This document shows, piece after piece, positions 1-64,000 of a stretch of 64,000 nucleotides of DNA (positions within the stretch are counted from its first letter, which is position 1; every line of letters begins with the position of its first letter). The translations under genes were made by a program, and so were the position numbers. The stretch is from NCBI RefSeq assembly GCF_053078305.1, contig NZ_CP166879.1. One strand, 5' to 3'. A model generated the notes under the pieces. That model was not told where the DNA came from, ran no database searches, and saw only the letters and a program-made list of their open reading frames with translations.

Positions 1-66
1 CGCATGAATCCAGTTGCCGAACGCTTCTGGCGTGAACTGCGCGAGCTGGAGATTGTGCTTAGCTGA
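1..66 (+). CDS. 3' end of a CDS running off the window (ends ...[11 protein letters not shown]); by K-12 synteny possibly the LysR-type regulator yjiE/hypT
   Basis: Open frame from window edge to stop at 64-66; position next to iraD; product not verifiable from 21 residues. Confidence 0.3.
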
Positions 67-451
67 CATTCTCCAGCGTCGCACTGCGCCAACCGCCATT
101 ATCCCAGACCAGATCAAACGTTAGCGGTTCATCGTCGTGGTACAGCATTATCTCAAGGCTGATCGCCAGAGTGTGGCAGTACGCTTCTTTCAAATTAACC
201 TGCAACGCCGCAATCCGTGGCTCATGAAATAACAGTGCAGAACGCAGCTGACGGCAATACCAGCTCTGGAGATGTTTGTCGCTCGAGTTATGCACTTGCC
301 ACTCGGGCATGCCTGAAACAAGTAATGACGGTAATGCCGAATGAGGAGAATTAAAAAGAGTGAGGAGATCGCTGCATACCGATTTACGCAGCGATGACGT
401 TTTATTGCCTGAAATTTCAGGTAAAACAGCCTGAAGTGATTGGCGCATCAT
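59..451 (-). CDS. iraD: Anti-adapter protein IraD (inhibitor of RssB-mediated RpoS degradation)
   Basis: ORF translation matches recalled IraD ([17 protein letters not shown]...); start placed at the internal Met giving 130 aa. Confidence 0.85.
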
Positions 452-1122
452 TTTGCGCACTCCTGACGTTTAGCAACATATGCGGCTTGCCCTGAACACC
501 GGGCACCACTGTATTGATGCTCATTTTCCATAGCCATTCCCTTTTGTTCATTACATCCATGTCAGTCTGAGACAGGCCTGAATCCTGTCAGCAAAGTATA
601 AAACCTTACTTGCCTATGAATATCTACTGACTTTTCAGGAAAAAAGTCATGATTTGATAAAAATCATCAAACTCAAAAAAAAACCGCTAGTATATTCTGA
701 ATATTCCGAATAGTTACGTAGATGAAAATACTTGTCACCGCCGCTACTTAATTCCGGTGGGAAATTATTTATTTCCGCATAATCAGCCATGTATTATTTG
801 AAACAATTAGTTTGTAAATAATATAAATTGATAACATATCAAATACATCAAAAATACCATTCATAGGCATTATTAATATAGACATCAATATAGCAACATC
901 AAATTCCAATTAGTAATAAGATATGCTTTTTAATTGCATGAAAATAATTTCAAATGAGCGTTTTTTGATACTTTAGAGTGTTTCCTACCCTTTAATATCA
1001 CCGTGTAGAGTTGATATCACTACAACAGAAACATGCATGTCATTTTTTTACTTCTTTTTTACTACAGAAAAATTTATCTATTTTTCTAAACATCAGTGAA
1101 ATACTCATAAAAGGTAACTATT

Positions 1123-1953
1123 ATGTCTATGCCATTAAGCAATACCCTTCAGAGCCAAATTATTACAGATAATCACTTCCTTCATCATCCAAAAGTCGAC
1201 AGTGAGTTAACACGTAAATATGAACGTGCACGCCTGGATACGGAAAATATCTATCTTCTGCCTCTTGCTCGTGGCAATAACCATAATTACGATGGAAAAA
1301 GCGTTGTCGAAATTAGAAAACTTGATATTAGTAAAGAGTCCTGGCCATTTAATTATGTGACAGAAGCATGCAGAGAATCCGATGGTATTACAACAACAGG
1401 ACGTATGCTCTATCGAAACTTGAAAATCACCTCAGCTTTAGACGAAATATATGGTGGCATATGTAAAAAGGCGCATGCTGCTACAGAATTAGCAGAAGGT
1501 TTACGGCTAAATTTATTTATGAAGAGCCCTTTCGATCCTGTTGAGGACTATACAGTTCATGAAATAACATTAGGCCCTGGTTGCAATGTTCCAGGTTACG
1601 CCGGAACCACGATAGGATATATTTCAACCCTTCCAGTTTCTCAGGCAAAAAGATGGACCAATGAGCAGCCAAGAATTGATATCTATATTGATCAGATAAT
1701 AACTGTCTCAGGGGTAGCAAATTCTTCCGGATTCGCCCTTGCCGCATTACTTAATGCTAATATTGAGATGGGAAATGACCCAATCATTGGTATAGAAGCC
1801 TATCCTGGTACCGCGGAGATCCATGCAAAAATGGGATATAAAGTTATCCCCGGTGATGAAGATGCGCCACTCAAACGCATGACTCTGCAACCGTCATCTC
1901 TTCCAGAACTGTTTGAATTAAAAAATGGTGAATGGAATTATATTGGTAAATAG
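1123..1953 (+). CDS. yjiC: Uncharacterized protein YjiC
   Basis: 276-aa ORF, AT-rich upstream region, conserved position between iraD and uxuR. Confidence 0.75.
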   Translation: MSMPLSNTLQSQIITDNHFLHHPKVDSELTRKYERARLDTENIYLLPLARGNNHNYDGKSVVEIRKLDISKESWPFNYVTEACRESDGITTTGRMLYRNLKITSALDEIYGGICKKAHAATELAEGLRLNLFMKSPFDPVEDYTVHEITLGPGCNVPGYAGTTIGYISTLPVSQAKRWTNEQPRIDIYIDQIITVSGVANSSGFALAALLNANIEMGNDPIIGIEAYPGTAEIHAKMGYKVIPGDEDAPLKRMTLQPSSLPELFELKNGEWNYIGK

Positions 1954-2093
1954 CCACTGAGAAGAATGAGTACTAATATTCAGGTTATACAGATATTTAA
2001 ACAATACCCTGCAATTTACAAAGTAATACTCATTGCGACTTCTTAATTTAAGAAAGCGCAAGGAACGTTTACCCTTGCGCTTATTATAATCAG

Positions 2094-2867
2094 TCAGGCG
2101 TCGACTTTATCCAGCGGCCATGAATCAAACAGATAGCCGTCAAAATAAATATCGTCAACGTTCGAGAATTCCAGCAGACGTTGCTTAACGTTTTCCAGAT
2201 GCTGCCACATTGCCAGCTTCGCCGCTCGGGCATCTTTTTTGATTAACGCGGCGAGGATCTGTTTGTGATCGCCCAACCACTCTTTACGATACAGGCTGTC
2301 ATCCAGATGGCTGTGCAACTGGATCCACATTGGATTGTTTTCCCGCCACTGCCAGGACTGACGGAATAACTCCACCAGCATGCTGTTATGCGTTGCTTCG
2401 GCAATAGCGAGATGGAACTGCATGTCACCGCTTTCGCTGCTGCCCGGCGCACTGGAAGCCAGTTCACGCTCTTCCAGTTGCAATGCCTGACGCATTTTGA
2501 CGATATCTTCGCGGGTAGCCTGCAGGGCGGCAAACTCGGCGATGTTACTTTCCAGTAACTGACGCGCCTGTAACAGCTCAAAAGGACCCGCATCATTGCA
2601 GACGTTGGCATCCGGACTGTCTGTGTTGTGGCTGCCTGAGCTATCAAGAACATAGATACCGGCACCCCGGCGCACTTCCACCAGCCCTTTGATCTCCAGC
2701 ATGATCAGCGCTTCACGTACCACCGTCCGCGTGACATCAAGCATTTCTGCAATTTCACGCTCCGGCGGCAGCCGTTCGCCAGGATTGTACGGCGTCTTTA
2801 TGATCAGATCGCGGATCATCGCCCCGACTTCCTGGTAAGGTCTTTGCGCAGAGGTGGCAGATTTCAT
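2094..2867 (-). CDS. uxuR: GntR/FadR-family repressor UxuR of the glucuronate/mannonate regulon
   Basis: 257 aa, N-terminal GntR HTH (ERLPPEREIAEMLDVTRTVVREAL), adjacent to uxuAB. Confidence 0.93.
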   Translation of the reverse strand: MKSATSAQRPYQEVGAMIRDLIIKTPYNPGERLPPEREIAEMLDVTRTVVREALIMLEIKGLVEVRRGAGIYVLDSSGSHNTDSPDANVCNDAGPFELLQARQLLESNIAEFAALQATREDIVKMRQALQLEERELASSAPGSSESGDMQFHLAIAEATHNSMLVELFRQSWQWRENNPMWIQLHSHLDDSLYRKEWLGDHKQILAALIKKDARAAKLAMWQHLENVKQRLLEFSNVDDIYFDGYLFDSWPLDKVDA

Positions 2868-2903
2868 GGTGTTGTGTCCGTTAGGTGCGGTTAATCAAAT
2901 TTT

Positions 2904-2938
2904 TGCCGGATGCGGCGTGAACGCCTTATCCGGCCTAC
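2904..2938. repeat. REP (repetitive extragenic palindromic) element
   Basis: gccggatgcggcgtgaacgccttatccggcctaca consensus-like palindrome between uxuR and uxuB. Confidence 0.8.
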
Positions 2939-3081
2939 AACGGGCAATTTTACGGCCCCCGTTAATCTCAAACTATACCATTAGCACTGGAAGTTGGCAC
3001 GTACAGGTGGGCAAAAAAACGAAAACTGGTCAACCAAATATCAGTTTGATTGACCAGTAAGTCTGTAGGGTAATCAGTTAG

Positions 3082-4542
3082 TTACAGCGCAGCCACACAC
3101 TCGCGCGCACCGCGTTCGCACAGCTGCTGATATGCCGCAGTCACCGCGCCAACAAAGTCGGCATTCTGCGGCAGATCATCGGCAAAAATACCGCTCAGGC
3201 CCAGCAGCGCTTTCACGCGGTCTGCGCCCTGATACTGCGCGTTAATCTTCTGGAACTCGGCCAGCATCGGGTCGACCACGTCAATGGCATTACCCTGCTC
3301 ATCCACGCCCTGGGTGTAACGCATCCAGCCAGCCACGCCCAGCGCCAGGTGACGCCAGCTGCCGCCGTTTTGCAGGTGCAGACGCACCGGATCCAACAGA
3401 CGCTGCGGTAACTTCTGGCTGCCGTCCATCGCAATCTGCCAGGTACGGTGACGCAGAGACGGGTTGCTGAAACGCTCGATCAGCAGCGTCGCATAGGCGT
3501 TCAGGTCCGTACCTTCCGGCATCGACAGCGTTGGCGCTTGTTCCTGCATCATCAGGGCAAAGGCCGCTTTGCGATAATCCGGGTTAGTCATGGTGTCGGC
3601 AATAGTTTCATAGCCGCCGAGGTAACCGAGGTATGCCAGGAAAGAGTGGCTGCCGTTCAGCATACGCAGTTTCATCATTTCGAACGGCACAACGTCTGCA
3701 ACGAACTGTGCGCCAACTTTATCCCAGTCCGGACGACCATTAACGAAGTTATCTTCAATCACCCACTGACGGAACGGTTCGCAGGCAATGGCGCACGGGT
3801 CGTAAACACCCAGCTGGTCAGCAATTTCCTGTAAGGTTTCTGGCGTCGCCGCCGGAACGATGCGGTCAACCATGGTGCACGGGAAGGTGACGTTCTCTTC
3901 AATCCATGCCGCCAGCTGCGGATCACGCGCCTGAGCCAGCCCCAGAACCGCGACCTTTGCCACATGACCGTTCTCACGCACGTTGTCGCAGGACATGACA
4001 GTAAACGCTTTCAGCCCTTTTTCACGACGCAGACGCAAGGCTTCGACGATGTAACCAATTGCAGACTTCGGCGCAGTCGGGTTTTCCAGATCGTGCTTGA
4101 TCAGCGGGTTATTGAGATCCAGTTGACCGCTTGCCGCATCAGCGCAGTAGCCTTTTTCCGTGACCGTCAGAGAGACAATCGCCGTTTGCGGACGCGCCAT
4201 CGCGTTGAGAATACCTTCGCAGCCGTCGATTTCCGGGTGCAGAGCTTCTTTCATCGAACCGATAATTTTCAGCTCGGTGCTTTCCGCGCCTTTTTCCGCC
4301 ACGGTGTACAGCAGTTGCTGTTTTTTCAGGTTTTCGATCAGCACGCGGTCGTTGCCTGGCATCAGGTTAACTTCGCAGATGCCCCAGTCGCTGTCGGTGC
4401 TTTCCAGCAGATGATGGGTATACAGCGCCTGGTGCGCGCGGTGAAACGCCCCGCAACCGAGATGCACAATGCGTGATTCCAGACGAGAATGATCCCATGA
4501 CGGGCGGGCAACCGGCAGATTGCTGTCAACAATAGTAGTCAT
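3082..4542 (-). CDS. uxuB: D-mannonate oxidoreductase (fructuronate reductase)
   Basis: 486 aa, mannitol-dehydrogenase family translation, operon partner of uxuA. Confidence 0.93.
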   Translation of the reverse strand: MTTIVDSNLPVARPSWDHSRLESRIVHLGCGAFHRAHQALYTHHLLESTDSDWGICEVNLMPGNDRVLIENLKKQQLLYTVAEKGAESTELKIIGSMKEALHPEIDGCEGILNAMARPQTAIVSLTVTEKGYCADAASGQLDLNNPLIKHDLENPTAPKSAIGYIVEALRLRREKGLKAFTVMSCDNVRENGHVAKVAVLGLAQARDPQLAAWIEENVTFPCTMVDRIVPAATPETLQEIADQLGVYDPCAIACEPFRQWVIEDNFVNGRPDWDKVGAQFVADVVPFEMMKLRMLNGSHSFLAYLGYLGGYETIADTMTNPDYRKAAFALMMQEQAPTLSMPEGTDLNAYATLLIERFSNPSLRHRTWQIAMDGSQKLPQRLLDPVRLHLQNGGSWRHLALGVAGWMRYTQGVDEQGNAIDVVDPMLAEFQKINAQYQGADRVKALLGLSGIFADDLPQNADFVGAVTAAYQQLCERGARECVAAL

Positions 4543-4622
4543 CGTAAACTCCAGAATCCGTCTTCAGAGAGTGACGGCAAGGAAGAAGGAACCGGCACGG
4601 CGCGCAGCCATGCCGGTGGGTA

Positions 4623-5807
4623 TTAACGGCTAAAGAAAGCGCGCTGAATCGCCAGTTCGACACCGCGAACTTCGGCCAGGCCTTTCAGACGACCAATTGC
4701 GGAGTAACCTGGGTTGGTTTTCTTCTTCAGGTCGTCCAGCATCTGATGACCGTGGTCCGGACGCATCGGGATCAGGTCTTCTTTGCCTTCCGCTTTACGA
4801 CGGTGTTCTTCTTCAACAATCGCTTTCACCACTTCGTACATATCAACGTCACCGTTCAGGTGCGCCGCTTCGTGGAAGGTTTTCGGGTTATCTTCACGCA
4901 TGGTGGAGCGCAGATGGGTGAAGTAAATACGCGGACCGAACTGCTTGATCATATCAACCAGATCGTTGTCAGCACGCACGCCGTAGGAACCGGTGCACAT
5001 GGTGAAACCGTTCGCCATGCTGTTTACGGTATCAACCATCCACTGCATATCTTCAATGGTGGAAACAATGCGCGGCAGGCCGAGGATCGGGCGCGGCGGA
5101 TCGTCCGGGTGAACCGCCATACGCACGCCAACTTCTTCAGCAACTGGAATAATCGCTTTCAGGAAGACCGCAAAGTTTTCGCGCAGCTTCGCTTTATCGA
5201 TATCTTTGTACAGCTCCAGGTGCTTACGGAACTGGTCGAGGGTATACCCTTCTTCCGCGCCCGGCAGACCGGCAATGATGTTACGGGTCAGACGCGCTTT
5301 GTCTTCGTCGCTCATGGTGGCGAAGCGTTCTGCGGCCTGAGCAATTTCTTCTTCGGTGTAATCCGCTTCCGCGCCTGGACGTTTCAGGATATGCATTTCG
5401 AATGCAGCGAATTCGATCTGGTCGAAGCGCAGAGCTTTGGAGCCGTCTGGCAGCACGTATTCGAGGTCAGTACGGGTCCAGTCGAGCACCGGCATGAAGT
5501 TGTAGCACACGGTGCGAATGCCACACTGCGCCAGGTTGCGCAGAGTCTGCTGATAGTTAGCGATCCACTGCTCATAGTTACCAGTGTGGGTTTTGATATC
5601 TTCGTGAATTGGTACGCTTTCTACGACAGACCACACCAGGCCTGCGTCTTCAACGATCGCCTTGCGTTTGAGGATCTCTTCTACGGACCATACTTCGCCG
5701 TTCGGGATATGGTGCAGCGCGGTAACCACGCCAGTTGCGCCCGCCTGACGGACATCAGCTAAAGAAACCGGATCGTTTGGGCCGTACCAGCGCCAGGTCT
5801 GTTCCAT
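4623..5807 (-). CDS. uxuA: Mannonate dehydratase
   Basis: Translation [16 protein letters not shown]... (394 aa from internal Met; ORF extends 12 codons upstream). Confidence 0.93.
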
Positions 5808-6146
5808 GATTTTTCCTCTTTCACATAGTGGGTTCCACAGCAAAGAGACGCGGAACCCTGGAGTTGTTTAGGTATCCGGATGAACAACCAGACCGCAGCC
5901 GTGGCGTTGCATCGGATGAGATGGCGTATAAGTTCTACCTTTTGGTAAGACATGTCAACCCGAATTCTAAAATTGGTTAACCACATCACAAGAATTTCAC
6001 TCTCATGGTTGTTGCTGCAAATTGCAGCAAAGGGTAATCGATGGTTATTGATCAGAGGATGTGACATTCATCGCAACAATGGTTGACCAATTTACATAAC
6101 ATGTCGCCCAAAATAACAACGGTTCAACCAGGTAAGGTAAAACGTT

Positions 6147-7490
6147 ATGCATGTGCTTAACATTCTCTGGGTGGTATTCGGCATTGGTCTGATGCTGGTA
6201 CTGAATTTGAAGTTCAAAATCAATTCAATGGTGGCTTTGTTGGTGGCGGCGCTGTCCGTCGGGATGCTGGCGGGCATGGATTTGATGTCGCTGCTGCACA
6301 CCATGAAAGCGGGCTTCGGCAACACGCTGGGGGAACTGGCTATCATCGTGGTGTTCGGTGCGGTCATCGGTAAATTGATGGTCGACTCCGGCGCGGCTCA
6401 CCAGATAGCGCATACGCTGCTGGCGCGTCTCGGTCTGCGCTATGTACAGCTGTCAGTGATTATCATCGGCCTGATTTTTGGTCTGGCGATGTTCTATGAA
6501 GTGGCCTTTATCATGTTAGCGCCGCTGGTTATTGTTATTGCCGCCGAAGCTAAAATTCCGTTCCTGAAACTGGCGATCCCGGCAGTAGCAGCTGCCACTA
6601 CCGCACATTCACTGTTCCCACCGCAGCCGGGTCCGGTGGCGCTGGTGAATGCTTATGGCGCAGATATGGGGATGGTTTATATCTATGGCGTACTGGTGAC
6701 GATCCCAAGTGTAATCTGCGCAGGTCTGATCCTGCCGAAGTTCCTCGGCAATCTTGAGCGCCCAACGCCATCATTCCTGAAAGCAGATCAACCGGTAGAT
6801 ATGAACAATCTGCCCTCTTTCGGCGTTTCGATTCTGGTGCCGCTGATCCCGGCGATCATTATGATCTCTACCACCATCGCCAATATCTGGCTGGTAAAAG
6901 ATACCCCTGCCTGGGAAGTGGTTAACTTTATCGGTTCCTCGCCGATTGCAATGTTTATTGCGATGGTGGTTGCATTCGTACTCTTTGGCACCGCACGTGG
7001 TCATGACATGCAATGGGTGATGAACGCTTTTGAAAGTGCGGTGAAAAGCATTGCAATGGTGATTCTGATCATCGGTGCGGGTGGCGTGCTGAAGCAAACT
7101 ATCATCGACACCGGCATTGGCGACACCATCGGCATGTTGATGTCCCACGGCAATATCTCGCCCTACATTATGGCATGGCTGATCACTGTGCTAATTCGTC
7201 TGGCGACGGGTCAGGGTGTCGTTTCGGCGATGACCGCCGCCGGGATTATCAGTGCTGCAATCCTTGATCCAGCAACTGGTCAGCTGATTGGCGTGAATCC
7301 GGCGCTGCTGGTGCTGGCGACGGCTGCGGGTTCCAACACCCTCACCCACATTAATGATGCCTCATTCTGGCTGTTCAAAGGTTACTTTGACCTGTCAGTA
7401 AAAGACACGTTGAAAACCTGGGGACTGCTGGAGCTGGTCAACTCCGTGGTTGGGCTGATTATTGTGTTGATTATTAGCATGGTAGCGTAA
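6147..7490 (+). CDS. gntP: Gluconate/fructuronate permease (GntP family)
   Basis: 447-aa polytopic membrane protein, GntP-family translation, divergent from uxuA. Confidence 0.92.
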
Positions 7491-7499
7491 AAGAACACC

Positions 7500-7521
7500 A
7501 GAGCCTGCCAATGGCAGGCTC
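7500..7521 (+). terminator. Stem-loop downstream of gntP (probable rho-independent terminator)
   Basis: agcctgccaatggcaggct inverted repeat immediately after gntP stop. Confidence 0.5.
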
Positions 7522-7555
7522 AGTTCGGATTGTCGGCAAAGTGCGCTTTGTTTAT

Positions 7556-7600
7556 GCCAGATGCGACGCTGACGCGTCTTATCTGGCCTACAAAGGGCTA
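7556..7600. repeat. REP element
   Basis: atgcgacgctgacgcgtcttatctggcctacaaagggc REP-like palindrome between gntP and fimH. Confidence 0.75.
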
Positions 7601-7664
7601 ACGTGCAGGTTTTTAGCTTCAGGTAATATTTGCGTACCTGCATTAGCAATGCCCTGTGATTTCT

Positions 7665-8567
7665 TTATTGATAAACAAAAGTCACGCCAATAATCGATTG
7701 CACATTCCCTGCAGTCACCTGCCCTCCGGTACGTGCGTAATTTGCCGTTAATCCCAGACTTACCGCCGAAGTTCCTACTGCTCCTAACGATACCGTGTTA
7801 TTCGCTGGAATAATCGTACCGTTGCGCGTCAACTGTACGCCGACGCCCTGCGCTGGTGAAAACGACGCGGTATTGGTGAAAATCGAGTTGCCCGCATCTG
7901 CGGTTGTGCCGGAGAGGTAATACCCCAGGTTTTGGCTTTTCGCACAATAAACGGTAAGAGGAATTGGCACTGAACCAGGGTAGTCCGGCAGAGTAACAGT
8001 GACATCACGAGCAGAAACATCGCAGCCGCCAGTAGGCACCACCACATCATTATTGGCGTAAATATTCCACACAAACTGGAAATCATCGCTGTTATAGTTG
8101 TTGGTCTGTCGCAAAATAAGCACGGCAATTAATGAGCCAGCTTTAATCGCCACCCCGCCCGCACTGCTCACAGGCGTCAAATAAAGCGCCACCGGCCACG
8201 GCTTATCCGTTCTCGAATTATAAACAACCCGCGGCGTTTCGCTGGTGGTCGGAAATGGATAGCTACTGCCACTATATTTTACGGTCCCGGAAAAATTAGA
8301 TAACACGCCGCCATAAGCCGAGCCTCGTTGCAGTGTGACATAGTCTGTAATGGTTTCCGGATAATCGTTATGGCAAAAGATTTGCGTCGAAAGATCTACG
8401 ACCAGGTTTTGCCCCACATTCACGGCAGGCGCAAGGTTTACATAAACATTAGCGCTGCCACCGCCAATAGGGATAGCGGTACCATTGGCGGTTTTACAGG
8501 CGAATGACCAGGCATTTACCGACCAGCCCATCAGCAGTACAGCAAACAGGGTAATAACTCGTTTCAT
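7665..8567 (-). CDS. fimH: Type 1 fimbrial adhesin FimH (mannose-binding)
   Basis: 300 aa, signal peptide, FACKTANGTAIPIGGGSANVYVNLAP lectin-domain sequence. Confidence 0.96.
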   Translation of the reverse strand: MKRVITLFAVLLMGWSVNAWSFACKTANGTAIPIGGGSANVYVNLAPAVNVGQNLVVDLSTQIFCHNDYPETITDYVTLQRGSAYGGVLSNFSGTVKYSGSSYPFPTTSETPRVVYNSRTDKPWPVALYLTPVSSAGGVAIKAGSLIAVLILRQTNNYNSDDFQFVWNIYANNDVVVPTGGCDVSARDVTVTLPDYPGSVPIPLTVYCAKSQNLGYYLSGTTADAGNSIFTNTASFSPAQGVGVQLTRNGTIIPANNTVSLGAVGTSAVSLGLTANYARTGGQVTAGNVQSIIGVTFVYQ

Positions 8568-8586
8568 TACAATTATCTCTTCGGGT

Positions 8587-9090
8587 TCAGCTGTAGGTAT
8601 AGGTGATGCTAATCACTGCCTGAATGGTTCCCTGAGTGGCTCCGCCATTTACCGTCAATGCTCTGACCTGTAACGGGAAGTGCGCTGATTGTGAGGAATC
8701 ATCCACCTGAACTGTTTTGGTTGCGCCAGTATTCAATGTGTTGCCACTGTCATCCTGTAGCTCTAACTGGATGTTTTGCGCGGTCCCCTGGTTTTTATAA
8801 TATCCGGTACTGTCGGCTGCCCCGCTGAAGCTGGCAGTGACCCTCGACGTTCCCACCGGACAATTAGTCAACTCAAGCGCAACATCATGCCAGGCCGATG
8901 CCGCCCCGGCAGACATCAGACTGAAAGAATAAAGATCGCCGAGATCAACCGTGGCATTGGTGGTGGAAACTGTGCACGGTTTGGCGACGACCTTACCGTT
9001 CACCGTGATGGTGACATCAGCTGCCTGTATCGTCGCACTTGCGAGCGCCAATATTGCCGCCAATAAATACCCACGTTTGCGCCATTTCAT
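8587..9090 (-). CDS. fimG: Type 1 fimbrial minor subunit FimG
   Basis: Pilin-like ~167 aa ending ...ISITYTYS; position in fim operon. Confidence 0.93.
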   Translation of the reverse strand: MKWRKRGYLLAAILALASATIQAADVTITVNGKVVAKPCTVSTTNATVDLGDLYSFSLMSAGAASAWHDVALELTNCPVGTSRVTASFSGAADSTGYYKNQGTAQNIQLELQDDSGNTLNTGATKTVQVDDSSQSAHFPLQVRALTVNGGATQGTIQAVISITYTYS

Positions 9091-9102
9091 GAGCATCTCC
9101 AG

Positions 9103-9636
9103 TTACTGATATTCGAGAGTGAAGGTAGCCGTGGCATTGATATGCCCCGCAGTGACAGGCACCTGTGTCGCCATTAGCCGGGCGTAAAAATTCAACGTAT
9201 TTGGTTTACCCGGCGTCAGGGTCGTCCACGAAATCGCGGACGATGGAGCATTAAGGGGTATCTGATTTTGCTGCTCATTCAGAAGCTGTATTCCCAGTCC
9301 CGAAGCCGCTGACACCGTATTTTCAAGTGCAAGCAGGTTGGCATTGTGGCTATCTGCAACGCCGGTAAACCCAACCTTTACGGCAGAAACGGCGTTACCA
9401 CAGGGTGACAGCAAAATACGAAATGGAACGACAGGAGTCGTTGCGCCAATGTTGTTAAATTGCTTCGCCGCGTTTTCCATCAGATCAACAGTAAAATTGG
9501 CTGATTCAGCGGCCACACTACAGCCGTTATCTCTGACATAGCCGCGGATAGTAATCGTGCTATCCGCAGCCAAAACGCGACTTACCGCCAGCCACAAAAA
9601 AGCGCACAGAAGATAAAAAGGTTTGTTTCTCATCAC
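9103..9636 (-). CDS. fimF: Type 1 fimbrial minor subunit FimF
   Basis: Pilin-like 177 aa; position in fim operon. Confidence 0.93.
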
Positions 9637-9642
9637 GCCCCC

Positions 9643-12279
9643 TTAACGACATTCAGCTGATAGCTGGGTTAATAACTGCTGCTGACTCTCTGGTGGCAGT
9701 TGATAATTGGCGACACAGTGAGCATTTTCCTCTTCTCCCCATTTCACCTGAACTTTTCCCGCTAGAGGCATTCCGCTGAGGTAAACCTGACCATTATCCG
9801 CAACAATGCCGCTACTCTGGCTACTCTCTGATGTCACCATCGCCCCGAACGGCAGCGGCTTATTATTGTGGGTTAGCGTCATGAGCAGTTTTATCCCAAC
9901 GCGCGCTTTAAACTCTGCTCGCACGATCGCCCCACGAGTGGGAACAACGTTAGCGACCGCGTTATCTAAATCGACGTTATCAGCCAGGGTATTGGTATCC
10001 AGCGCCACTCTGTTTTCCCGATATTCGGTGGCATAAGGCAGCACGGCATAACCGCGCCAGTCGGTACGCACCCCCGTCTGGTTTTCGACTTTTGCATCTT
10101 TTGCGCCAGGCGCTTTAACAAGTACCACCGTATCGTTTAACGGCTGCCCCAGCGTTACACCATTGGCATGAGCCAGTACCCCACCGCTGACTCCGTAATA
10201 GAGCTGCTTAATATCATCGCTATGGCTGTAACCGATATTGGCATTGCCGTAACCACCGCGATAATTCAGCGTGGTGTAGCCTGTACTTCCGCTATTACCA
10301 TCGCCTCCCCCGGCATAGCCGGTTTGCACGCTATAACTGAGGTTGTTGTCTTCCAGCAACGTACCGTATACACCAGCCAGATTGGTCATCCGACCGTTGA
10401 GATCGTGTGACATGCTGTAGCTGGCACTGGCATGTCGCCACTGAGATTTACTGTCAGAACGCAGCCAGTGGCTGAAAGGAATATTGACGTTAAGCGCTAA
10501 CATCTGATCCCGTCCTTTTTGCCAGGCGTTTTTCGTCAGGCTATAGCTGAGCGTCCAGTTGATATCTTCGAACGCAGTATTTAATCCAGCCTGGAATTGC
10601 TCATCGACATTACTCGTTCCCCAATAAGTTTGATGGCTACCACTCAAATACAGTGTTGATGTGCGCCCGAGTTGCTGAGTAACGGTGAGCTGTAATTTCC
10701 CGCGTTTGTTATAAGCGAGGTTGTAATAGTCGGTGAATTTCGGCTTAACCTGAATAACTCCGTCCTGTGTTTCGATGTTGTAGCCATTCATTCGACTGTA
10801 TGTTGTATCAGCGAAATTAAAATATCCGCTGGTCGAATAACGGTAACCCACTAACTGAATATTCGTGCCTGACTCATTGAGCGATTTGTTATAGAGAAAA
10901 CGCACCGATTGTCCGTCATGCTGACTGTCATCGGGAAGTGTGGAATTAGCCTGCGTCATATCCACAGACAGAGCGCCCAGTGCCCCCATGTTTTTCCCGA
11001 TACCGAAATTAAAAGCACGATAACGATCCGCCAGTTGCGTTCCACCATATATTGTCCAGCCAGCCGGAAGGCCGTGGAGTAATGTACTCTGGAAAAAGCG
11101 GGTTTTTTCCTGCTGCGCATTTCCACTACGGTATTCTCCTGCCGTAATGGAATAACGAGTATGCCCTTCACGTTGCAAAAGCGGGACTGACGAATAGGGT
11201 ACGGTAAAAATCTGCGTGCTGCCGTCAGCCTCTTTGATCGTTACCTGCAAGTCACCACTATTACCTGCGGCATAGATATCGTTGATGGTAAAAGGCCCCG
11301 GTGGCACCGTACTATTATAAATGTCATACCCATTTTGTTTAATAGTGACCTGTGCAGTACCACGAGCAATACCGTGGATCACCGGGGCAAATCCTCTTTG
11401 GCTATCGGGTAACATATTGTCATCTGAGGCCAATTGTGCGCCGCGAAAGTTAATACCATCGAAAATATCGCCCTGAGTATAACCATCACCCAGCGTCAGC
11501 CGGGAACGTAAAGGAATTATGTCTCGCTCAAGCCAGGTATTGATATGCTGCCATTTATTTTTGCTACCTGATGAACTGTCGCTACTGTTATAACTCCAGG
11601 TGGTATTGTCGCGTAAACGCCACGCACCAATATTTAACCCACTCTGTAGGTTTAAATATGCATAATGGCTGTTACCCCCAATCCGATTCTGTACACTATT
11701 TCCGCTGAAATTATAATTGAGCAATCCGGCATTAATACCAGGATCCCATAACTCAGGAGGAATATAACCACGCGCGCGATTACTCATAAATGCCTGAGGG
11801 ATCGTCAGGTTCAGTCGCTGCTGACCAACATCTAAATGCGCAGTAGCGTCCTGGACCATTGTGGTTAATGGCACACAGGCATCATCCGCCAGCAGATTCA
11901 TACCGGCGACAGAAGCCGTATTCAGCCCCATACTGGCAAGTTGCGCGCGTGTCAGGCAGGGAACAATCCCTTGTTCACTGTCGCCCGTATTAAATGTGAC
12001 ATCACGCGTTGCCATATAACCATTATTCAAATAGATATCGACACGATACGTCCCTGGCGGTAATTCTTGCCCATTTTCAAAACGCGATAAATCGGCCACA
12101 GCCTGGGGATCATCCGCTAAAAAACGCGGGTTAAAATAGAGTTCGGCAGATGACAAAGGTGCCTGTGCGGCAAAAGCACAGGCAACAAAGAGCCGGACAA
12201 AAAAACCAGCCAAACGATGCTTACGAATATGCAAGCATTGTGTGTTTCGCTGGTAAAGTCTTAAATTCAGATATGACAT
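9643..12279 (-). CDS. fimD: Outer-membrane usher FimD
   Basis: 878 aa usher-family protein between fimC and fimF. Confidence 0.96.
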   Translation of the reverse strand: MSYLNLRLYQRNTQCLHIRKHRLAGFFVRLFVACAFAAQAPLSSAELYFNPRFLADDPQAVADLSRFENGQELPPGTYRVDIYLNNGYMATRDVTFNTGDSEQGIVPCLTRAQLASMGLNTASVAGMNLLADDACVPLTTMVQDATAHLDVGQQRLNLTIPQAFMSNRARGYIPPELWDPGINAGLLNYNFSGNSVQNRIGGNSHYAYLNLQSGLNIGAWRLRDNTTWSYNSSDSSSGSKNKWQHINTWLERDIIPLRSRLTLGDGYTQGDIFDGINFRGAQLASDDNMLPDSQRGFAPVIHGIARGTAQVTIKQNGYDIYNSTVPPGPFTINDIYAAGNSGDLQVTIKEADGSTQIFTVPYSSVPLLQREGHTRYSITAGEYRSGNAQQEKTRFFQSTLLHGLPAGWTIYGGTQLADRYRAFNFGIGKNMGALGALSVDMTQANSTLPDDSQHDGQSVRFLYNKSLNESGTNIQLVGYRYSTSGYFNFADTTYSRMNGYNIETQDGVIQVKPKFTDYYNLAYNKRGKLQLTVTQQLGRTSTLYLSGSHQTYWGTSNVDEQFQAGLNTAFEDINWTLSYSLTKNAWQKGRDQMLALNVNIPFSHWLRSDSKSQWRHASASYSMSHDLNGRMTNLAGVYGTLLEDNNLSYSVQTGYAGGGDGNSGSTGYTTLNYRGGYGNANIGYSHSDDIKQLYYGVSGGVLAHANGVTLGQPLNDTVVLVKAPGAKDAKVENQTGVRTDWRGYAVLPYATEYRENRVALDTNTLADNVDLDNAVANVVPTRGAIVRAEFKARVGIKLLMTLTHNNKPLPFGAMVTSESSQSSGIVADNGQVYLSGMPLAGKVQVKWGEEENAHCVANYQLPPESQQQLLTQLSAECR

Positions 12280-12345
12280 TATTCCTCCGGTTTAAAATCA
12301 CCCGGCAGTCAATTCTTTTTATTCAGGCGAAAAATTCCCCCTGCG

Positions 12346-13071
12346 TTATTCCATTATGCCCGTCATTTTGGGGGTAAGTGCGCCATAATCATTTATTGTT
12401 CGGTAAGTAATATTGCTTCCTGCATCAGAAGGCAATTTAACCGTGCTTTCGCCCATTGGAGGCACCAAGGCATTTTCAAGAACCCGGGTTCCGGCATTCA
12501 ACTCTGTTACCGTCAGGTAATAGGGTGTCGGGTTAATCAGCGTCAGAGAATTCGCGCTACGACGAAATCTTAATTTTTCTGCGGCCTGATCGGATGGCAA
12601 CGCTAATTTAGCCGGACGATAGTACAGTTTAATGCGGCTGATAATTGCGAGCTGTAGCGTATTCTCAGTCAATTTTGATTTATCCATTGACGGAATCGCT
12701 TTAACGTTCATCCAGAATAAACTTTCCCGGTCCTGTGGCAATTGGTTATTTGTTGCATCAAGAATACGCAAGGTATTCTCTTTTTTTCCCTTCATCGCAA
12801 ACAGAGGAGGCGTCACGATAAAACGACCATCCTTTACACCATCGGCATTTTCCACCCATGATTGAATTAAATAGGTACTATTTTCATCATTATTTGTCAC
12901 GGCAAGTTGCACTTGTTTTTGCCCTGCCGGATAAATTACGCGAGTCGCACCTAAGGCCACTCCCGCTTCAGCGCGTCCGGCAACCATCATTGCCATGAAC
13001 ATCAGGATACCTGCCAGCAAGCAGAATGTTATTTCCTGCGATTTCCTTACATTGACGTTTTTATTACTCAC
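12346..13071 (-). CDS. fimC: Periplasmic pilus chaperone FimC
   Basis: 241 aa PapD-like chaperone translation. Confidence 0.96.
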   Translation of the reverse strand: MSNKNVNVRKSQEITFCLLAGILMFMAMMVAGRAEAGVALGATRVIYPAGQKQVQLAVTNNDENSTYLIQSWVENADGVKDGRFIVTPPLFAMKGKKENTLRILDATNNQLPQDRESLFWMNVKAIPSMDKSKLTENTLQLAIISRIKLYYRPAKLALPSDQAAEKLRFRRSANSLTLINPTPYYLTVTELNAGTRVLENALVPPMGESTVKLPSDAGSNITYRTINDYGALTPKMTGIME

Positions 13072-13107
13072 TGTCCTGTTCCTGTTATCACATTATCTGC
13101 TGAACAA

Positions 13108-13647
13108 TTACTGATAGGTTAAAGAGAACCAGGCCTGGGCATTGGCGATGCCGCCAGTAACCCGACGCCCGGTAGCACGATATTTGGCGATGAAATGTAG
13201 CGAAGTAGAGCCTGAGTAAAGCCGTTTCCAGTTTGCTGGAGGACGATTAATCGGTACGAGGTTTCCTTCATCATCAAACAACGCTACGCCAATATTGGTG
13301 GCTATCCCTGGCCCCTCTCCCACGGAAAGCACATCCGGATTTTTACCATCCGCGACACCGTGAAACGCCACACCCACACGTTCACTCACCACCGTGCTAC
13401 ATTCCCGTAAATGAATAACAAAAGGCACCGGTGCGCTATCTTCCCCTACCGCATGAAACCGGTTACTGCTGATTTGCCCCATATTGACCGTCATTTGTTT
13501 ATCACCGGCTTCAATCCGGCAAGTTTCCGCAATAATGACGCCCTGAAATTGCATATTTCCGCCGGGCAACGTGGTATTCCATTTATTTCCGGCCAGAGCA
13601 AACATTGGCAGCAACGACGCTAATAGAAATAATCTCTTCCTTTTCAT
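13108..13647 (-). CDS. fimI: Fimbrin-like protein FimI
   Basis: Pilin-like; start set at [13 protein letters not shown] (179 aa); ORF extends further upstream and overlaps fimA 3' end. Confidence 0.88.
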
Positions 13648-13711
13648 CGTTATTTTTATCGCACAAGGGTGGGCATCCCTGCCCGTAATGACGTCCCTGA
13701 ACCTGGGTAGG

Positions 13712-14260
13712 TTATTGATACTGAACCTTGAAGGTCGCATCCGCATTAGCTGCGCCAGGGGTTGCGACACCGGTTGCATAATAACGCGCCTGGAACGGAA
13801 TGGTGTTAGTACCGTTATTCAGGGTTGTTTGCTCACTGAATGTCGCACCATCCAGCGTCAGCGCAGCACCCGTTCTGTCCAGGATCTGCACACCAACGTT
13901 TGTTGCACTACCTGCAGCAGAACTCTGCAGAGCCAGAACGTTGGTATGAGTCGCATCAATCGCCGTACCTAAAAAGGCAACAGCGGCTTTTGATGCAACA
14001 TTGGTATCGCAATCATTCAGCTGAATGTTAAAACCGACAGCAGAACTGGTTGCTCCGTCCTGTGCCAGCGATGCGGTACGAACCTGTCCTAACTGAACGG
14101 TTTGATCCACAGAGCCTGCATCAACTGCGCAAGCGGCGTTAACAACTTCCCCTTTAAAGTGAACGGTCCCACCATTAACCGTCGTGGCAGCGGCCAGAGC
14201 CGCTGTAGAACTGAGGGACAGAGCCGACAGAACAACGATTGCCAGAGTTTTAATTTTCAT
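13712..14260 (-). CDS. fimA: Type 1 fimbrial major subunit FimA
   Basis: Start set at [23 protein letters not shown] (182 aa); pilin C-terminus ...FKVQYQ. Confidence 0.95.
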
Positions 14261-14378
14261 GCTGCTTTCCTTTAAAAAAACTATTTCTAAATCGACATGG
14301 GCAGTCGTTCTGTACACTTTGTTTTGTCAACGAGTTTGACTGCCAACACTGCACAGTTTTCCCCCAAAAGATGAAACA

Positions 14379-14693
14379 TTTGGGGCCATTTTGACTCATA
14401 GAGGAAAGCATCGCGCACAAACTTTTTCAGTTTATTTGTTGGCTTAATATTCTATTGTTATCTTTATTTATAGATTTTTATATTGCATGAGGTGGTTTTT
14501 GGAGAGAAGAATGAGGAAGATGCGTCGAGCCACAGAAACGTTAGCTTTACATATAGCGGAGGTGATGTGAAATTAATTTACAAGAGAAATAATTTACATA
14601 TCAAACAGTTAGATGGTTTTTGTCGTTTTTTAAAATTTTTATGCTTGAGAAAAAATACGTAACTTATTTATGATATGGACAGTTTGGCCCCAA
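14379..14693. promoter_or_regulatory. fimS: fimS invertible phase-variation switch (315 bp) bounded by 9-bp inverted repeats TTGGGGCCA (14379-14387) and TGGCCCCAA (14685-14693); carries the fimA promoter
   Basis: Both 9-bp inverted repeats read directly between fimA and fimE; sigma70-like TTGAGA-18bp-TATGAT at 14645-14674 on + strand. Confidence 0.9.
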
Positions 14694-14740
14694 TTGTCTT
14701 GTATTTATTTGTTTTTTAACTTTATTATCAATAAGTTAAA

Positions 14741-15337
14741 TCAAACCTCTTCTCTTTTTAATTTTTCGTTTATGAGATTATTTCTTTCCCATAATCCGGC
14801 AAAACGAGCAGCATTACTGGCGGTATAACGTACAGTATGGCGAATATTTCGATGCCCGAGATAATCCTGAATTAAACGAGTATCTGCACCACGCTCCGCC
14901 AGTTCATAACCGCAAGCATGCCTTAACATATGAGGATGAGTCTGCGTTACGGTTCCAGCTTCAATACCGGCATCACGAATAATGCGATAGGCCTGCTGGC
15001 GAGAAAGCCGACTCCCGCGGCGAGAAATAAATATAGCGTCGGTCCGGTCAGCGCCTTTCCAGTTAGCACGTTCCAGGGTCCAGCGTTCCACAGCTTCACG
15101 CTCATCAAAACGTAACGGGTGAACGGTAGAAAATCCGTTCTTCAGTCGGCGAATATTTATTCGACCTTCATTAAGGTCAAGATCCTGATAATGCAGATCA
15201 AGCAGTTCACTAATACGCATCCCATGCCGATATGCCAACAGAATAAGACAATAATCTCTGGCTCCCGTTGCCCCGTAACAAACCGCCTGCATCATGGCCT
15301 GAACTTCTTTACCGGTAAGATAACGACGTTTACTCAC
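14741..15337 (-). CDS. fimE: Tyrosine recombinase FimE (ON-to-OFF switching)
   Basis: 198 aa, MSKRRYLTGKEVQAMMQAV..., C-terminal HxxR...Y recombinase motifs. Confidence 0.96.
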   Translation of the reverse strand: MSKRRYLTGKEVQAMMQAVCYGATGARDYCLILLAYRHGMRISELLDLHYQDLDLNEGRINIRRLKNGFSTVHPLRFDEREAVERWTLERANWKGADRTDAIFISRRGSRLSRQQAYRIIRDAGIEAGTVTQTHPHMLRHACGYELAERGADTRLIQDYLGHRNIRHTVRYTASNAARFAGLWERNNLINEKLKREEV

Positions 15338-15814
15338 AATAGTAGTACTCCTAACTGAGATATATTTGAATGAATACCTATAGGAAACCTCAATCGGTCA
15401 AAATTAGCCCAATAGATAAAAAGATAACCACACACGAAGTGATGTGGCTATCAGTCAATTACATTAAATATCATACAAAAATAAAATATCACTGATGTGA
15501 CAACATCTATTTTCATTGATTTGATTCAATATAACAATAGATTGCAGTGGATTAACTTCCAGTTGCTTAAAAAATAAAGAAAAAAGTGCGAAAACAGGAG
15601 AATTTAAGCGATGTGTAAATTTATGAATGATTTTGTTTATTTATTTTGAAGAACATAAACCATTGTATTTTGTATGGATATGGTTAACTTAATGTTTATT
15701 ATGATAATTAAGAATTATACTTACAATAACATCAATTAATAAATGGTTAATCGTTTTTGATATATCGTAAGAATAATGTAGTTTTTAACACCATCCCTGG
15801 TATCTCAACTATCT

Positions 15815-16417
15815 CTATAAAACAGCGTGACGCTGTCGTCCTCTGGCTCTATCCCAGATGCCGTAAAAACGCCCTGCATTGCTGGCGGTATACCAGACAG
15901 TATGACGAATATTGCGATGCCCAAGATAATCCTGGATAAGTCGCGTATCTATTCCCATATTCGCCAAAGCAAAACCACACGAATGGCGTAACATGTGCGG
16001 ATGAATCTCCAGTGACAACCCGGCATTACCACCGGAAGTCGAGATAATATGGTAAAACTGTTGCCGAGAAAGCGGATTCCCCTTACGCGATAAAAATACC
16101 CACTCGCTCTCAGCATGCGGATAAGAAGTACGGATACTCAACCAGTTTTTTAAAGCCTGAATTTCTTTGTTCAATAGCGGGTGCGTTGTTGAAAAGCCTT
16201 TTTTTAATCGATGGATATATATACACTTTGCCTTAAGATCAATATCCGAAATCCTCAATCGACAAATTTCACTCGCCCGGAAACCATGAATAAAACAAAG
16301 CAAAGTCAGACAATAATTACGTGCTGCATGAGGCCCGGTATTTGCTGCTTTAAGGAGTGATTCGATTTCACTATGGGTCAGGAAGTTCCTTTTTTTGTTA
16401 TCAGCCTTATTCTTCAT
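15815..16417 (-). CDS. fimB: Tyrosine recombinase FimB (bidirectional switching)
   Basis: Start set at MKNKADNKKRNFLTHSEIESLL (200 aa); paralog of FimE. Confidence 0.95.
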   Translation of the reverse strand: MKNKADNKKRNFLTHSEIESLLKAANTGPHAARNYCLTLLCFIHGFRASEICRLRISDIDLKAKCIYIHRLKKGFSTTHPLLNKEIQALKNWLSIRTSYPHAESEWVFLSRKGNPLSRQQFYHIISTSGGNAGLSLEIHPHMLRHSCGFALANMGIDTRLIQDYLGHRNIRHTVWYTASNAGRFYGIWDRARGRQRHAVL

Positions 16418-17872
16418 CGTTTTTCCCTTATAATTACAGACGCGCACTAGCTGTGCTGGGTTAGCAATAATCCAACATTTTTATCCTGATTATGTTTATA
16501 AAAGCGAACGTTTGCTTAATAACTAACGTAAGTGGACCAGTTCTTCTGAGTGAACTTAAATGGAGTAGCAACAGTTAATTATAATAACGTTGCCATACAA
16601 ACGCTATGCTCTTGCATGCTATGTACCTTTATATATTTATCAATCGGATACGAATCTAATAATAACCCTCATCATTAATGCAACTAATCTTATCTATATA
16701 TCATGTGATATGTTCTGTAACAAGTAAAATCAACATAAAAAATTCAGCAAAATTTAATATTCGTTCAACTAGCCGTCTCACATATGACATTATTAGTCAA
16801 CTCAATTTGCCACAAAATGGCTATTTCATGGAACACAGTAATTTCTTAGTGGCTATTATCAAGCTAATTCTTAGGTCCCTAGCGATTATTCCTGGCTGGT
16901 TCGTCAGTTTAAGCCATGAGATTGTTACATTCCTTTTTATCCTGGAGATATGGGGGAACGCAGGAGACGATTTTTTCATCTACATTCGCTGGTAAATATG
17001 GCTTTGGTCACTGCGACTTAAACCTTCCTCAATCACAGCCATTCGCCGGGCGATACGGCAAACAAACTAAGTGAAACATCATCCTGAAAACACCAACATC
17101 AACAAGCCTCTCCAGATCGACTTCAGAAGTGACCAGTTACAAGCCACAAACCAGGAAACATATTTCATGATGAGAGTTATGCTCAGCCTGATGGCGGGTA
17201 AACACTTATTTTCACCAAGCTCACTGAGTTAGCTTGCAAAGCTTCCCTTGTTTAGACTCTAAATAAATTATTTATAAAACATATAGTTAAAAGAAGATCT
17301 TTAGTTTTTGAAGACCACCGCAAGTGTTCGTCTGGCTTCACATGGCATCTTCTTCTTAGAAAAAGATCGACATATTTTGTGACACGAATTGCAAATCTGG
17401 TTTTGTTGTATGGATTGCGTGATTTTTGATCTGGTATAACAGGTATAAAGGTGCACCACGATAGACAATGAGACAGGGCATCTTGCAATCTATGGCAAAC
17501 ATCGCTTCAGTTCTTTCTCATCGGGTGATGAAAACGCACTTCAGTCTGAAAGGAATATGAAAATGAGATCAACAGACACTCTATTTTATGACTCTGGGTA
17601 AAATGGATTGAGTAAGTGATATAGCTTACGAACATTCAAATCAATTAAACATCAGAAGAGATTTTATACTCAGGTATTTAATCTGGATCTCTGTTTATTT
17701 AAATAATGTGAAAAGAGATTTTTCACAGGAGACCTTATACAAAAAAATATAAAATACAGCTACCGGTTGCCAAAGACACTATAAGCCTGGCAAAAAATAT
17801 TACACAACATAAATGCTAATTGTTTATGCGGGCTTTGTATTGCTTTCTGTATCCTACAAATGAGTGAAATTT

Positions 17873-18589
17873 ATGAAAAAGGCTAAAATACTTTCTGGCG
17901 TATTATTACTGTGCTTTTCGTCCCCATTAATTTCTCAGGCTGCGACACTGGACGTACGTGGTGGATATCGTAGTGGAAGCCACGCCTATGAGACTCGACT
18001 CAAAGTCAGTGAGGGATGGCAAAATGGATGGTGGGCAAGTATGGAAAGTAATACCTGGAATACCATTCATGATAATAAAAAGGAAAATGCCGCACTCAAT
18101 GATGTTCAGGTTGAAGTTAATTACGCGATTAAACTTGATGATCAATGGACGGTGCGCCCGGGAATGTTAACGCATTTTAGCAGCAACGGCACACGCTACG
18201 GACCCTACGTAAAACTGTCCTGGGACGCGACAAAAGATCTTAATTTTGGCATTCGCTATCGTTACGACTGGAAAGCTTACCGACAACAAGACTTATCCGG
18301 TGATATGTCTCGTGATAACGTTCATCGTTGGGATGGATATGTCACTTACCATATTAATAGTGATTTCACCTTCGCATGGCAAACGACGCTATACAGCAAA
18401 CAGAACGATTATCGCTATGCAAACCATAAGAAATGGGCGACGGAAAATGCATTTGTTCTACAATACCATATGACGCCGGATATTACGCCATACATAGAAT
18501 ATGACTACCTTGACCGTCAGGGTGTTTACAACGGCAGAGATAATTTATCGGAAAACAGTTATCGCATTGGTGTGTCATTTAAACTGTAG
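17873..18589 (+). CDS. nanC: N-acetylneuraminic acid outer-membrane channel NanC (KdgM family)
   Basis: Signal peptide plus beta-barrel-like sequence; start at MKKAKILSGV (238 aa). Confidence 0.9.
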   Translation: MKKAKILSGVLLLCFSSPLISQAATLDVRGGYRSGSHAYETRLKVSEGWQNGWWASMESNTWNTIHDNKKENAALNDVQVEVNYAIKLDDQWTVRPGMLTHFSSNGTRYGPYVKLSWDATKDLNFGIRYRYDWKAYRQQDLSGDMSRDNVHRWDGYVTYHINSDFTFAWQTTLYSKQNDYRYANHKKWATENAFVLQYHMTPDITPYIEYDYLDRQGVYNGRDNLSENSYRIGVSFKL

Positions 18590-18609
18590 TAGACAGGAGA
18601 CAGTCACAA

Positions 18610-19715
18610 TGAATAAAACAATAACGGCGCTTGCTATCATGATGGCTTCATTTGCCACAAACGCGTCTGTATTACCGGAAACTCCTGTGCCATTTAAAAG
18701 TGGTACCGGAGCAATTGATAACGACACTGTCTACATTGGTTTAGGTAGCGCAGGTACGGCATGGTACAAGCTGGATACACAGGCCAAAGATAAAAAATGG
18801 ACAGCGTTAGCTGCATTCCCTGGTGGACCAAGAGATCAAGCAACCTCGGCATTTATTGATGGCAATCTGTATGTGTTTGGCGGCATTGGAAAAAATAGCG
18901 AGGGCTTGACTCAGGTATTTAATGACGTACACAAATACAACCCTAAAACCAATAGCTGGGTTAAATTGATGTCGCACGCACCGATGGGCATGGCGGGCCA
19001 TGTGACTTTTGTACACAACGGCAAGGCTTATGTTACTGGCGGTGTTAACCAGAATATCTTCAATGGCTATTTTGAAGATCTCAACGAAGCTGGAAAAGAT
19101 TCAACCGCTGTAGATAAAATCAATGCCTACTATTTTGACAAAAAAGCAGAAGATTATTTCTTCAATAAGTTTCTGTTGTCTTTTGATCCCTCAACACAGC
19201 AATGGAGTTACGCTGGCGAATCGCCCTGGTACGGAACGGCTGGTGCGGCGGTTGTGAATAAAGGTGATAAAACCTGGCTTATTAATGGCGAAGCCAAACC
19301 AGGATTGCGAACGGATGCCGTATTTGAACTTGATTTCACCGGTAATAATTTAAAATGGAATAAGCTTGCTCCCGTCTCATCACCAGATGGCGTCGCTGGC
19401 GGTTTTGCGGGGATAAGCAATGATTCTCTTATATTTGCCGGAGGGGCCGGATTCAAAGGTTCACGAGAAAATTACCAGAACGGTAAGAACTATGCGCATG
19501 AAGGCCTGAAAAAATCATATAGCACTGATATTCATCTTTGGCATAACGGGAAATGGGATAAATCGGGTGAATTATCGCAAGGTCGGGCCTACGGAGTATC
19601 ATTGCCCTGGAATAATAGTCTATTAATTATTGGCGGTGAAACTGCAGGCGGCAAAGCGGTGACGGATTCAGTTTTGATCTCTGTGAAGGATAATAAAGTT
19701 ACAGTACAAAACTAA
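18610..19715 (+). CDS. nanM: N-acetylneuraminate mutarotase NanM (Kelch-repeat)
   Basis: Start at MNKTITALAIMMASFATNA with signal peptide; repeated GG..G Kelch-like motifs. Confidence 0.9.
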
Positions 19716-19779
19716 CGCTTCAGGGCCCCAGTAAAGGGGCCCAGCTATCAATTTGTCATTTCAATTACGCGAAAATTAT

Positions 19780-20760
19780 ATGAACGCAATAATATCGCCC
19801 GATTATTACTATGTTCTTACCGTTGCTGGTCAGTCTAATGCTATGGCGTATGGCGAAGGACTGCCATTACCGGACAGGGAAGATGCGCCTCATCCCAGAA
19901 TTAAACAATTAGCGAGATTTGCGCATACGCATCCCGGAGGCCCGTCATGTCACTTTAACGACATTATTCCACTGACTCACTGCCCACACGATGTTCAGGA
20001 TATGCAGGGTTATCACCATCCTCTGGCAACGAATCATCAAACACAGTACGGCACCGTTGGCCAGGCACTGCATATTGCACGGAAATTACTGCCCTTCATT
20101 CCTGATAATGCAGGGGTTCTCATCGTTCCATGTTGTCGTGGCGGCTCGGCTTTTATCGCAGGCAGCGAAGGGACATATTCAGAACGGCACGGAGCCAGCC
20201 ATGATGCTTGTCGTTGGGGAACGGATACTCCGCTATACCAGGATTTAGTCAGCAGAACGCGAGCCGCACTGGCAAAAAATCCGCAGAACAAATTCCTCGG
20301 CGTATGCTGGATGCAAGGCGAATTTGACTTAATGACCAGTGACTACGCGTCACACCCTCAACACTTTAATCATATGGTTGAAGCCTTTCGTAGGGATCTA
20401 AAACAATACCATTCTCAGCTTAATAATATTACTGATGCGCCCTGGTTTTGCGGCGATACCACCTGGTACTGGAAAGAAAATTTCCCTCATGCGTATGAAG
20501 TTATTTATGGCAATTATCAAAATAATGTTTTAGCCAATATTATTTTCGTCGACTTCCAGCAACAAGGTGAAAGAGGACTGACGAACGCGCCTGATGAAGA
20601 CCCGGACGATTTAAGCACGGGATATTACGGTTCAGCGTACCGGTCACCGGAGAACTGGACGACGGCACTGCGAAGCAGTCATTTCAGCACGGCAGCCCGT
20701 CGGGGGATTATTTCTGACAGGTTTGTAGAAGCAATTTTGCAGTTTTGGCGCGAAAGGTGA
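19780..20760 (+). CDS. nanS: 9-O-acetyl-N-acetylneuraminate esterase NanS
   Basis: Start at MNAIISPDYYYVLTVAGQSNAMAYG (SGNH-like GQSN motif), 326 aa. Confidence 0.88.
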   Translation: MNAIISPDYYYVLTVAGQSNAMAYGEGLPLPDREDAPHPRIKQLARFAHTHPGGPSCHFNDIIPLTHCPHDVQDMQGYHHPLATNHQTQYGTVGQALHIARKLLPFIPDNAGVLIVPCCRGGSAFIAGSEGTYSERHGASHDACRWGTDTPLYQDLVSRTRAALAKNPQNKFLGVCWMQGEFDLMTSDYASHPQHFNHMVEAFRRDLKQYHSQLNNITDAPWFCGDTTWYWKENFPHAYEVIYGNYQNNVLANIIFVDFQQQGERGLTNAPDEDPDDLSTGYYGSAYRSPENWTTALRSSHFSTAARRGIISDRFVEAILQFWRER

Positions 20761-20767
20761 GCGTTCA

Positions 20768-21418
20768 TTAATTTGATTTATTCGCATCCATCAACGCTTT
20801 TAACTCCTCCGGCGTAAACGGTGGTTTGCGTCGGTGCAACATCGCATGGCAATTAGGGCACACAGGAAGTAAATCATTAACTGGATCCAGCAGGTAATCC
20901 TCTTTAATGGCTGAAAGCGGCACCAGGTGATGCATATGGATAAAGCCCTCAGCGATATCGCCATAGATCTTCACCAGATCAACGCCGCATACGTTGCACT
21001 GGCATCCGTGATATTCGACTGCTTTCTCGCGAGCTTTTTTATCGCGTTCATAGCTGTTTACCGTCACCTTTATCGCCGCACCTTCAACGTAGGTCCCCTG
21101 CGACGGCAACTCATCCGGGAACAGAACATCGGCTATGGGAGCCGCAGCGGCTTTATCCTGATGAATATGAAATCCCTGATCTATAAGTAGCTTGACGCAT
21201 TTAGATTTTATTCCGCCGGTGAAATCCGCAGGGGTAAATTGCGTCCCCGTCATCAATGTCGCTGCGATGCCAGCAATCGCCTTCGAGGGGTAACGTCGGC
21301 CATGATATTCAATCTCATACAACCGTGCAGGCTGGAACTGATGAGTTTCTCCCGCATCCCATAAATGAATAGCTTTGATGATATACCGCCGAGGAAGATG
21401 ATCGGGGAGTTTATTCAT
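20768..21418 (-). CDS. HNH endonuclease-domain protein (C-terminal CxxC...HH...CPNCH zinc/HNH motif) with uncharacterized N-terminal domain; possible modification-dependent restriction enzyme
   Basis: C-terminus CQCNVCGVD...HMHHLVPL...CPNCHAMLH read directly; no family assignment verified. Confidence 0.6.
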   Translation of the reverse strand: MNKLPDHLPRRYIIKAIHLWDAGETHQFQPARLYEIEYHGRRYPSKAIAGIAATLMTGTQFTPADFTGGIKSKCVKLLIDQGFHIHQDKAAAAPIADVLFPDELPSQGTYVEGAAIKVTVNSYERDKKAREKAVEYHGCQCNVCGVDLVKIYGDIAEGFIHMHHLVPLSAIKEDYLLDPVNDLLPVCPNCHAMLHRRKPPFTPEELKALMDANKSN

Positions 21419-21497
21419 GGAGAATGTCCTTATACGTTCTCAGAACAAGCAGCAAAAAAACAAATGAGATCAAAGTAATATATCTTCACTTGCAGGC

Positions 21498-22427
21498 TTG
21501 AACAGCAGAAAATTTGCGAGCATGATCGCAATTATTTCACTGCCAGGGATATCAATGGCTTCCAGTAAATCGCTACAGCAGGCAATTGCCAATATAAAAA
21601 TCTGGCATAAGGGTGAACAGCGCGCGCCGCATAAGCCATTGTTATTGCTATACGTATTAGCGGGATACCTGCATGGACATCCGCGCCTTTTCGATTATGG
21701 CTCGGAAATCTACGAACCTCTGCACAGTTTACTGGAACGTTTTGGGCCACAGCGTTCACAGTACCGACCTGATATGCCGTTCTGGCGATTACAAGGCGAC
21801 GGATTCTGGCAATTACACAATGCCGAGCGTTGCTCAACAGCAGGGAGCAGCCGACAACCGCCAGTGAAGGAACTGAACGAATACCACGTTGCAGGCGGTT
21901 TCGATGAACAGCACTACGCCCTGGTAACCGGCAATAAAAAACTCATCAATACTCTGGCGCAACAGATACTCGAAGCGCACTTCACCGAGAGTATTCAGGA
22001 AGAAATTGCTGACGAGCTGGGTTTTGATCTCCAGCAAATCCGTAAACAGCGCGACCCGTTATTTCGCAAAAATGTATTACGCGCTTATAAATACCAGTGC
22101 GCGATATGTGGCTTTAATATGCGCCACGACGACACCACCGTCGCGCTGGAAGCGGCGCATATAAAATGGAAACAGCACGGCGGTCCTTGTGAAATTCCTA
22201 ATGGCCTGGCGCTTTGCGCAATTCACCATAAAGCCTTTGATAAAGGATCGATTGGCCTGGACGAAAATATGCGGGTACTGGTATCAGATGCGGTAAACGG
22301 CGGAGGGATCGTTGAGAGATTATTCTGGGATTTTGACGGGAAAACTATTGCGTTGCCGCAGGTGCGTAAAAATTACCCTTATGAGGGGTTTGTGGAGTGG
22401 CATCGGAAAGAGGTTTTTAGGGGGTGA
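21498..22427 (+). CDS. HNH endonuclease-domain protein with ~180-aa N-terminal putative DNA-recognition domain (predicted restriction endonuclease type)
   Basis: C-terminal CAICGF...HIKWKQHGG...NGLALCAIHHKAFD HNH-like motif; divergent from preceding HNH gene. Confidence 0.6.
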   Translation: MNSRKFASMIAIISLPGISMASSKSLQQAIANIKIWHKGEQRAPHKPLLLLYVLAGYLHGHPRLFDYGSEIYEPLHSLLERFGPQRSQYRPDMPFWRLQGDGFWQLHNAERCSTAGSSRQPPVKELNEYHVAGGFDEQHYALVTGNKKLINTLAQQILEAHFTESIQEEIADELGFDLQQIRKQRDPLFRKNVLRAYKYQCAICGFNMRHDDTTVALEAAHIKWKQHGGPCEIPNGLALCAIHHKAFDKGSIGLDENMRVLVSDAVNGGGIVERLFWDFDGKTIALPQVRKNYPYEGFVEWHRKEVFRG

Positions 22428-22468
22428 GGTTGATAACTATCGCAGTATGTTCAATATTGCTGACATAA

Positions 22469-22651
22469 TCAGTGCAGGATCTTGCCGCTAGTTTACAACT
22501 CGCCTTCGATAGCGGCGCAAAACGAGTTCTGTTGCCGATATCCTCGGCTATGGATATTCCAACAGTTCCGGCAGAGTTGTTTACCAAGTTTCAGGTAAGT
22601 TTTTACTCAGAACCGGTTGATGCGGTTTATAAGGCGCTGGATGTGAATTAA
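22469..22651 (+). pseudogene. Start-less 3' gene fragment encoding a Lon-protease-like C-terminus (...GAKRVLLPISSAMDIPTVPAELF...VDAVYKALDVN*)
   Basis: 60-codon open frame without start, GC-rich island in AT-rich surroundings, resemblance to Lon C-terminal region (GIKxVLIP...) from memory. Confidence 0.35.
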
Positions 22652-23049
22652 CACATTCCTCAGCTTATTTATAAAAGGATTATTCCCATTTGATATAATA
22701 TCAGTGCCAATTTACTTTTTTCAATGGAATATATCTCGGCTAAATAACAATAAAACTTATCGCTAATGGATTAAATAAACAATTTTCTAATTCATTTCAC
22801 CACCTTTGATATAGAAATTGATGGTGTTGTCGCTGCCATTGCTTATGGTGATGATAAAATCCACGTTTCTGGATCGTTGCGTAGAAAATCATCACTACCT
22901 TGATATTTTGATGCGATATGATCATACCGTTCCGTAGTACCAATTTCAATTTCAGGCTAAACCCCAACATTAAAAAAATTAGAGTTATTCACTGATTATA
23001 TTATCAATAATATAATCAGTGAATAACATGGACTATATAATAAATTGCT

Positions 23050-25320
23050 CTAATCATTTCCCTTACGAATATATGGGCCAAAAGCCCAAGAATCATAATA
23101 AGGGTGATGGACTAGTTTTTCATTAAATCGAACACTATAAGTTAATTTTTTTATATTTTTACGTACAGCATTAATACTGGGCAAAGAGGAAAGATAATCT
23201 ATAAACTTATCGATAGTGATTTCCCCTTCGCAACACTCAAACCCATCAATGATATTTTTCGCCATTTTTCCATTTTCATTTGTTTGATATATCACTCCAG
23301 GTATTCGTTGAAAAAAACTAGATAATGCATATTTGTCCGCTACATATGTATCATCCACATGATATTTCCCACCGAGCATAGTTGTAGTAACAATAAGCTT
23401 ATACACACCTTTGGGTTGCCATGTTGATGGTAGTTCGAATTCTTTAATGATCACATCAAGATGATTAAGATAATGTTCAGAAATTCGATTTATTTGTTGA
23501 AAATAAGAACGCATAAATTTATTATTATGATCATGTATTAATGAGCTATCTCCAACGATGTTACACACTTGCTGATAGTACTTACCATAATATATTGGTT
23601 GACCATTTGATTTTAGTTCTGTAAAAATCAAACAATCATCCAGGAGAATCACGCAATCGCACTGATAATTAGCATGAGCATCAATTGGAGAAGCTTTAAT
23701 CCCCGCATCACGAACTTGTTTTATAAATTGTTGCTCATGAAATCGCCCTTTACTTGCTTGAGAAATTTTTTTGGAACCAAATAATGACATTAGAGAGCGA
23801 GTCACTGAGCTATTTGCTATTAATGCAGGCATTAAGCATAAACCGTCCATACAGGGAATAAATGGGCAATCATTAAGATCATGTGATTTTGAATTGAAGG
23901 TAAAATAATCTATCAGTTTTTTTGCTGCATCTGCTGCAATCCCCTTACGTTGAAAGAATGATAACCAACTCTCACGGCTTTTTATGATCAGCCAGCGATC
24001 CAACTGTAGGGGTATAGGTTTTGTCGATGAAAATCTTTTGCTCATTTCTTCTTTAGATAACTCGACTAAACATTGATAAGCGTGCACCCAATTAAATAAT
24101 GATATATTCCCATATTCTTCATGAAGGTCATCAGGAGATATATTTTCCAACTCGCTTAGATGAAATGAGCTAAAAACGCCATCAGAATTTAAGTAAGATG
24201 GCATATGATCCTTTACCCAACTATTTAGATGAAAATGTTTGTTACTAAATTCATGAACTTCGCTATATAGATGTGACGCTCTCATCATTAGTCTATTTCT
24301 TGCAATCTCATAATCTCGGTATAAACAAAAACTATCAACCTCAAGAGAGTAAATGTTATTATCCAATTTTGTAAATACTGCACTACTTAGTCTGAAAAAG
24401 TCTCTTACTCTGCTTAATGAGTCAAAAACATTCCACTCATTAAGGTACCCTCCCATTGAAAGCAAGGTTTGTTTATTCACACAAGAAGTTAGTTTCAATG
24501 GCTCATGAGTCCGTAAATAAGAAAATATTCGTCCGGTGTAATTGGCTACCTCATCAAATGCCCTATCGATAACTCGAAAATATTCGATATCAGGTTCAGC
24601 ATGAATATTAATATTTTCAGAAACGATTACTCTGCTTAATGAGTCAAAAACATTCCACTCATTAAGGTACCCTCCCATTGAAAGCAAGGTTTGTTTATTC
24701 ACACAAGAAGTTAGTTTCAATGGCTCATGAGTCCGTAAATAAGAAAATATTCGTCCGGTGTAATTGGCTACCTCATCAAATGCCCTATCGATAACTCGAA
24801 AATATTCGATATCAGGTTCAGCATGAATATTAATATTTTCAGAAACGATAAATAATGGAAAAATCCTCTTCATTTTTTTAGGATCATTGACCACAACCAA
24901 GGATGATAATGATGATAAAAACATCTCACAAAACATGATGAGATTAAGTATTAATGCATGTGATTTTTTTGTATTTTTACGCCAAATACCAGCACATTTT
25001 GTAGCCGCAAAGAAAGAATTATTTATATCATGCATAATTTTACATTGACTCTCGAACTCAGAAATTAGTTCAATGTTATCAGGAAATGAGTTTACTAGCT
25101 CATTAATACATTTTTTGAATGTATTGTTATACTCAACTTCAGTCTGAACTGAAAATCTATTATAATAGATGGAAGATATTCTCAGCACATCCAAGGCGAT
25201 ATCTATACTAATATCATCTCTTTTTATGTACTCACAAAAAAAAGAACAAAACTGTTTCGGGTCGTTAGCAAGATTACTAATTCTAGTGGTATCATAAACT
25301 TTTTCCATTTTTCCATACAT
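23050..25320 (-). CDS. Hypothetical 756-aa AT-rich orphan protein; C-terminal region has a PD-(D/E)xK-like motif (CDCVILLDD...FTELK)
   Basis: Long uninterrupted ORF, low GC, no recognisable family; nuclease motif is inference only. Confidence 0.6.
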   Translation of the reverse strand: MYGKMEKVYDTTRISNLANDPKQFCSFFCEYIKRDDISIDIALDVLRISSIYYNRFSVQTEVEYNNTFKKCINELVNSFPDNIELISEFESQCKIMHDINNSFFAATKCAGIWRKNTKKSHALILNLIMFCEMFLSSLSSLVVVNDPKKMKRIFPLFIVSENINIHAEPDIEYFRVIDRAFDEVANYTGRIFSYLRTHEPLKLTSCVNKQTLLSMGGYLNEWNVFDSLSRVIVSENINIHAEPDIEYFRVIDRAFDEVANYTGRIFSYLRTHEPLKLTSCVNKQTLLSMGGYLNEWNVFDSLSRVRDFFRLSSAVFTKLDNNIYSLEVDSFCLYRDYEIARNRLMMRASHLYSEVHEFSNKHFHLNSWVKDHMPSYLNSDGVFSSFHLSELENISPDDLHEEYGNISLFNWVHAYQCLVELSKEEMSKRFSSTKPIPLQLDRWLIIKSRESWLSFFQRKGIAADAAKKLIDYFTFNSKSHDLNDCPFIPCMDGLCLMPALIANSSVTRSLMSLFGSKKISQASKGRFHEQQFIKQVRDAGIKASPIDAHANYQCDCVILLDDCLIFTELKSNGQPIYYGKYYQQVCNIVGDSSLIHDHNNKFMRSYFQQINRISEHYLNHLDVIIKEFELPSTWQPKGVYKLIVTTTMLGGKYHVDDTYVADKYALSSFFQRIPGVIYQTNENGKMAKNIIDGFECCEGEITIDKFIDYLSSLPSINAVRKNIKKLTYSVRFNEKLVHHPYYDSWAFGPYIRKGND
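24406..24849. repeat. Perfect tandem duplication of a 222-bp unit (2 copies) inside the 756-aa ORF, in frame (74-aa duplication)
   Basis: Identical DNA blocks beginning tactctgcttaatgagtcaaaaacattcc at 24406 and 24628; protein repeat VIVSENINIHAEPDIEYFRV... x2. Confidence 0.9.
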
Positions 25321-25996
25321 CCTATTGTCTAAATTACTATAAAACTAGCCACTTAACTAATAATTATAAATTTCATCTTTTACACCTTGCATTTTTATAA
25401 CCAATGAAATCTACAACAAGCAACTGATGGATAATCCGATATTGGTCGCATTTAATGGCATGGTAGCAAAGTTTTCATCACATACCTCCTTTGCACCAGA
25501 ATAAACGCCAGAGATCTGAAATTGCGAGTACACTACAGAAATTGTACTGCTGGTCCCATCAGCATAAAACCATAGTTACACAGGTAATCATCATTATTCG
25601 CCAAGATAATAAATATTATTCGGTAGAATAGCGTTCTCAGGTGGTCAGTAAAATTGTCTTCAACAAGATGTCTGCGCATCTCGTCTGCTAGCCCTACATA
25701 ACTGCTCTCGACCGAAACTATTTATTGAATGTTCACCAAGGTGGGCGTGGAGACAAAATGACGTCTTTTGATATTAGCTACCTGAGCCACATGGTCAAAA
25801 CGTTCAAGTAGCATAGCGAAACCACCCTGCCCACGTAATGTGGACGATGCAGCTTCCAGCCAGAGCAAACTTGGGACCATCGACTACAAAATGAAGAATA
25901 CTGAACTGCTTTTCTGGCAGGCCTATATACTGCACGGATATGGGTGATTTCAGACACAAAAAAAGCCGCCCTTGAGCGACTCGATTTGCATACGGT

Positions 25997-26020
25997 GTGG
26001 TGCGAAGGCCGGACTCGAAC
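25997..26020. repeat. Direct repeat of leuX 3' end (attachment-site repeat) marking the distal boundary of the P4-like element
   Basis: tggtgcgaaggccggactcgaac matches leuX 3' end tggtgccgaaggccggactcgaac (38719-38742) at 23/24. Confidence 0.8.
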
Positions 26021-26285
26021 ATTTAATTAAACAACTGTATTTAAATAGTTTTTGTATTTAAAAATGAATTGATGCCCCTTTTTGTGCCCCCATTACCAAA
26101 ATAACAACCTAACCTTGTACTAAAAAAGAGATTTTTCAATGTAGGCACTCTGGTTCGGCTACGCTTACCGGAGACGAACCTGAACATAAGAAATCTGAGA
26201 TAACTTCATAGTAATCATCTTTAACACTTTTGACCAATAATATCTATCATAAAGGCAGAGAAATTAATCTCTGCCTTTATTAAGG

Positions 26286-27154
26286 TCACATAAAAAGATT
26301 ATTAATTAGAGTACACTGTTGACATCCATTAATATCTACAGCTTTTAAAAAATCTGTGTTACTAATCAAAACAGCATTACTAACACCTGAAAACTGCAGC
26401 TGTGCATACATACCTAAGATAGATTTTTTTTCGTAATACTGAGATCTTCCTGTATAACTTTCACCAGTATTAGAACTTATAAATCGCCTCGTTCTTTCTT
26501 GTATCAATAAATTATTTTTAAGGAAGCTCAAAATATCTTGCTGCAATTGTTTGTTTTTGTTATGAAAATAACATAACAATTGATCCTCTAAGGTACCAAG
26601 CTGAGTGTTAACGTCATGAAAAATATACCCCCCCATTCACTCCCATTAAACTCAATAATACTTCCATTGGAGAGTTGAGTAGTATCTTCTAAACCTATCT
26701 CATTTTTAATCTCTGTTATTCTGGCATCAATGCCAAGTTCATCAGCATCAAAAAAATATAAAAATCTATATGCAATTTCTATACTGAAGTCATCTGTACC
26801 AGAAAGTTCTTTATACATAGTGACTAACTCAGCCCTTTCACGACTTCTGCCATCACCATTTAGATTATGTATAAAAATTAAGTTCCCGTTATGATAGAAA
26901 CAAACAGAAGGTAGTTTTGGCCCGTTTGGCTGAAAGCCAAGTTTTTTATCTGGAATTCTTACTTGACTTAGTTCTTTTTCAAAGCGTTTATCAAACGGTG
27001 GAGGTAATTGACCAATTTTAAGATCTTGAAGTTGGAATCCATTAACTAAAAGAATTCTGCTAAGAAAAGCGACGTCATGCTGTCCTTCACAAAAGGCAAC
27101 TATGACTCTATTATAAGATACACTCACAATTTTAGCCTCTAATATCAAGATCAA
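26286..27154 (-). CDS. Toprim-like (OLD/DUF4435-like) putative nuclease partner, split into two overlapping frames (188 aa + 116 aa) by a frameshift at a G7 homopolymer (26628-26634)
   Basis: Candidate Toprim acidic residues (CEGQHD ... FFDADE); the two frames join if the run were G8; start ambiguous (TTG at 27154 or GTG at 27127 preceded by GAGG). Confidence 0.5.
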
Positions 27155-29369
27155 TATTTTTTATCAAATAGCCAAATCTTTCGCCATCAGCCCTTTTCAC
27201 TACTACTTTATCGTCAACTTTGCTTAACTGAAATCCAGTAATGCAATCATTATTATAATCATTATTTAAAAAAGCTCTGATACATTCACCCGAATGTGAC
27301 GTAAGGAACACTTGCACATTGAAACGTTCTGCAAGTTGTTGCGTAAATTTAGTAAACTCCAATAGTAAACTATAATGAATCGCAGTTTCAAATTCATCAA
27401 TAAAAAGTACACCGTTACGACATGCAGCAAAAGATAAAGCTATATAAAAGATGCGCTGAATACCCTCTCCATAAGAAGTAAGATCGAAACTTCTGTTAAA
27501 ATCATATGCTGATTCTACGATAAACCTTTTGAGCTCCATGTCTTCAGTAAATCTGACATCTTTTATCGTTGGCTCAATTTTATTCATGAATTCAATAACA
27601 AGGCCGATAGCGGATTGTATATTTAAATCATCTGATTCTGAGTCAGTTACAGACGTTAAATTTGCACCTATACTTTTGTTATAATCAGTGAGCAAATCGT
27701 CTATATCGTAGAAATAAGGGCTTTTAAATGACGATGAACACAAATGCGAAACTTGATCAGCGTTCCTTCTCATACGTTCATGGATAAAAGTATGGACTGT
27801 GTTATTTCTAAATTCTCCATCAATGCTAGACTTTAAGCTATAAGATGCTATATAGTCATCTTGTTTATCAATTGAAGAATCATCATATTTAATCATTTCA
27901 ACAGTAACATTACTATCATCAAATACTCCTGACAAGATTATTTTATCTTGGAAAAGAGCATTTAGCAATGTTGGACTCAAAGTACTGATTTTATTTTTTT
28001 GCCTAATAAGATTAAAATGCGATGAAATATCATTACGCTGCGTCAATAAGTAAATTGCTTCAAGCAATGAAGTTTTTCCAGCATTATTAAAGCCAGCAAT
28101 GATATTAATCTTATTGAAATTATCCAATGAGAAGTTTTTAAAGAATTTATATTTTTTGATATAAATGGATTTAAAATGTTTTTTTACTCCATACTCAAAA
28201 TTAGTTGTATAGTTTCCTCCTTCGATATTTATAGCCATCTGCTTTGGCATTATTTGTGTTAGTTTTTCTTTTGCATCATCTAATAAGCGCAAATCCTCTT
28301 GGTTTATGAGGCTACTATATAGATTTAAATCCTTTAAGGCGTCTTCAAGCTTGCTTAAAGCATTTTTATAGTTTTGCTGATTTACTGAACCGCTCGCAGC
28401 TAATCCTCTTGCAAGGCTACGTTCATCCTCCATTACCTTCAAGGCTTTTTCATTATTGATGAACAAAGCAAGATCTCGTATCTCAAGAGATTTAGTAATT
28501 ATAGGTTCTAGCTCAACGTATTCACCATTACTTTCCTCTTCAATATCATCTTCTAGCTCATTTTTCTCAAGGTATTCATCTGTTTTAGAGATCCACGAAA
28601 AAAGCCTATCAAGATTCACTAAATTTCTAGCATAATAACCGTTATCACTCCAGTCTAACCAAGATTTAATTACAGGCTTTTTGATTATTTCTTCAAAAAT
28701 ACCAAACATACTTGGTTCGAATTGCTCACCATACTCACTTGTTTTATATAAGGAAATTAGATTATAAACTCTAAGCATAGAGCGAAGACGCGTTTTAGAA
28801 ATACCGAGCGAACTAACTAGCTCATCTTCTTTTTCAACATACTCATCTCGAGTTTTGTCTTCATATGGTTTTAAAAAATCATAAAGCAGTTTGGACTGAT
28901 TATATGTTGACCACTTTTTATTACCACTTATATGCTTTAATCCCATTACAATCAGATGTTTTTCAACATCTTGATTATTATGGATTTCGAAAGGAACACT
29001 TCTAAAAATAGATGGATCTAGTTTTCCAATATCAAACCCCTTTTCATATGCTTCTTGCAATGCTTTCAGCGCCGTTACACGACGATTTCCCTCAAGGACT
29101 AAATAATTGTTATCTCCTAAATCCTTTACTTGAATAACATCAACATCTAAGTATCCATTAGATTTAAAACTTGCTATTAGATCTTTGATATTCTCTTGTC
29201 TATTTCCTTCTATAAAAAAGCGAGTCCTACGCTGAATTGTTGGATCTAGCATGTCCTTTTCTGAGACTGGCTTGTGCTGGTCATTGTCAACAAAACGGTA
29301 GTTATTAGGATCTAGAAATAAATTTTTTAAATTTTTGCTAATGCGCGGGCGAATTTGCTCGACATTCAT
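27132..29369 (-). CDS. ParB/Srx-like N-terminal domain fused to ABC-type (AAA_15/21, OLD/AriA-like) ATPase; putative anti-phage defence ATPase
   Basis: N-terminal LVLEGNRRVTALKAL (ParB GxRR-like); C-terminal Walker A GFNNAGKTS, signature-like SYGEG, Walker B VLFIDEFE, H-loop TSHS; GAGGTGA RBS before ATG. Confidence 0.65.
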   Translation of the reverse strand: MNVEQIRPRISKNLKNLFLDPNNYRFVDNDQHKPVSEKDMLDPTIQRRTRFFIEGNRQENIKDLIASFKSNGYLDVDVIQVKDLGDNNYLVLEGNRRVTALKALQEAYEKGFDIGKLDPSIFRSVPFEIHNNQDVEKHLIVMGLKHISGNKKWSTYNQSKLLYDFLKPYEDKTRDEYVEKEDELVSSLGISKTRLRSMLRVYNLISLYKTSEYGEQFEPSMFGIFEEIIKKPVIKSWLDWSDNGYYARNLVNLDRLFSWISKTDEYLEKNELEDDIEEESNGEYVELEPIITKSLEIRDLALFINNEKALKVMEDERSLARGLAASGSVNQQNYKNALSKLEDALKDLNLYSSLINQEDLRLLDDAKEKLTQIMPKQMAINIEGGNYTTNFEYGVKKHFKSIYIKKYKFFKNFSLDNFNKINIIAGFNNAGKTSLLEAIYLLTQRNDISSHFNLIRQKNKISTLSPTLLNALFQDKIILSGVFDDSNVTVEMIKYDDSSIDKQDDYIASYSLKSSIDGEFRNNTVHTFIHERMRRNADQVSHLCSSSFKSPYFYDIDDLLTDYNKSIGANLTSVTDSESDDLNIQSAIGLVIEFMNKIEPTIKDVRFTEDMELKRFIVESAYDFNRSFDLTSYGEGIQRIFYIALSFAACRNGVLFIDEFETAIHYSLLLEFTKFTQQLAERFNVQVFLTSHSGECIRAFLNNDYNNDCITGFQLSKVDDKVVVKRADGERFGYLIKNIDLDIRG

Positions 29370-29634
29370 ATGTCACCTCAATGGTGTAGGAACTATACAA
29401 TGCAACTTTACTTGATACCTCAGCAATCAACAACTTCATGTTTTTGAAACTAAGCGCGCGCAGCCCCGCACGCCTGCCCGCTTCGCTTAACAGACTGGTT
29501 TTCATGCACCTCATAAATCGTCTCAGAAGCCACCAAACAAGGGTTTTCTCGTCAAAAATGGTGCATAAGACTCATGCGTTTTCATGCGCCATAGACATGC
29601 ACTCATTCGCTCTCATGCCAGCCAGGAAAAGGGG

Positions 29635-29662
29635 ATAAAAAATCCCGGTACTGGACCGGGAT
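29635..29662 (-). terminator. Rho-independent terminator after the delta/Ogr gene
   Basis: Stem atcccggt-loop-accgggat followed by T-run on the minus strand. Confidence 0.55.
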
Positions 29663-29682
29663 TACGTGGGCGTTCTTTCTAA

Positions 29683-29964
29683 TCAGACAGGAATCTGCTG
29701 ACGGCTTGACAGTTTTGACGCGGAGCCATAGCGATTAAGTGTTTGCTGTTGTTTTTCCGGGGATTGTGCTTTGTCTGATAGCTGTTCATTGCGTCGGGGT
29801 TTCATGATTATCTTATCCACACTCTCCAGTGCCGTAAATGTGCAGGAACATTCCAGATTCTGGCACTGATACCACGAGCGTTTAACTGACGGAGCTTCAT
29901 AGGCTGCTGTTCTGGCGTGTGCAACTGTACCGCATTCCGGACATTTAAGTGCCATTAATATCAC
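29683..29964 (-). CDS. Ogr/Delta-family zinc-finger late-gene activator
   Basis: MALKCPECGTVAHARTAAYEA...WYQCQNLECSCTF matches the Ogr C4 zinc-finger pattern. Confidence 0.8.
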   Translation of the reverse strand: MILMALKCPECGTVAHARTAAYEAPSVKRSWYQCQNLECSCTFTALESVDKIIMKPRRNEQLSDKAQSPEKQQQTLNRYGSASKLSSRQQIPV

Positions 29965-30512
29965 TCCTGTATATCGTTAATGTCATTCAGGCGTTGCTGA
30001 AAACGCAGATGTTGTGCCGGGGTGTAAGAGCCCTGGCAATCACGAATCATCCCGGGGTCAGGCATCAAACCGGATTCATCCAGGATCTCACGATAATCCC
30101 CGGCAATTTCAGGCGGTGTTATTGTCAGCTGGCGAACCAGAGCACTGCGTAATATACGGGACGCAACGTCAACCCCTCCGCGCCCCTTCAGGAACGGAGC
30201 CAGTGCAGATGTCAGGGCTGCCCCATTCGCCTGCATAAAATTGCTGAGAGCGGCTTCTGTGCAGGCTTCCATCAGTAAATGCTGCGAGTAAATGCATTCG
30301 CGCGCAGCACAGTTAATTTGCCATTTCAGCACATCCAGACGTTCCCGCAGTAATTCGAGCTGTCGGGCATAATCTGCTGGTTTTTCTGTGGCAGCGAGGA
30401 GAGATGCTATCTGTTGTTCAACGGCTTTTCGGCTCTCACTATGTCCGGCCCACAGAATACGGGCATTCCGAAAACTGGTAAGTGCCTGGTCAGGCGTGCC
30501 TCGGGCCGTCAT
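29961..30512 (-). CDS. P4-like late-operon protein (tentatively Psu-like)
   Basis: 183-aa helical protein in late operon between Sid-like and delta genes; assignment by size and position only. Confidence 0.4.
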   Translation of the reverse strand: MTARGTPDQALTSFRNARILWAGHSESRKAVEQQIASLLAATEKPADYARQLELLRERLDVLKWQINCAARECIYSQHLLMEACTEAALSNFMQANGAALTSALAPFLKGRGGVDVASRILRSALVRQLTITPPEIAGDYREILDESGLMPDPGMIRDCQGSYTPAQHLRFQQRLNDINDIQE

Positions 30513-31252
30513 ACTGCTTTCTCCTTCTCAGCAAGTTCCTGACGAACCTTAATTTTATGCATAGCTGCCGGAGAGAGTTGATTACTGAAATCCAGACGCG
30601 CCGCATAATCCGGGGCAATTCCCGCCAGTTTAAACACCGGGTCCTGTTCAGGCATCGCATCGTTAGCCAGAGCCGGTCTGGTGATATGTTTATGAATAAA
30701 GTCTTTCAGCACTGTGTCCGGGTCATTAACTGAATTCACCACACCCACAACGGCACTGGCTTCCCGGCCCATTGTGGATTTAAGCAGGCTCAGCGTCTGA
30801 ATAAGCGCTTTTCCATGCGATTGCATAAAATCTTCCCAGATTTGTTTTGCGCGAATATCCACAAGAATGTTATGCGCGTGGATATACTTTCCGGCTAATT
30901 CCGCAGCTTTCTGCGGCAAAAGTGCATTTTCGCTTTCCTGAGCCGCCAGCAGCTCATCAAAATCCTCAAGCGTTTCTCGTCCCAGCGCAATTTCCGTGCG
31001 CAGTTTTTTCATTTCCTTTGAAACCACGCCCTGACTTTCACGAAACAGCGTGCGCCACTCCTCATTCAGTGTGTTCGTCGTGGCTTCCATCTCAGCGCGA
31101 CGCTGGCGGATTGTCGCAATATTATCCGCTGCCGCTTTCTGCTGACGACGTGCTTCAAGCCATGCGTTTCTGGCTGTGTTCATGGTTTCCAGTGCCCGCT
31201 GCGTTACAGCCGGAAAAGTGGAAAGGTTGTTATTCACTGCGGTGTTGTTCAT
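30509..31252 (-). CDS. P4-like late-operon protein (tentatively Sid-like capsid size-determination scaffold)
   Basis: 247-aa helical/coiled-coil-like protein, first gene of late operon; assignment by size and position only. Confidence 0.4.
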   Translation of the reverse strand: MNNTAVNNNLSTFPAVTQRALETMNTARNAWLEARRQQKAAADNIATIRQRRAEMEATTNTLNEEWRTLFRESQGVVSKEMKKLRTEIALGRETLEDFDELLAAQESENALLPQKAAELAGKYIHAHNILVDIRAKQIWEDFMQSHGKALIQTLSLLKSTMGREASAVVGVVNSVNDPDTVLKDFIHKHITRPALANDAMPEQDPVFKLAGIAPDYAARLDFSNQLSPAAMHKIKVRQELAEKEKAV

Positions 31253-31430
31253 GGCTTCTCCTGTCGGGTTGGTTCGTTACGTCAATTGTGTCGTGGCTGA
31301 CACAAGCACACTATCGGTGCTCAGTGTGTGGTGGCTGGCACAACGGGCGCTTGCGGTTATTCAGACGTGGCTATGAAAGCCAGCCAGATAAAAATGCCCT
31401 CAGTTTCAGTCTGCTTTATGTCCCTGATGC

Positions 31431-31618
31431 GGTGGAACAGGTGAAACATGTGTTACAGCTTTGTTTTATAAAGCACTTATATACACTGCACCGGTGGAAC
31501 ATCGCGGGTAACAAGGTGGAACAGCGGATTGGCTGGCGTTACATCTGTTCCACCTCACTATTTCAGAAGGTGGAACAGGTTCAGCCCTGTAAAATACGGT
31601 TGTTCCACCTGTTTCACC
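31431..31618. repeat. Iteron array (GGTGGAACA / TGTTCCACC, at least 7 copies in both orientations); probable P4-type ori/crr alpha-binding sites
   Basis: Repeats read directly downstream of the alpha gene; resemble the P4 TGTTCACC iteron. Confidence 0.6.
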
Positions 31619-31652
31619 TGTTACCCTTAATAAATAAGACTCACGCAAAGCC

Positions 31653-34325
31653 TTAACCCGGCACCTCGCTGTTGAAGACATAGAGCCTGCGGGGATTCAT
31701 CTCTGGCGGGCGAATGGTTGTCTGGAGTTTGCCATCAGTGGAGGGCAGCAGGTATCCACGATCTGCGCACAGACGAGCCACCTTGCGCGGGTCAAATCCC
31801 CTGCAGATTTCTTTCCAGCCGGACGGCATGACATAGAACGTAGTGACAGCTTCCGTGCCCTGCGCGGTACTGCCTTTCTCCACCCTGCGCCAGCCCACCA
31901 TATTGCCGGGGCGGTTGCGCTCGTCATACCAGTCTGCAAAGCGGCTGTACTGATTCGCGGTAAAGAAACTGCGAACCTGCTCCAGTGCGGCAATATCTTC
32001 CTGATTGGCGGTGTGCCCGCGATCTTTCAGCCATGCGTTCAGGCAGACGCGGGTTGCCCGCAGTGCTTCACCCTCAGGCCAGCCGGTGATACCCAGACGG
32101 GTTGCCAGTTCACCCGCCATCGCCACCAGTGCAAAGCGATTCACAGCCCGGCCCACCTGGTTGCCTGCATCTTTCGGAGTCAGGGCGGCAGCATATTCCT
32201 TCATCAGCGATTTTGCCTGTGCCGTTAGTCCGTTAAGATCAGCGGTCAGTGCTTTCAGCCACTCCCGGAACGGCGAACCGTAGTAGCAGGACGTGGCCCA
32301 TTCAAGATGCTCTGCCAGAGCCTTGCCGCTGTCGAAGCCGTGCAGCTCCTCAAAAACGCCAAACTTCCCGGAATCGCTGGGGATCTGGATCATCCTGACT
32401 TCCATCCCGGCAAAAGTACGCTCACCGGCCTTTGCCGCATGTTCGGTCAGAGATAACTCGCCAGTTGAAAAGAACAACAGGCGCCACTGCTTACGGGTAC
32501 GCAGCTCACCGTCCGTACCGGCACGACCCTTGCCCTGACCGTTTGCCAGCATGTAGGCGATACTGCCTGCCTCGCGTCCGTCAACTTCCCGGATCTCATC
32601 AAGCATCATGGCGGCATCGTTGCGGCGGCTGGCGCATCCCTCCAGCGCGTTGCCGGTGGCCCGCCATGTCTGCCAGTAGTCAGGCCCGCCGCAGACGGAG
32701 GTTGCCGCTTTCATGGTGGTGGTCTTACCGTCTGTCGATTCCCCTTTGAGGTGGTAGCCGCCGCCGTCCATACCAACCAGCCGTAACAGTGGTGCAGCAA
32801 AGGCCAGGCTGACAGCAAATGCCACGCGGGAGTTGCCGGTACAGTAGCGGGATACGTTCTCCCGCCATTCCTCTGTTGTACCCGACACGCGGAAATCACG
32901 CCCCTGCACGGAAGTGGTCTGGAGAATGACACCCTCTGCACCTTCACCGCTGACCTCATCCTGCAGGACGTAAACCTGACCATGCCAGCCAGTACGGCTG
33001 ACGCAGGTCACGCGGCGTTCCGGTTTACACAGTGAGATATATTCCATCAGGCGTGCGCGTGCCTCACCGGTGGTGCTGATATAAGACAGCCCGTTAACCA
33101 GCAGTACCCGGCGCAGTTCCTCACCACTGCCGCTCAGCATTTCCATCGGCATCGCCCAGCGGCGACGCTCACCCCATGTATCTTCCCATTCCAGCAGTCG
33201 TCCGAAGTTACCGCCATCGGCATCGCAGGTGATTGCCGTAACGCGCAGCGGGCTGCATATTTTGACGTTCTGGATCTCCGTCTCACCGTTGCGCTGTACC
33301 TGCTTTTCATACCAGAGATATTCCTGGGTAAGACGGAACCCGTGCGGCAGTTGCGTGCGGCCTTCCCCGCACAGTACCAGACCGTTGCGAAAGACTTCAC
33401 GGGCACGGGTAATACCGTGCTCCCGATGAAAGTCATTCCAGTCAGCCTTAATCTCTCCTGGTGGCAGCGTCATCCAGCCGCCAACAGCTTTTGCCGCCCG
33501 TTCAGCAAAGGCTCTGCCGGGATTCTCCCCCCCGTCCTGAAAATCGTTATCACCGGCGATGATAATTTTTACCTCAGGCCAGCGTGCCCGCAGCGACTGC
33601 GCCACATTGGGCAGGTTGCCCGCAGATATGGCAGCCACTACGCATCCGGCAGTGAGCTGGCTTACCGTCAGCGCCGTAGCGTAACCTTCGGTAATCACCA
33701 CCTGTACCGGTGGTTCAGACGGTAACGGGCTGAGCGACACAAACGCGCCTTTCATCGTGCTGCCGGGCAGTATGCTTTTTTCACCCGTCGGGGCGATAAG
33801 CTGTGCACCGGTCACGGCTCCGGTGTTGGTCGTGAGTGGTAACAGCAGAGAACCGGCAGGAAAATCCTTACCGCTGATATGCTGCACGCTTCCGGTCAGA
33901 GAGGCTGGGTATCCGGCGAACCCTTTTCCTGTCAGATAGGCGCTTTCTCCCGTGTGGCTCTCTTTCATCAGCGCCGCCACGGTAAGACCCATGTCGCGTT
34001 TAGGGGCTTTTTGTCTGGCAGGCTTAACAGGCAGTTCCTGCACATCCGGCACATTAAGCATCTGCGCCACCTCCTGCGCAGCCTTTCTGACGCTGTAACC
34101 GGTTACGAGCTTAACCAGATCCAGACCGTCACCATTGCCACACTGGCTGCAGATCCACGTCCCGCGCCCGTCAAGGTCATCAAGGCGAAAACGATCCTTG
34201 CCCCCACATTTCGGGCAGGGACCGTGCCTGCCGTTTTCAGGTACATCAATACGCAGCATCTGCAGAATAACGGGCCATTTCCCCCGCGCGGCGGCTGAAA
34301 TCTGCGTAACCGTCTGTATTGTCAT
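31653..34325 (-). CDS. P4 alpha-like primase/helicase replication protein
   Basis: 890 aa; N-terminal Cys-rich zinc-binding region (CPKCGG...CSQCGN), ATP-binding GESTDGKTT motif. Confidence 0.8.
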   Translation of the reverse strand: MTIQTVTQISAAARGKWPVILQMLRIDVPENGRHGPCPKCGGKDRFRLDDLDGRGTWICSQCGNGDGLDLVKLVTGYSVRKAAQEVAQMLNVPDVQELPVKPARQKAPKRDMGLTVAALMKESHTGESAYLTGKGFAGYPASLTGSVQHISGKDFPAGSLLLPLTTNTGAVTGAQLIAPTGEKSILPGSTMKGAFVSLSPLPSEPPVQVVITEGYATALTVSQLTAGCVVAAISAGNLPNVAQSLRARWPEVKIIIAGDNDFQDGGENPGRAFAERAAKAVGGWMTLPPGEIKADWNDFHREHGITRAREVFRNGLVLCGEGRTQLPHGFRLTQEYLWYEKQVQRNGETEIQNVKICSPLRVTAITCDADGGNFGRLLEWEDTWGERRRWAMPMEMLSGSGEELRRVLLVNGLSYISTTGEARARLMEYISLCKPERRVTCVSRTGWHGQVYVLQDEVSGEGAEGVILQTTSVQGRDFRVSGTTEEWRENVSRYCTGNSRVAFAVSLAFAAPLLRLVGMDGGGYHLKGESTDGKTTTMKAATSVCGGPDYWQTWRATGNALEGCASRRNDAAMMLDEIREVDGREAGSIAYMLANGQGKGRAGTDGELRTRKQWRLLFFSTGELSLTEHAAKAGERTFAGMEVRMIQIPSDSGKFGVFEELHGFDSGKALAEHLEWATSCYYGSPFREWLKALTADLNGLTAQAKSLMKEYAAALTPKDAGNQVGRAVNRFALVAMAGELATRLGITGWPEGEALRATRVCLNAWLKDRGHTANQEDIAALEQVRSFFTANQYSRFADWYDERNRPGNMVGWRRVEKGSTAQGTEAVTTFYVMPSGWKEICRGFDPRKVARLCADRGYLLPSTDGKLQTTIRPPEMNPRRLYVFNSEVPG

Positions 34326-34705
34326 ACTTCCCCCTGATACAACGTCACACCGGTACTGCAGAAGTCATCAAAGGCCGCCGGAAGCGTGCGGTACATCTCC
34401 GCCATCACTTCACAGCCGCGCGCGGTCAGTACCGGCGGCGCGGTCAGCAGTGACGGCTCCAGCATGTCAGTCAGCAGTGCCAGCGCGGCAGCGGCGCCCT
34501 GTGCTTCGCCGTACTCGTTAATCAGTGCGCACTCGATATGCAGCGCAATGGCCATTTCAATACGCTCCACCGTCAGGCTGTGCGGACCATACTGATCACT
34601 GCCAGTTTCGTTCAGCATTTTCTGCCGCCATGCTGAAGCAATAGCCCGTCGGTAAAGCGCGGTGGTCATTTCTGCCGGGAAAATGGAAACCTGCGGCTGG
34701 TTCAT
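34322..34705 (-). CDS. Hypothetical P4-like early protein
   Basis: 127-aa ORF overlapping alpha start by 4 nt (translational coupling). Confidence 0.5.
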   Translation of the reverse strand: MNQPQVSIFPAEMTTALYRRAIASAWRQKMLNETGSDQYGPHSLTVERIEMAIALHIECALINEYGEAQGAAAALALLTDMLEPSLLTAPPVLTARGCEVMAEMYRTLPAAFDDFCSTGVTLYQGEV

Positions 34706-34986
34706 CTGGCACCTCCTTCAATCAGTGCGCAGCTGTGTGCAATATCCGTCAAATCTGCCCGCAGGTACTCCATCAGCGCGGCGACACCAGGCGCACAGCC
34801 TGCGTCCAGTGCTCCGGCCTGAGACGGGTATTCAGAAAAGAGAAGCTGGAGCATGTCGCAGGCATTTCTTGCGCGGATCAGCTTTCCGAAACCGTCCTCT
34901 GACAACCCATAGGCAAAAGCACCGGTATTGTGTTTTTCAGGCAAAGTGTGGCCCTGAGCACCGTTGTGCCCGTTTGAAATATTCAT
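34702..34986 (-). CDS. Hypothetical P4-like early protein
   Basis: 94-aa ORF overlapping the next gene by 4 nt. Confidence 0.45.
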   Translation of the reverse strand: MNISNGHNGAQGHTLPEKHNTGAFAYGLSEDGFGKLIRARNACDMLQLLFSEYPSQAGALDAGCAPGVAALMEYLRADLTDIAHSCALIEGGAR

Positions 34987-35017
34987 CGTGAATTACTCCG
35001 TTTTCAGCGGTATTTTG

Positions 35018-35407
35018 TCAGAGAAACTTTGAATAGTGACCGTCGTCAGGCTCAGCAGAACGCCGTATGGTACGCTCCCGCCAGCGGATAAATAGCACAG
35101 ACGGATGCAGTGTCAGCGGGCCGGAACCACTACTGCCTGCAGGAGCTGGTGCAGGCTTAAAGAGCGGTACATCAAACAGGCGCGTATACCGCTGTTCAAA
35201 CCATGCCAGAGGGCAGGAAGAAAGCTGGTTGTCGCTGTCATGACGTATCAGCACTTCACAGCTGAATTCAGGATTAACCAGCGCCACAGAGGGCGAGGCT
35301 TCTATTAATCGGATAATCGTGACCGTCCAGCCACGTTCATGCCGCCAGCGTTCGCCGGGGTGCGGATAATTACGCATGTTCACCTCCGCAGGGAATGCGC
35401 CCGGCAA
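35018..35407 (-). CDS. Hypothetical P4-like early protein (true start possibly the internal Met at ~35377)
   Basis: 129-aa ORF in the same early-operon orientation. Confidence 0.4.
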   Translation of the reverse strand: MPGAFPAEVNMRNYPHPGERWRHERGWTVTIIRLIEASPSVALVNPEFSCEVLIRHDSDNQLSSCPLAWFEQRYTRLFDVPLFKPAPAPAGSSGSGPLTLHPSVLFIRWRERTIRRSAEPDDGHYSKFL

Positions 35408-35621
35408 AGCTCAGTACACAGTCCGGGGCAAGTCTGCGCCGCGCTGACCGCTCATTATCTGCGGTGAGCCTTAACATCACAGGACGGGCATTGCGTTGAC
35501 TGCGGTTGATCGCCGCAAATAACCAGGTACACTTCTGTTTAGCCATCTTCGTTACCTCATATAGCGGATTGGTCAGAAGCCCGGTTAGTGTTGCTGCACT
35601 GTCGGGCTTCGCACTCACAAG

Positions 35622-35713
35622 GTGAATCGCACCTTTAATTTTAAAGCTACCCTTAAGTGAATCGCACTTCAAGCTTTTTATTATCATTTTTTTTGCGTAT
35701 ACTGAATCGCACC
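35622..35713. promoter_or_regulatory. Three direct repeats of GTGAATCGCAC (35622, 35657, 35702) in the divergent control region; putative operator
   Basis: Repeats read directly upstream of the 61-aa + strand ORF and the early operon. Confidence 0.45.
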
Positions 35714-35733
35714 TAACGCGAGGAGATCCAGTA

Positions 35734-35919
35734 ATGGCAACGAGTTCAACTAACAACAAGTCGCAGCAACTTAATGCTCGTTTCCCACATGATGTAGTTG
35801 CAGAATTAGAAAGCAACCTTGAAGATGGAGAAACGAAAGCGCAATTCATTGTTACTGCTGTAAAAGGCGAGATTAAACGCCGACAGCGCAGGAAAAATAA
35901 GCCAGAGCAAGGAAGTTGA
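35734..35919 (+). CDS. Small basic protein (61 aa), possible DNA-binding regulator
   Basis: ORF with GAGGAG RBS; basic C-terminus (IKRRQRRKNK); no family verified. Confidence 0.4.
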   Translation: MATSSTNNKSQQLNARFPHDVVAELESNLEDGETKAQFIVTAVKGEIKRRQRRKNKPEQGS

Positions 35920-36030
35920 ATAGAGAAGCCAACAGACGTTCTCTCTGGTCCCATGTTAATTTCAGTAAGCGACAATATTTTTAAGCCCACAAATTCATTA
36001 TGTCGGGCTTTTTTATTAGTGATTTTCATA

Positions 36031-36246
36031 TCACTCACCACGAGAGGCATATATTTGCTCTTGAATCCAGTGATCAACTTCGCTTTCAACGAATGAAATT
36101 GCACGAGTTCCTATTTTCACCGGACGGGGAAATGTATTGTTTGCAAGCTGTTTGTAAAGCCATGCCTTGCTACGCTGAACGCGTCTTAATACCTCTTTTG
36201 CTGAGATAAGAGTCTGATTATCTGAAAAGCTGTTTGCATATTCCAT
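36031..36246 (-). CDS. alpA: AlpA-family phage transcriptional regulator / excisionase-like protein
   Basis: ...ISAKEVLRRVQRSKAWLYKQLANNTFPRPVKIGTRAISFVESEVDHWI AlpA-like HTH. Confidence 0.75.
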   Translation of the reverse strand: MEYANSFSDNQTLISAKEVLRRVQRSKAWLYKQLANNTFPRPVKIGTRAISFVESEVDHWIQEQIYASRGE

Positions 36247-36622
36247 CTTGTTACTCCGTGTTCTACTTAAGTTCACGGTGACTTTAAACACTGGGAAAAA
36301 GTGATTCTAGTGATAATGGAATCTATTAAGACAAACATTGATTCTATTGAAAAACAATAATCTCCACTGAAAAAAAGAAGTAATATTCATATGAAAGAAC
36401 ACGGAAAGAAGGAAATGCACAAAACAATAAAATTAATAAAATTCATATAGATAGGATGGAAAATCAAAAAATCATACGTCAAAAGGTATTATTACATTTT
36501 AACGATTCATATTACCTAGGAATTAGCACAGTATTACACCGTATTACATCGTATTACCCCCTATAGCCCCTTAGAGCCTCTTGTGGCCCTTCTATTGAGA
36601 GATAGCCAGAAAATTAATAAAT

Positions 36623-37261
36623 TCACTCTCCGTATTTTATAATGTCTTTCCCCAGCTTTATTTTCTTATAAAACGTAGCTTTTTTAATCCCTTTCATTAG
36701 AATCTCATTCTCATTACAAAAAGAAACAATATCATTATATATAACACTATTATCGCTATAACTTACCTTTCCATGTCTCTTAAGCAATTCAATTAGTAAA
36801 TAAATTAATTTACAACTATAATTATCCTCATCATCTTTTCTGTACTGCCCTCTACCATTACTCCTTAATTTTTTACCAACTTCACATAATTCACTTCCTC
36901 CTAACGTCATTAGAATATCGCTCCAATCTTTATTTTTTACCTGTTGTCGTAATGCGTTCTCAATTCTCTCCTTAATCTCCACAGGTACAATACCTTCCCT
37001 CTGAAAGATATAAGCAGCAGTTAATAATAAGTTCGCCTCCACTTTTTGCGTGGCGGATACGTTTTTATATTCATTAATTAATTGTAGATTTCTGGTTATT
37101 GCCTTTCTTAATCTAATAACCTCTTTTAATTGAACCTCAGTCAATTCATCATTTTCGGTATCATAGTCAAAACCATTCATAGCAAGCGCCACTTCGTGTG
37201 GCGTTATGTAAGTTAACCTATTAAAATAAAACAAATTATTATCAAATTGAGTATTGTTCAT
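36623..37261 (-). CDS. Hypothetical AT-rich protein (212 aa) between integrase and alpA; possible accessory cargo
   Basis: Clean ORF, low GC, no recognised motifs. Confidence 0.5.
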   Translation of the reverse strand: MNNTQFDNNLFYFNRLTYITPHEVALAMNGFDYDTENDELTEVQLKEVIRLRKAITRNLQLINEYKNVSATQKVEANLLLTAAYIFQREGIVPVEIKERIENALRQQVKNKDWSDILMTLGGSELCEVGKKLRSNGRGQYRKDDEDNYSCKLIYLLIELLKRHGKVSYSDNSVIYNDIVSFCNENEILMKGIKKATFYKKIKLGKDIIKYGE

Positions 37262-37290
37262 TTAAATCTCTCCGCAGCCCCCAATGGTAA

Positions 37291-38553
37291 TTATTTTCCA
37301 TGCATACGCGCAAAATCATATGGTGTGATAGATCCATTCTTATTAGCATCAATATAATCAGCCCACCATTGCAACATTAATCTTCTTTCTTCAAGATATT
37401 CGGAAGTATGCATATATGAACCTTTCACGTTTTTTCGTTCAACGTGGCTTAACTGTCTTTCAATGGCATCATCATTCCATAGTTTCGACTCACTTAGCGC
37501 ACCACGCGCCATAGTTCTAAACCCATGACCACATACTTCAGTTTTCGTATCATATCCCATTACACGTAAGGCGTTATTTACTGTATTTTCACTCATTACT
37601 TTTTTAGGATCATGATCGCTGGGAAATATAACCTCACCTTTACCACTCAAGGCATGTAAACGTTTAAAAATATCAAATGCTTGTTTGCTAAGCGGAACAA
37701 TATGTTCAGTTTTCATCTTCATCCCACGCTCAGAGTGTTTTACGCCGGGAATAGGCTTACGAATTCCGGGTATTGTCCACTCGCTTCGTTCAAAGTTAAC
37801 CTCACTCCAGCGAGCAAAACGCATCTCACTTGAACGTATAAATGTGAGTAGCGTTAATTCAACGGCAAGCCGTGTCATTAGTCGCCCTTTATAGCGTGAT
37901 AGTCTTTCAAGAAGCTCAGGAATTCTTTTTGGGGGTAGTGCTGGGTGGTGGGTTGCTTTAACGCTTAAAAGCGCTCCAGCCATATCGCATGCAGGATTTG
38001 ATTCAAGCAGGTCATTCTGCACACCAAAACGCATAATTGCGGTTACGCGCTGCATCAGTCGCTGCGCGACATCATGTTTACCTGCCGTATCGACAGCTTT
38101 GATTGGATTGAGAAGCTGGCTGGTTCTCAACGTTCTGGCATCGATTTGACCTATCGAGGGGAAAATATACTGCTCAAGTGTCAGCAGAACACGACGGCTA
38201 TGATCTTCGCTCCAAGTAAGGTTACTTGCGTGCCATTGCCTTGCGATAGTTTCAAATAAATATGCCCCCTCAATTTCAGCTTGTGCCCCCTTTTGCTCAG
38301 CTTTGGGGTCAATACCCTGAGACAACAATTTCTTTGCTGCATCGCGCTTACCCCGCGCTTCAGCCAAAGTGACAGTCGGGTATACACCAAAAGCGAGTCG
38401 ATCTTCCTTTTTGTCAGAGGGGCGGCGATATTTCATGCGCCAGTACTTAGAACCTTTAGGGGAGACCTCAAGATACAAGCCGCCTCCATCAGCCATTTTA
38501 TAAGCTTTCTCTTTCGGCTTTGCGGTCTCTATCTGGCGAGCGTTGAGTTTCAT
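37291..38553 (-). CDS. P4-type tyrosine integrase
   Basis: N-terminus MKLNARQIETAKPKEKAYKMADGGGLYLEV...; immediately adjacent to leuX. Confidence 0.9.
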   Translation of the reverse strand: MKLNARQIETAKPKEKAYKMADGGGLYLEVSPKGSKYWRMKYRRPSDKKEDRLAFGVYPTVTLAEARGKRDAAKKLLSQGIDPKAEQKGAQAEIEGAYLFETIARQWHASNLTWSEDHSRRVLLTLEQYIFPSIGQIDARTLRTSQLLNPIKAVDTAGKHDVAQRLMQRVTAIMRFGVQNDLLESNPACDMAGALLSVKATHHPALPPKRIPELLERLSRYKGRLMTRLAVELTLLTFIRSSEMRFARWSEVNFERSEWTIPGIRKPIPGVKHSERGMKMKTEHIVPLSKQAFDIFKRLHALSGKGEVIFPSDHDPKKVMSENTVNNALRVMGYDTKTEVCGHGFRTMARGALSESKLWNDDAIERQLSHVERKNVKGSYMHTSEYLEERRLMLQWWADYIDANKNGSITPYDFARMHGK

Positions 38554-38718
38554 TTTGGGGGCACAAATCCTCATCGAATTGACATGCCCCCGATTATGCC
38601 CCCAAAAGAGGGTAGACTACAAGAGACCAACAAAGACCATTAGATACCATACTTTACTTGTTTTTTAAGGATTTTTTTGTATTTAGAGACTTCAGGAAAC
38701 GTCAAAAGAAGTGTTAAT

Positions 38719-38803
38719 GGTGCCGAAGGCCGGACTCGAACCGGCACGTATTTCTACGGTTGATTTTGAATCAACTGCGTCTACCGATTTCGCCACTTCG
38801 GCA
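38719..38803 (-). tRNA. leuX: tRNA-Leu (anticodon CAA)
   Basis: Minus-strand GCCGAAGTGGCGAAATCGGTAGACGCAGTTGATTCAAAATCAACCGTAGAAATACGTGCCGGTTCGAGTCCGGCCTTCGGCACCA; 85 nt with CCA end. Confidence 0.93.
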
Positions 38804-38997
38804 CTGAAGAGGTATGCGGAAAACGTTGTGGATTATACCTGTCGCACGCCACCATGCAAGCGCCAGCTTGCTCGCACCTCGCTAAGTGCTGAAATTTTCA
38901 GCATTGCATACAGCGATGTGTAACCTTTGTCACACTCCAGGCACCCCTCCCTGCCATGCTCTACACTTCCCAGACAACACCAGAGAAGGACCAAAAA

Positions 38998-40017
38998 ATG
39001 TCGATGATAAAAAGCTATGCCGCAAAAGAAGCGGGCGGCGAACTGGAACTTTATGAGTACGATCCCGGTGAATTGAAGCCACAAGATGTTGAAGTGCAGG
39101 TGGATTACTGCGGGATCTGCCATTCCGATCTGTCGATGATCGACAACGAATGGGGATTTTCACAATATCCACTGGTTGCCGGGCATGAGGTGATTGGTCG
39201 CGTAGTGGCGCTCGGGAGTGCCGCGCAGGATAAAGGTTTGCAGGTCGGTCAGCGTGTCGGGATTGGCTGGACGGCACGCAGCTGCGGGCATTGCGATGCC
39301 TGTATTAGCGGTAATCAGATCAACTGCGAGCAAGGTGCGGTGCCGACGATTTTGAATCGCGGCGGTTTTGCCGAGAAGTTGCGTGCGGACTGGCAATGGG
39401 TAATCCCACTGCCAGAAAATATCGACATTGAATCTGCTGGGCCGCTGTTGTGCGGCGGTATCACGGTCTTTAAACCACTGTTGATGCACCATATCACTGC
39501 CACCAGCCGCGTCGGCGTGATTGGTATTGGCGGGCTGGGGCATATCGCTATAAAACTTCTGCACGCAATGGGATGCGAGGTGACAGCCTTTAGTTCTAAT
39601 CCGGCGAAAGAGCAGGAAGTACTGGCGATGGGTGCCGATAAAGTGGTGAATAGCCGCGATCCGCAGGCACTGAAAACTCTGGCGGGGCAGTTTGATCTCA
39701 TTATCAATACTGTGAACGTCAGCCTCGACTGGCAGCCTTATTTTGAGGCGCTGACCTATGGCGGTAATTTCCATACGGTCGGTGCGGTTCTCACGCCGCT
39801 GTCTGTTCCGGCCTTTACGTTAATTGCGGGCGACCGCAGCATCTCTGGTTCTGCTACCGGCACGCCTTATGAGCTGCGAAAGCTGATGCGCTTTGCCGCC
39901 CGTAGCAAGGTTGCGCCGACCACCGAACTGTTCCCGATGTCGAAAATTAACGACGCCATCCAGCATGTGCGCGACGGTAAGGCGCGTTACCGCGTGGTGT
40001 TGAAAGCCGATTTTTGA
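38998..40017 (+). CDS. ahr: NADPH-dependent aldehyde reductase Ahr (zinc-type alcohol dehydrogenase)
   Basis: Start at [20 protein letters not shown] and CGICHSD zinc-ADH motifs. Confidence 0.92.
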
Positions 40018-40020
40018 AAA

Positions 40021-40584
40021 TCATTCGCAGCGCTGATCTGAGGCGCTGCCCTCTTTCGCACATATTCTGTTTTGTCGTATCGCCAGCACAGCCTGCCGAC
40101 ATTGTTCGGTGACATTGGCAATATCATGGTTGATATCAATGCGCACAATATCCTGTTCATCTGCTTGTGGACGCTCCAGCGCCTCAAACTGACTTTTTAG
40201 TAACGCTACCGGCATAAAATGCCCAGCCCGACGCTGCATTCGCGCGAGGATAGTTTCATAGTCGCCATCTAACCAGAGGAAATGAACATGGGGGCTACCC
40301 TTGCGTAAAATATCACGATACTGTTTTTTTAATGATGAACAGACAATAAATCCTGTTTCATTCTTTTTATAAAGACTGTATGAAGCATCATTTAAGCGTT
40401 CCAGCCAGGGAAGTCGATCTTCATCAGATAATGGAATACCCTGCGACATTTTATCTATATTTTTGGCTGGATGAAGATCGTCACCATCAATAAATTTAGC
40501 AGATAATAACGCGGCAACCTTGCTACCAATTAATGTTTTACCACTCCCTGAAACGCCCATCAAAATAAAGCTTTCACCCGCCAT
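40021..40584 (-). CDS. idnK: Gluconokinase (thermosensitive, L-idonate pathway)
   Basis: 187 aa; Walker A GVSGSGKT. Confidence 0.92.
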   Translation of the reverse strand: MAGESFILMGVSGSGKTLIGSKVAALLSAKFIDGDDLHPAKNIDKMSQGIPLSDEDRLPWLERLNDASYSLYKKNETGFIVCSSLKKQYRDILRKGSPHVHFLWLDGDYETILARMQRRAGHFMPVALLKSQFEALERPQADEQDIVRIDINHDIANVTEQCRQAVLAIRQNRICAKEGSASDQRCE

Positions 40585-40800
40585 TTAAAATCTCCTGAAT
40601 CATCTTACCTGCTGCGATACTACGCCTGGTGGCATAATAATTTCACGTTTTTTTATTTCTGCTGATAAGAATTACAAGGCACATCACGTTATGCGTAACA
40701 TAGTAATGTAACAATTTTCTGACGTGATCTTCATCACAAATAATGACAATTAAAACCGCTTAAATGCTTCCGAGGTGTCTACCTGACCAGTGAGGAATTT

Positions 40801-41832
40801 ATGCAAGTGAAAACACAGTCCTGCGTTGTTGCGGGCAAGAAAACTGTTGCCGTTACCGAGCAGACGATAGATTGGAATAATAATGGAACATTAGTACAAA
40901 TAACCCGAGGTGGAATTTGCGGTTCCGATTTACATTATTATCAGGAAGGAAAAGTAGGTAATTTCATGATAAAGGCACCGATGGTGTTAGGTCATGAAGT
41001 TATCGGTAAAGTTATTCATAGCGACTCATCAGAATTACATGAAGGGCAAACGGTAGCCATTAATCCGTCTAAACCGTGCGGTCACTGCAAATACTGCATT
41101 GAACATAACGAGAATCAGTGTACAGAGATGCGTTTTTTTGGCAGTGCCATGTATTTCCCTCATGTTGATGGTGGCTTTACCCGTTATAAAATGGTCGAAA
41201 CGTCGCAATGTGTCCCTTATCCGGCCAAAGCTGAAGAAAAGGTTATGGCTTTTGCCGAACCTTTAGCCGTCGCGATTCATGCCGCACATCAGGCCGGCGA
41301 GTTACAGGGCAAGCGAGTATTTATTTCTGGTGTTGGGCCCATTGGCTGCCTGATTGTCAGTGCTGTGAAAACACTGGGGGCCGCGGAAATTGTCTGTGCC
41401 GATGTGAGTCCCCGTTCCCTTTCGCTGGGCAAAGAGATGGGGGCGGATGTGCTCGTAAACCCACAAAACGACGACATGGATCACTGGAAAGCGGAAAAAG
41501 GCTATTTCGATGTCAGCTTTGAAGTGTCCGGTCATCCTTCATCAGTGAATACCTGTCTGGAGGTCACTCGTGCACGCGGCGTAATGGTGCAGGTAGGTAT
41601 GGGAGGCGCGATGGCAGAATTCCCAATGATGACGTTGATTGGTAAGGAGATTTCACTCAGAGGCTCTTTCCGTTTTACCAGCGAATTTAATACCGCAGTG
41701 TCATGGCTGGCGAATGGCGTTATCAATCCACTGCCTTTACTGAGTGCTGAATATCCCTTCACTGACCTGGAAGAGGCGCTACGTTTCGCCGGTGATAAAA
41801 CCCAGGCAGCAAAAGTCCAGCTTGTTTTCTAA
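40801..41832 (+). CDS. idnD: L-idonate 5-dehydrogenase
   Basis: 343 aa zinc-ADH family; divergent from idnK. Confidence 0.92.
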   Translation: MQVKTQSCVVAGKKTVAVTEQTIDWNNNGTLVQITRGGICGSDLHYYQEGKVGNFMIKAPMVLGHEVIGKVIHSDSSELHEGQTVAINPSKPCGHCKYCIEHNENQCTEMRFFGSAMYFPHVDGGFTRYKMVETSQCVPYPAKAEEKVMAFAEPLAVAIHAAHQAGELQGKRVFISGVGPIGCLIVSAVKTLGAAEIVCADVSPRSLSLGKEMGADVLVNPQNDDMDHWKAEKGYFDVSFEVSGHPSSVNTCLEVTRARGVMVQVGMGGAMAEFPMMTLIGKEISLRGSFRFTSEFNTAVSWLANGVINPLPLLSAEYPFTDLEEALRFAGDKTQAAKVQLVF

Positions 41833-41855
41833 GAGATAAATAAAGGAATAATACA

Positions 41856-42620
41856 ATGAACGATCTATTTTCACTGGCAGGAAAAAATATCTTGATTACC
41901 GGTTCAGCACAGGGCATTGGCTTTTTACTGGCAACCGGCCTGGGTAAATATGGCGCACAAATAATTATTAATGATATTACTGCCGAACGCGCAGAACTTG
42001 CTGTAGAAAAACTCCACCAGGAGGGTATTCAGGCCGTTGCCGCACCTTTTAATGTTACTCATAAACATGAAATTGATGCCGCCGTTGAACATATCGAAAA
42101 GGACATCGGCCCCATTGATGTGCTGGTGAATAACGCCGGTATCCAGCGCCGTCATCCTTTTACTGAGTTCCCTGAACAAGAGTGGAATGATGTGATCGCA
42201 GTAAACCAGACCGCCGTGTTCCTGGTATCGCAAGCGGTAACTCGTCACATGGTTGAACGCAAGGCAGGTAAAGTTATTAATATTTGCTCGATGCAAAGCG
42301 AACTGGGACGTGACACCATCACCCCTTATGCCGCATCGAAAGGGGCGGTAAAAATGCTCACCCGCGGCATGTGCGTCGAGCTGGCGCGCCACAATATTCA
42401 GGTCAACGGTATTGCGCCGGGCTATTTCAAAACAGAAATGACTAAAGCACTGGTTGAGGACGAAGCCTTCACCGCCTGGTTGTGCAAACGGACCCCCGCC
42501 GCACGCTGGGGAGATCCGCAGGAACTGATTGGTGCTGCGGTGTTCCTTTCTTCAAAAGCCTCTGATTTCGTAAACGGCCACCTGTTGTTTGTTGATGGCG
42601 GCATGTTAGTGGCTGTTTAA
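41856..42620 (+). CDS. idnO: 5-keto-D-gluconate 5-reductase (SDR family)
   Basis: 254 aa; TGSAQGIG Rossmann motif. Confidence 0.92.
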   Translation: MNDLFSLAGKNILITGSAQGIGFLLATGLGKYGAQIIINDITAERAELAVEKLHQEGIQAVAAPFNVTHKHEIDAAVEHIEKDIGPIDVLVNNAGIQRRHPFTEFPEQEWNDVIAVNQTAVFLVSQAVTRHMVERKAGKVINICSMQSELGRDTITPYAASKGAVKMLTRGMCVELARHNIQVNGIAPGYFKTEMTKALVEDEAFTAWLCKRTPAARWGDPQELIGAAVFLSSKASDFVNGHLLFVDGGMLVAV

Positions 42621-42682
42621 CAGCCCCCCCTACGTGCAGCGCGAAAGCGCTGCTTTTCTGGCACTAATAAGAGATAAAGACT

Positions 42683-44002
42683 ATGCCATTAATCATTATT
42701 GCGGCAGGCGTCGCGCTGCTTCTTATCCTGATGATCGGCTTTAAAGTTAACGGCTTTATTGCCCTCGTTCTGGTAGCTGCCGTCGTCGGATTTGCCGAAG
42801 GGATGGATGCACAGGCCGTCCTGCACTCTATACAAAATGGTATCGGCAGCACGCTCGGCGGGCTGGCAATGATCCTCGGTTTCGGGGCCATGTTAGGCAA
42901 GCTGATTTCTGATACGGGTGCGGCACAACGTATCGCCACTACGCTGATTGCTACTTTTGGTAAAAAACGCGTGCAATGGGCGCTAGTGATCACCGGTCTG
43001 GTTGTGGGCCTCGCCATGTTTTTTGAAGTGGGTTTTGTCCTGCTGTTGCCGTTGGTATTTACCATCGTAGCATCATCAGGATTACCCCTGTTGTATGTTG
43101 GTGTACCAATGGTAGCAGCGCTCTCTGTAACCCACTGTTTTCTGCCGCCACATCCAGGGCCTACTGCCATCGCGACTATCTTTGAGGCTAATCTCGGAAC
43201 GACTTTACTGTATGGATTTATCATTACCATTCCGACAGTTATTGTCGCAGGACCGCTGTTTTCTAAACTGCTAACTCGCTTTGAGAAAGCACCACCGGAA
43301 GGCTTATTTAATCCTCATCTGTTTAGCGAAGAGGAGATGCCCTCCTTCTGGAACAGTATTTTCGCTGCCGTGATCCCGGTCATCCTGATGGCTATCGCCG
43401 CCGTTTGTGAAATTACGTTACCGAAAACTAACACCGTGCGCCTCTTCTTTGAATTTGTCGGTAACCCTGCCGTTGCGCTGTTTATTGCCATTGTTATTGC
43501 GATTTTCACACTGGGCCGACGTAATGGACGCACCATCGAGCAAATCATGGATATCATTGGGGATTCTATAGGCGCTATCGCGATGATTGTGTTTATTATC
43601 GCTGGCGGCGGCGCGTTTAAGCAGGTATTAGTAGATAGCGGTGTCGGGCACTATATTTCACACTTAATGACCGGAACTACACTTTCGCCGTTATTGATGT
43701 GCTGGACTGTTGCGGCGCTGTTGCGTATCGCTCTGGGCTCTGCCACCGTCGCGGCCATTACCACCGCGGGTGTGGTGTTGCCGATTATCAACGTTACCCA
43801 TGCCGATCCCGCTTTAATGGTACTGGCAACCGGTGCGGGCAGCGTGATCGCGTCACACGTAAACGACCCTGGCTTCTGGCTATTTAAAGGGTATTTTAAT
43901 CTGACGGTTGGTGAAACGTTGCGTACCTGGACGGTGATGGAAACCCTTATTTCTATTATGGGTTTGCTGGGGGTGTTAGCCATTAACGCCGTATTGCACT
44001 GA
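42683..44002 (+). CDS. idnT: L-idonate/5-ketogluconate/gluconate transporter (GntP family)
   Basis: 439-aa GntP-family membrane protein in idn operon. Confidence 0.92.
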   Translation: MPLIIIAAGVALLLILMIGFKVNGFIALVLVAAVVGFAEGMDAQAVLHSIQNGIGSTLGGLAMILGFGAMLGKLISDTGAAQRIATTLIATFGKKRVQWALVITGLVVGLAMFFEVGFVLLLPLVFTIVASSGLPLLYVGVPMVAALSVTHCFLPPHPGPTAIATIFEANLGTTLLYGFIITIPTVIVAGPLFSKLLTRFEKAPPEGLFNPHLFSEEEMPSFWNSIFAAVIPVILMAIAAVCEITLPKTNTVRLFFEFVGNPAVALFIAIVIAIFTLGRRNGRTIEQIMDIIGDSIGAIAMIVFIIAGGGAFKQVLVDSGVGHYISHLMTGTTLSPLLMCWTVAALLRIALGSATVAAITTAGVVLPIINVTHADPALMVLATGAGSVIASHVNDPGFWLFKGYFNLTVGETLRTWTVMETLISIMGLLGVLAINAVLH

Positions 44003-44068
44003 AAGAATAAAATATTGTGATGTAGTTTCGGGGGAAGATTGAAGATTCCCCCGACGTTGGGAGAAGTT

Positions 44069-45067
44069 ATGCGCAATCACAGAATTTCTTTACAGGATAT
44101 CGCTACGCTGGCTGGCGTAACAAAAATGACCGTGAGTCGTTATATCCGCTCGCCGAAAAAGGTGGCAAAGGAAACAGGCGAGCGCATCGCCAAAATTATG
44201 GAAGAGATCAATTATATCCCTAATCGCGCTCCCGGCATGTTGTTGAATGCACAAAGTTATACCCTCGGTATCTTGATTCCGTCATTTCAAAATCAACTCT
44301 TCGCTGACATTCTCGCGGGAATAGAATCCGTCACCTCTGAGCATAATTATCAGACCCTTATTGCTAATTACAATTACGATCGCGATTCCGAAGAAGAGTC
44401 GGTGATTAACCTGCTCTCTTATAACATTGACGGGATTATACTTTCGGAAAAATATCACACCATCAGGACGGTGAAATTTCTGCGTTCAGCCACCATTCCG
44501 GTCGTGGAATTGATGGATGTACAGGGAGAACGGCTGGATATGGAGGTCGGTTTTGATAATCGGCAGGCCGCTTTTGACATGGTGTGTACCATGCTGGAGA
44601 AGCGAGTCAGGCACAAAATTCTGTATCTCGGTTCCAAAGATGACACCCGCGATGAACAGCGTTATCAGGGGTATTGCGATGCGATGATGCTGCATAATCT
44701 TTCCCCATTACGCATGAATCCACGCGCCATCTCATCCATTCATTTAGGAATGCAGTTAATGCGTGATGCCCTTAGCGCAAACCCGGATTTAGACGGTGTA
44801 TTTTGCACCAATGACGATATTGCGATGGGTGCGCTTCTGCTGTGCCGCGAGCGAAACCTCGCCGTGCCAGAACAAATTTCCATTGCGGGTTTTCATGGGC
44901 TGGAGATTGGCAGGCAAATGATCCCAAGCCTCGCCAGCGTAATTACTCCCCGTTTTGATATTGGTCGGATGGCCGCCCAAATGTTGCTGAGCAAAATTAA
45001 AAATAACGATCACAACCACAACACTGTTGACCTCGGGTATCAGATTTATCACGGCAACACGCTTTAG
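44069..45067 (+). CDS. idnR: LacI-family regulator IdnR
   Basis: Start at [26 protein letters not shown] (HTH); 332 aa. Confidence 0.9.
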
Positions 45068-45144
45068 GTTATTTTCTCTTCATTACACGTATTCTCTTTG
45101 CCGGACGTTGCCTATACTCCAGGCAGGAAACTGGAGGAAATCTC

Positions 45145-46647
45145 ATGAGCGACCCCCTGTTAATTGCACGCACGCCGGACACAGAACTGTTTTTACTGCC
45201 GGGAATGGCTAACCGTCACGGGCTGATTACTGGCGCAACGGGGACGGGTAAAACCGTTACGCTGCAAAAACTGGCTGAGTCTCTATCGGAAATCGGCGTG
45301 CCGGTGTTTATGGCTGATGTGAAAGGCGATCTGACCGGTATCGCGCAGGCAGGAACGGCGTCGGAAAAACTGCTCACAAGGCTTAAAAATATCGGCGTCA
45401 ATGACTGGCAACCGCATGCCAATCCGGTGGTGGTGTGGGATATCTTTGGCGAGAAAGGCCATCCGGTGCGGGCGACGGTTTCGGATCTGGGGCCGCTGTT
45501 GCTGGCACGACTGTTGAATCTCAACGATGTGCAATCTGGCGTGCTGAATATCATCTTCCGCATTGCTGATGATCAGGGGCTGTTACTGCTCGACTTTAAA
45601 GATTTGCGGGCGATTACCCAGTACATCGGCGATAACGCCAAATCCTTCCAGAATCAGTACGGAAATATCAGTAGCGCATCGGTTGGTGCCATCCAGCGCG
45701 GGCTGTTATCGCTGGAACAGCAAGGCGCAACACACTTTTTTGGTGAGCCGATGCTGGATATCAAAGACTGGATGCGCACCGATGCCAACGGTAAAGGCGT
45801 TATCAATATCCTCAGCGCCGAGAAGCTTTATCAGATGCCGAAACTGTACGCCGCCAGTCTGCTGTGGATGCTTTCAGAGTTGTATGAACAATTGCCGGAA
45901 GCGGGCGATCTGGAGAAACCAAAACTGGTGTTTTTTTTCGACGAGGCACATCTGCTGTTTAACGATGCCCCGCAGGTACTGCTGGATAAGATTGAGCAGG
46001 TGATAAGGCTTATTCGCTCAAAAGGCGTGGGCGTCTGGTTCGTTTCGCAAAACCCGTCTGATATTCCGGATAATGTGCTCGGCCAGCTCGGTAATCGCGT
46101 TCAACATGCTTTGCGGGCTTTTACGCCCAAAGATCAGAAAGCGGTAAAAGCTGCGGCGCAAACCATGCGGGCCAATCCGGCGTTTGATACCGAAAAGGCG
46201 ATTCAGGAACTGGGCACCGGCGAGGCGTTGATCTCTTTTCTGGATGCGAAAGGAAGCCCTTCTGTGGTGGAGCGTGCGATGGTGATCGCGCCTTGTTCGC
46301 GGATGGGGCCGGTGACGGAAGATGAGCGTAATGGCTTGATTAATCACTCTCCGGTGTATGGCAAGTACGAGGATGACGTGGACCGGGAATCCGCCTATGA
46401 GATGTTGCAAAAAGGCTTTCAGGCCAGTAACGAGCAGCAAAATAACCCCCCCGCGAAAGGGAAAGAGGTAGCGGTGGATGACGGCATTCTTGGTGGATTG
46501 AAGGATATTTTGTTTGGCACTACCGGACCACGCGGCGGGAAGAAAGATGGTGTGGTGCAAACAATGGCCAAAAGCGCCGCTCGCCAGGTAACGAATCAGA
46601 TTGTACGCGGGATGTTGGGGAGTTTGCTGGGGGGGAGAAGAAGGTAA
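45145..46647 (+). CDS. yjgR: DUF853-family P-loop NTPase YjgR
   Basis: 500 aa; Walker [10 protein letters not shown]. Confidence 0.88.
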
Positions 46648-46654
46648 GTCAGGC

Positions 46655-46710
46655 GAGATTTGTCTTTGCCTGATGCGACGCTGGCGCGTCTTATCATGCC
46701 CACCCCACAG
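46655..46710. repeat. REP element
   Basis: gcctgatgcgacgctggcgcgtcttatcatgcccacc. Confidence 0.7.
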
Positions 46711-46807
46711 CAATATATTGAATTTTAATTATTTTTCAGGAATGAACGAAGCACACTTTGCTAACAATAATAAAGGGAGCTTTCGCTCCCTTTATTCGTT
46801 CATTCGG

Positions 46808-47890
46808 TTACGATTTTCTCATTAACAGCCACAGGCTGATTAAGAAGAAGCTGGCGCTTGGCAACAGTGCGCCAATGATCGGCGGGATGCCGTAAACCAA
46901 CGTCAGCGGACCGAAGATCTGGTCCAGTACGTAGAAGACAAAACCGAAGCTAATACCGGTGACCACACGCACACCCATCGGTACGCTACGCAGTGGGCCA
47001 AAGATGAACGACAGCGCCATCAGCATCATCACCGCCACGGATAGCGGCTGGAAGATTTTGCTCCACATGTTGAGCTGATAACGTCCGGCATCCTGACCGC
47101 TCGACTTCAGATACTTCACATAGTTGTGCAAACCGCTGATAGAGAGTGCATCCGGGTCCAGCGCCACCACGCCCAGTTTGTCAGGCGTGAGGTTGGTTTT
47201 CCAGGTGCCGCTCACCGTCTGCGAACCGGTGATCTGTTTCGGATTGGTCAGATCAGATTCATCAACCTGCGACAGACGCCAGACTTTATGTTCCGGGTCA
47301 AACTTCGCAGTAGCGGCATAGCGTACGGATTGCAGACGACGATTCTCGTTAAAGGCATAAATGCTGATGCCACCTAACTCTTCGTCACCTTTAACCCGCT
47401 CAATGTAGACGAAGTTGTTGCCATCTTTCGCCCATAAGCCTTGCTGGGTAGAGAGCAACGAGCCGCCGTACATCGCCTGCGCACGGTAGTTACGCGCCAT
47501 CTGCTCGCCCTGCGGCGCGACCCATTCACCAATCGCCATCGTCAGTAAGACCAGCGGAATGGCGGTTTTCATCACCGACAGCGCAACCTGCATACGGGTG
47601 AAACCAGAAGCCTGCATCACCACCAGTTCGCTGCGCTGCGCCAGCATCCCAAGACCAAGCAACGCCCCAAGCAGAGCCGCCATCGGGAAGAAGATTTGCA
47701 CATCTTTCGGCACGCTCAGCAAGGTATACATTCCTGCGCCTAACGCGTCGTAACTCCCCTGCCCGGCTTTTTTCAGCTGATCGACAAACTTGATAATGCC
47801 CGACAGCGACACCAGCATGAACAGCGTCATCATGATGGTGGTGAAAATAGTTTTACCGATATAGCGGTCAAGTACGCCAAAAGGTTGCAT
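46808..47890 (-). CDS. lptG: LPS export ABC transporter permease LptG
   Basis: 360 aa from MQPFGVLDRYIGK; overlaps lptF stop. Confidence 0.93.
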   Translation of the reverse strand: MQPFGVLDRYIGKTIFTTIMMTLFMLVSLSGIIKFVDQLKKAGQGSYDALGAGMYTLLSVPKDVQIFFPMAALLGALLGLGMLAQRSELVVMQASGFTRMQVALSVMKTAIPLVLLTMAIGEWVAPQGEQMARNYRAQAMYGGSLLSTQQGLWAKDGNNFVYIERVKGDEELGGISIYAFNENRRLQSVRYAATAKFDPEHKVWRLSQVDESDLTNPKQITGSQTVSGTWKTNLTPDKLGVVALDPDALSISGLHNYVKYLKSSGQDAGRYQLNMWSKIFQPLSVAVMMLMALSFIFGPLRSVPMGVRVVTGISFGFVFYVLDQIFGPLTLVYGIPPIIGALLPSASFFLISLWLLMRKS

Positions 47891-48990
47891 CACACCGCTC
47901 CTTTACGCGAAAAACTGGCGCGCAGGCGGCGGACCGGCACGGTGTCCCAAAGGTTGAGAACAATCGCCAAAGCCAGATAAATCAGGTTAACGGTCCACAT
48001 CCACAGCGTCGGGTCCAGCTTACCTTTACCGCCGTTCGATTTCAGGGAGGTCTGGATCAGGAAGAAAAGTAGATACAGCAGCATGGCTGGCAGCATCGAC
48101 AGTACGCGTCCCTGACGTGGGTTAACCACGCTCAGCGGTACGACCATAAGTGCCATCATAAACACGGTGAATACCAACGTGATACGCCAGTTCAGTTCTG
48201 CGCGAGCACGATCGGTGTCAGTGTTCCACAATGTGCGCATGTCCATCTGGTCGGTATCGTTCGGGTCGAGCGCCACCGCCTGGTGACCAATGATCGCCTG
48301 ATAATCCTGGAAATCCGTAATGCGGAAATCACGTAACAGTGCAGTGCCTTCGAAGCGCGTTCCCTGGTTGAGAGTGACGACCTGGGAGCCGTCGCGCAGC
48401 TGGGTTAAATGTCCGGAATCGGCCACCACCACAGAAGGACGTGCATTACCTTTTGGTCGAATTTGCGCGAGGAACACATCTTTGAAATCGCTGCCGTCAA
48501 CGCTTTCGATGAACAGCACCGAACTGCCATTAGTCGCTTGCTGGAATTGCCCTTGCGCCAGCGCCGCCATGCCAGGGTTCGCTTTCGCTTCTGCTAACAC
48601 TTCATCCTGATGACGCGATGACCACGGTCCCGCCCACATCACGTTAACCGCCGCGACGATTGCCGTGAATACCGCAAGGATCATTGCCGCTTTCACCAGA
48701 ACCGCTTTGCTCAGGCCGCAGGCATGCATTACCGTAATTTCACTTTCGGTATACAGTTTGCCCAGCGTCATCAGCAGCCCGAGGAACAGGCTTAATGGCA
48801 GGATAAGCTGCGCCATTTCCGGCACGCCCAACCCGAGAAGGGAGAGCACCAGATTCGCCGGAATATCGCCGTCAACCGCTGCGCCGAGGATCCTCACTAA
48901 CTTTTGACAGAAGAAGATCAAAAGCAAGATGAAGAGTATCGCCAGCTGGCTTTTGAGCGTCTCCCGCACCAGATATCTTATGATTATCAC
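47890..48990 (-). CDS. lptF: LPS export ABC transporter permease LptF
   Basis: 366 aa MIIIRYLVRETLKSQL... Confidence 0.93.
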   Translation of the reverse strand: MIIIRYLVRETLKSQLAILFILLLIFFCQKLVRILGAAVDGDIPANLVLSLLGLGVPEMAQLILPLSLFLGLLMTLGKLYTESEITVMHACGLSKAVLVKAAMILAVFTAIVAAVNVMWAGPWSSRHQDEVLAEAKANPGMAALAQGQFQQATNGSSVLFIESVDGSDFKDVFLAQIRPKGNARPSVVVADSGHLTQLRDGSQVVTLNQGTRFEGTALLRDFRITDFQDYQAIIGHQAVALDPNDTDQMDMRTLWNTDTDRARAELNWRITLVFTVFMMALMVVPLSVVNPRQGRVLSMLPAMLLYLLFFLIQTSLKSNGGKGKLDPTLWMWTVNLIYLALAIVLNLWDTVPVRRLRASFSRKGAV

Positions 48991-49253
48991 TTTAAATACG
49001 CCCGTAAAAACTCGTCTTTTGCAGGATTTTAGCTTGTTTCATGGCTTAAACGTCATTTATTCTCTTGAGTCGTCGAAATCGTCGCTAAGATAATTATACT
49101 CAACGGATTCACCTCTCAGATTTTGTTCTGACGTGCCAATGCCGTAATAACGTTAAGATTAACACGAAGTCATCGCAACAGCGGACATGAGTTACGAAAG
49201 CTTGCAATTCTATCTGTAGCCACCGCCGTTGTCTTTAAGATTCAGGAGCGTAG

Positions 49254-50768
<1,515 letters not shown>

Positions 50769-50774
50769 TTGCGT

Positions 50775-51090
<316 letters not shown>

Positions 51091-51121
51091 GTATTTAAAT
51101 CCACCACAAGAAGCCCCATAT

Positions 51122-51565
51122 ATGAAAAACGCGACGTTCTACCTTCTGGACAATGACACCACCGTCGATGGCTTAAGCGCCGTTGAGCAGTTGGTGTGTG
51201 AAATTGCCGCAGAACGTTGGCGCAGCGGTAAGCGCGTGCTCATCGCCTGTGAAGATGAAAAGCAGGCTTACCGGCTGGATGAAGCCCTGTGGGCGCGTCC
51301 GGCAGAAAGCTTTGTTCCGCATAATTTAGCGGGAGAAGGACCGCGCGGCGGTGCGCCGGTGGAGATCGCCTGGCCGCAAAAACGCAGCAGCAGCCCGCGC
51401 GATATATTGATTAGTCTGCGAACAAGCTTTGCAGATTTTGCCACCGCTTTCACAGAAGTGGTAGACTTCGTTCCTTATGAAGATTCTCTGAAACAACTGG
51501 CGCGCGAACGCTATAAAGCCTACCGCGTGGCTGGTTTCAACCTGAATACGGCAACCTGGAAATAA
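51122..51565 (+). CDS. holC: DNA polymerase III chi subunit
   Basis: 147 aa [24 protein letters not shown]...; overlaps valS start. Confidence 0.93.
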
Positions 51566-54420
51566 TGGAAAAGACATATAACCCACAAGATATCGAACAG
51601 CCGCTTTACGAGCACTGGGAAAAGCAGGGCTACTTTAAGCCTAATGGCGATGAAAGCCAGGAGAGTTTCTGCATCATGATCCCGCCGCCGAACGTCACCG
51701 GCAGTTTGCATATGGGTCACGCCTTCCAGCAAACCATCATGGATACCATGATCCGCTATCAGCGCATGCAGGGCAAAAACACCCTGTGGCAGGTCGGTAC
51801 TGACCACGCCGGGATCGCTACCCAGATGGTCGTTGAGCGCAAGATTGCCGCAGAAGAAGGTAAAACCCGTCACGACTACGGCCGCGAAGCTTTCATCGAC
51901 AAAATCTGGGAATGGAAAGCGGAATCCGGCGGCACGATTACCCGTCAGATGCGCCGTCTCGGCAACTCCGTCGACTGGGAGCGTGAACGCTTCACCATGG
52001 ACGAAGGCCTGTCCAATGCGGTGAAAGAAGTTTTCGTTCGTCTGTATAAAGAAGACCTGATTTACCGTGGCAAACGCCTGGTAAACTGGGACCCGAAACT
52101 GCGCACCGCTATCTCTGACCTGGAAGTGGAAAACCGCGAATCGAAAGGTTCGATGTGGCACATCCGCTATCCGCTGGCTGACGGTGCGAAAACCGCAGAC
52201 GGTAAAGATTATCTGGTGGTCGCGACTACCCGTCCGGAAACCCTGCTGGGCGATACTGGCGTAGCCGTTAACCCGGAAGATCCGCGTTACAAAGATCTGA
52301 TTGGCAAATATGTCATTCTGCCGCTGGTTAACCGTCGTATTCCGATCGTTGGCGACGAACACGCCGACATGGAAAAAGGCACCGGCTGCGTGAAAATCAC
52401 TCCGGCGCACGACTTTAACGACTATGAAGTGGGTAAACGTCACGCGCTGCCGATGATCAACATCCTGACCTTTGACGGCGATATCCGTGAAAGCGCCCAG
52501 GTGTTCGATACCAAAGGTAACGAATCTGACGTTTATTCCAGCGAAATCCCGGCAGAGTTCCAGAAACTCGAGCGTTTTGCTGCACGTAAAGCAGTCGTTG
52601 CTGCGGTTGACGCACTCGGCCTGCTGGAAGAAATTAAACCGCACGACCTGACCGTTCCTTACGGCGACCGTGGCGGCGTAGTTATCGAACCAATGCTGAC
52701 CGACCAGTGGTACGTGCGTGCCGATGTACTGGCGAAACCGGCGGTTGAAGCGGTTGAGAACGGCGACATTCAGTTCGTACCGAAGCAGTACGAAAACATG
52801 TACTTCTCCTGGATGCGCGATATTCAGGACTGGTGTATCTCTCGTCAGCTGTGGTGGGGTCACCGTATCCCGGCATGGTACGACGAAGCAGGTAACGTTT
52901 ATGTTGGCCGCAACGAAGAAGAAGTGCGCAAGGAAAATAACCTCGGTGCCGACGTTGCCCTGCGTCAGGACGAAGACGTTCTCGACACCTGGTTCTCTTC
53001 TGCGCTGTGGACCTTCTCTACCCTAGGCTGGCCGGAAAACACCGACGCACTGCGCCAGTTCCACCCAACCAGCGTGATGGTATCTGGTTTCGACATCATC
53101 TTCTTCTGGATTGCCCGCATGATCATGATGACCATGCACTTCATCAAAGATGAAAATGGCAAACCGCAGGTGCCGTTCCACACCGTTTACATGACCGGCC
53201 TGATTCGTGATGACGAAGGCCAGAAGATGTCCAAATCCAAGGGTAACGTTATCGACCCACTGGATATGGTTGACGGTATTTCGCTGCCAGAACTGCTGGA
53301 AAAACGTACCGGCAATATGATGCAGCCGCAGCTGGCGGACAAAATCCGTAAGCGCACCGAGAAGCAGTTCCCGAACGGTATTGAGCCGCACGGTACTGAC
53401 GCGCTGCGCTTCACCCTGGCGGCACTGGCTTCTACCGGTCGTGACATCAACTGGGATATGAAGCGCCTGGAAGGTTACCGTAACTTCTGTAACAAGCTGT
53501 GGAACGCCAGCCGCTTTGTGCTGATGAACACGGAAGGTCAGGATTGCGGCTTCAACGGTGGTGAAATGACGCTGTCGCTGGCGGACCGCTGGATTCTGGC
53601 AGAGTTCAACCAGACCATCAAAGCGTACCGCGAAGCGCTGGACAGCTTCCGCTTCGATATCGCTGCAGGCATTCTGTATGAGTTCACCTGGAACCAGTTC
53701 TGTGACTGGTATCTCGAGCTGACCAAGCCGGTAATGAACGGTGGCACCGAAGCAGAACTGCGCGGTACTCGCCATACGCTGGTGACTGTACTGGAAGGTC
53801 TGCTGCGCCTCGCGCATCCGATCATTCCGTTCATCACCGAAACCATCTGGCAGCGTGTGAAAGTACTTTGCGGTATCACTGCCGACACCATCATGCTGCA
53901 GCCGTTCCCGCAGTACGATGCATCTCAGGTTGATGAAGCCGCACTGGCCGACACCGAATGGCTGAAACAGGCGATCGTTGCGGTACGTAACATCCGTGCA
54001 GAAATGAACATCGCGCCGGGCAAACCGCTGGAGCTGCTGCTGCGTGGTTGCAGCGCGGATGCAGAACGTCGCGTAAATGAAAACCGTGGCTTCCTGCAAA
54101 CGCTGGCGCGTCTGGAAAGCATCACCGTGCTGCCTGCCGATGACAAAGGTCCGGTTTCCGTTACGAAGATCATCGACGGCGCAGAGCTGCTGATCCCGAT
54201 GGCTGGCCTCATCAACAAAGAAGATGAGCTGGCGCGTCTGGCGAAAGAAGTGGCGAAGATCGAAGGCGAAATCAGCCGTATCGAGAACAAGCTGGCGAAT
54301 GAAGGCTTTGTCGCCCGCGCACCGGAAGCGGTCATCGCGAAAGAGCGTGAGAAGCTGGAAGGCTATGCGGAAGCGAAAGCGAAACTGATTGAACAGCAGG
54401 CTGTTATCGCCGCGCTGTAA
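51565..54420 (+). CDS. valS: Valine--tRNA ligase
   Basis: 951 aa; HMGH and KMSKS class I motifs. Confidence 0.97.
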
Positions 54421-54442
54421 TCAAAACACAGTGATGAAAACG

Positions 54443-54471
54443 AAGGCCGGAGCATGCTCCGGCCTTTTTTA
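54443..54471 (+). terminator. Rho-independent terminator after valS (probably bidirectional with yjgN)
   Basis: aaggccggagcatgctccggcc hairpin followed by tttttt. Confidence 0.75.
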
Positions 54472-54475
54472 TCTC

Positions 54476-64000: not shown

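Follow-up and report, generated by a model that had tools for sequence, protein, structure and literature searches.

Two features define the fimS switch of Escherichia coli: a length of 314 bp and the sequence of its bounding repeats (PMC9820224, PMC2647292). FimB flips the element either way and FimE acts from ON to OFF; only when the element is OFF does a Rho-dependent terminator inside it shorten the fimE transcript (PMC2647292). Two other systems, hyxS with FimX and ipuS with IpuA and IpuB, likewise consist of a short invertible promoter segment with short inverted repeats and a nearby tyrosine recombinase (PMC6083910). They differ from the fimS described here in locus, in target genes, and in repeat length (16 and 7 bp). 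In E. coli K-12 MG1655, the locus order fimB-fimE-fimS-fimA, the 314-bp length, and the 9-bp repeats are all as in the DNA studied here.

This DNA is a stretch of 64,000 nt from contig NZ_CP166879.1 (assembly GCF_053078305.1), hereafter the window, to which all positions refer. The current work indicates that positions 14380-14693 of the window almost certainly hold the canonical fimS switch of E. coli in its OFF phase. The phase-OFF finding itself is already known; it is a textbook feature in the state most often seen.

Boundaries and gene context of fimS

The element and its two boundaries are located as follows.

14380..14693, no strand: fimS invertible element in phase OFF, 314 bp long with a perfect 9-bp inverted repeat at each end
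14380..14388, no strand: 9-bp inverted repeat TTGGGGCCA, the fimA-proximal boundary (IRR position)
14685..14693, no strand: 9-bp inverted repeat TGGCCCCAA, the fimE-proximal boundary (IRL position)

The sequences TTGGGGCCA and TGGCCCCAA are perfect reverse complements of each other. They form the terminal 9-mers of the element and together delimit a span of exactly 314 bp. The repeat sequence TTGGGGCCA is the one given in PMC9820224. A sequence-only reading that preceded this analysis had placed the start of the element at 14379, which is off by one base; the element begins with the repeat at 14380.

The map of open reading frames (ORFs) places fimS in the interval from fimE to fimA, two minus-strand genes, with fimB and fimE immediately upstream. 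The genes to which coordinates were assigned are the following.

7665-8567, minus strand: fimH, type 1 fimbrial locus
9643-12279, minus strand: fimD, type 1 fimbrial locus
13712..14260, minus strand: fimA, major type 1 fimbrial subunit controlled by the switch, 182 aa and intact, with 6 differences from K-12 FimA
14741..15337, minus strand: fimE, tyrosine recombinase, ON to OFF, a 198-aa ORF with Q88L relative to K-12
15815..16417, minus strand: fimB, bidirectional tyrosine recombinase, 200 aa with V86I relative to K-12

The complete gene order on the minus strand is fimB, fimE, fimA, fimI, fimC, fimD, fimF, fimG, fimH. Full-length frames without internal stops were found for fimA, fimC, fimD, fimF, fimG, and fimH, and fimI is seen as an ORF at the expected position. 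The homologous stretch of strain ETEC6335 (99.4% identity) is annotated with fimB, fimE, fimA, fimI, fimC, fimD, fimF, fimH, and one unnamed fimbrial protein, and the homologous region of MG1655 with fimB, fimE, fimA, and fimI. The catalytic residues R-H-R-Y, at the positions described for the two recombinases in PMC9820224, are present in FimB (R47/H141/R144/Y176) and in FimE (R41/H136/R139/Y171), each protein carrying the single substitution listed above. Judged by its intact repeats, its 314-bp length, these catalytic residues, and the frames of the structural genes, the switch looks functional.

A promoter-like motif at the fimE-proximal end

The sequence-only reading had tentatively assigned phase OFF from one promoter-like motif, located as follows together with a restriction site in its spacer.

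14645..14674, plus strand: sigma-70-like promoter TTGAGA-N18-TATGAT, taken as PfimA, the best match at 10/12
14656..14661, no strand: SnaBI site (TACGTA) within the promoter spacer, the sole one in the region scanned

The description of this motif holds in all its parts. TTGAGA occupies 14645-14650 and TATGAT 14669-14674 on the plus strand, separated by an 18-nt spacer. The pair scores 10/12 against the sigma-70 consensus, and the other two matches in the region 14200-14800 score 9/12. Its placement at the fimE-proximal edge was also confirmed: TATGAT ends 11 nt short of the repeat on that side, and the motif aims at fimE (14741-15337, minus strand), away from fimA. The three promoter-like matches in 14200-14800 compare with 1.9 +/- 1.4 in shuffled sequence and are thus not above chance; in AT-rich DNA, therefore, the motif alone is no evidence of orientation. 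Since it proves nothing by itself, the orientation of fimS was established independently.

Orientation by published assays in silico

Two published assays distinguish the orientations of fimS by restriction digestion of a PCR product. The sites on which they depend are located in the window as follows.

14393..14397, no strand: HinfI site (GACTC), read by the published phase assay (PMC4349694)
14412..14415, no strand: BstUI site (CGCG), unique, read by the published orientation assay (PMC9993118)

In the BstUI assay, primers OL4 and OL20 give a 726-bp product with a unique BstUI site in fimS, which is cut into 539 and 187 bp in the OFF state and into 433 and 293 bp in the ON state (PMC9993118). 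OL4 and OL20 have exact matches in the window (14226-14245 on the plus strand and 14932-14952 on the minus strand), giving an in-silico amplicon of 727 bp. Digestion of this amplicon yields fragments of 188 and 539 bp as sequenced, and of 434 and 293 bp in a control in which 14380-14693 was inverted in silico. In the HinfI assay, the product of Phase_L and Phase_R gives a diagnostic band of 489 bp in ON cells and 359 bp in OFF cells (PMC4349694). These primers map to the window with their designed mismatches and delimit an in-silico amplicon of 559 bp, which is cut into 198 and 361 bp as sequenced and into 481 and 78 bp when flipped. The native pattern lies within 2 bp of the published OFF band. 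The flipped fragment of 481 bp is 8 bp off the nominal ON band of 489 bp, and despite this gap the flipped pattern cannot be confused with OFF.

By both published assays, the sequenced molecule is in phase OFF. The earlier phase-OFF reading is thus supported. This call is independent of whether the hexamers TTGAGA and TATGAT are equated with PfimA.

The opposite assignment was also considered, in which the switch is actually ON and the true fimA promoter is another element of fimS aimed at fimA. A candidate exists on the minus strand at 14604-14575, where TTGATA-N18-TAAATT matches the sigma-70 consensus at 9/12. Two independent restriction-dimorphism assays, however, assign the window orientation to OFF, and the ON reading built on this match was rejected because the BstUI and HinfI patterns contradict it; that the switch is ON is extremely improbable.

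The Fis site and the promoter end

The phase-OFF assignment was further examined with the Fis binding site, which is described as promoter-distal in fimS (PMC9993118).

14435..14442, no strand: core of the Fis binding site that was mutated in PMC9993118, placed from the matches of the arms of the mutagenic primer FBSFOR2

The core lies at the promoter-distal end, at a distance of 47-54 bp from the repeat that spans 14380-14388. The 135-bp Fis probe of the same study (BSFORBIO/BSREVBIO, PMC9993118) maps contiguously to 14361-14495, covering that end; a contiguous mapping is possible only in the window orientation and therefore supports OFF. Since the promoter-distal end abuts fimA, the promoter end must abut fimE, where TTGAGA/TATGAT is located. 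This placement of the promoter opposite the Fis site at 14435-14442 also argues against the switch being ON.

Full-text literature searches for TTGAGA and TATGAT together with fimA found nothing relevant. The two hexamers are taken to be the mapped PfimA; the start of fimA transcription is reported to have been mapped by Olsen & Klemm 1994. The identification of TTGAGA/TATGAT with PfimA is indirect, drawn from its location at the far end of fimS from the Fis site and from background literature. The start site would be expected near A14679 or A14681.

Comparison with MG1655

The sequence-only reading had also proposed alignment to a reference fimS. The fimS of MG1655 (NC_000913.3) is collinear with the window and in the same orientation, with 98% identity over the aligned 550 nt. 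The literature was searched for papers that call the MG1655 reference OFF, and those retrieved do not say so directly; the state of MG1655 was therefore derived by alignment to the window together with the in-silico assays. Inside fimS, 309 of the 314 bases are identical to K-12, and the five substitutions are located at window positions 14416, 14476, 14584, 14616, and 14634. The run of A residues separating fimE from the repeat is also shorter by one in the window, and nothing in the window is structurally different from MG1655. The substitution at 14416 (G in the window, C in K-12 on the fim-sense strand) is located beside the BstUI site, giving GTGCGCGAT instead of GTCCGCGAT and leaving CGCG intact.

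Orientation among complete E. coli genomes

The distribution of the two orientations was examined in complete E. coli genomes with a 201-nt query across the fimA-proximal junction as sequenced, a match being counted at a coverage of at least 80%. Among the 4719 complete genomes with any match, 4462 matched the junction in the window orientation. The junction with the element inverted was matched full-length in 245 complete genomes. Both orientations thus occur between fixed flanks, and of the 4707 genomes that could be typed for orientation, approximately 94.8% are OFF and 5.2% (245) are ON. The DH5alpha assembly NZ_CP026085.1 is among those that are ON.

The excess of OFF among assemblies fits the expectation from the FimE-driven bias from ON to OFF (PMC2647292). 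That the window shares its orientation with MG1655 and with about 95% of complete genomes, as such an OFF bias in culture would predict, is a further point against an ON state.

One of the ON assemblies, that of strain A16 (NZ_CP028758.1), carries the same allele. Its fimS matches the reverse complement of the window fimS at 314 of 314 bases, and its flanks are identical to those of the window over the 51 and 107 nt aligned and collinear at 100% over 709 and 396 nt by BLAST. In A16, TTGAGA/TATGAT adjoins fimA and aims into it, the reverse of the arrangement in the window. The inversion is clean, with the repeats as its boundaries, and therefore the window allele does flip.

These observations bear on the possibility that the switch is OFF and locked by mutations in the element or in the recombinases, as EPEC E2348/69 has been described to be locked OFF (PMC9096935). 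The five substitutions in fimS relative to K-12, together with FimB V86I and FimE Q88L, could be read in this way. Nevertheless, the repeats are perfect, the element measures exactly 314 bp, both recombinases retain their catalytic residues, and the identical 314-bp allele sits in the opposite orientation in A16. On these grounds the locked-OFF reading was rejected, and it is very improbable. It is similarly hard to credit that the fimS allele or the substitutions V86I and Q88L shift the switching bias, or that read-through from the OFF-state promoter, antisense to fimE, plays a regulatory part: nothing observed points to either effect, and the same allele is ON in another strain.

Proposed behavior of the switch

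Following the published descriptions of fimS, a model can be outlined for the switch in its OFF state. The promoter for fimAICDFGH would be located at one end of fimS; here it would abut fimE and fire on the plus strand, antisense to fimE. The structural operon on the minus strand would then lack a promoter, leaving the cell afimbriate. Recombination within the two 9-bp repeats by FimB, and by FimE for the ON-to-OFF direction, would flip the segment. Inversion from the present state would place the promoter on the minus strand, with an expected start approximately 130-132 nt upstream of the fimA ATG. The Rho-dependent truncation of the fimE transcript would apply to the OFF orientation found in the window. 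Promoter activity, recombinase action, and this truncation are taken from the literature on fimS.

Other features of the window

At 24405-24849 a 222-bp unit is perfectly duplicated in tandem (2.0 copies, 100% match), in frame with a length of 74 codons, inside an ORF of 756 aa at 23050-25320 on the minus strand. A Pfam search with this 756-aa ORF gave no match. In ETEC6335, the closest genome, a single copy of the 222-bp unit is found in a 678-aa 'hypothetical protein'.

A P4-like satellite prophage extends from approximately 26000 to 38800 and is integrated at the tRNA-Leu(CAA) gene leuX (38718-38802, minus strand). Its annotation was read from a 99.3% identical stretch of strain EC20 and includes an integrase, an Icd-like protein, a TOPRIM/DUF927 primase, a 'septation initiation protein', Psu, and Ogr/Delta. 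By its position, the 'septation initiation protein' is probably P4 Sid. A gene for an AAA-family ATPase and a hypothetical gene follow Ogr/Delta, presumably at the site used for defence cargo in P4-like satellites.

Two divergent genes of HNH-family nucleases (20768-21418, minus strand; 21555-22427, plus strand) are found beside a truncated sialate O-acetylesterase gene (nanS). In ETEC6335 the pair is annotated as an HNH endonuclease and a 'phosphorothioated DNA-binding restriction endonuclease'.

Meaning of the recorded orientation

On balance it is probable that the recorded orientation is hardly informative about the strain, being the one that prevailed among ON and OFF cells in a mixed culture or the one chosen by the assembler. 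Phase variation yields mixed populations (PMC2647292), and the occurrence of both orientations among complete genomes (4462 and 245) is in keeping with this. Such a mixture is compatible with the phase-OFF finding, which concerns the sequenced molecule only, and it limits the conclusions that can be drawn on phenotype. What an assembly shows is only the orientation that prevailed when the culture was sequenced, which is not a fixed genotype.

The value of the finding is one of annotation only: a phase-variable locus has been deposited in what would be its afimbriate phase, as in most E. coli assemblies. The proportion of ON assemblies (5.2%, 245/4707) may serve as a baseline for surveys of phase state in assemblies.

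Follow-up and report, generated by a model that had tools for sequence, protein, structure and literature searches.

EcoWI is a phosphorothioate-dependent restriction enzyme that cuts GpsAAC/GpsTTC at N7/N6 with Mg2+ (Lutz et al. 2020, PMC7461809). The enzyme has been studied both in vitro and in vivo; it acts as a homodimer, carries a zinc finger of the CxxC/CxxH type and restricts dnd+ plasmids by itself (PMC7461809), and it already serves as a reagent (EcoWI-seq). In ScoMcrA of Streptomyces coelicolor, a head domain, a sulfur-binding domain (SBD), an SRA domain and an HNH domain follow one another in one chain (PDB 5ZMM; Liu et al. 2018, PMC6224610), and the roles of the residues that line its SBD pocket have been described (PMC6224610). 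Here we use sequence comparison to study a locus in which relatives of these domains are divided between two genes.

The basic arrangement is outlined in Table 1. In the window (the whole stretch of DNA analysed, 64,000 nucleotides), which comes from E. coli, two intact HNH genes lie back to back and divergent in the interval between nanS, a sialic-acid gene, and leuX, which encodes tRNA-Leu. We favour, with a probability of about 0.7, the explanation that they encode two self-sufficient nucleases directed against foreign DNA bearing marks that the host lacks, namely an allele of EcoWI (gene 2) and a head-HNH enzyme in the style of type IV restriction (gene 1). This explanation draws on our own observations, namely the structures of the genes, the homologies of their domains, catalytic and sulfur-pocket residues that are intact, a gene 2 product nearly identical to an E. 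coli W protein, genome distribution and domain fusions, and on EcoWI biochemistry that comes from the literature.

Table 1. Features of the nanS-leuX interval (positions are those of the window).
Feature	Positions	Strand	Basis or detail
Gene 1 (head-HNH endonuclease)	20768..21418	-	ORF from ATG, 216 aa, 24.2 kDa
Gene 1 HNH (beta-beta-alpha-Me) core with CxxC...CxxC zinc finger, residues ~139-197	20828..21004	-	Pfam HNH
Gene 1 head domain, residues 1-90	21149..21418	-	homology to ScoMcrA N-terminal head (Pfam PF26345 ScoMcrA_N); pI 9.4
Intergenic region, divergent, 136 bp	21419..21554	.	sequence read
Conserved -35-like hexamer TTGAAC	21498..21503	+	ortholog alignments; TTGATC, TTGAAT or TTGATT in orthologs
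18-bp palindrome TTGCGAGCAT(G/C)ATCGCAA, core TGCGA-N6-TCGCA	21514..21531	.	ortholog alignments
-10-like hexamer CATGAT	21521-21526	+	17-bp spacer from TTGAAC
Gene 2 (predicted SBD-HNH restriction endonuclease, EcoWI-type allele)	21555..22427	+	290 aa, 33.3 kDa (most likely start)
Gene 2 sulfur-binding domain, residues ~1-160	21555..22034	+	alignment to ScoMcrA SBD (5zmo, 5zmm), E 2e-8
Gene 2 HNH_2 core: C182xxC185, H202, N216, C221xxH224, H225	22098..22262	+	Pfam HNH_2 PF13391, 1.3e-9
BrxL C-terminus remnant (BREX Lon-like protease), 59 codons, flanking relic	22472..22651	+	TIGR02653, PADLOC

Gene starts and the putative promoter region

The first-pass annotation of this DNA had described a divergent pair of HNH genes directly after nanS, with products of 216 and 309 aa and a shared promoter region of 80 bp. 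The pair itself is borne out: both genes are present as ORFs, each contains a Pfam HNH motif, the ORF list confirms 216 aa for the gene on the - strand, and this gene ends 7 nt beyond the nanS stop at 20760, the two being convergent. The length given for gene 2 has to be revised. The longer ORF (21498..22427, +, 309 aa) opens with a TTG, and the start is most likely the ATG at 21555, which gives 290 aa. An identical gene 2 in strain 33F4 is annotated in RefSeq at 873 nt, the match to the NCBIfam profile NF045808 starts only at residue 25 of the 309-aa ORF, and an AGGGA Shine-Dalgarno (21545-21549) stands ahead of the ATG. Moreover, the reading frame 5' of ATG 21555 differs among orthologs, and so we take this DNA to be noncoding; the same use of different frames rules out a coding region running from TTG 21498 through the palindrome discussed below. 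The TTG at 21498 forms the first letters of the conserved -35-like TTGAAC. With ATG 21555 as the start, the spacer between the genes becomes 136 bp (21419-21554) instead of 80.

Little of this spacer is conserved between genera outside the block 21498-21539. Within the block, TTGAAC and CATGAT form a putative promoter of gene 2, which a consensus scan missed because the match is only 8/12, under the threshold of the scan. The same block holds the palindrome, present as one single copy in the window, whose core equals exactly the CRP-S core T4G5C6G7A8-N6-T15C16G17C18A19 (as defined in PMC1635313 and PMC6728893). An exact palindrome lies 5' of SBD-HNH genes in E. coli, Klebsiella, Citrobacter, Enterobacter, Salmonella and Buttiauxella; the exceptions among the orthologs examined are O157:H7, with a mismatch in one arm, and K-12, where the site is deleted. 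From its end to the ATG of gene 2 we count 23 nt (23-28 nt in orthologs); to the ATG of gene 1 the distance is anywhere between 95 and 137 nt, and the site is kept where gene 1 is missing. The centre of the site lies 32 nt ahead of gene 2's ATG, which makes it overlap the putative core promoter, at a place other than the class I position. An RNA hairpin or attenuator at the palindrome is not supported (MFE z-score -1.37, non-significant), and because the arms are invariant they allow no test of covariation. An invariant palindrome of CRP-S type on a predicted promoter of an EcoWI-type gene offers a testable lead to the control of a nuclease that could be toxic to its own host.

The two predicted nucleases

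We begin with gene 2. It scores 439.2 bits against NF045808, the model for SBD-HNH enzymes of the EcoWI/SprMcrA type (cutoff 180), over profile positions 2-284 of 284, and it shares 284 of 290 residues (98%) with WP_000168572.1 of E. coli W, a protein of the same length encoded at the same locus beside nanS. This E. coli W protein is presumably EcoWI, judging from what the enzyme is called and from the mass predicted (33.3 kDa calculated for gene 2 vs the 33.4 kDa published for EcoWI in PMC7461809); neither that paper nor its supplement gives an accession. Being 98% identical to its E. coli W counterpart, gene 2 is predicted to cleave in a phosphorothioate-dependent manner. When the protein is aligned to 5zmo/5zmm, the sulfur-pocket residues H116-R117-P of ScoMcrA correspond to H25-K26-P27 and Y164-P165 to M74-P75; in the ScoMcrA pocket, R117K and Y164M are tolerated or favourable (PMC6224610). 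The catalytic motif of the HNH domain and the zinc finger are likewise intact (Pfam HNH_2 and a check of the residues). Gene 2 is thus, by sequence, an allele of a known enzyme with a predicted activity, and alone it is nothing new. In the favoured explanation, its SBD would dock on Rp-phosphorothioate links in GpsAAC/GpsTTC, its HNH domain, in a homodimer, would cut both strands at a fixed distance (N7/N6, Mg2+), and incoming plasmid or phage DNA from dnd+ hosts would be destroyed.

Now we consider gene 1. A search of NCBIfam returned no model that matches it, the PADLOC mREase_IV models give weak, sub-threshold matches to both halves, and we found no experimental work on the protein in the literature. 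Its homologue in 33F4, WP_001037964.1 (98.9% identity over the first 95 residues), bears the RefSeq name 'HNH endonuclease'. Residues 141-197 match Pfam HNH PF01844 (i-E 1.2e-3), and a family alignment of 24 sequences shows no variation at the zinc ligands C141, C144, C187 and C190 or at H163, H164, N189, H191 and H195, which indicates an intact nuclease domain. The HNH catalytic residues, whose conservation the first-pass annotation had named as a point to check, are present in both genes, in gene 1 without variation across the 24 homologues.

The same annotation had called both N-terminal domains uncharacterised, and for gene 2 it was mistaken. Sequence comparisons identify in gene 2 a well-studied SBD of ScoMcrA type, and in gene 1, by sequence homology, the ScoMcrA head domain (Pfam ScoMcrA_N, PF26345), whose structure has been solved in ScoMcrA. 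A literature search for ScoMcrA_N or PF26345 gave nothing. A profile of the head domain collects 4151 cluster representatives at E <= 1e-3, and among 57 longer head-domain proteins that were sampled, the partner domains were HNH (19), EVE (12), HNH_2 (10) and McrB-type AAA_5 (8), more rarely MrcB_N (2), SRA (1) and AspBHI_N (1). As read from the domain predictions, these are the partners expected of type IV restriction, and since the head is fused elsewhere to HNH, EVE, SRA and McrB-type modules, a role in type IV restriction fits gene 1. The ScoMcrA head is a widespread module, and for finding its ligand the 216-aa protein of E. coli offers a simple and tractable case.

Gene 1 is most likely a second stand-alone enzyme in the style of type IV. 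Its small, basic head domain would bind DNA, possibly at a modification, and would deliver to it a zinc-finger nuclease of the McrA-type HNH kind. The earlier assignment of both genes to type IV, modification-dependent HNH enzymes stands for gene 2, as a member of a phosphorothioate-dependent family; for gene 1 the layout of a putative reader plus HNH holds, and the dependence on modification is what we infer. No methyltransferase gene was found beside the pair or within the nanS-leuX backbone (ORF list, RefSeq annotation), and the immediate neighbours of gene 1 are nanS and the SBD-HNH gene.

Could gene 1 have a function outside defence, as a housekeeping or repair HNH nickase, a selfish HNH gene of the homing type, or a regulator that acts on the palindrome to control gene 2? 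We consider this highly improbable. A pure regulator would have no need of the catalytic and zinc residues that are invariant in every case, and the palindrome accompanies SBD-HNH genes even where gene 1 is missing and is not found ahead of head-HNH genes that stand alone. Against a selfish element, 0/50,697 phage records contain at least 80% of the protein, and instead of an intron, intein, homing or packaging-HNH setting we see a chromosomal defence-island context. Solo copies of head-HNH genes have as neighbours type I R-M genes, AAA_15/AAA_21 ATPases, a cytosine-methyltransferase-like ORF and a helicase-PLD nuclease gene, and the fusion partners of the head domain listed above are restriction modules.

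A bolder proposal, which we regard as doubtful, is that the head domain reads a mark that has not been assigned to any restriction enzyme, or is a new sensor of foreign DNA, and that the EcoWI-type genes are under CRP (with or without Sxy) via the invariant TGCGA-N6-TCGCA operator. If true, type IV nucleases would include a large further class (~4000 protein clusters), with the 216-aa head-HNH protein as its minimal form, and restriction of phosphorothioated DNA would be tied to starvation and the DNA-uptake regulon.

Distribution, remnants and the question of cooperation

Citrobacter and Klebsiella also have the pair, as a unit of two genes. Across four genomic settings the unit keeps ~70% nucleotide identity, and the homology stops where the genes end, beyond which the flanks differ: nanS-leuX in E. 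coli, beside a tryptophanase-like gene in Citrobacter, between JetD-family and SymE-toxin genes in Klebsiella sp. R445, and beside a GH43 gene in K. quasipneumoniae. In the head-HNH clade at least 64% identical to gene 1, an SBD-HNH neighbour is present in 7/7 lineages examined. This tight linkage in the closest clade, with shared DNA that ends at the gene ends, could reflect cooperation. One can imagine a single cooperative system in which head-HNH and SBD-HNH act together: they might form a hetero-oligomer or serve as a pair of nickases, or the head protein might widen or license cleavage at phosphorothioate sites. Two polypeptides would then reproduce what ScoMcrA has in fused form, with head and SBD as neighbours in a single chain.

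We nevertheless judge cooperation unlikely. EcoWI alone, a homodimer, restricts PT plasmids (PMC7461809), and intact gene 1 is missing from E. coli W, where gene 2 is kept and gene 1 is reduced to a 105-bp remnant, and from E. coli O157, which joins Salmonella, Buttiauxella and Enterobacter in having orthologs of gene 2 without gene 1. Conversely, head-HNH genes lack an SBD-HNH partner in 8 lineages, and the more distant head-HNH genes are solitary. Full-length copies of gene 1 and gene 2 are found in 1238 and 1706, respectively, of 5426 complete E. coli genomes; both are full-length in 325, vs ~389 expected if they were independent, with ~910 genomes in which gene 1 is kept but gene 2 is not full-length and ~1380 the reverse, so that the pair is not enriched in these counts, which ignore phylogeny. 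With home-made HMMs we find an SBD in 0/268 head-domain/head-HNH homologues, and no fusion or adjacency of head and SBD outside the enterobacterial clade (268 proteins, all loci fetched). Elsewhere the SBD-HNH gene adjoins an Mrr_N-HNH gene instead, which looks like a stacking of independent enzymes. Since either gene can occur without the other, and in E. coli W gene 1 survives only as a remnant, we infer two autonomous enzymes that function independently, and their co-inheritance would follow from adjacency and not from mutual need.

The variability of the locus extends to its decay. The first-pass annotation had called this accessory DNA, which the survey across genomes upholds with variable presence and deletions; its remark that K-12 carries different content is imprecise, since the K-12 nanS-leuX interval holds deletion remnants of the same two genes, YthB among them, and not unrelated DNA. 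The K-12 small protein YthB and one K-12 pseudogene are in this way explained as relics of two restriction genes. Partial E. coli matches that could have been taken as divergent alleles turned out on inspection to be deletion remnants, and that reading was dropped. The pair sits in the old nanS-leuX flank, outside the P4-like island inserted at leuX. Downstream of gene 2 lies a BrxL remnant that matches TIGR02653 over 617-675/675 (E 4e-24) and PADLOC BrxL over 623-680/680, and that is a pseudogene in the RefSeq annotation of strain 33F4; it is not part of the HNH pair. We read the nanS-leuX flank as a defence hotspot in decay, which deletions are eroding in E. coli.

Comparison with known systems

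One of the closest known systems is EcoWI. Gene 2 shares with the E. coli W protein the locus, the SBD-linker-HNH_2 layout, the CxxC/CxxH zinc finger and the sulfur-pocket motif KPLLLL...PFW. Six substitutions separate the two (window residue first: H40N, R92L, G156R, K179N, H208Q, G278V), none of them at a pocket or catalytic position. The head-HNH neighbour is a remnant in E. coli W and intact in the window.

ScoMcrA is another relative. Here head and SBD are on two proteins with HNH domains of different subtypes (PF01844 in gene 1 vs PF13391 in gene 2), unlike in ScoMcrA, and an SRA domain was detected in neither protein of the pair (Pfam, structure-sequence alignments). Since head and SBD are on separate chains and SRA is lacking, the locus is related to ScoMcrA and is not a member of its family. 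Recognition differs as well: ScoMcrA recognises GpsGCC and 5mC/5hmC, and the EcoWI-type enzymes prefer GpsAAC/GpsTTC.

With the type IV enzymes EcoKMcrA and TagI (PDB 6GHC, 6GHS), gene 1 has in common an N-terminal domain followed by a C-terminal HNH and the absence of a methyltransferase. Its HNH domain aligns to residues 199-269 of 6ghc, with HH...CPNCH...H conserved. Only this half of the protein (residues 123-198) aligns to 6ghc, and no match to the McrA or TagI N-domain was found in gene 1, which places it outside the EcoKMcrA family with its 5mC-binding N-domain. The Mrr_N-HNH proteins of Klebsiella aerogenes, Enterobacter and Citrobacter portucalensis have an HNH cassette 53-55% identical to gene 1 residues 97-216, and their genes adjoin an EcoWI-type gene as gene 1 does. 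They differ in carrying an Mrr_N winged helix in place of the head, and in lying in tandem downstream of SBD-HNH, whereas gene 1 is divergent.

Finally, the exact CRP-S core is common to the palindrome at 21514-21531 and to CRP-S sites, the CRP sites of competence regulons that depend on Sxy (Cameron and Redfield 2006, PMC1635313). In known promoters CRP-S sites are class I, ~60 bp or more before the transcription start, whereas the palindrome, which overlaps the likely -10, ends 23 nt from the start codon. CRP-S sites of E. coli are mostly asymmetric; a symmetric TGCGA pair worked without Sxy in a reporter (PMC6728893).

Chromosomal setting and decay of the locus

Two different HNH endonuclease genes lie beside nanS, and both open reading frames noticed in the first-pass annotation are present: gene 1, whose N-terminus is a ScoMcrA-type head domain (head-HNH), and gene 2, which carries a ScoMcrA-type sulfur-binding domain (SBD-HNH, EcoWI-type). 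The finding is real and its general interpretation was right; the extent of gene 2 had to be revised. Reading gene 2 from TTG 21498 gives 309 aa and had left a spacer of 80 bp, but we place its true start, with near certainty, at ATG 21555, giving 290 aa and therefore a spacer of 136 bp. RefSeq annotates the identical gene in strain 33F4 (the closest complete genome) as 873 nt, the NCBIfam profile match on the long ORF begins at residue 25, and AGGGA stands 5 nt upstream of the ATG. Orthologs in Klebsiella, Citrobacter, Salmonella and Buttiauxella all start M-(A/T/P)-S-S-K at the equivalent ATG, upstream of which the reading frame differs among them.

The window covers the fim-nanCMS-leuX region of an E. 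coli chromosome, with the nanC, nanM and nanS block ending at 20760. In strain 33F4 the order is nanS, 'HNH endonuclease', 'phosphorothioated DNA-binding restriction endonuclease', a pseudogene fragment, a 678-aa hypothetical protein and leuX, with no island between nanS and leuX. That 33F4 has the pair but no island argues that the pair belongs to the old leuX flank, outside the P4-like element. Within that element PDC-M38A and PDC-M38B form a candidate defence pair, PDC-M38B being apparently split, possibly by a frameshift.

Between this element and gene 2 lies a 756-aa ORF of low GC content (33%) that has no match in NCBIfam or PADLOC. It contains a perfect in-frame tandem duplication of 222 bp (2.0 copies, 100% identical); its 33F4 ortholog is 678 aa. 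RefSeq labels nanS 'incomplete, missing C-terminus' in several genomes (L001 8081-9069 and other records), and the same records annotate, opposite the nanS 3' end and immediately past the stop of head-HNH, a hypothetical antisense ORF of 29 aa. The nanS ORF of the window runs uninterrupted for 335 codons, and the label looks like an annotation artefact tied to the YthB model.

Features of the locus and of comparison loci (window coordinates unless a locus is named)
Feature	Coordinates	Strand	Remarks
nanS	19753-20760
Gene 1 (head-HNH)	20768-21418	-	216 aa; converges on nanS, 7-nt gap
Conserved spacer block	21498-21539
Palindrome	21514-21531		TTGCGAGCAT(G/C)ATCGCAA
Gene 2 (SBD-HNH)	21555-22427	+
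BrxL remnant	22472-22651	+	59 codons; downstream of gene 2
756-aa ORF	23050-25320	-
Tandem duplication in 756-aa ORF	24405-24849
P4-like satellite at leuX	about 26286-38802
PDC-M38B	26588-27154 and 26286-26636		two ORFs
PDC-M38A	27132-29369		ParB-like N-terminus + AAA ATPase
Primase/helicase-like protein	31653-34325		890 aa; satellite
Icd-like protein	35370-36104		satellite
Integrase	37291-38574		satellite
tRNA-Leu(CAA) (leuX)	38718-38802
ythB (K-12-type strain 7FA)	L002 5980-6078		32 aa, MNKLPAHLSRQNCK...; equivalent to 21404-21418 joined to nanS 3' end
Type II Zorya (O157:H7 FRIK944)	L003 2060-6925		zorA2, zorB2, zorE
HNH cluster (K. aerogenes)	L091 2260-4636
SBD-HNH and Mrr_N-HNH (MGH24; C. 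portucalensis)	L024 2264-3908; L053 4785-6378
Head-HNH paralogue P0030	L093-L095 4001-4654

Partial matches in other E. coli could have been divergent alleles; this was ruled out, and they are deletion remnants instead. In K-12 a deletion has placed the opening codons of gene 1 directly before antisense sequence from the 3' end of nanS, yielding the 32-aa YthB (MNKLPAHLSRQ...). YthB shares its start codon with the head-HNH gene, continues into the nanS end in antisense orientation and is a chimeric relic of the deletion that removed the nuclease gene. YthB has been seen by tagging and immunoblot (Weaver et al.), and therefore the promoter and ribosome-binding site of gene 1 are active in K-12. 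A separate deletion between ACAGCAG repeats took out the K-12 palindrome together with the beginning of gene 2; what is left is the 'PT-DNA restriction endonuclease' pseudogene that neighbours YthB. The BrxL remnant, corresponding to the last 59 residues of this BREX Lon-like protease, is what is left of a BREX system that formerly adjoined the pair. In O157:H7 FRIK944 a type II Zorya system replaces nanC, nanS, most of nanM and the head-HNH gene and abuts the EcoWI-type gene, whose Shine-Dalgarno is altered.

A palindrome over the likely gene 2 promoter

The sole spacer block conserved between genera is cTTGA(A/T)(C/T)-N11-(T/G)TTGCGAGCAT(G/C)ATCGCA(A/T)(A/T)TAT, in which a -35-like TTGA(A/T)(C/T) precedes the palindrome by 11 bp, or by 10 bp in one locus; the palindrome's core is TGCGA-N6-TCGCA. 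This core lies upstream of SBD-HNH in 18 fetched loci, with one other match among the 101 fetched. The EcoWI-type genes examined in E. coli, Klebsiella, Citrobacter, Enterobacter, Salmonella and Buttiauxella have the palindrome upstream whatever their neighbours, with two exceptions: O157:H7 (one arm mismatch) and K-12 (site deleted). Because it is present without gene 1 and absent from solo head-HNH genes, the palindrome belongs to gene 2. We found no earlier report of it.

TGCGA-N6-TCGCA is also the core of Sxy-dependent CRP (CRP-S) sites (PMC1635313, PMC6728893), and known CRP-S promoters are class I. Here the centre of the palindrome lies 32 nt upstream of the gene 2 ATG, over the likely -10 hexamer (TTGAAC, 17 bp, CATGAT), a position that, unlike that in class I promoters, does not fit activation. 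The element probably acts as an operator overlapping the -10, and on the most economical reading it would repress or gate gene 2; CRP, alone or together with Sxy, is a candidate for binding it, as are the nuclease itself and some other factor. An RNA hairpin finds no support (z-score -1.37; the arms are invariant and allow no covariation test).

Two enzymes or one system

Could the two genes work as a cooperative pair? The divergent arrangement recurs in different places at about 70% nucleotide identity, with homology stopping at the gene ends: beside a tryptophanase-like gene in three Citrobacter genomes, between a JetD-family gene and a SymE-toxin gene in Klebsiella sp. R445, beside a type I HsdR-like gene in K. 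aerogenes and beside a GH43 gene in K. quasipneumoniae. ScoMcrA, moreover, fuses head and SBD domains in one chain. However, EcoWI is active alone (PMC7461809), E. coli W retains only a 105-bp remnant of gene 1, and gene 2 occurs without gene 1 in O157:H7, Salmonella, Buttiauxella, Enterobacter MGH24 and C. portucalensis. Head-HNH genes whose identity is 61% or lower stand alone in Atlantibacter, Pseudescherichia, Pantoea, an E. coli integrative element, Sulfurovum and others. In K. aerogenes SBD-HNH sits between head-HNH and Mrr_N-HNH, the latter being its sole partner in two other genomes. Among 5426 complete E. coli genomes (presence meaning at least 80% covered), 1238 have gene 1, 1706 have gene 2 and 325 have both, against ~389 expected under independence with kinship ignored. 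We therefore favour two autonomous enzymes, with a probability of about 0.7, and consider a cooperative pair unlikely.

Such neighbourhoods of SBD-HNH with Mrr_N-HNH, in K. aerogenes also with head-HNH, look like stacked independent reader-HNH enzymes. In Enterobacter sp. MGH24 and C. portucalensis SBD-HNH is followed by a tandem Mrr_N-HNH with a nuclease cassette sharing 53-55% identity with the gene 1 cassette; one HNH cassette seems to be exchanged among different N-terminal domains beside EcoWI-type genes. Many E. coli have a second head-HNH paralogue (P0030, 58% identical), which is carried on an integrative/conjugative-type element with HTH regulator genes on one side and TraI_2/ArdC genes on the other; SBD-HNH is absent from its neighbours at the three loci L093-L095.

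Comparison with known restriction enzymes

The C-terminal half of gene 1 is a complete McrA-like HNH zinc finger (aligned to 6ghc residues 199-269), in which H163, H164, N189, H191, H195, C141, C144, C187 and C190 are invariant among 24 homologues down to 37% identity. Its N-terminal 90 residues, which are basic (pI 9.4), match a single solved structure, the ScoMcrA head domain (phmmer E 1e-4; family profile E 2.3e-10, ScoMcrA residues 4-92), and precomputed Pfam annotation assigns homologues to PF26345 ScoMcrA_N. In ScoMcrA this domain is small, flexibly attached and of unknown function (Liu et al., PMC6224610); a literature search for the Pfam family found no paper. Among 1.84 billion representative proteins the head-domain profile finds 4151 at E <= 1e-3 (1594 at E <= 1e-10), about 100 to 1567 aa long, with the domain N-terminal or internal. 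Partners in a sample of 57 of the longer ones include HNH (19), EVE (12), HNH_2 (10), McrB-type AAA_5 (8), NOV_C (3), MrcB_N (2), DUF3427 (2), SAD/SRA (1) and AspBHI_N (1), that is, the sensors and effectors of modification-dependent restriction systems. In many phyla other N-terminal domains (e.g. Mrr_N, DUF7225) also precede the gene 1 HNH cassette, and a search of the phage collection found no full-length copy of gene 1. Partners, cassette swaps and absence from phages together give good circumstantial support to a putative role in type IV-style restriction.

Gene 2 scores 439 bits (cutoff 180) on NF045808, 'phosphorothioated DNA-binding restriction endonuclease'. Over residues about 4-142 its protein aligns with the ScoMcrA sulfur-binding domain (5zmo, 5zmm), with ScoMcrA H116-R117 and Y164-P165 corresponding to H25-K26 and M74-P75; in ScoMcrA R117K is neutral and Y164M strengthens binding (Liu et al., PMC6224610). 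The C-terminus is HNH_2 (C182xxC185, H202, N216, C221xxH224-H225), matching the CxxC/CxxH finger described for EcoWI. E. coli W encodes a 290-aa protein at exactly the same place adjoining nanS, identical to gene 2 at 284/290 positions. By the naming convention for restriction enzymes, we take EcoWI to be the enzyme of E. coli W. The gene 2 protein has a calculated mass of 33.3 kDa, compared with 33.4 kDa given for EcoWI (PMC7461809), a paper that gives no EcoWI accession; we infer that the E. coli W protein is EcoWI. That enzyme is an Mg2+-dependent homodimer, stimulated by two sites. It has a preference for GpsAAC/GpsTTC, its cleavage falls at N7/N6, and in vivo its restriction of dnd+ plasmids is complete (PMC7461809). 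The gene 2 half of the finding is an already characterised enzyme, and gene 1 a putative member of a known enzyme kind.

Follow-up and report, generated by a model that had tools for sequence, protein, structure and literature searches.

A brxL pseudogene remnant as the probable scar of a BREX deletion at the leuX hotspot of Escherichia coli

The question raised by this locus is what a short open frame without a start codon represents, lying just beyond a restriction gene in a variable region of the Escherichia coli chromosome. An earlier note on the same DNA had read the frame as the C-terminal end of a Lon-type protease gene, and had proposed that it could be the scar of a displaced defence operon of the BREX type. 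The window, that is, the whole stretch of 64,000 nucleotides that was analysed, is E. coli chromosome running from fim through nanC-nanM-nanS (17864-20760) and a variable region to the tRNA gene leuX, and then to ahr/idn. The leuX gene is the anchor of E. coli defence hotspot #37 (Hochhauser et al. 2023, PMC10121019; EcoSal review PMC12707154). BREX has been reported at hotspots #1 and #37 only, and Zorya, Wadjet and AbiE are also enriched at hotspot #37 (PMC10121019; PMC12707154). The locus belongs to this hotspot, both by its location between the nan genes and leuX and by what its relatives carry at the same place (BREX, type II Zorya, Wadjet, AbiE and PT-related restriction/RM), a repertoire that agrees with the published one. 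We consider it very probable that the frame is part of a non-functional pseudogene scar, namely the 3' end of brxL left by a BREX deletion at the leuX hotspot and then subject to decay. The features on which this reading is based are listed below.

21555-22427, plus strand: intact gene of a phosphorothioated-DNA-binding SBD-HNH restriction endonuclease (NF045808, E 5e-132, 439 bits versus a cut-off of 180)
22437-22438, plus strand: deletion junction, from base-by-base comparison with both parents in elppa10 (L002; left 3349/3350, right 17909/17910)
22438-22471, plus strand: upstream brxL piece, BrxL codons 606-616 of the elppa10 allele
22472-22651, plus strand: main brxL 3' remnant, BrxL codons 636-694 and the stop codon
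22472-22479, plus strand: surviving copy of an 8-nt direct repeat, GT(A/G)CAGGA, from alignment to intact alleles
22652-22758, plus strand: relic of the intergenic spacer between brxL and a phospholipase-D-like (PLD-like) gene, about 85% identical to positions 18181-18298 of 2013C-4081 (L003)
22759-22934, plus strand: decayed 5' stub of the PLD-like gene, about 59 codons, from pairwise alignment with L003 18299 onward
22984-23027, minus strand: perfect hairpin with a 20-bp stem and a T run, terminator of a convergent orphan gene (self-complementarity in L001)
23050-25320, minus strand: orphan gene, right half of the scar haplotype
38718-38802: tRNA-Leu(CAA) gene leuX, right end of the variable region

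The frame itself is as the earlier note described it. It follows a TAA at 22466-22468, is open from 22469 to 22648, has no start codon and closes with a stop codon at 22649-22651, its translation ending in ...GAKRVLLPISSAMDIPTVPAELFTKFQVSFYSEPVDAVYKALDVN before the stop. Its position right after the HNH gene was also correctly given, since it lies 10-40 bp beyond the stop codon of that gene (22425-22427). Calling the frame GC-rich is justified only by comparison with the AT-rich DNA that lies downstream of it (46% versus 28-34%). The count of about 60 codons is right for the part past the premature stop, but the brxL-derived DNA begins 34 bp earlier, at 22438.

In order to identify the fragment, the 60-codon frame was compared with protein families and solved structures. 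The BrxL model TIGR02653 of NCBIfam matched it with an E value of 1.2e-24 over profile positions 617-675 of 675, and the BrxL model of PADLOC with 8e-20 over positions 622-680 of 680. Among structures, residues 621-678 of BrxL 8EMH matched with 9e-21, and the chains 8EMH, 8EMC and 8EIL with about 1e-21, the solved chain having 679 residues and 8EIL being the C-terminal domain. The fragment thus corresponds to the last 59 residues of BrxL, as known from type I BREX of E. coli HS and of Acinetobacter (8EMH/8EMC/8EIL; E 1e-21 to 1e-24). It is 95% identical to functional BrxL at the protein level. However, it scores only 86.7 bits against the curated TIGR02653 cut-off of 628 bits and so falls short of a full-length BrxL, which has about 680 amino acids in an N-terminal domain, an AAA+ ATPase and a C-terminal domain, whereas 71 codons of brxL-derived DNA are left here. 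Compared with BrxL, the remnant keeps material from codons 606-694 only, with a nonsense codon and an internal deletion of 19 codons; of the three domains just named, the first two are lost, as are two thirds of the C-terminal one, and the partner BREX genes are missing. Judged by its sequence, the feature is a remnant of a BrxL family member and not a functional member. Nor does the window hold a type I BREX system (brxA, brxB, brxC, pglX, pglZ, brxL) around it, as the PT-DNA restriction gene is followed directly by the brxL stub.

The proposed likeness to a Lon-type C-terminus therefore stands in so far as BrxL is meant (E 1e-20 to 1e-24 across BrxL models and solved structures) and fails for true Lon proteases, of which the best match had a non-significant E value of 0.52; no Lon family was among the NCBIfam matches at E up to 1. 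In BrxL the C-terminal domain comprises about residues 498-679; it is roughly 14% identical to Lon or RadA, carries no protease catalytic motif, and is the part through which BrxL rings dimerise tail to tail (PMC10164562). The wording "Lon-type protease" is thus acceptable for ancestry and annotation and not for activity. In Lon (MEROPS S16), the C-terminal domain has a fold family in common with that of BrxL (PMC10164562), which explains the GxKxVLxP-like motif picked up by the earlier note. The fragment does not qualify as a Lon (S16) member, and the region of the catalytic Ser lies outside it. RefSeq/PGAP labels copies of the remnant as a partial pseudogene with missing N-terminus, named "hypothetical protein" or "peptidase".

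The proposal of a former BREX operon can be examined directly in related strains, and it was borne out there. Both elppa10 (L002) and 2013C-4081 (L003) have intact brxL within a complete type I BREX system between the PT-DNA restriction gene and leuX. The gene order on the left is nanC-nanM-nanS, an HNH remnant, the PT-DNA restriction endonuclease gene and a membrane protein gene; it continues with brxA-brxB-brxC-pglX-pglZ-brxL and a hypothetical or PLD-like gene, on to leuX and ahr. The DNA of the window is 97.5% identical to L002 up to 22436, just past the stop of the restriction gene, and matches it again, at 93.9%, in the final 181 bp of brxL. The intact BREX-1 operon at the syntenic site directly supports the proposal of a displaced-BREX scar, and also its corollary that the operon was cut by deletion or insertion. 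The restriction gene adjoins the scar on its left and anchors the synteny with BREX-bearing strains on that side; RefSeq annotates the identical gene in L001, L002 and L003.

This restriction gene, a phosphorothioate-DNA-dependent type IV endonuclease, was found in about 1870 of 5426 E. coli genomes. Just downstream of its stop codon there are at least six different breakpoints (homology ends at query positions 47, 100, 131, 137/138 and 144), which indicates that recombination at the hotspot has repeatedly had its boundary in the few bases after the gene. The window also has an intact second HNH endonuclease gene, which stands alone (216 aa; 20768-21418, minus strand). In many relatives (536, elppa10 and 2013C-4081 among them) the same gene is a 105-bp stub, owing to a 571-bp deletion; the DNA at 20874-21444 of the window is absent from L002, a small additional scar in the same hotspot.

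At the junction, homology to the left flank ends with ...GGTTGATAA (22436), and brxL homology starts at 22438 (TATCGC...). The base between them, C at 22437, matches neither parent, and the junction reads ...GGTTGATAAC|TATCGCAGTATG...; microhomology there amounts to 2 nt at most. In L002 coordinates the deleted DNA runs from about 3350 to 17909 (about 14.56 kb), and its loss removes the membrane-protein gene, brxA, brxB, brxC, pglX, pglZ and brxL codons 1-605. The brxL-derived DNA at 22438-22651 comes from codons 606-694 of the 694-codon elppa10 allele.

Two further lesions are found within the stub. The first is a nonsense mutation, AAA to TAA, at the position of codon 615 (22466-22468). The second is an in-frame 57-bp deletion of BrxL codons 617-635 (19 codons). 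The intact alleles L002, L003 and L008 have two copies of the 8-nt repeat 57 bp apart (..CCAGTACAGGA.. and ..CCGGTACAGGA..) and the window has one, so that the deletion looks like a classic slipped-strand or microhomology event. The piece upstream of it, 22438-22471, matches L002 17910-17943 at 28 of 34 positions; this match is in frame and colinear, and in brxL it lies 57 bp upstream of the remainder. Exact k-mer searches found no source for this piece, and it was considered as foreign filler DNA; this was dropped after gapped local alignment against the deleted interval identified it as diverged brxL sequence (score of 19 versus a maximum of 16 in 60 shuffles). Among the 5426 E. coli genomes it occurs inside the scar only, once per genome, in all 360 genomes with the scar.

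The main part of the remnant (22472-22651) is 93.9% identical in DNA to brxL of elppa10. The differing codons of this 180-bp part comprise 8 synonymous and 3 non-synonymous changes (8/11 synonymous), which points to a somewhat divergent functional allele as its origin. Diagnostic substitutions of the remnant, in the BrxL numbering of elppa10, are I658, E681 and D691. We looked for such an allele in the second E. coli brxL allele group (L008, 88% identical to L002), and rejected it because the upstream region of L008 is no closer than that of L002; a full-length extant allele identical to the parent of the remnant was not found. The upstream 34 bp diverge more from intact brxL (about 80% identity) than the downstream 180 bp (94%). 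Mutations clustered locally in connection with the deletion event could be the reason, or else a parent allele that was itself a mosaic.

The relic continues beyond the stop codon. The spacer part (22652-22758) has a 19-bp deletion relative to 2013C-4081, in which the PLD-like gene adjoins brxL downstream. The stub of this gene has lost its start codon (ATG to ATA) and has three frameshifting indels. Homology to 2013C-4081 stops at about 22934, the BLAST span being 22472-22934 versus L003 18001-18484. Thus the remnant resembles E. coli brxL alleles at the same chromosomal site not only in its own DNA (94%) but also in having the spacer and neighbour gene found in 2013C-4081. From the hairpin at 22984-23027 onward, the DNA has no relation to the BREX island.

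The orphan gene that follows encodes 678 or 682 aa in other strains and 756 aa here. A 3.05-kb query with this gene and its flanks (22900-25950) found matches in 360 of the 5426 genomes, and in 331 these covered at least 80% of the query. As many genomes have the scar, which implies that relic and orphan gene belong to a single haplotype block. We asked whether the orphan gene is a defence gene that displaced BREX, and found little by which to identify it: its product has no match in Pfam or NCBIfam, PADLOC gave only a weak one (PDC-M29B, E 0.0015), and its homologues are "hypothetical". The length of 756 aa is due to a perfect tandem duplication of 222 bp (two in-frame copies; 74 aa) at 24405-24849, which is missing from nearly all of the 360 other genomes, a few of which have other length variants. 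Distant homologues occur in Salmonella, Izhakiella (named "NERD domain" in UniRef), Xenorhabdus, Pectobacterium and Pantoea. One motif of the protein (...DDCLIFTELK...) resembles PD-(D/E)xK. The protein may be an uncharacterised defence nuclease.

In order to see how widely the scar is distributed, positions 22300-22800 were searched by megablast against 5426 complete E. coli genomes. The same arrangement was found in 339 of them, and in some others the search matched full-length brxL genes. In all, the scar is present in 360 of the 5426 genomes (about 7%), with UTI89, NU14, 536, F11, APEC O18, IMT5155, UM146 and O145 STEC among its carriers. The left context of the block varies, being either nanS with a full or truncated HNH gene or type II Zorya with a nanM fragment. 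The sequence itself is found once per genome and always in the same context, so it is not the conserved intergenic element that the earlier note had named as an outcome speaking against its proposal. In seven scar copies that were compared, the premature stop and the 57-bp deletion were present in 7/7. Three sites in the remnant were polymorphic; two were non-synonymous, one of them a Gly to Asp change in the conserved DSGAKR motif, and this share of two in three would fit relaxed constraint. The flanking non-coding relic had 4 variable sites in the 107-bp intergenic part and 6 in the 176-bp PLD stub. The density of sites is similar in the remnant and in the non-coding relic; the numbers are small, but they agree with neutral drift.

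Signals of expression were also sought. No Shine-Dalgarno-like sequence was read upstream of the GTG at 22472, and a scan for promoter consensus gave one weak match only (9 of 12) on the plus strand, upstream of the remnant at 22430-22458. No Rfam match at E up to 1 overlapped the remnant. A non-coding RNA or regulatory element elsewhere in the relic was likewise rejected, since at the same threshold there was only a meaningless miRNA-like match on the terminator hairpin. The 14.56-kb deletion relative to L002, the TAA, the 57-bp deletion, the missing Shine-Dalgarno-like sequence and the partial/pseudo label of PGAP together class the feature as a pseudogene and deletion scar. We conclude that the remnant probably has no function of its own. 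Against this it may be said that the 60-codon frame is still open and that its differences from intact alleles are mostly synonymous, a pattern which descent from a divergent functional allele would produce just as well.

We infer the order of events and the mechanism of the deletion as follows. The ancestor would have had the membrane-protein gene, brxA, brxB, brxC, pglX, pglZ, brxL and the PLD-like gene in the hypervariable leuX hotspot, between the phosphorothioate-DNA restriction gene and leuX. An illegitimate deletion of about 14.56 kb would then have fused DNA 10 bp past the stop of the restriction gene to brxL codon 606, and would have abolished all BREX functions. The BREX system of E. 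coli HS has the non-palindromic 6-bp m6A motif GGTAAG (PMC12707154); methylation of this type would be expected to be lacking in scar strains, as they have no pglX. Decay of the stub would have come next, through the nonsense codon, the 57-bp slipped-strand deletion between the 8-nt direct repeats, and amino-acid changes. In a second rearrangement the PLD-like gene would have been cut after about 59 codons and joined to the orphan gene beside leuX. The relic of about 500 bp (22438-22934) would since have persisted as neutral DNA, inherited or recombined as one haplotype block.

Loss of BREX at this site is not confined to the scar. A search with the whole 14.8-kb BREX locus found the full locus in 292 genomes, together with 5'-only fragments (the membrane protein gene, brxA/B, or as far as a pglX with IS1203 inside it), pieces from within the locus (brxA, pglX and pglZ), and 3' pieces. 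Stubs of 331, 181 and 90 bp had raised the possibility that the 3' end of brxL is preferentially retained. This was rejected, as 5'-only, internal and 3' fragments occur alike and without asymmetry, and BREX decay at the leuX site would by this survey be common and unbiased. Two of the stubs are independent of the scar studied here. In L004 (NZ_CM128599.1) a 331-bp brxL 3' stub at 7001-7331 abuts an IS911 fragment in a different island. In L006 (NZ_CP172145.1) a 90-bp stub at 7001-7090 abuts IS1; the IS1-adjacent deletion, which sets in at a fimC-proximal fimbrial gene, has taken part of the fim operon together with nanCMS and all other BREX DNA, and has left the PLD-like gene and AbiE intact. 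These are likewise independent BREX losses that left a 3' brxL fragment, but they have an IS at the breakpoint, in contrast to the clean non-homologous junction and additional decay of the scar in the window.

The hotspot of the window also holds a P4-like satellite of about 12.7 kb in leuX (26021-38717). It is bordered by an 18-bp direct repeat, 26003-26020 being identical to 38724-38741, so that a copy of the tRNA 3' end stands at its distal border. Its genes include an integrase (37291-38574), an Icd-like gene (35370-36104) and a helicase/primase-like gene of 890 aa (31653-34325). Its cargo is the candidate defence pair PDC-M38, with an AbiL/AriA-like ATPase (27132-29369), whose partner PDC-M38B is frameshifted into two open reading frames (26588-27154 and 26286-26636).

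We weighed other accounts of the fragment and of the deletion. One of them takes the fragment to resemble a Lon/S16 protease, housekeeping or otherwise, or to be BrxL-like by mere coincidence, so that BREX was never present; it could be suggested by the PGAP labels "peptidase" or "S16 family serine protease" on some copies. This is so improbable as to be negligible, and we regard it as already refuted by the sequence comparisons: BrxL families gave the only significant matches, and the remnant is brxL-like at the syntenic site with downstream DNA that runs on into the brxL-PLD spacer. A different account accepts the BREX ancestry and attributes the deletion to a mobile element, either as an IS-mediated adjacent deletion or as integrase-mediated excision or replacement of a cassette. 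IS-bounded truncations of BREX do occur at the hotspot (IS1 at the 90-bp stub, an IS911 fragment at the 331-bp stub, IS1203 inside pglX), and tRNA-targeting integrases serve it (PMC12707154). However, neither an IS end nor a transposase fragment was found at 22437/22438, and neither an att-like repeat nor a target duplication; unique DNA is joined there to unique DNA with one base unassigned, and later loss of an IS would need a perfectly clean second deletion. We therefore consider a mobile element unlikely as the agent, and an illegitimate deletion remains our preferred account.

The remaining alternatives concern function. The 59-aa open reading frame from the GTG at 22472 may have been retained as a functional mini-protein, for example as a piece of the C-terminal dimerisation domain that could interfere with incoming BREX or other Lon-fold proteins. 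In favour of this, the frame has stayed open and is well conserved (98-100%) across 360 genomes, yet this conservation equals that of the flanking non-coding relic (4 sites/107 bp; 6 sites/176 bp), and non-synonymous polymorphisms fall in the most conserved motif. Moreover, the frame has no ribosome-binding site, a weak GTG start and a stop codon upstream, it covers about one third of a C-terminal domain of roughly 180 residues (PMC10164562), and the 19-codon deletion takes out the preceding strand. A functional mini-protein is given a very small probability, and this only because over-expression of a much larger, artificial brxL 3' remnant in Salmonella (about 700-800 nt, with the whole Lon_C-like domain) had global effects (PMC9009780). 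There is also a slim chance that the relic is not purely inert, either because the stub serves as a right-hand homology arm for BREX cassettes or because the 59-aa frame interferes with dimerisation of BrxL rings. With the conserved PT-DNA restriction gene on the left, scar lineages would in the former case re-acquire BREX or exchange cassettes by homologous recombination. If true, this would help to explain how one haplotype occurs with different left contexts across E. coli as distant as B2 uropathogens, APEC and O145 STEC. None of this alters our preference for a non-functional scar.

The scar is an ordinary pseudogene in a published hotspot, of a kind already known and already annotated as a partial pseudogene. 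Publications on hotspot #37 catalogue intact systems, and the literature that was searched has no description of this brxL/PLD relic or of its junctions. Its significance beyond annotation is little: the RefSeq "hypothetical protein" or "peptidase" pseudogene can be relabelled as a brxL remnant, and it should not be counted as BREX by defence-system finders. It is also a convenient lineage marker. For the biology of E. coli, the locus offers a base-resolved example of how a large defence system would be lost from the leuX hotspot by non-homologous deletion, with slow decay of the stub, and it shows that well-studied pathogens such as UTI89, NU14 and 536 either had an ancestor with BREX or took up the scar block through recombination.

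What the first reader, a model, noticed from the sequence alone, without database searches (positions are those of the whole stretch)
23050..25320. 756-aa AT-rich orphan protein with a PD-(D/E)xK-like motif
A large, very AT-rich ORF without obvious family sits between the HNH genes and the satellite boundary. Its C-terminal region contains ...NYQCDCVILLDDCLIFTELK... (DNA 23611-23670), which has the shape of a restriction-endonuclease-fold core (hydrophobic strand with D, then ExK). Its location in a defence-rich accessory region makes a stand-alone nuclease or abortive-infection role plausible.
Basis: inference. Interest (0 to 1): 0.6.

Follow-up and report, generated by a model that had tools for sequence, protein, structure and literature searches.

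The report
Stand-alone NERD-type nuclease gene, internally duplicated
The gene encodes a member of a widespread but uncharacterised family of about 650-residue proteins: a large helical domain joined to a restriction-enzyme-like (NERD / PD-(D/E)xK) nuclease, carried as a single gene on mobile and defence islands. It is probably an anti-phage or anti-plasmid nuclease, and this strain's copy carries an unusual exact 74-residue internal duplication.

Summary
The ORF is real and the motif is real, but the protein is not an orphan.

- **True gene:** the likely start is the second ATG (MEKVY, 25308). The canonical E. coli protein is 678 aa. The window's copy is 752 aa because of an exact, in-frame 222-bp tandem duplication (24405-24848), seen in no listed match among the E. 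coli complete genomes and found only in one NCBI protein record and one IMG record.
- **Family:** a profile search finds 360 clusters of mostly 600-690-aa full-length relatives across phyla.
- **Conserved residues:** in 111 sequences only 15-55% identical, G447, D477, E490, K492 and P408 are invariant. E451, Q531, D403, D406 and D584 are at least 90% conserved.
- **Context:** always a single gene with no conserved partner, at the edges of islands, ICEs, prophages and plasmids, often beside defence genes. Here it sits between a BrxL relic plus two HNH enzymes and a P4-like satellite at leuX.
- **Selection:** dN/dS is 0.10.

The nuclease assignment is firm. The defence role is inferred.

The parts
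23050..25308 (-). Coding sequence of the NERD-type nuclease from the likely true start (ATG 25306-25308, MEKVY...) to the stop codon (23050-23052). It encodes 752 aa in this strain and 678 aa in other E. coli. The ORF as listed extends 4 codons further, to 25320.
   Evidence: RefSeq WP_000416998.1, 678 aa; homologues align from MEKVYD / MK-YD; 752-aa form = WP_447309353.1; dN/dS 0.10.
23887..25308 (-). N-terminal all-helical domain (residues 1 to about 400 of the 678-aa form; 1 to about 474 here). It has no recognisable family and is the proposed sensor or regulatory module.
24405..24848 (.). Exact tandem duplication of 222 bp (copies 24405-24626 and 24627-24848, plus 1 nt of junction homology at 24849). 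It is in frame and repeats residues 154-227 of the 678-aa protein.
   Evidence: 100% identical copies. Every listed E. coli genome match spans 222 bp less. Also present in IMG/VR locus L021, which is 100% identical to the window over 13.5 kb. In the model of the duplicated form the first copy has pLDDT 28-58.
23863..23880 (-). DLNDCP motif (D403, D406, P408 in 678-aa numbering). It is 96-100% conserved in the family, lies just upstream of the nuclease core, and its role is unknown.
23377..23769 (-). PD-(D/E)xK (NERD-like) nuclease core, residues about 440-570 of the 678-aa form. Catalytic-type codons: E451 at 23734-23736, D477 at 23656-23658, E490 at 23617-23619, K492 at 23611-23613. Q531/R534 lie on the following helix.
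23053..23376 (-). C-terminal beta-rich domain (residues about 571-678), with D584 97% conserved. It is possibly a nucleic-acid-binding module, but this is unassigned.
   Evidence: dN/dS 0.155.
22984..23027 (-). Perfect 20-bp-stem hairpin followed by a T-run, 23 nt after the stop codon. It is a likely intrinsic terminator, and being palindromic could act in both directions.
22472..22651 (+). Relic of the last 58 codons of brxL (the BREX Lon-like protease), convergent with the nuclease gene. It marks a deleted BREX system.
   Evidence: PADLOC BrxL E=1.7e-19. NCBIfam TIGR02653 E=3.8e-24, profile positions 617-675 of 675. RefSeq annotates it as a partial pseudogene.
21498..22427 (+). Phosphorothioated-DNA-binding HNH restriction endonuclease. 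This is a neighbour, not a partner.
   Evidence: NCBIfam NF045808 E=5e-132. PADLOC HNH. RefSeq annotation.
20768..21418 (-). HNH endonuclease. This is a neighbour, and it is truncated in strain fS58a.
26003..26020 (.). 18-nt repeat of the tRNA-Leu (leuX) 3' end, the distal attachment-site copy of the P4-like satellite (26003-38741). The nuclease gene lies about 680 bp outside it.

Best explanation
The gene encodes a single-polypeptide, metal-dependent nuclease of the PD-(D/E)xK superfamily, of the NERD / Card1-like type.

**Layout:** an approximately 400-residue all-helical N-terminal domain, a conserved DLxDxP linker, the nuclease core (E451, D477, E490-x-K492, Q531) and a beta-rich C-terminal domain.

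**Shown here:**
- the fold and the family-wide invariance of the catalytic-type residues;
- purifying selection over all three domains;
- occurrence as a stand-alone gene with no conserved partner;
- horizontal mobility: a tRNA island in E. coli, an ICE edge in Salmonella, a prophage end and plasmids in Bacillus-type genomes, and single-gene insertions elsewhere.

**Inferred:**
- It is a one-gene defence effector against phages or other invading elements.
- The helical N-domain keeps the nuclease in check or supplies target recognition.
- An infection cue, either a phage protein or an unusual nucleic acid, releases cleavage of DNA or RNA. This would resemble the single-protein nucleases Upx and ZwsA.

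**In this window:**
- The gene sits in a decayed defence islet at leuX: HNH, PT-dependent HNH, then a brxL relic.
- Next to it is a P4-like satellite carrying PDC-M38.
- This copy has a strain-specific in-frame duplication of 74 residues inside the N-domain. The nuclease is predicted to stay folded, but regulation may be disturbed.
For: **Nuclease assignment**
- Invariant G447, D477, E490, K492, and at least 90% conserved E451, Q531 in 111 sequences that are 15-55% identical.
- The motif is present in essentially all 110 full-length representatives.
- AlphaFold2 model with pLDDT 92.4 and pTM 0.92 shows helix-strand-strand-strand-helix-strand topology around these residues.
- PDB profile hit to the Can2 nuclease motifs, E=0.03.
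- Pfam NERD in 11 of 111 relatives at E<=1e-3, plus weak Card1_endonuc, Mrr_cat and Hjc hits.
- Orthologues are named NERD domain-containing.

**Functional gene**
- dN/dS 0.10 between E. coli and Salmonella.
- At least 99% identical in about 340 of 5,426 E. coli genomes.
- A terminator hairpin follows the stop codon.

**Stand-alone and mobile**
-.

**Defence association**
- BrxL relic and two HNH restriction-type genes beside it.
- The same slot holds the candidate defence nuclease PDC-S11 in strain fS58a.
- A relative lies next to a type I R-M system plus Cap4, another next to an AbiJ-like gene, and another after a prophage lysis cassette beside pPIWI-RE.

**Precedents**
- Upx (PMC13099982).
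- ZwsA (bioRxiv 10.64898/2026.04.06.716636), with an E-D-ExK tetrad of the same D-to-E spacing.
Against: - No experimental evidence exists for this family.
- It is not recognised by PADLOC, apart from a 50-residue hit to PDC-M29B at E=0.0015.
- The Pfam NERD model does not match the E. coli protein itself.
- The context evidence is anecdotal: about a dozen loci, several of them between plain housekeeping genes. It was not tested statistically.
- The substrate (DNA or RNA) and the trigger are unknown.
- The N-domain has no recognisable homologue, so its 'sensor' role is conjecture.
- For this particular copy, the 74-residue duplication may inactivate or deregulate the protein.
Confidence: 0.6

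Rival explanations
1. The protein is a nuclease that serves the mobile elements carrying it, not the host's immunity. It might act as an exclusion or competition factor against rival plasmids, ICEs or satellites, as an addiction-type toxin, or as a processing enzyme for element DNA.
For: - It is found at the edge of an ICE in Salmonella, on Bacillus, Priestia and Exiguobacterium plasmids, and next to an integrase in Pectobacterium.
- It lies next to T6SS effector-type cargo (Hcp-Ntox44) in Pantoea.
- Its low GC (33%) indicates foreign origin.
Against: - No conserved antitoxin or immunity partner is seen at any locus.
- In E. coli it persists at at least 99% identity where the surrounding island has decayed and no element functions remain.
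- In Izhakiella, Xenorhabdus and Pantoea it sits alone between chromosomal genes.
Confidence: 0.15
2. The family is an RNA-targeting defence like ZwsA. The NERD core would cleave structured RNA of RNA phages or transcripts rather than DNA, with the C-terminal beta-rich domain acting as the RNA-binding module. This is a more specific version of the best explanation.
For: - ZwsA is a stand-alone multidomain NERD protein of 716 aa. Its catalytic residues E535, D567, E580 and K582 have the same 13-residue D-to-E spacing as D477 and E490 here.
- ZwsA also has a helical N-terminal part and a C-terminal nucleic-acid-binding domain.
- The Card1 / Can2 relatives hit here are known to cut RNA as well as DNA (the activity statement is from general knowledge).
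Against: - No ZwsA sequence was available, so homology beyond the shared motif could not be tested.
- None of the fetched relatives has ZwsA's residue numbering.
- Pfam finds no VHS, DUF647 or S4 domain in this protein.
- Most structural neighbours are DNA nucleases.
Confidence: 0.12
3. The copy in this window is a damaged allele. The 74-residue duplication in the helical domain, together with the frameshifted PDC-M38B next door, reflects decay of defence genes in this strain, so whatever the family does, this copy no longer does it properly.
For: - The duplication is absent from every listed match among the 359 E. coli complete genomes that hit the region.
- The duplicated protein is on record from one NCBI contig and one IMG record.
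- The first repeat copy is modelled at pLDDT 28-58.
- The neighbouring PDC-M38B has a 1-nt deletion in a G8 run.
- The islet already contains a brxL relic.
Against: - The duplication is exactly in frame.
- The copies are 100% identical, so it is recent and untested by selection.
- The rest of the protein, including the nuclease, is still modelled with pLDDT above 90.
- An insertion of a helical hairpin at a surface of the N-domain may be tolerated.
Confidence: 0.35
4. The protein is a housekeeping-type DNA repair or recombination nuclease, for example one that resolves or processes branched DNA, that happens to be accessory.
For: Structural neighbours include Holliday-junction resolvases (Hjc), NucS and UPF0102/YraN.
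Against: - Its distribution is patchy: about 6% of E. coli genomes.
- It has low GC, lies on islands and mobile elements, and has no association with repair genes at any locus examined.
Confidence: 0.05

Closest known systems
NERD domain proteins (Pfam PF08378; PD-(D/E)xK clan)
   Same: - The motif order matches: G-x-x-x-E helix, then D on one strand, then E-x-K on the next.
- 11 of 111 relatives match the Pfam model at E<=1e-3 and 26 at E<=0.1.
- UniProt names orthologues 'NERD domain-containing protein'.
   Different: - The E. coli protein itself does not match the Pfam NERD model even at E<=10.
- The 400-aa helical N-domain, the DLxDxP motif and the beta-rich C-domain are not part of NERD and have no family assignment.
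Card1 / Can2 nuclease domain (DUF1887, Pfam PF09002; PDB 7bdv, 8bao, 6wxw)
   Same: - This is the best sequence-profile match in the PDB (Can2 7bdv, E=0.03), aligned over G-FE...D...ExK.
- Weak Pfam hits in 7 relatives.
   Different: There is no CARF sensor domain. The N-terminal region here is all-helical and unrelated, so there is no indication of cyclic-oligoadenylate control and no CRISPR association.
Upx, single-protein dual PD-(D/E)xK anti-phage nuclease (PDB 9wuf; PMC13099982)
   Same: - It is a single-gene system with a C-terminal canonical PD-(D/E)xK core buttressed by other domains.
- Upx is proposed to be activated by a phage protein.
   Different: - Upx is 1,212 aa with a second, atypical nuclease domain.
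- Identity is only 12%.
- No second nuclease-like domain is seen here, since the N-domain is all-helical.
ZwsA (Zowangsin), stand-alone NERD RNA endonuclease against RNA phages in P. aeruginosa (bioRxiv 10.64898/2026.04.06.716636)
   Same: - It is a single multidomain protein of similar size (716 aa).
- Its NERD catalytic tetrad E-D-E-x-K has the same D-to-E spacing.
- It is located in genomic islands.
   Different: - The motif lies about 90 residues further from the N-terminus, and the tail after the catalytic K is shorter.
- ZwsA's reported VHS, DUF647 and S4 domains are not detected here.
PDC-S11 and PDC-M29B (PADLOC candidate defence proteins)
   Same: - PDC-S11, a Cas4/NucS-like PD-(D/E)xK protein, occupies exactly the same chromosomal slot in strain fS58a.
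- PDC-M29B gives a 50-residue hit over the catalytic motif.
   Different: - There is no sequence similarity to PDC-S11 (E=1.3).
- The PDC-M29B hit is marginal (E=0.0015) and covers only the core motif.

Membership tests
PD-(D/E)xK nuclease superfamily | Restriction-endonuclease-like alpha-beta-beta-beta-alpha-beta core fold | tested here: met
   [not shown]
PD-(D/E)xK nuclease superfamily | Acidic residue at the start of the second core strand and (D/E)-x-K on the third, conserved in the family | tested here: met
   D477, E490 and K492 are invariant in 111 sequences that are 15-55% identical. E451 is 97% and Q531 is 92% conserved.
PD-(D/E)xK nuclease superfamily | Divalent-metal-dependent phosphodiester cleavage | not testable with these tools
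   This needs purified protein and D477A, E490A and K492A mutants.
NERD domain (Pfam PF08378) | Significant match to the family profile | tested here: inconclusive
   The E. coli protein has no hit even at E<=10. Of its relatives, 11 of 111 match at E<=1e-3 and 26 at E<=0.1, with a best E of 1e-5. Orthologues are auto-named NERD in UniProt.
NERD domain (Pfam PF08378) | Motif order: G-x-x-x-E helix, then D, then E-x-K | tested here: met
   KGRFHE(451)...CD(477)CVILLDDCLIFTE(490)LK(492).
Card1 / Can2 CRISPR ancillary nucleases | N-terminal CARF domain that binds cyclic oligoadenylate | tested here: not met
   No CARF or other Pfam domain is found. The N-terminal 400 residues are all-helical rather than a Rossmann-like fold. 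No CRISPR genes are nearby.
Card1 / Can2 CRISPR ancillary nucleases | DUF1887-type nuclease domain | tested here: inconclusive
   [not shown]
ZwsA (Zowangsin) RNA-phage defence | Sequence homology to ZwsA along the protein | not testable with these tools
   No sequence or accession appears in the preprint or its supplement. No fetched relative has D567/E580/K582.
ZwsA (Zowangsin) RNA-phage defence | VHS, DUF647 and S4 RNA-binding domains flanking the NERD domain | tested here: not met
   No such Pfam matches occur in the protein or in 111 relatives.
Upx dual-nuclease defence | Two PD-(D/E)xK-type nuclease domains in one polypeptide of about 1,200 aa | tested here: not met
   [not shown]
Known or candidate defence systems in PADLOC-DB v2 | Full-length match to a system protein model | tested here: not met
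   The only hit is a 50-residue match to PDC-M29B at E=0.0015.
Restriction-modification enzymes (type II / IV) | Cognate methyltransferase partner, or a recognisable modified-DNA reader domain | tested here: not met
   No methyltransferase is conserved next to the gene at any locus. No reader domain is detected. Mrr_cat hits are weak and occur in only 4 relatives.

The most novel reading that the evidence does not exclude
This approximately 650-residue family could be a new, widespread, single-gene immune system. A previously undescribed 400-residue helical domain, together with the invariant DLxDxP element, would sense infection and gate a NERD nuclease. The E. coli copy would be a surviving cassette of the leuX defence hotspot. 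In that reading, the strain-specific duplication within the sensor domain would be a natural variant with altered triggering.
Probability: 0.4. Interest if true: 0.55.

Novelty: new member of a known kind. Interest (0 to 1): 0.35.

Why it matters
If the defence role is confirmed, it would add a compact one-gene nuclease system to the catalogue. The system is present in about 6% of E. coli genomes, in Salmonella, and in many Firmicutes and other phyla, and current defence-finding tools miss it. It would also put a function on a large helical domain with no known relatives.

The finding also shows how the leuX site works as a hotspot. It holds interchangeable nuclease cargo (this gene or PDC-S11), a BREX relic, two HNH enzymes and a satellite with its own defence cargo.

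On present evidence it is a well-supported annotation improvement, from "hypothetical protein" to "NERD-type PD-(D/E)xK nuclease", rather than a surprise.

Tried and rejected
- **Direct family searches** gave nothing for the protein itself: Pfam, NCBIfam, PHROGs and PDB sequence.
No systematic one-genome-per-species survey or statistical neighbourhood test was therefore done.
- **The search for homologous proteins with A2** only re-found the close relatives, which wasted one search.
- **Second E. coli allele:** rejected. The '80-90%' matches are 100-bp fragments.
- **Salmonella orthologue beside the leuX BREX (StySA) locus:** rejected. It sits at an ICE edge, and the NERD mention in the StySA paper refers to PglW.
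- **Phage-borne copies:** none in the phage collection and none for P0100 in IMG/VR. The four IMG/VR hits for the E. coli gene match the window only up to about 26030, at the attachment-site repeat, and differ beyond it. The gene therefore lies outside whatever element is integrated at leuX in those strains.
- **Relationship to the PDC-S11 nuclease in the same slot:** none.
- **Literature:** nothing on PDC-M29 or on accession WP_000416998.
- **ZwsA sequence:** could not be obtained.
- **RNA elements:** no Rfam family in or around the gene. Promoter-like sites are no more frequent than in shuffles.
Full report
**1. The observation**

An uninterrupted ORF runs from 25320 to 23050 on the minus strand (756 codons). 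It lies in a 33%-GC stretch of a roughly 50%-GC genome. The peptide NYQCDCVILLDDCLIFTELK is encoded at 23611-23670.

Three corrections are needed.

- **Start codon.** Homologues and RefSeq begin at the second ATG (MEKVYD..., 25308).
- **Internal duplication.** The ORF contains an exact 222-bp tandem duplication (24405-24626 and 24627-24848, with 1 nt of junction homology).
  - It repeats residues 154-227 in frame.
  - Every listed match among the 359 E. coli complete genomes that hit the region spans 222 bp less, and their protein is 678 aa (WP_000416998.1).
  - The duplicated 752-aa protein is on record once in NCBI (WP_447309353.1, one 5.94-Mb contig).
  - It also occurs in one IMG-derived record (L021) that is 100% identical to the window over 13.5 kb.
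  - So the duplication is reproduced in a second record, but it is confined to one strain or lineage.
- **Chance level.** A bare D-x(8-16)-E-x-K pattern occurs in 72% of shuffles of this protein, so the motif by itself proves nothing.

**2. Not an orphan**

Direct searches of Pfam, NCBIfam, PHROGs and PDB sequences find nothing. PADLOC gives only a 50-residue hit to PDC-M29B (E=0.0015), over the motif.

Word-indexed homology search finds only Enterobacterales:

| Taxon | Identity |
|---|---|
| E. coli | at least 98% |
| Salmonella | 75% |
| One unnamed metagenomic sequence | 56% |
| Izhakiella, Xenorhabdus, Pectobacterium, Pantoea | 41-52% |

A profile of these, run against 1.84 billion representatives, finds 360 clusters at E<=1e-3 and 181 at E<=1e-10. 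Most are 600-690 aa and match along the full length.

AFDB50 gives 365 structural matches. Full-length TM-scores of 0.7-0.97 link it to proteins from Salmonella, Bacillus, Priestia, Paenibacillus, Listeria, Streptococcus, Enterococcus, Legionella, Agrobacterium, Paracidovorax and a planctomycete. Many are auto-named 'NERD domain-containing protein'.

**3. The nuclease**

- In 111 full-length members that are 15-55% identical to the E. coli protein, the invariant positions are P408, G447, D477, E490 and K492. E451, Q531, D403, D406 and D584 are at least 90% conserved.
- The D-x12-13-E-x-K element is present in essentially every member.
- The AlphaFold2 model is confident (pLDDT 92.4, pTM 0.92).
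  - Residues 1 to about 400 are helical.
  - A linker follows, carrying DLNDCP and a hairpin.
  - The core then has helix 446-460 (E451), strands 464-468, 476-482 (D477) and 485-492 (E490, K492), helices 500-511 and 528-540 (Q531, R534), and strand 560-567.
  - A beta-rich C-terminal domain ends the protein.
- Foldseek against the PDB is not significant, although its list is led by McrC, VC1899, Hjc and Can2.
- The family profile aligns to the Can2 nuclease motifs (E=0.03).
- Individual members hit Pfam NERD (11 at E<=1e-3), Card1_endonuc, Mrr_cat, Hjc and MTES_1575.

The fold and the catalytic-type residues are therefore established computationally. Activity is not.

**4. A working gene**

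- dN/dS between the E. coli and Salmonella orthologues is 0.10. By region it is 0.084 for the N-domain, 0.097 for the linker plus nuclease, and 0.155 for the C-domain.
- E. coli copies are at least 99% identical and occur in about 340 of 5,426 complete genomes.
- A perfect 20-bp hairpin with a T-run follows the stop codon.
- No Rfam family lies in or around the gene.

**5. Context**

In E. coli ETEC6335 the gene lies directly beside tRNA-Leu (leuX). The order is nanS pseudogene, HNH endonuclease, phosphorothioated-DNA-binding HNH endonuclease, a small pseudogene, this gene, then leuX.

The small pseudogene (window 22472-22651) is the last 58 codons of brxL. A BREX system was therefore once adjacent and has since been deleted.

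In the window, a 12.7-kb P4-like satellite is inserted at leuX. It carries an integrase, a TOPRIM/DUF927 primase and Psu, and is bounded by an 18-nt repeat at 26003-26020 and 38724-38741. It also carries PDC-M38A/B. The nuclease gene lies about 680 bp outside the satellite.

In strain fS58a the same slot holds a different single-gene candidate defence nuclease, PDC-S11. It is unrelated in sequence to this protein.

Contexts elsewhere:

| Organism or member | Context |
|---|---|
| Salmonella | Edge of an ICE |
| Pectobacterium | Beside an integrase and Vsr |
| Pantoea | Beside Hcp-Ntox44 |
| Izhakiella, Xenorhabdus | Between housekeeping genes |
| Bacillus mycoides plasmid | Between IS5 copies |
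| Priestia plasmid | On the plasmid |
| Bacillus-type genome (P0100) | After a prophage lysis cassette, beside pPIWI-RE |
| Metagenomic relative (P0093) | Next to a type I R-M system and Cap4 |
| Metagenomic relative (P0103) | Next to an AbiJ-like gene |

No neighbour recurs, so the gene works alone. No copy was found in the phage collection.

**6. Mechanism**

Shown:
- a stand-alone, horizontally mobile protein under purifying selection;
- an intact PD-(D/E)xK (NERD-like) active-site signature;
- two further conserved domains.

Inferred:
- a one-gene defence effector in which the helical N-domain restrains or directs the nuclease until an infection cue appears.

Two recent single-protein precedents exist. 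Upx is activated by a phage protein (PMC13099982). ZwsA is a NERD RNA endonuclease active against RNA phages, with the same D-to-E spacing (bioRxiv 10.64898/2026.04.06.716636). The substrate here is unknown. Membership of the ZwsA family could not be tested because no sequence is available, and ZwsA's VHS, DUF647 and S4 domains are not detected here.

**7. The duplication**

- In a model of the 752-aa allele, the nuclease and most of the N-domain stay confident (pLDDT above 90).
- The first repeat copy (about residues 160-235) drops to pLDDT 28-58, and the second copy takes the native position.
- The extra helical hairpin may be tolerated as a loop-out, or it may disturb regulation. This cannot be decided computationally.
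- The neighbouring PDC-M38B carries a 1-nt deletion in a G8 run (C7 at 26628-26634), and this is also present in L021.
- Both lesions could therefore reflect decay of defence genes in this lineage. They could also be errors shared between the two records, if those records are not independent.

**8. Verdict**

- 'Orphan' is wrong.
- The size is inflated by a strain-specific duplication.
- The defence role is plausible but rests on context from about a dozen loci.
- The best label is a new, uncharacterised member of the NERD / PD-(D/E)xK single-protein nucleases.

Interest is moderate.

Noticed in passing
window 26628-26634 (within 26286-27154, minus strand): PDC-M38B, the cargo of the P4-like satellite, is split into two ORFs by a 1-nt deletion in a homopolymer: C7 here against G8/C8 in strain fS58a, where the gene is an intact 280 aa. 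The same lesion is present in IMG/VR locus L021. It could be a real inactivation or a homopolymer sequencing error.
   Followed up: partly
window 22472-22651 (+): This is a relic of the last 58 codons of brxL (the BREX Lon-like protease), convergent with the nuclease gene. It implies that a BREX system at leuX was deleted, leaving only this stub.
   Followed up: yes
L017 2366-3364 (E. coli fS58a, NZ_CM176576.1): In this strain the slot between the PT-dependent HNH enzyme and the satellite holds a 332-aa PDC-S11 / NucS-Cas4-like 'PDDEXK family nuclease' instead of the NERD gene. The upstream HNH gene is truncated there. The slot therefore carries interchangeable nuclease cargo.
   Followed up: partly
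window 26003-38741: A P4-like satellite (integrase, TOPRIM/DUF927 primase, two Psu-like genes, Ogr/Delta, Icd-like) is integrated at tRNA-Leu(CAA) and bounded by an 18-nt direct repeat. It carries PDC-M38A, a ParB-N plus AAA ATPase protein of 745 aa, at 27132-29369.
   Followed up: partly
window 23887-23986: A 100-bp piece inside the nuclease gene matches at 85% identity to unannotated DNA on several E. coli plasmids and on chromosomes that lack the gene (19 records). Its origin was not examined.
   Followed up: no
window 23863-23880 (DLNDCP; residues 403-408 of the 678-aa form): A D-L-x-D-x-P motif about 40 residues upstream of the nuclease core is as conserved as the catalytic residues (D403 99%, D406 96%, P408 100%). 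It has no counterpart in descriptions of NERD or PD-(D/E)xK motifs that I know of.
   Followed up: partly
L012 7480-8010 (Priestia filamentosa plasmid pBEH5): In this plasmid a 176-aa hypothetical gene overlaps the start of the family member by 13 nt. It may be a lineage-specific partner and is not seen at the other loci.
   Followed up: no
L024 1-4645 (Salmonella ICE region): About 5 kb from the Salmonella orthologue lies a separate 267-aa Pfam-NERD protein, overlapping the end of a 1,399-aa gene with helicase (AAA_11/AAA_12, UvrD-like) and faint kinase hits. This is a second, different NERD-containing module on the same element.
   Followed up: no
window 22984-23027: A perfect 20-bp-stem palindromic hairpin with flanking T/A runs lies between the convergent brxL relic and the nuclease gene. 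It is a likely bidirectional terminator.
   Followed up: no

What the first reader, a model, noticed from the sequence alone, without database searches (positions are those of the whole stretch)
24406..24849. Perfect in-frame 222-bp tandem duplication inside the 756-aa gene
Two identical 222-bp copies lie head-to-tail, duplicating a 74-aa segment (VIVSENINIHAEPDIEYFRV...DSLSR). Perfect identity implies a very recent duplication or ongoing expansion/contraction by recombination. It could modulate the protein, or be an assembly artefact.
Basis: seen in the sequence. Interest (0 to 1): 0.5.

Follow-up and report, generated by a model that had tools for sequence, protein, structure and literature searches.

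The report
Private in-frame duplication in nuclease gene
One E. coli genome carries a perfect, in-frame, back-to-back copy of 222 bases inside an uncharacterised defence-island nuclease gene; every other genome examined has a single copy, so it is an ordinary very recent mutation (or, less likely, an assembly error) and not a special genetic device.

Summary
Window 24406-24627 and 24628-24849 are identical 222-nt copies lying head-to-tail. They are codon-aligned on the minus strand inside the 756-aa ORF (23050-25320) and duplicate aa 158-231 as aa 232-305.

The duplication is private to this genome:
- 334 of 5,426 complete E. coli genomes carry the gene, and all 30 listed hits have one copy.
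- A junction-only probe finds nothing in E. coli genomes, GTDB representatives or metagenomes.
- All homologs retrieved are single-copy length.
- With one copy removed, the gene matches the strain ETEC6335 allele at 2049/2049 nt.
- The duplicated protein is on record once (WP_447309353.1, a 5.94-Mb contig).

The gene encodes an unstudied ~680-aa stand-alone NERD-like PD-(D/E)xK nuclease (invariant D-x13-E-x-K). It sits in the leuX defence island, just outside a P4-like satellite.

AlphaFold keeps the native fold and extrudes exactly 74 residues from the most indel-tolerant loop of the N-terminal helical domain. The nuclease core is untouched.

Most likely this is a recent illegitimate-recombination duplication (1-nt microhomology) with a neutral or attenuating effect. 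It is not a copy-number-variable locus. An assembly artefact cannot be excluded without reads. Interest is low.

The parts
23050..25320 (-). 756-aa ORF (752 aa from the PGAP start). It encodes an uncharacterised stand-alone NERD-like PD-(D/E)xK nuclease; the normal form is 678/682 aa.
   Evidence: ORF. Single-copy orthologs are annotated 'hypothetical protein', WP_000416998.1. Family alignment. Fold.
24628..24849 (-). Copy 1 of the 222-nt unit (promoter-proximal), encoding aa 158-231.
24406..24627 (-). Copy 2 of the 222-nt unit, encoding aa 232-305. It is 100% identical to copy 1.
24604..24651 (.). Novel junction (end of unit joined to start of unit, 1-nt T microhomology at 24627). This 48-mer was used as a diagnostic probe.
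   Evidence: No match in 5,426 complete E. coli genomes, GTDB representative genomes or JGI metagenome contigs.
23611..23658 (-). Catalytic PD-(D/E)xK motif: D555...E568-x-K570 in the 756-aa numbering, equal to D481/E494/K496 in single-copy numbering. It is untouched by the duplication.
   Evidence: Invariant columns in 64-sequence alignments A1 and A2. Nucleotide coordinates were calculated from the ORF start.
24413..24444 (.). Hairpin-forming quasi-palindrome CTTAATGAGT-N12-ACTCATTAAG, starting 7-8 nt inside the low-coordinate border of the unit (and repeated at 24635-24666). A possible replication pause or template-switch site.
   Evidence: I1. DNA fold -7.5 kcal/mol, z = -4.4. The other border has no significant structure.
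22984..23027 (-). Perfect 21+21-nt inverted repeat about 25 nt downstream of the stop codon, followed by a T-run on the coding strand. Probably the gene's terminator.
   Evidence: I2. DNA fold -17.3 kcal/mol, z = -9.2.

Best explanation
This is a real, very recent tandem duplication that is private to one strain. It arose in the sequenced E. coli lineage or clone by illegitimate (RecA-independent) recombination or replication template switching between sister strands, using only 1 nt of microhomology.

It inserts 74 in-frame residues into the N-terminal all-helical domain of an uncharacterised ~680-aa stand-alone nuclease, whose C-terminal region is a NERD-like PD-(D/E)xK domain. The gene sits in the leuX defence island.

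A tandem duplication is equivalent to an insertion at any register within the unit. The protein can therefore keep its native fold and loop out 74 residues at the surface loop around aa 154-170. The expected effect ranges from neutral to attenuating for the presumed sensing or regulatory domain, with the catalytic core intact.

The allele is not a programmed or population-level variable repeat. Two perfect 222-bp copies should collapse back to one by homologous recombination at a low rate.

Shown: existence, in-frame structure, privacy, recency, and fold and motif of the protein. Inferred: mechanism of origin, tolerance by the fold, defence role, instability.
For: - Perfect 2 x 222 nt, codon-aligned, ORF intact.
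- Only a 1-nt shared base at the borders.
- 334 of 5,426 complete E. coli genomes carry the gene at >=80% coverage. All 30 listed hits span 2047-2049 bp, i.e. 2271 - 222.
- The junction probe gives no match in E. coli genomes, GTDB representatives or metagenomes.
- The collapsed gene has 0/2049 differences from the ETEC6335 allele.
- The exact 752-aa duplicated protein is on record once, on one 5.94-Mb contig.
- Homologs retrieved are nearly all 600-733 aa (the longest, P0073, looks like a fusion); none shows the duplication.
- Assembly quality looks good: only three 1-nt indels, all intergenic, in 20.7 kb versus a 99.1%-identical genome. There is no other long perfect tandem repeat in the window. 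The repeat lies more than 24 kb from either window end.
- In the AF2 model of the duplicated form, only aa 170-243 (exactly 74 aa) fall below pLDDT 50 and the rest stays native. The block aa 161-180 is the most gap-rich and variable of the N-domain across the family.
Against: - No reads are available, so the duplication rests on one assembly.
- One border (24849/24850) lies in a ~65-bp AT-rich zone where three fetched draft contigs of this gene end at 24814, 24850 and 24879. This is a place where a finishing or merging error could occur.
- AlphaFold is not a reliable predictor of whether an insertion is tolerated.
- The protein's function has never been tested. PADLOC, Pfam, NCBIfam and PDB sequence searches are all negative for this protein.
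Confidence: 0.65

Rival explanations
1. Assembly or finishing artefact. Two contigs, or contig ends, that overlapped by 222 bp were joined end-to-end without trimming, or a consensus or polishing error was made. That would create a perfect tandem duplication absent from the real genome.
For: - Perfect identity and exact head-to-tail arrangement are what an untrimmed overlap gives.
- The allele is seen in a single record and nowhere else.
- Draft assemblies often break inside this AT-rich gene, with partial proteins starting at aa 148-170. Three fetched contigs end at 24814, 24850 and 24879. One of them ends 1 nt from the duplication border. The zone has 27.7% GC.
Against: - The source contig is 5.94 Mb, so long reads that span 444 bp were almost certainly used. 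Long-read consensus assemblers do not concatenate overlaps.
- Typical untrimmed overlaps are k-mer sized (127 bp or less) or kilobases long, not 222 bp (my knowledge, not tested here).
- The flanking 20.7 kb shows no sign of indel-type errors in genes.
- No other such repeat occurs in the window.
- An artefact would hit a multiple of three with an intact ORF only one time in three by chance. This is weak evidence.
Confidence: 0.25
2. Functional, selected allele. The duplication acts as a reversible switch that can collapse through RecA, or as a specificity change. It remodels the N-terminal sensor or regulatory domain of a stand-alone defence nuclease, for example to silence a toxic or incompatible nuclease after acquisition of the neighbouring P4-like satellite or its helper, or to alter what the protein senses.
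For: - The frame and the catalytic core are preserved.
- The insertion maps to the non-catalytic helical domain.
- The gene lies in a defence island directly next to a P4-like satellite. The combination of this gene and this satellite is not found together at 80% or more coverage in any complete E. coli genome.
- In other single-protein PD-(D/E)xK defence nucleases such as Upx, non-catalytic domains regulate the nuclease (PMC13099982).
Against: - There is no recurrence, no copy-number polymorphism and no second lineage with it.
- An in-frame outcome is expected one time in three by chance.
- No experimental data exist for this family.
- Nothing in the sequence, such as flanking recombination sites or long border repeats, suggests a programmed mechanism.
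Confidence: 0.07

Closest known systems
Spontaneous short-junction tandem duplications in enterobacteria (RecA-independent formation, RecA-dependent loss; literature of Roth, Andersson and Lovett, cited from my own knowledge)
   Same: Head-to-tail perfect copies. The junction has 0 to a few nt of microhomology (here 1 nt). The event is private to one clone. No mobile element or long repeat lies at the borders.
   Different: Most studied cases are kilobases to hundreds of kilobases long and raise gene dosage. This one is 222 bp, lies within a gene and is in-frame, so it changes a protein rather than a copy number.
Contingency loci and VNTR-type intragenic repeats (phase or antigenic variation through repeat copy number)
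   Same: An in-frame tandem repeat inside a gene that could in principle gain or lose units by recombination.
   Different: No copy-number polymorphism exists among hundreds of carriers. There are only two copies, the unit is long (222 nt), and the unit is part of a folded helical domain rather than a repeat module. For contrast, the YjgL hexapeptide array in the same window (59076-59379) has the tandem-array architecture typical of such repeats.
NERD-domain nucleases (Pfam PF08378), including the stand-alone multidomain RNA-phage defence effector ZwsA of P. aeruginosa (bioRxiv 10.64898/2026.04.06.716636)
   Same: A single large protein with a helical N-terminal region, a NERD-type PD-(D/E)xK core and a C-terminal extension. 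The catalytic spacing D-x13-E-x-K is the same: D567/E580/K582 in ZwsA versus D481/E494/K496 here. UniProt names the homologs 'NERD domain-containing protein'. The context is a defence island.
   Different: The Pfam NERD model does not hit this protein. Only 2 of 64 relatives hit at E<=0.001 and 10 at E<=0.1. Homology and RNA targeting are therefore untested.
Upx, a single-protein dual PD-(D/E)xK anti-phage nuclease (PDB 9wuf; PMC13099982)
   Different: 11% identity; 1212 versus 682 aa. No sequence-level relationship was detected, and there is no evidence here for a second nuclease site. This is a resemblance in architecture, not membership.
FokI / R.BspD6I-type cleavage domains of type IIS restriction enzymes
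   Different: There is no recognisable DNA-recognition domain of those enzymes, no adjacent methyltransferase in E. coli and no sequence similarity.

Membership tests
PD-(D/E)xK nuclease superfamily | Catalytic motif D ... (D/E)-x-K on the core beta-strands | tested here: met
   D481, E494 and K496 are invariant in 64 diverse relatives; consensus EYECDxxFxLDxDLFFxECK.
PD-(D/E)xK nuclease superfamily | Restriction-endonuclease-like alpha/beta fold | tested here: met
PD-(D/E)xK nuclease superfamily | Metal-dependent nuclease activity | not testable with these tools
   Requires biochemistry.
NERD domain (Pfam PF08378) | Significant match to the family HMM | tested here: inconclusive
   No hit for this protein even at E<=10. 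Among relatives, 2 of 64 hit at E<=0.001 and 10 of 64 at E<=0.1. UniProt labels homologs as NERD.
Known or candidate anti-phage systems in PADLOC-DB v2 | Match to a system's protein model | tested here: not met
   No family at E<=0.001. Only weak local hits of relatives to nuclease cores of PDC-M29B and CARF_PDDEXK.
Variable-number tandem repeat / contingency locus | Copy number differs among isolates | tested here: not met
   All 30 listed carriers of 334 have one copy, and the junction is absent from all 5,426 genomes. One record has two copies. None has three.
Variable-number tandem repeat / contingency locus | The unit is a self-contained repeat module tolerated in variable numbers | tested here: not met
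   The unit starts in a loop and ends inside helix 216-237 of a compact helical domain.
Short-junction spontaneous tandem duplication | Head-to-tail copies whose junction shows no or minimal microhomology and no mobile element | tested here: met
   1-nt overlap (T) at the borders. No flanking repeat of 12 nt or more at the borders.
Short-junction spontaneous tandem duplication | Physically present in the genome (supported by reads) | not testable with these tools
   No reads are available. Indirect indicators of assembly quality are good.
ZwsA (Zowangsin) RNA-phage defence nuclease | Sequence homology to ZwsA and RNA endonuclease activity | not testable with these tools
   The preprint gives no accession. 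No retrieved relative has E535/D567/E580/K582.
P4-like satellite cargo (defence hotspot gene) | Located between the satellite's att repeats | tested here: not met
   The 18-nt att repeat is at 26003-26020 and 38724-38741. The gene (23050-25320) lies outside it, and the flank is collinear with the satellite-free strain ETEC6335 up to about 26003.

The most novel reading that the evidence does not exclude
The duplication is a selected, RecA-reversible 'insertional switch' in the sensor or regulatory domain of a previously unstudied stand-alone NERD-type defence nuclease. It would turn the nuclease off, or retune what it senses. That could let the strain tolerate the P4-like satellite (or another mobile element) next door while keeping a one-step route back to the active single-copy allele.
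Probability: 0.05. Interest if true: 0.55.

Novelty: new member of a known kind. Interest (0 to 1): 0.15.

Why it matters
As a mutation it matters little. It is one more spontaneous tandem duplication, seen in one genome, with no sign of recurrence or programmed variation.

Its modest value is twofold. First, it flags a site to check in the source assembly (WP_447309353.1). Second, it draws attention to the gene it hit. That gene belongs to a widespread family (about 226 clusters at 50% identity, from Enterobacteria to Firmicutes) of experimentally uncharacterised ~680-aa stand-alone NERD-like nucleases. In E. coli it occupies a variable slot of the leuX defence island, beside a phosphorothioate-dependent HNH restriction enzyme and a P4-like satellite.

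If the allele is real, it is a ready-made natural insertion mutant of the N-terminal domain that could be compared with the wild type in phage-defence assays.

Tried and rejected
- Junction 48-mer scans of complete E. coli genomes, GTDB representative genomes and metagenome contigs all came back empty.
- The look-up of encoding contigs for the 752-aa protein found nothing on record, so the source assembly and its method could not be identified.
- Pfam, NCBIfam, PADLOC, PHROGs and PDB sequence searches on the protein gave nothing significant. PHROGs gave only marginal hits to families of unknown function.
- The profile search of the 5.8-billion-protein collection with alignment A1 returned only the same close relatives. 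It did not reach a Pseudomonas ZwsA-like member.
- A test for ZwsA residue numbering among 253 retrieved proteins found none.
- Conserved partner gene: the 324-aa and 325-aa genes upstream of two distant homologs are unrelated to each other, and neighbourhoods differ. I treat the protein as stand-alone.
- Second-carrier hypothesis: draft contig L007 ends 1 nt from the duplication border, which is the shape a greedy assembler would give for a real duplication. However, its allele differs at 6 aa. Other contigs end 30-36 nt to either side. Exact look-ups of the expected partner fragments (aa 5-231 and so on) found nothing. I rejected this as unsupported, though the test has low power.
- Hairpin-driven origin: only one border has a significant hairpin, so this stays a weak suggestion.
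- Gene as P4 satellite cargo: rejected from the att-repeat positions.

Full report
**1. The observation**

Tandem Repeats Finder reports a single array at 24405-24849 with period 222, 2.0 copies, 100% matches, no indels and score 890. The repeat finder reports the same pair, and a direct string comparison of 24406-24627 with 24628-24849 is identical.

The array lies on the coding (minus) strand of the only long ORF there, 23050-25320, 756 aa. The unit is 74 codons and is codon-aligned, so aa 158-231 (IVSENINIH...DSLSRV) are repeated as aa 232-305.

Identity extends 1 nt beyond the unit, because the same T occurs at 24405, 24627 and 24849. The junction therefore carries a 1-nt microhomology and nothing longer. 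It is the only long perfect direct repeat in the 64-kb window.

**2. Is it shared with other genomes?**

- The gene is present at 80% coverage or more in 334 of 5,426 complete E. coli genomes. Every one of the 30 best records spans 2047-2049 bp against the 2271-bp query, which is the query minus 222.
- A 48-nt probe centred on the junction has arms too short to seed megablast unless the junction exists. It finds nothing in those genomes, in one genome per GTDB species or in JGI metagenome contigs.
- With one copy removed, the gene is identical at all 2049 positions to the allele of strain ETEC6335. The duplication is therefore the only change relative to a circulating allele.
- Among 90 clusters of close protein relatives, lengths are 678/682 aa or shorter partials, apart from one 733-aa apparent fusion (P0073).
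- A filter-free search of 1.84 billion representatives finds 226 related clusters. Full-length members are mostly 600-700 aa, at most 732 aa, and none contains the duplication.
- The exact 752-aa duplicated protein (PGAP start) is on record once: WP_447309353.1 / YBJ02285.1, E. coli, on one contig of 5,941,328 bp.

The allele is private to one assembly and must be very young.

**3. Context**

The window is E. coli chromosome, running from fim through nan to the leuX island and then idn, lpt, pepA and valS. The order is:

| Feature | Window coordinates | Source |
|---|---|---|
| nanC, nanM, nanS | upstream of the island | |
| HNH endonuclease | 20768-21418 | |
| Phosphorothioated-DNA-binding HNH restriction endonuclease | 21498-22427 | annotation of the orthologous region, |
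| The 756-aa gene | 23050-25320 | |
| P4-like satellite | 26003-38741 | |

The P4-like satellite is bounded by an 18-nt repeat of the leuX 3' end at 26003-26020 and 38724-38741. It carries:
- an integrase next to tRNA-Leu(CAA) at 38718-38802;
- an alpha-type primase and two psu-like genes;
- the candidate defence pair PDC-M38A/B.

The window is collinear with the satellite-free strain ETEC6335 up to about 26003, with only two mismatches after the gene. The gene therefore lies just outside the satellite, in the older leuX-flanking islet. In strain fS58a the same slot holds a different 'PDDEXK family nuclease', so this is a variable defence-gene slot. The gene has 33% G+C against 46.6% for the window.

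**4. What the gene encodes**

No Pfam, NCBIfam, PADLOC or PDB sequence match exists for the protein itself.

An alignment of 64 diverse relatives (A1) has six invariant columns. Three of them, D481, E494 and K496 (single-copy numbering), sit in the consensus EYECDxxFxLDxDLFFxECK. That is a PD-(D/E)xK nuclease motif. Individual relatives give weak hits to NERD, Mrr_cat, Card1 endonuclease and Hjc, all of which are PD-(D/E)xK families.

AlphaFold2 with this alignment gives a confident model (pLDDT 91.9, pTM 0.91). It has an all-helical N-terminal region to about aa 320, a mixed middle region, the nuclease core at about aa 465-600 and a beta-rich tail.

Neighbourhoods of distant members share no partner gene:
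- one sits beside a type I R-M system;
- one lies in an integrase / KAP-NTPase / Mrr island;
- one is solitary.

I conclude that this is a stand-alone NERD-like nuclease, probably a defence effector. That last step is inferred from context and from analogy with single-protein PD-(D/E)xK systems such as Upx (PMC13099982) and the NERD-domain RNA-phage effector ZwsA. ZwsA's catalytic residues D567/E580/K582 have the same D-x13-E-x-K spacing (bioRxiv 10.64898/2026.04.06.716636). Homology to ZwsA could not be tested because no sequence was available.

**5. Where the duplication falls in the protein**

In the single-copy model the unit (aa 158-231) comprises:
- the end of a long loop (aa 154-170);
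- helix 171-195;
- a loop;
- helix 209-214;
- the first 16 residues of helix 216-237.

Read literally, one border cuts a helix. But a tandem duplication is equivalent to an insertion at any register within the unit. The AF2 model of the 756-aa form keeps the whole native fold at high confidence and leaves exactly 74 residues (aa 170-243) below pLDDT 50. These emerge from the 154-170 loop.

In the family alignment, the block aa 161-180 is the most gap-rich (0.21) and most variable (entropy 3.41) of the N-terminal domain. This is where the family itself tolerates insertions and deletions.

The nuclease motif lies 250 residues downstream and is unchanged. The likely effect therefore ranges from neutral to attenuating or retuning of the N-terminal domain. 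This is inference, because AlphaFold does not predict stability.

**6. How it arose and what will happen to it**

A 1-nt junction with no flanking repeat fits RecA-independent illegitimate recombination or template switching, as described for short-junction duplications in enterobacteria (my knowledge). A 10-bp-stem hairpin (24413-24444, -7.5 kcal/mol, z -4.4) starts 7-8 nt inside one border and might have paused replication. The other border has no significant structure, so this is only a suggestion.

Two perfect 222-bp copies exceed the minimal length for RecA-dependent recombination in E. coli, so collapse to one copy is expected at a low frequency (my knowledge, not tested). There is no evidence of expansion: no third copy is seen anywhere.

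**7. The artefact question**

Evidence for a real event:
- The source contig is 5.94 Mb, which implies long reads that span 444 bp.
- 20.7 kb of flanking core genome differs from a 99.1%-identical genome by only three 1-nt indels, all intergenic.
- No other such repeat occurs in the window.
- The site is more than 24 kb from either window end.

Evidence for an artefact:
- The allele rests on one record.
- Many draft assemblies break inside this gene. Partial proteins start at aa 148, 150, 151, 158, 161 and 170.
- Three fetched contigs end at positions equivalent to 24879, 24850 and 24814. This is a ~65-bp AT-rich zone (27.7% GC) that contains the duplication border at 24849/24850.
- Joining two contigs that overlap by 222 bp would produce exactly this structure.

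I also asked whether the contig ending 1 nt from the border (L007) might come from a second carrier. A greedy assembler would split a real duplication into N-flank+unit and unit+C-flank. However, its allele differs at six residues, and the expected partner fragments are not on record (low power). Diffuse coverage dropout is the simpler reading.

I put the artefact at about 0.25.

**8. Verdict**

- 'Recent duplication' is supported.
- 'Ongoing expansion/contraction' is not supported.
- 'Artefact' remains open.

The event is an ordinary kind of mutation in one genome. The more interesting object is the uncharacterised nuclease family it hit. Interest is low (0.15).

Noticed in passing
window 26286-27154 (homopolymer at about 26628-26634): The PDC-M38B gene of the P4-like satellite's defence pair is split into two ORFs (26588-27154 and 26286-26636). 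The cause is a C7 run where strain fS58a has C8 and an intact 280-aa protein. This is either a real frameshift that inactivates the candidate system or a homopolymer sequencing error.
   Followed up: partly
window 26003-38741: A P4-like satellite of about 12.7 kb is integrated at leuX. It is bounded by an 18-nt direct repeat (26003-26020 and 38724-38741). It carries an integrase (37291-38574), an alpha-type TOPRIM/DUF927 primase (31653-34325), two psu-like genes (29961-31252) and the candidate defence pair PDC-M38A (27132-29369, PADLOC E = 0) and PDC-M38B.
   Followed up: partly
window 20768-22427: Two divergently oriented HNH nucleases sit next to the gene. One is an HNH endonuclease (20768-21418). 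The other is annotated in orthologous regions as a phosphorothioated-DNA-binding restriction endonuclease (21498-22427; SBD + HNH). I saw no dnd or ssp modification genes in the stretch of the window I examined (ORFs 16000-41000 and annotated flanks).
   Followed up: no
L002 9955-10953 (E. coli fS58a) versus window 23050-25320: In strain fS58a the same slot, between the SBD-HNH gene and the P4-like satellite, holds a different 332-aa 'PDDEXK family nuclease'. The position therefore behaves as an exchangeable nuclease slot.
   Followed up: no
window 22984-23027: A perfect 21+21-nt inverted repeat (2-nt spacer; -17.3 kcal/mol, z -9.2) lies just downstream of the gene's stop codon. It is probably a terminator. 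Several fetched draft contigs also end right next to it (23040-23066).
   Followed up: partly
window 24814-24879 and 23040-23066; loci L007-L009: Public draft assemblies frequently break inside this gene, leaving 1.1-1.6-kb contigs made only of gene sequence (clusters with 5-772 members). The likely causes are AT-rich coverage dropout and the palindrome.
   Followed up: partly
window 59076-59379 (ORF 58054-59934, minus strand): An 18-nt unit repeated about 17 times (88-92% matches) encodes a LNN-x-Q-K/E hexapeptide array inside the 626-aa yjgL-region ORF. It has the tandem-array architecture typical of variable-number intragenic repeats, in contrast to the 222-bp duplication.
   Followed up: no
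window 50771-51069 and 2900-2939: REP/BIME-type extragenic palindromic repeats: a 96-nt unit x 3.1 at 93% matches, with a related 40-nt copy at 2900-2939.
   Followed up: no
window 18000-32000: No complete E. coli genome in the collection covers more than 71% of this 14-kb stretch in one place. The combination of this nuclease gene with this P4-like satellite therefore appears unique to the source strain within that collection.
   Followed up: partly

What the first reader, a model, noticed from the sequence alone, without database searches (positions are those of the whole stretch)
26286..29369. Candidate anti-phage cassette at the P4-like satellite hotspot: ParB/Srx-ABC ATPase fusion plus Toprim-like partner
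Two co-oriented genes sit at the cargo position of a P4-like satellite (between the late sid/psu/delta-like genes and the distal att repeat), which is a recognised defence hotspot. The 745-aa protein joins an N-terminal ParB/Srx-like domain (LVLEGNRRVTALKAL) to a C-terminal ABC/OLD-type ATPase (Walker A GFNNAGKTS, signature-like SYGEG, Walker B VLFIDEFE, H-loop TSHS). The downstream ~290-aa product has Toprim-like acidic motifs (CEGQHD, FFDADE), and the two genes abut or overlap (27127-27154). ATPase plus Toprim recalls PARIS (AriA/AriB), AbiL and OLD/Gabija, but the roughly 400-aa ParB-type N-terminal extension on the ATPase is not part of those systems as I recall them, so this may be an undescribed variant.
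Basis: partly seen in the sequence, partly recalled or inferred. Interest (0 to 1): 0.85.

Follow-up and report, generated by a model that had tools for sequence, protein, structure and literature searches.

The report
ParB-ATPase plus Toprim defence candidate, broken
The cargo slot of a P4-like phage satellite holds a two-gene candidate anti-phage system, a ParB-like/ABC-ATPase fusion plus a Toprim-like nuclease, that PADLOC already lists as the untested candidate PDC-M38; in this window its nuclease gene is broken by a one-base deletion.

Summary
Gene A (27132-29369, minus strand, 745 aa) has an N-terminal ParB/Srx-like region followed by an OLD/AbiL-type ABC ATPase. Gene B follows after 4 nt. 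It is 280 aa when intact and has a Toprim-like fold of the DUF3226/PH0156 type, with an invariant Glu and DxD.

In the window B is split by a G7 tract (26628-26634). At least 30 of the 34 complete E. coli genomes that carry the cassette have the extra base there, and the three read all annotate an intact 280-aa gene.

The pair is the last cargo before the distal att repeat of a P4-like satellite inserted at tRNA-Leu.

The architecture is not undescribed. PADLOC model PDC-M38A matches A end to end (E=0), and PDC-M38B matches both fragments of B. PDC-M38 is one of 145 untested candidates found by "guilt by embedding". I found no experiment or mechanistic description.

The pairing of fusion and B is conserved across four phyla. 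It is sometimes embedded between type III Mod and Res genes.

It is not PARIS, AbiL, Menshen or OLD by membership, but it most likely works like them: a sensor ATPase that holds and then releases or activates a nuclease. The ParB module is the probable nucleotide- and DNA-sensing part.

Novelty is moderate, interest is moderate, and this copy is probably inactive.

The parts
27132..29369 (-). Gene A: 745-aa fusion of a ParB-like region and an ABC ATPase (PDC-M38A). It is 100% identical to WP_044189384.1.
   Evidence: ORF. PADLOC PDLC04607 gives E=0 over residues 1-745 against profile positions 1-715 of 715. Identity to the STEC276 protein.
28980..29342 (-). ParB-N/Srx-like domain of A (about residues 10-130). 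It carries the invariant LDPNNYRF (19-26) and EGNRR (93-97) at a strand-helix junction.
28185..28967 (-). Helical ParB/KorB-like DNA-binding region (about residues 135-240) plus a conserved alpha/beta linker region (about 240-395) of A.
27135..28175 (-). OLD/AbiL-type ABC ATPase domain of A (residues 399-745). Motifs: Walker A G426-S434, signature Y633-G636, Walker B D658/E659, H-loop H692.
   Evidence: Pfam AAA_21 over 421-693 at 2.4e-16, plus AAA_15. PADLOC AbiLi 1.3e-36, short PDC-M38A models, NsnB and AriA. Motif conservation.
26286..27127 (-). Gene B (PDC-M38B): a DUF3226/PH0156-type Toprim-like protein, 280 aa when intact. In the window it is a pseudogene. The reading frame from GTG 27127 ends at 26588 after 179 aa, of which the last 12 are out of frame.
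26628..26634 (-). Frameshift site: a G7 run (C7 on the plus strand) where intact copies have G8 (codons TGG GGG GGT, encoding W-G-G).
   Evidence: Alignment with STEC276. All 30 listed full-length E. coli matches span 3302 nt against the 3301-nt query. The tract is lineage-specific.
26251..26278 (-). Perfect 11-bp stem with a 6-nt loop, 7 nt after B's stop codon. It is the probable transcription terminator of the cassette.
   Evidence: Read directly from the sequence. The consensus scan did not report it, because the T-run criterion was not met.
26000..26020 (.). Distal att repeat of the satellite (gtgcgaaggccggactcgaac). It is a copy of the tRNA-Leu 3' end at 38720-38741.
   Evidence: An empty-site comparison shows the outer flank abutting tRNA-Leu in other genomes.
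29683..31252 (-). P4-type late genes directly upstream of the cassette: sid-like (30509-31252), psu (29961-30512) and ogr/delta (29683-29964). A terminator-like hairpin follows at 29641-29663.
   Evidence: PHROGs hits. RefSeq annotation of the identical element. Hairpin.

Best explanation
This is a copy of the two-gene candidate anti-phage system that PADLOC calls PDC-M38. It is carried as accessory cargo at the cos-proximal hotspot of a P4-like satellite integrated at leuX.

Protein A is a sensor and switch. It has a ParB-type module that probably binds nucleotide and DNA: a ParB-N/Srx fold with a GERR-like EGNRR motif, followed by a ParB/KorB-like helical DNA-binding region. This module is fused to an OLD/AbiL-family ABC ATPase. 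Protein B is a stand-alone Toprim-like metal-dependent nuclease of the DUF3226/PH0156 type and is the effector.

By analogy with PARIS, AbiL, Septu and Menshen, I infer the following sequence:
1. Oligomers of A hold B inactive.
2. A phage cue sensed through the ParB module (phage DNA, a DNA mimic or an anti-restriction factor) changes the nucleotide state of the ATPase.
3. B is released or activated.
4. B cuts tRNA or DNA and aborts the infection.

In this window the effector gene carries a -1 frameshift in a G8 tract. That removes its conserved C-terminal half, so this copy is probably inactive, or the base call at the homopolymer is wrong.

Shown here: the domain identities, the conserved catalytic-type residues, the strict A-B pairing, the mobile and defence-associated contexts, and the frameshift. 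Inferred: the defence function itself, the roles of sensor and effector, the trigger and the substrate.

The confidence of 0.6 is a blend: about 0.95 for identity and architecture, about 0.7 for a defence function, and about 0.35 for the specific sensor-release mechanism.
For: Identity:
- PADLOC PDC-M38A matches A at E=0 over the full length, and PDC-M38B matches both fragments of B.

ATPase:
- Pfam AAA_21 and AAA_15.
- Walker A, signature, Walker B and H-loop are conserved in 117 homologues.

ParB module:
- LDPNNY/FRx and (V/I)EGNRR are kept in five distant homologues whose partner B is only about 25-30% identical where measured, or matches the B profile at only E about 1e-28 to 1e-31.

Effector:
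- 23 of 40 homologues hit DUF3226.
- Foldseek matches the retron Eco2 structure 9lm3.
- E13, D126 and D128 are invariant, as are further C-terminal residues.
- The HHpred table in Rousset 2022 links AriB to DUF3226 at 96.8%.

Pairing:
- In 17 of the 18 distinct loci with complete upstream sequence, B is directly preceded by a 705-750-aa fusion. One of these is split into two ORFs, and the exception is a 629-aa variant. The loci span Gammaproteobacteria, Campylobacterota, Firmicutes and Verrucomicrobiota.

Defence context:
- P4 hotspot (Rousset 2022, PMC9122126).
- Embedded between type III Mod and Res genes.
- Next to a Septu-like pair.
- PDCs were defined by embedding in BREX, DISARM and type I RM systems.

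Frameshift:
-.
Against: - No experiment exists. PDC systems are explicitly untested. The related ATPase+Toprim candidate HEC-01 gave no protection in that study.
- B shows no detectable sequence match to AriB, AbiLii or DUF4435. AriB is not among the top structural matches. The PARIS analogy is therefore architectural only.
- Many loci are solitary, among housekeeping genes.
- No complex model or nucleotide-binding test could be run.
- One variant lacks the ParB-N part, so that part is not absolutely required for pairing.
Confidence: 0.6

Rival explanations
1. The pair guards restriction systems, in the manner of PARIS or PrrC. It monitors a restriction system, or detects anti-restriction proteins or DNA mimics such as Ocr or ArdA. 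The ParB-like DNA-binding surface acts as the decoy that DNA mimics bind. B is then released as a suicidal nuclease.
For: - Several homologous pairs lie exactly between type III Mod and Res genes.
- The PDC-M38 families were first found embedded in BREX, DISARM or type I RM systems.
- PARIS, which shares the P4 hotspot, senses Ocr (PMC9122126, PMC11464382).
Against: - In the window and in most genome loci the pair stands alone, with no adjacent restriction system.
- No trigger is known.
- This is a refinement of the main explanation rather than a true alternative.
Confidence: 0.2
2. The roles are reversed or shared. The ParB/Srx domain of A is itself the effector, acting as a DNA nickase or as an NTP- or CTP-depleting NTPase as proposed for Osa, DndB and plasmid ParB nucleases. 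B is then an accessory, regulator or antitoxin-like partner.
For: - ParB/Srx proteins with nuclease or NTPase activity are known in conflict systems (cited in PMC10853773 and PMC12839542).
- The truncated-B state in the window leaves A fully intact.
Against: - B keeps the full Toprim catalytic signature invariantly: E and DxD.
- The EGNRR motif resembles the nucleotide-binding GERR of ParB clamps more than the motifs of nuclease-type or DUF262-type ParB proteins. This rests on established ParB knowledge and is an inference.
- A variant without ParB-N still pairs with B.
Confidence: 0.12
3. The pair is not an immune system. It is an addiction (toxin-antitoxin-like) or maintenance/partition-related module that serves the satellite or other mobile elements. 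Its defence-like context reflects only the general cargo of mobile elements.
For: - ParB folds are classically used in partition and plasmid maintenance.
- ATPase-plus-nuclease pairs can behave as toxin-antitoxin systems, as described for PARIS.
- There are no phage data.
Against: - No ParA partner was seen among the annotated neighbours of the three E. coli copies read or among the neighbours checked in eight of the other loci. parS-like sites were not looked for.
- The pair occurs in chromosomes among housekeeping genes and inside restriction operons.
- The P4 locus is an experimentally supported reservoir of defence genes (PMC9122126; 10.64898/2026.02.27.708500).
- The nearest ATPase relatives are all defence ATPases.
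Confidence: 0.08
4. The frameshift is a sequencing or assembly error at a homopolymer, so the window's cassette is in fact intact and functional.
For: - It is the only difference across gene B apart from one synonymous-looking substitution.
- Protein A is 100% identical to intact loci.
- All 30 listed related genomes have the extra base.
- A G8 run is a classic site for indel errors.
Against: - G8 runs are also true hotspots for slippage mutation.
- Decayed copies occur elsewhere (L013, L023).
- This cannot be resolved from the sequence alone.
Confidence: 0.4

Closest known systems
PADLOC candidate PDC-M38 (Payne et al. 2024, guilt by embedding)
   Same: It is the same two families in the same order. 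Model PDLC04607 covers the whole ParB-ATPase fusion (E=0), and PDLC04613 covers B.
   Different: PDC-M38 is only a catalogue entry: it is untested, and the text gives no domain or mechanistic description. The PADLOC family also includes short, ATPase-only A models of 362-383 aa. The window copy has a frameshifted B and sits in a P4-like satellite, not inside a BREX, DISARM or type I RM system.
AbiL (AbiLi ATPase + AbiLii Toprim; Lactococcus)
   Same: It is a two-gene ABC ATPase plus separate Toprim/OLD-like nuclease. A's ATPase domain matches the AbiLi model end to end (residues 399-738, E 1.3e-36).
   Different: AbiLi has no ParB-like N-terminal region of about 395 aa. B does not match AbiLii models.
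PARIS (AriA + AriB), also found at the P4 hotspot
   Same: It has an OLD-family ABC ATPase and a separate Toprim effector, sits in the same satellite hotspot, and the sequester-and-release logic is plausible. A matches AriA models at 3.6e-18. DUF3226 is a remote relative of AriB's DUF4435.
   Different: B has no DUF4435 or AriB match. AriB is absent from the top structural matches. AriA lacks a ParB module. The Ocr trigger and tRNA-Lys target are not established here.
Menshen (NsnA ParB-DUF262 + ParBDB; NsnB OLD-ABC ATPase; NsnC nuclease)
   Same: It has the same three functional parts: a ParB-superfamily domain with an adjacent DNA-binding domain, an OLD-type ABC ATPase, and a nuclease effector that can be of Toprim fold (PMC12065111). 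A matches the NsnB model at 6.7e-19.
   Different: Here the ParB and ATPase parts are one polypeptide. The ParB type is GERR-like (EGNRR), not DUF262 (DGxQR), and there is no DUF262 Pfam hit. The effector lacks an inPIN adaptor domain and is of DUF3226 type.
OLD family nucleases / Gabija GajA
   Different: In OLD and GajA the ATPase and Toprim are fused in one protein. Here they are separate genes, and the ATPase carries a ParB module instead.
PH0156 / DUF3226 (PDB 2p62)
   Different: It is an archaeal protein of unknown function, with only 12% identity. No function can be transferred from it.

Membership tests
PDC-M38 (PADLOC candidate) | The A protein matches a PDC-M38A HMM. | tested here: met
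   PDLC04607: E=0, 1109 bits, residues 1-745 against profile positions 1-715 of 715.
PDC-M38 (PADLOC candidate) | An adjacent, co-oriented B protein matches a PDC-M38B HMM. | tested here: met
   PDLC04613 matches the two fragments at 8.6e-82 and 5.3e-52. The fragments are contiguous in the profile (2-168 and 163-278) and start 4 nt downstream of A.
PDC-M38 (PADLOC candidate) | Both genes are intact (not pseudogenes). | tested here: not met
   A -1 frameshift (G7 against G8) truncates B after residue 167.
PARIS | AriA-type AAA_15/AAA_21 ABC ATPase. | tested here: inconclusive
   AAA_21 and AAA_15 hits are present. AriA models score only 3.6e-18 and 5.4e-14, weaker than the AbiLi and PDC-M38A models.
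PARIS | AriB effector with a DUF4435 (PF14491) domain. | tested here: not met
   Intact B has no Pfam hit even at E<=10. Its homologues hit DUF3226 only. No AriB PADLOC hit.
AbiL | AbiLi-type ATPase. | tested here: met
   PDLC02336 AbiLi at 1.3e-36 over residues 399-738 against profile positions 2-335 of 340. This holds for the ATPase domain only; A has about 395 extra N-terminal residues.
AbiL | AbiLii-type partner. | tested here: not met
   The B fragments hit only PDC-M38B models at E<=0.01.
Menshen | NsnA with a ParB-DUF262 domain (motifs QRxxxW, DGxQR, FxxxN). | tested here: not met
   No DUF262 Pfam hit. The motif is EGNRR. Feature definition from PMC12065111.
Menshen | Three separate genes: NsnA, NsnB (with C-terminal DUF3696) and NsnC (inPIN plus nuclease). 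| tested here: not met
   There are two genes, with ParB and ATPase fused. No DUF3696 hit. B starts directly with the Toprim-like core.
OLD family nuclease (classes 1, 2) / GajA | ABC ATPase and Toprim nuclease in one polypeptide. | tested here: not met
   They are separate ORFs here and in every homologous locus. None of the 150 best B-family representatives listed (of 505 at E<=0.001) is longer than 348 aa.
Toprim superfamily | Toprim fold with a conserved Glu after strand 1 and a DxD motif after strand 3. | tested here: met
ParB/Srx superfamily | ParB-N fold with a GxxR nucleotide-binding motif at a strand-helix junction. | tested here: met
ParB/Srx superfamily | Binding or hydrolysis of CTP or another NTP, and DNA binding. 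| not testable with these tools
   This requires biochemistry. Only motif and fold resemblance are available.
P4-like satellite defence hotspot | Cargo between the psu/delta late genes (cos-proximal) and the end of the element, within an att-bounded P4-like satellite. | tested here: met
   tRNA-Leu, int, alpha, sid, psu and delta identified, att repeats and an empty-site comparison. Hotspot definition from PMC9122126.

The most novel reading that the evidence does not exclude
A ParB-type nucleotide-gated (possibly CTP-gated) DNA-clamp module has been recruited as the infection sensor of an OLD-ABC/Toprim abortive-infection system. It is fused directly to the ABC ATPase, so two different nucleotide switches act in series to license a DUF3226-type nuclease. 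This would be a mechanistic class not represented among characterised defence systems. It would also give the first function for DUF3226/PH0156 proteins.
Probability: 0.25. Interest if true: 0.7.

Novelty: new variant of a known kind. Interest (0 to 1): 0.45.

Why it matters
ABC-ATPase-plus-nuclease pairs such as PARIS, AbiL, Septu, Gabija and Menshen are a major theme in bacterial immunity. How they sense infection is known for very few of them.

This family hard-wires a ParB-like nucleotide- and DNA-binding module onto the ATPase and keeps it almost unchanged across four phyla. That points to a direct nucleic-acid sensing route that could be tested.

The family is small: about 500 clusters at 50% identity among 1.84 billion representatives. 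It is compact (3.1 kb) and occurs intact in E. coli satellites, so it is easy to clone.

It would also assign a function to DUF3226/PH0156, a structural-genomics orphan.

The discovery value is limited for two reasons. The architecture is already catalogued as PDC-M38, and the copy in this window is apparently broken.

Tried and rejected
- Sequence searches of A, B and their profiles against PDB sequences found nothing meaningful.
- A Pfam scan of intact B found no hit even at E<=10. DUF3226 appears only through its homologues.
- NCBIfam gave only sub-threshold ATPase and ParB hits for A and nothing for B.
- Literature searches for 'PDC-M38' and 'DUF3226' returned zero papers.
- The ABC-ATPase classification paper (Krishnan 2020) is not held. 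I could not check whether a ParB-OLD-ABC fusion is mentioned there.
- The P4/P2 hotspot papers and their supplements do not list these proteins. One supplement file was truncated.
- I rejected PARIS, AbiL, Menshen and OLD membership because each failed a defining feature (see the membership table).
- I rejected the idea that the G tract is a conserved phase-variation device, because only the E. coli/Klebsiella lineage has it.
- I considered that the 756-aa ORF next door belonged to the cassette. It lies outside the att repeat, in a different island.
- I expected distant B relatives to pair with short, ATPase-only A proteins, as the PADLOC short models suggest. All three sampled pair with ParB fusions of 722-727 aa. 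The contexts of the short forms remain unexamined.
Full report
**1. What is in the sequence**

Gene B begins four nucleotides after A's stop codon, at GTG 27127. In the window it is split into two overlapping ORFs, 26588-27154 and 26286-26636. Alignment with E. coli STEC276 shows why: the window has seven G's at 26628-26634 where STEC276 has eight. Apart from that there is one other substitution in 1 kb.

Intact B is 280 aa (WP_049091835). The window's frame from GTG 27127 gives 167 native residues, then 12 out-of-frame residues, then a stop. Protein A is 100% identical to WP_044189384.

The cassette occurs in 34 of 5,426 complete E. coli genomes. All 30 listed matches span 3,302 nt against the 3,301-nt query, so they carry the extra base. 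Three were inspected and all annotate an intact 843-nt B gene.

The G8 run exists only in the E. coli/Klebsiella lineage. More distant homologues encode WGC or ISC without a run. It is therefore a lineage-specific slippery site, not a conserved switch. I cannot tell from the sequence whether G7 is a real mutation or a homopolymer base-calling error.

**2. Context**

- The window holds tRNA-Leu(CAA) at 38718-38802.
- Next to it lie an integrase (37291-38574), the P4 alpha-type primase (31653-34325), a sid-like gene (30509-31252), psu (29961-30512) and ogr/delta (29683-29964) (RefSeq labels).
- A terminator-like hairpin (29641-29663) and a spacer of about 270 nt precede gene A.
- The tRNA 3' end (38720-38741) is repeated at 26000-26020 with a one-base indel.
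- Other E. coli genomes have the sequence to the left of 26020 running directly into tRNA-Leu.

The satellite therefore spans about 26000-38741, and A-B is its last cargo. This is the psu-proximal hotspot described by Rousset et al. (PMC9122126).

**3. What the proteins are**

*Protein A, C-terminal half (residues 399-745).* This is an ABC ATPase. Pfam gives AAA_21 at 2.4e-16 plus AAA_15. PADLOC gives AbiLi 1.3e-36 (end to end), NsnB 6.7e-19, AriA 3.6e-18, and weaker GajA, Old and PtuA hits. Walker A (G426...K432), the signature (YGEG), Walker B (D658-E659) and the H-loop (H692) are conserved in 117 full-length homologues.

*Protein A, N-terminal region (residues 1-395).* Sequence methods give only sub-threshold ParB signals:
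- ParB_N at i-E 0.2.
- TIGR00180 at 8e-5, below its cut-off.
- 17 of 22 family members at E<=0.1, but none at E<=0.001.
- A few homologues carry a precomputed PF02195 hit.

The invariant E93-G-N-R-R97 sits at a strand-helix junction. From established knowledge of ParB proteins, this is where canonical ParB carries its nucleotide-binding GERR motif. I conclude that A starts with a ParB-N/Srx-like domain, followed by a ParB/KorB-like helical DNA-binding region and a further conserved region of unknown fold.

*Protein B.* Intact B has no Pfam hit of its own, but 23 of 40 homologues hit DUF3226. Its AF2 model has pLDDT 84.6 and pTM 0.83.
- In Foldseek only PH0156 was significant. A weaker match was the retron Eco2 structure (9lm3), which I recall carries a Toprim domain.
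- E13, D126 and D128 are invariant, as are C12, G14, H16, D17 and G90; D91 is nearly so. So is a C-terminal set (E180, K234, S235, Q242-L-Q244) that the window's truncated product lacks.
- An HHpred table in Rousset et al. links AriB to DUF3226 at 96.8%. DUF3226 is therefore a remote relative of the PARIS effector family.

The Toprim-like call is supported at the level of fold and motif.

**4. Is it a system?**

I sampled homologous loci in two ways: exact-protein look-ups and a scan of one genome per species.

Of the 18 distinct loci with complete upstream sequence, 17 have B directly preceded, in the same orientation, by a 705-750-aa protein that matches both the N-terminal and full-length A profiles. 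The taxa include Pantoea, Erwinia (A split into two ORFs), Sulfurospirillum, Sulfurovum, other Campylobacterota, Lachnospiraceae, Acetatifactor, Pedosphaera (Verrucomicrobiota) and Marithrix, where B is only a remnant.

The motifs LDPNNY/FRx and (V/I)EGNRR persist even where B is only 25-30% identical to the window's. One variant (L007/L008) is 629 aa. It replaces the first 130 or so residues with unrelated sequence but keeps the middle region and the ATPase.

The B family is small: 505 clusters at 50% identity reach E<=0.001 among 1.84 billion representatives. None of the 150 best listed is longer than 348 aa, so B does not appear fused to the ATPase.

Contexts support a mobile defence module:
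- The pair lies between type III Mod and Res genes in six loci of three distinct kinds (L002-L005, L009, L010).
- It lies next to a dcm methylase in L017.
- It lies next to a Septu-like PDC-M62 pair in L006.
- Elsewhere it is solitary, among housekeeping genes.

**5. Comparison with what is known**

PADLOC-DB v2 model PDLC04607 (PDC-M38A, 715 positions) matches A over its whole length at E=0, and PDLC04613 (PDC-M38B) matches both halves of B. The exact architecture, ParB extension included, is therefore already catalogued.

PDC systems are 145 untested "phage defence candidates". They were derived from genes embedded in BREX, DISARM and type I RM systems (Payne et al., bioRxiv 10.1101/2024.01.29.577857). 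Two cassette families were assigned to PDC-M38. The held literature contains no paper that mentions PDC-M38 or DUF3226. The P4-hotspot studies do not list these proteins.

By membership it is not any of the following:
- PARIS, because there is no DUF4435/AriB.
- AbiL, because there is no AbiLii match.
- Menshen, because the ParB is not of DUF262 type, there are two genes rather than three, and there is no inPIN domain (PMC12065111).
- An OLD or GajA protein, because ATPase and Toprim are on separate polypeptides.

In functional logic it combines features of two of these. Like Menshen, it has a ParB-superfamily sensor, an OLD-type ABC ATPase and a nuclease. Like PARIS and AbiL, it is a compact two-gene ATPase-plus-Toprim pair, and PARIS sits in the same satellite hotspot.

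**6. Most likely mechanism**

This section is inference. A probably oligomerises through its ABC heads and holds B inactive. The ParB-like module binds a nucleotide and DNA, or a DNA mimic. An infection cue then alters ATPase head engagement, and B is released or activated. B is a metal-dependent Toprim nuclease that would act on tRNA or DNA and cause abortive infection.

The embedding in restriction operons makes a guard-of-restriction variant of this model plausible.

Other readings remain open:
- The ParB domain is itself a nuclease or NTPase effector.
- The pair is an addiction or maintenance module.
- The frameshift is a sequencing error.

The report sections weigh each of these.

**7. 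Verdict**

The domain interpretation is supported. The claim that the architecture may be undescribed is not, because it is PDC-M38.

What remains new is biological rather than a matter of cataloguing. A strongly conserved fusion of a ParB-type module to an OLD-family ABC ATPase, partnered with a DUF3226 Toprim-like protein, has no experimental or mechanistic description that I could find. The copy in this window appears to be inactivated.

I rate it a new variant of a known kind, with interest 0.45.

Noticed in passing
window 24405-24849 (inside ORF 23050-25320, minus strand): A perfect 222-bp tandem duplication (2.0 copies, 100% identity). It is in frame (74 codons) within a 756-aa hypothetical protein. 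Other E. coli genomes match this region over about 3,400-3,430 bp instead of 3,651, so they lack the second copy.
   Followed up: partly
window 20768-25320: Outside the satellite's distal att lies a small island. It holds an HNH endonuclease (20768-21418, minus strand), an HNH/type IV-like 'phosphorothioated DNA-binding restriction endonuclease' (21498-22427, plus strand) and the 756-aa hypothetical protein. In genomes without the satellite this island abuts tRNA-Leu directly.
   Followed up: partly
L002-L005, L009, L010: Homologous A-B pairs are inserted exactly between a type III methyltransferase (Mod) and a type III restriction enzyme (Res). In L002-L005 an ArdA anti-restriction gene lies just downstream; L002-L004 also show a rolling-circle Rep-like gene there, while L005 ends before it. 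This suggests a mobile element that carries both defence and anti-defence genes.
   Followed up: partly
L006 3251-6555: Directly after a PDC-M38 pair lies a second candidate pair, PDC-M62: a 727-aa PtuA-like ATPase plus a 374-aa HNH/PtuB-like protein. Together they form a two-system mini-island.
   Followed up: partly
L007 665-2554 and L008 428-2317: A 629-aa variant of A. Its first 130 or so residues are unrelated to ParB (no LDPNNYRF, no GNRR), while the middle region and the ATPase are conserved and B follows as usual. This may be a swap of the sensor domain.
   Followed up: partly
L013 4753-7005; L023 7001-7153: Decayed copies occur elsewhere. In an Erwinia MAG, A is split into two ORFs. 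In Marithrix, A is intact but only a remnant of about 51 aa of B is detectable.
   Followed up: no
window 29370-29682: A strong terminator-like hairpin (29641-29663) follows the ogr/delta gene. After it comes a GC-rich cos-proximal spacer and a good Shine-Dalgarno sequence (GAGGTG) before gene A. The consensus scan found no convincing sigma-70 promoter.
   Followed up: no
L001 24427-25842, against window 36623-37261: In STEC276 the otherwise identical satellite carries an IS1 insertion in the gene next to the integrase, and IS2, IS30 and IS3 copies beyond the cassette. The window's copy of that 212-aa gene (phrog_30524) is uninterrupted.
   Followed up: no
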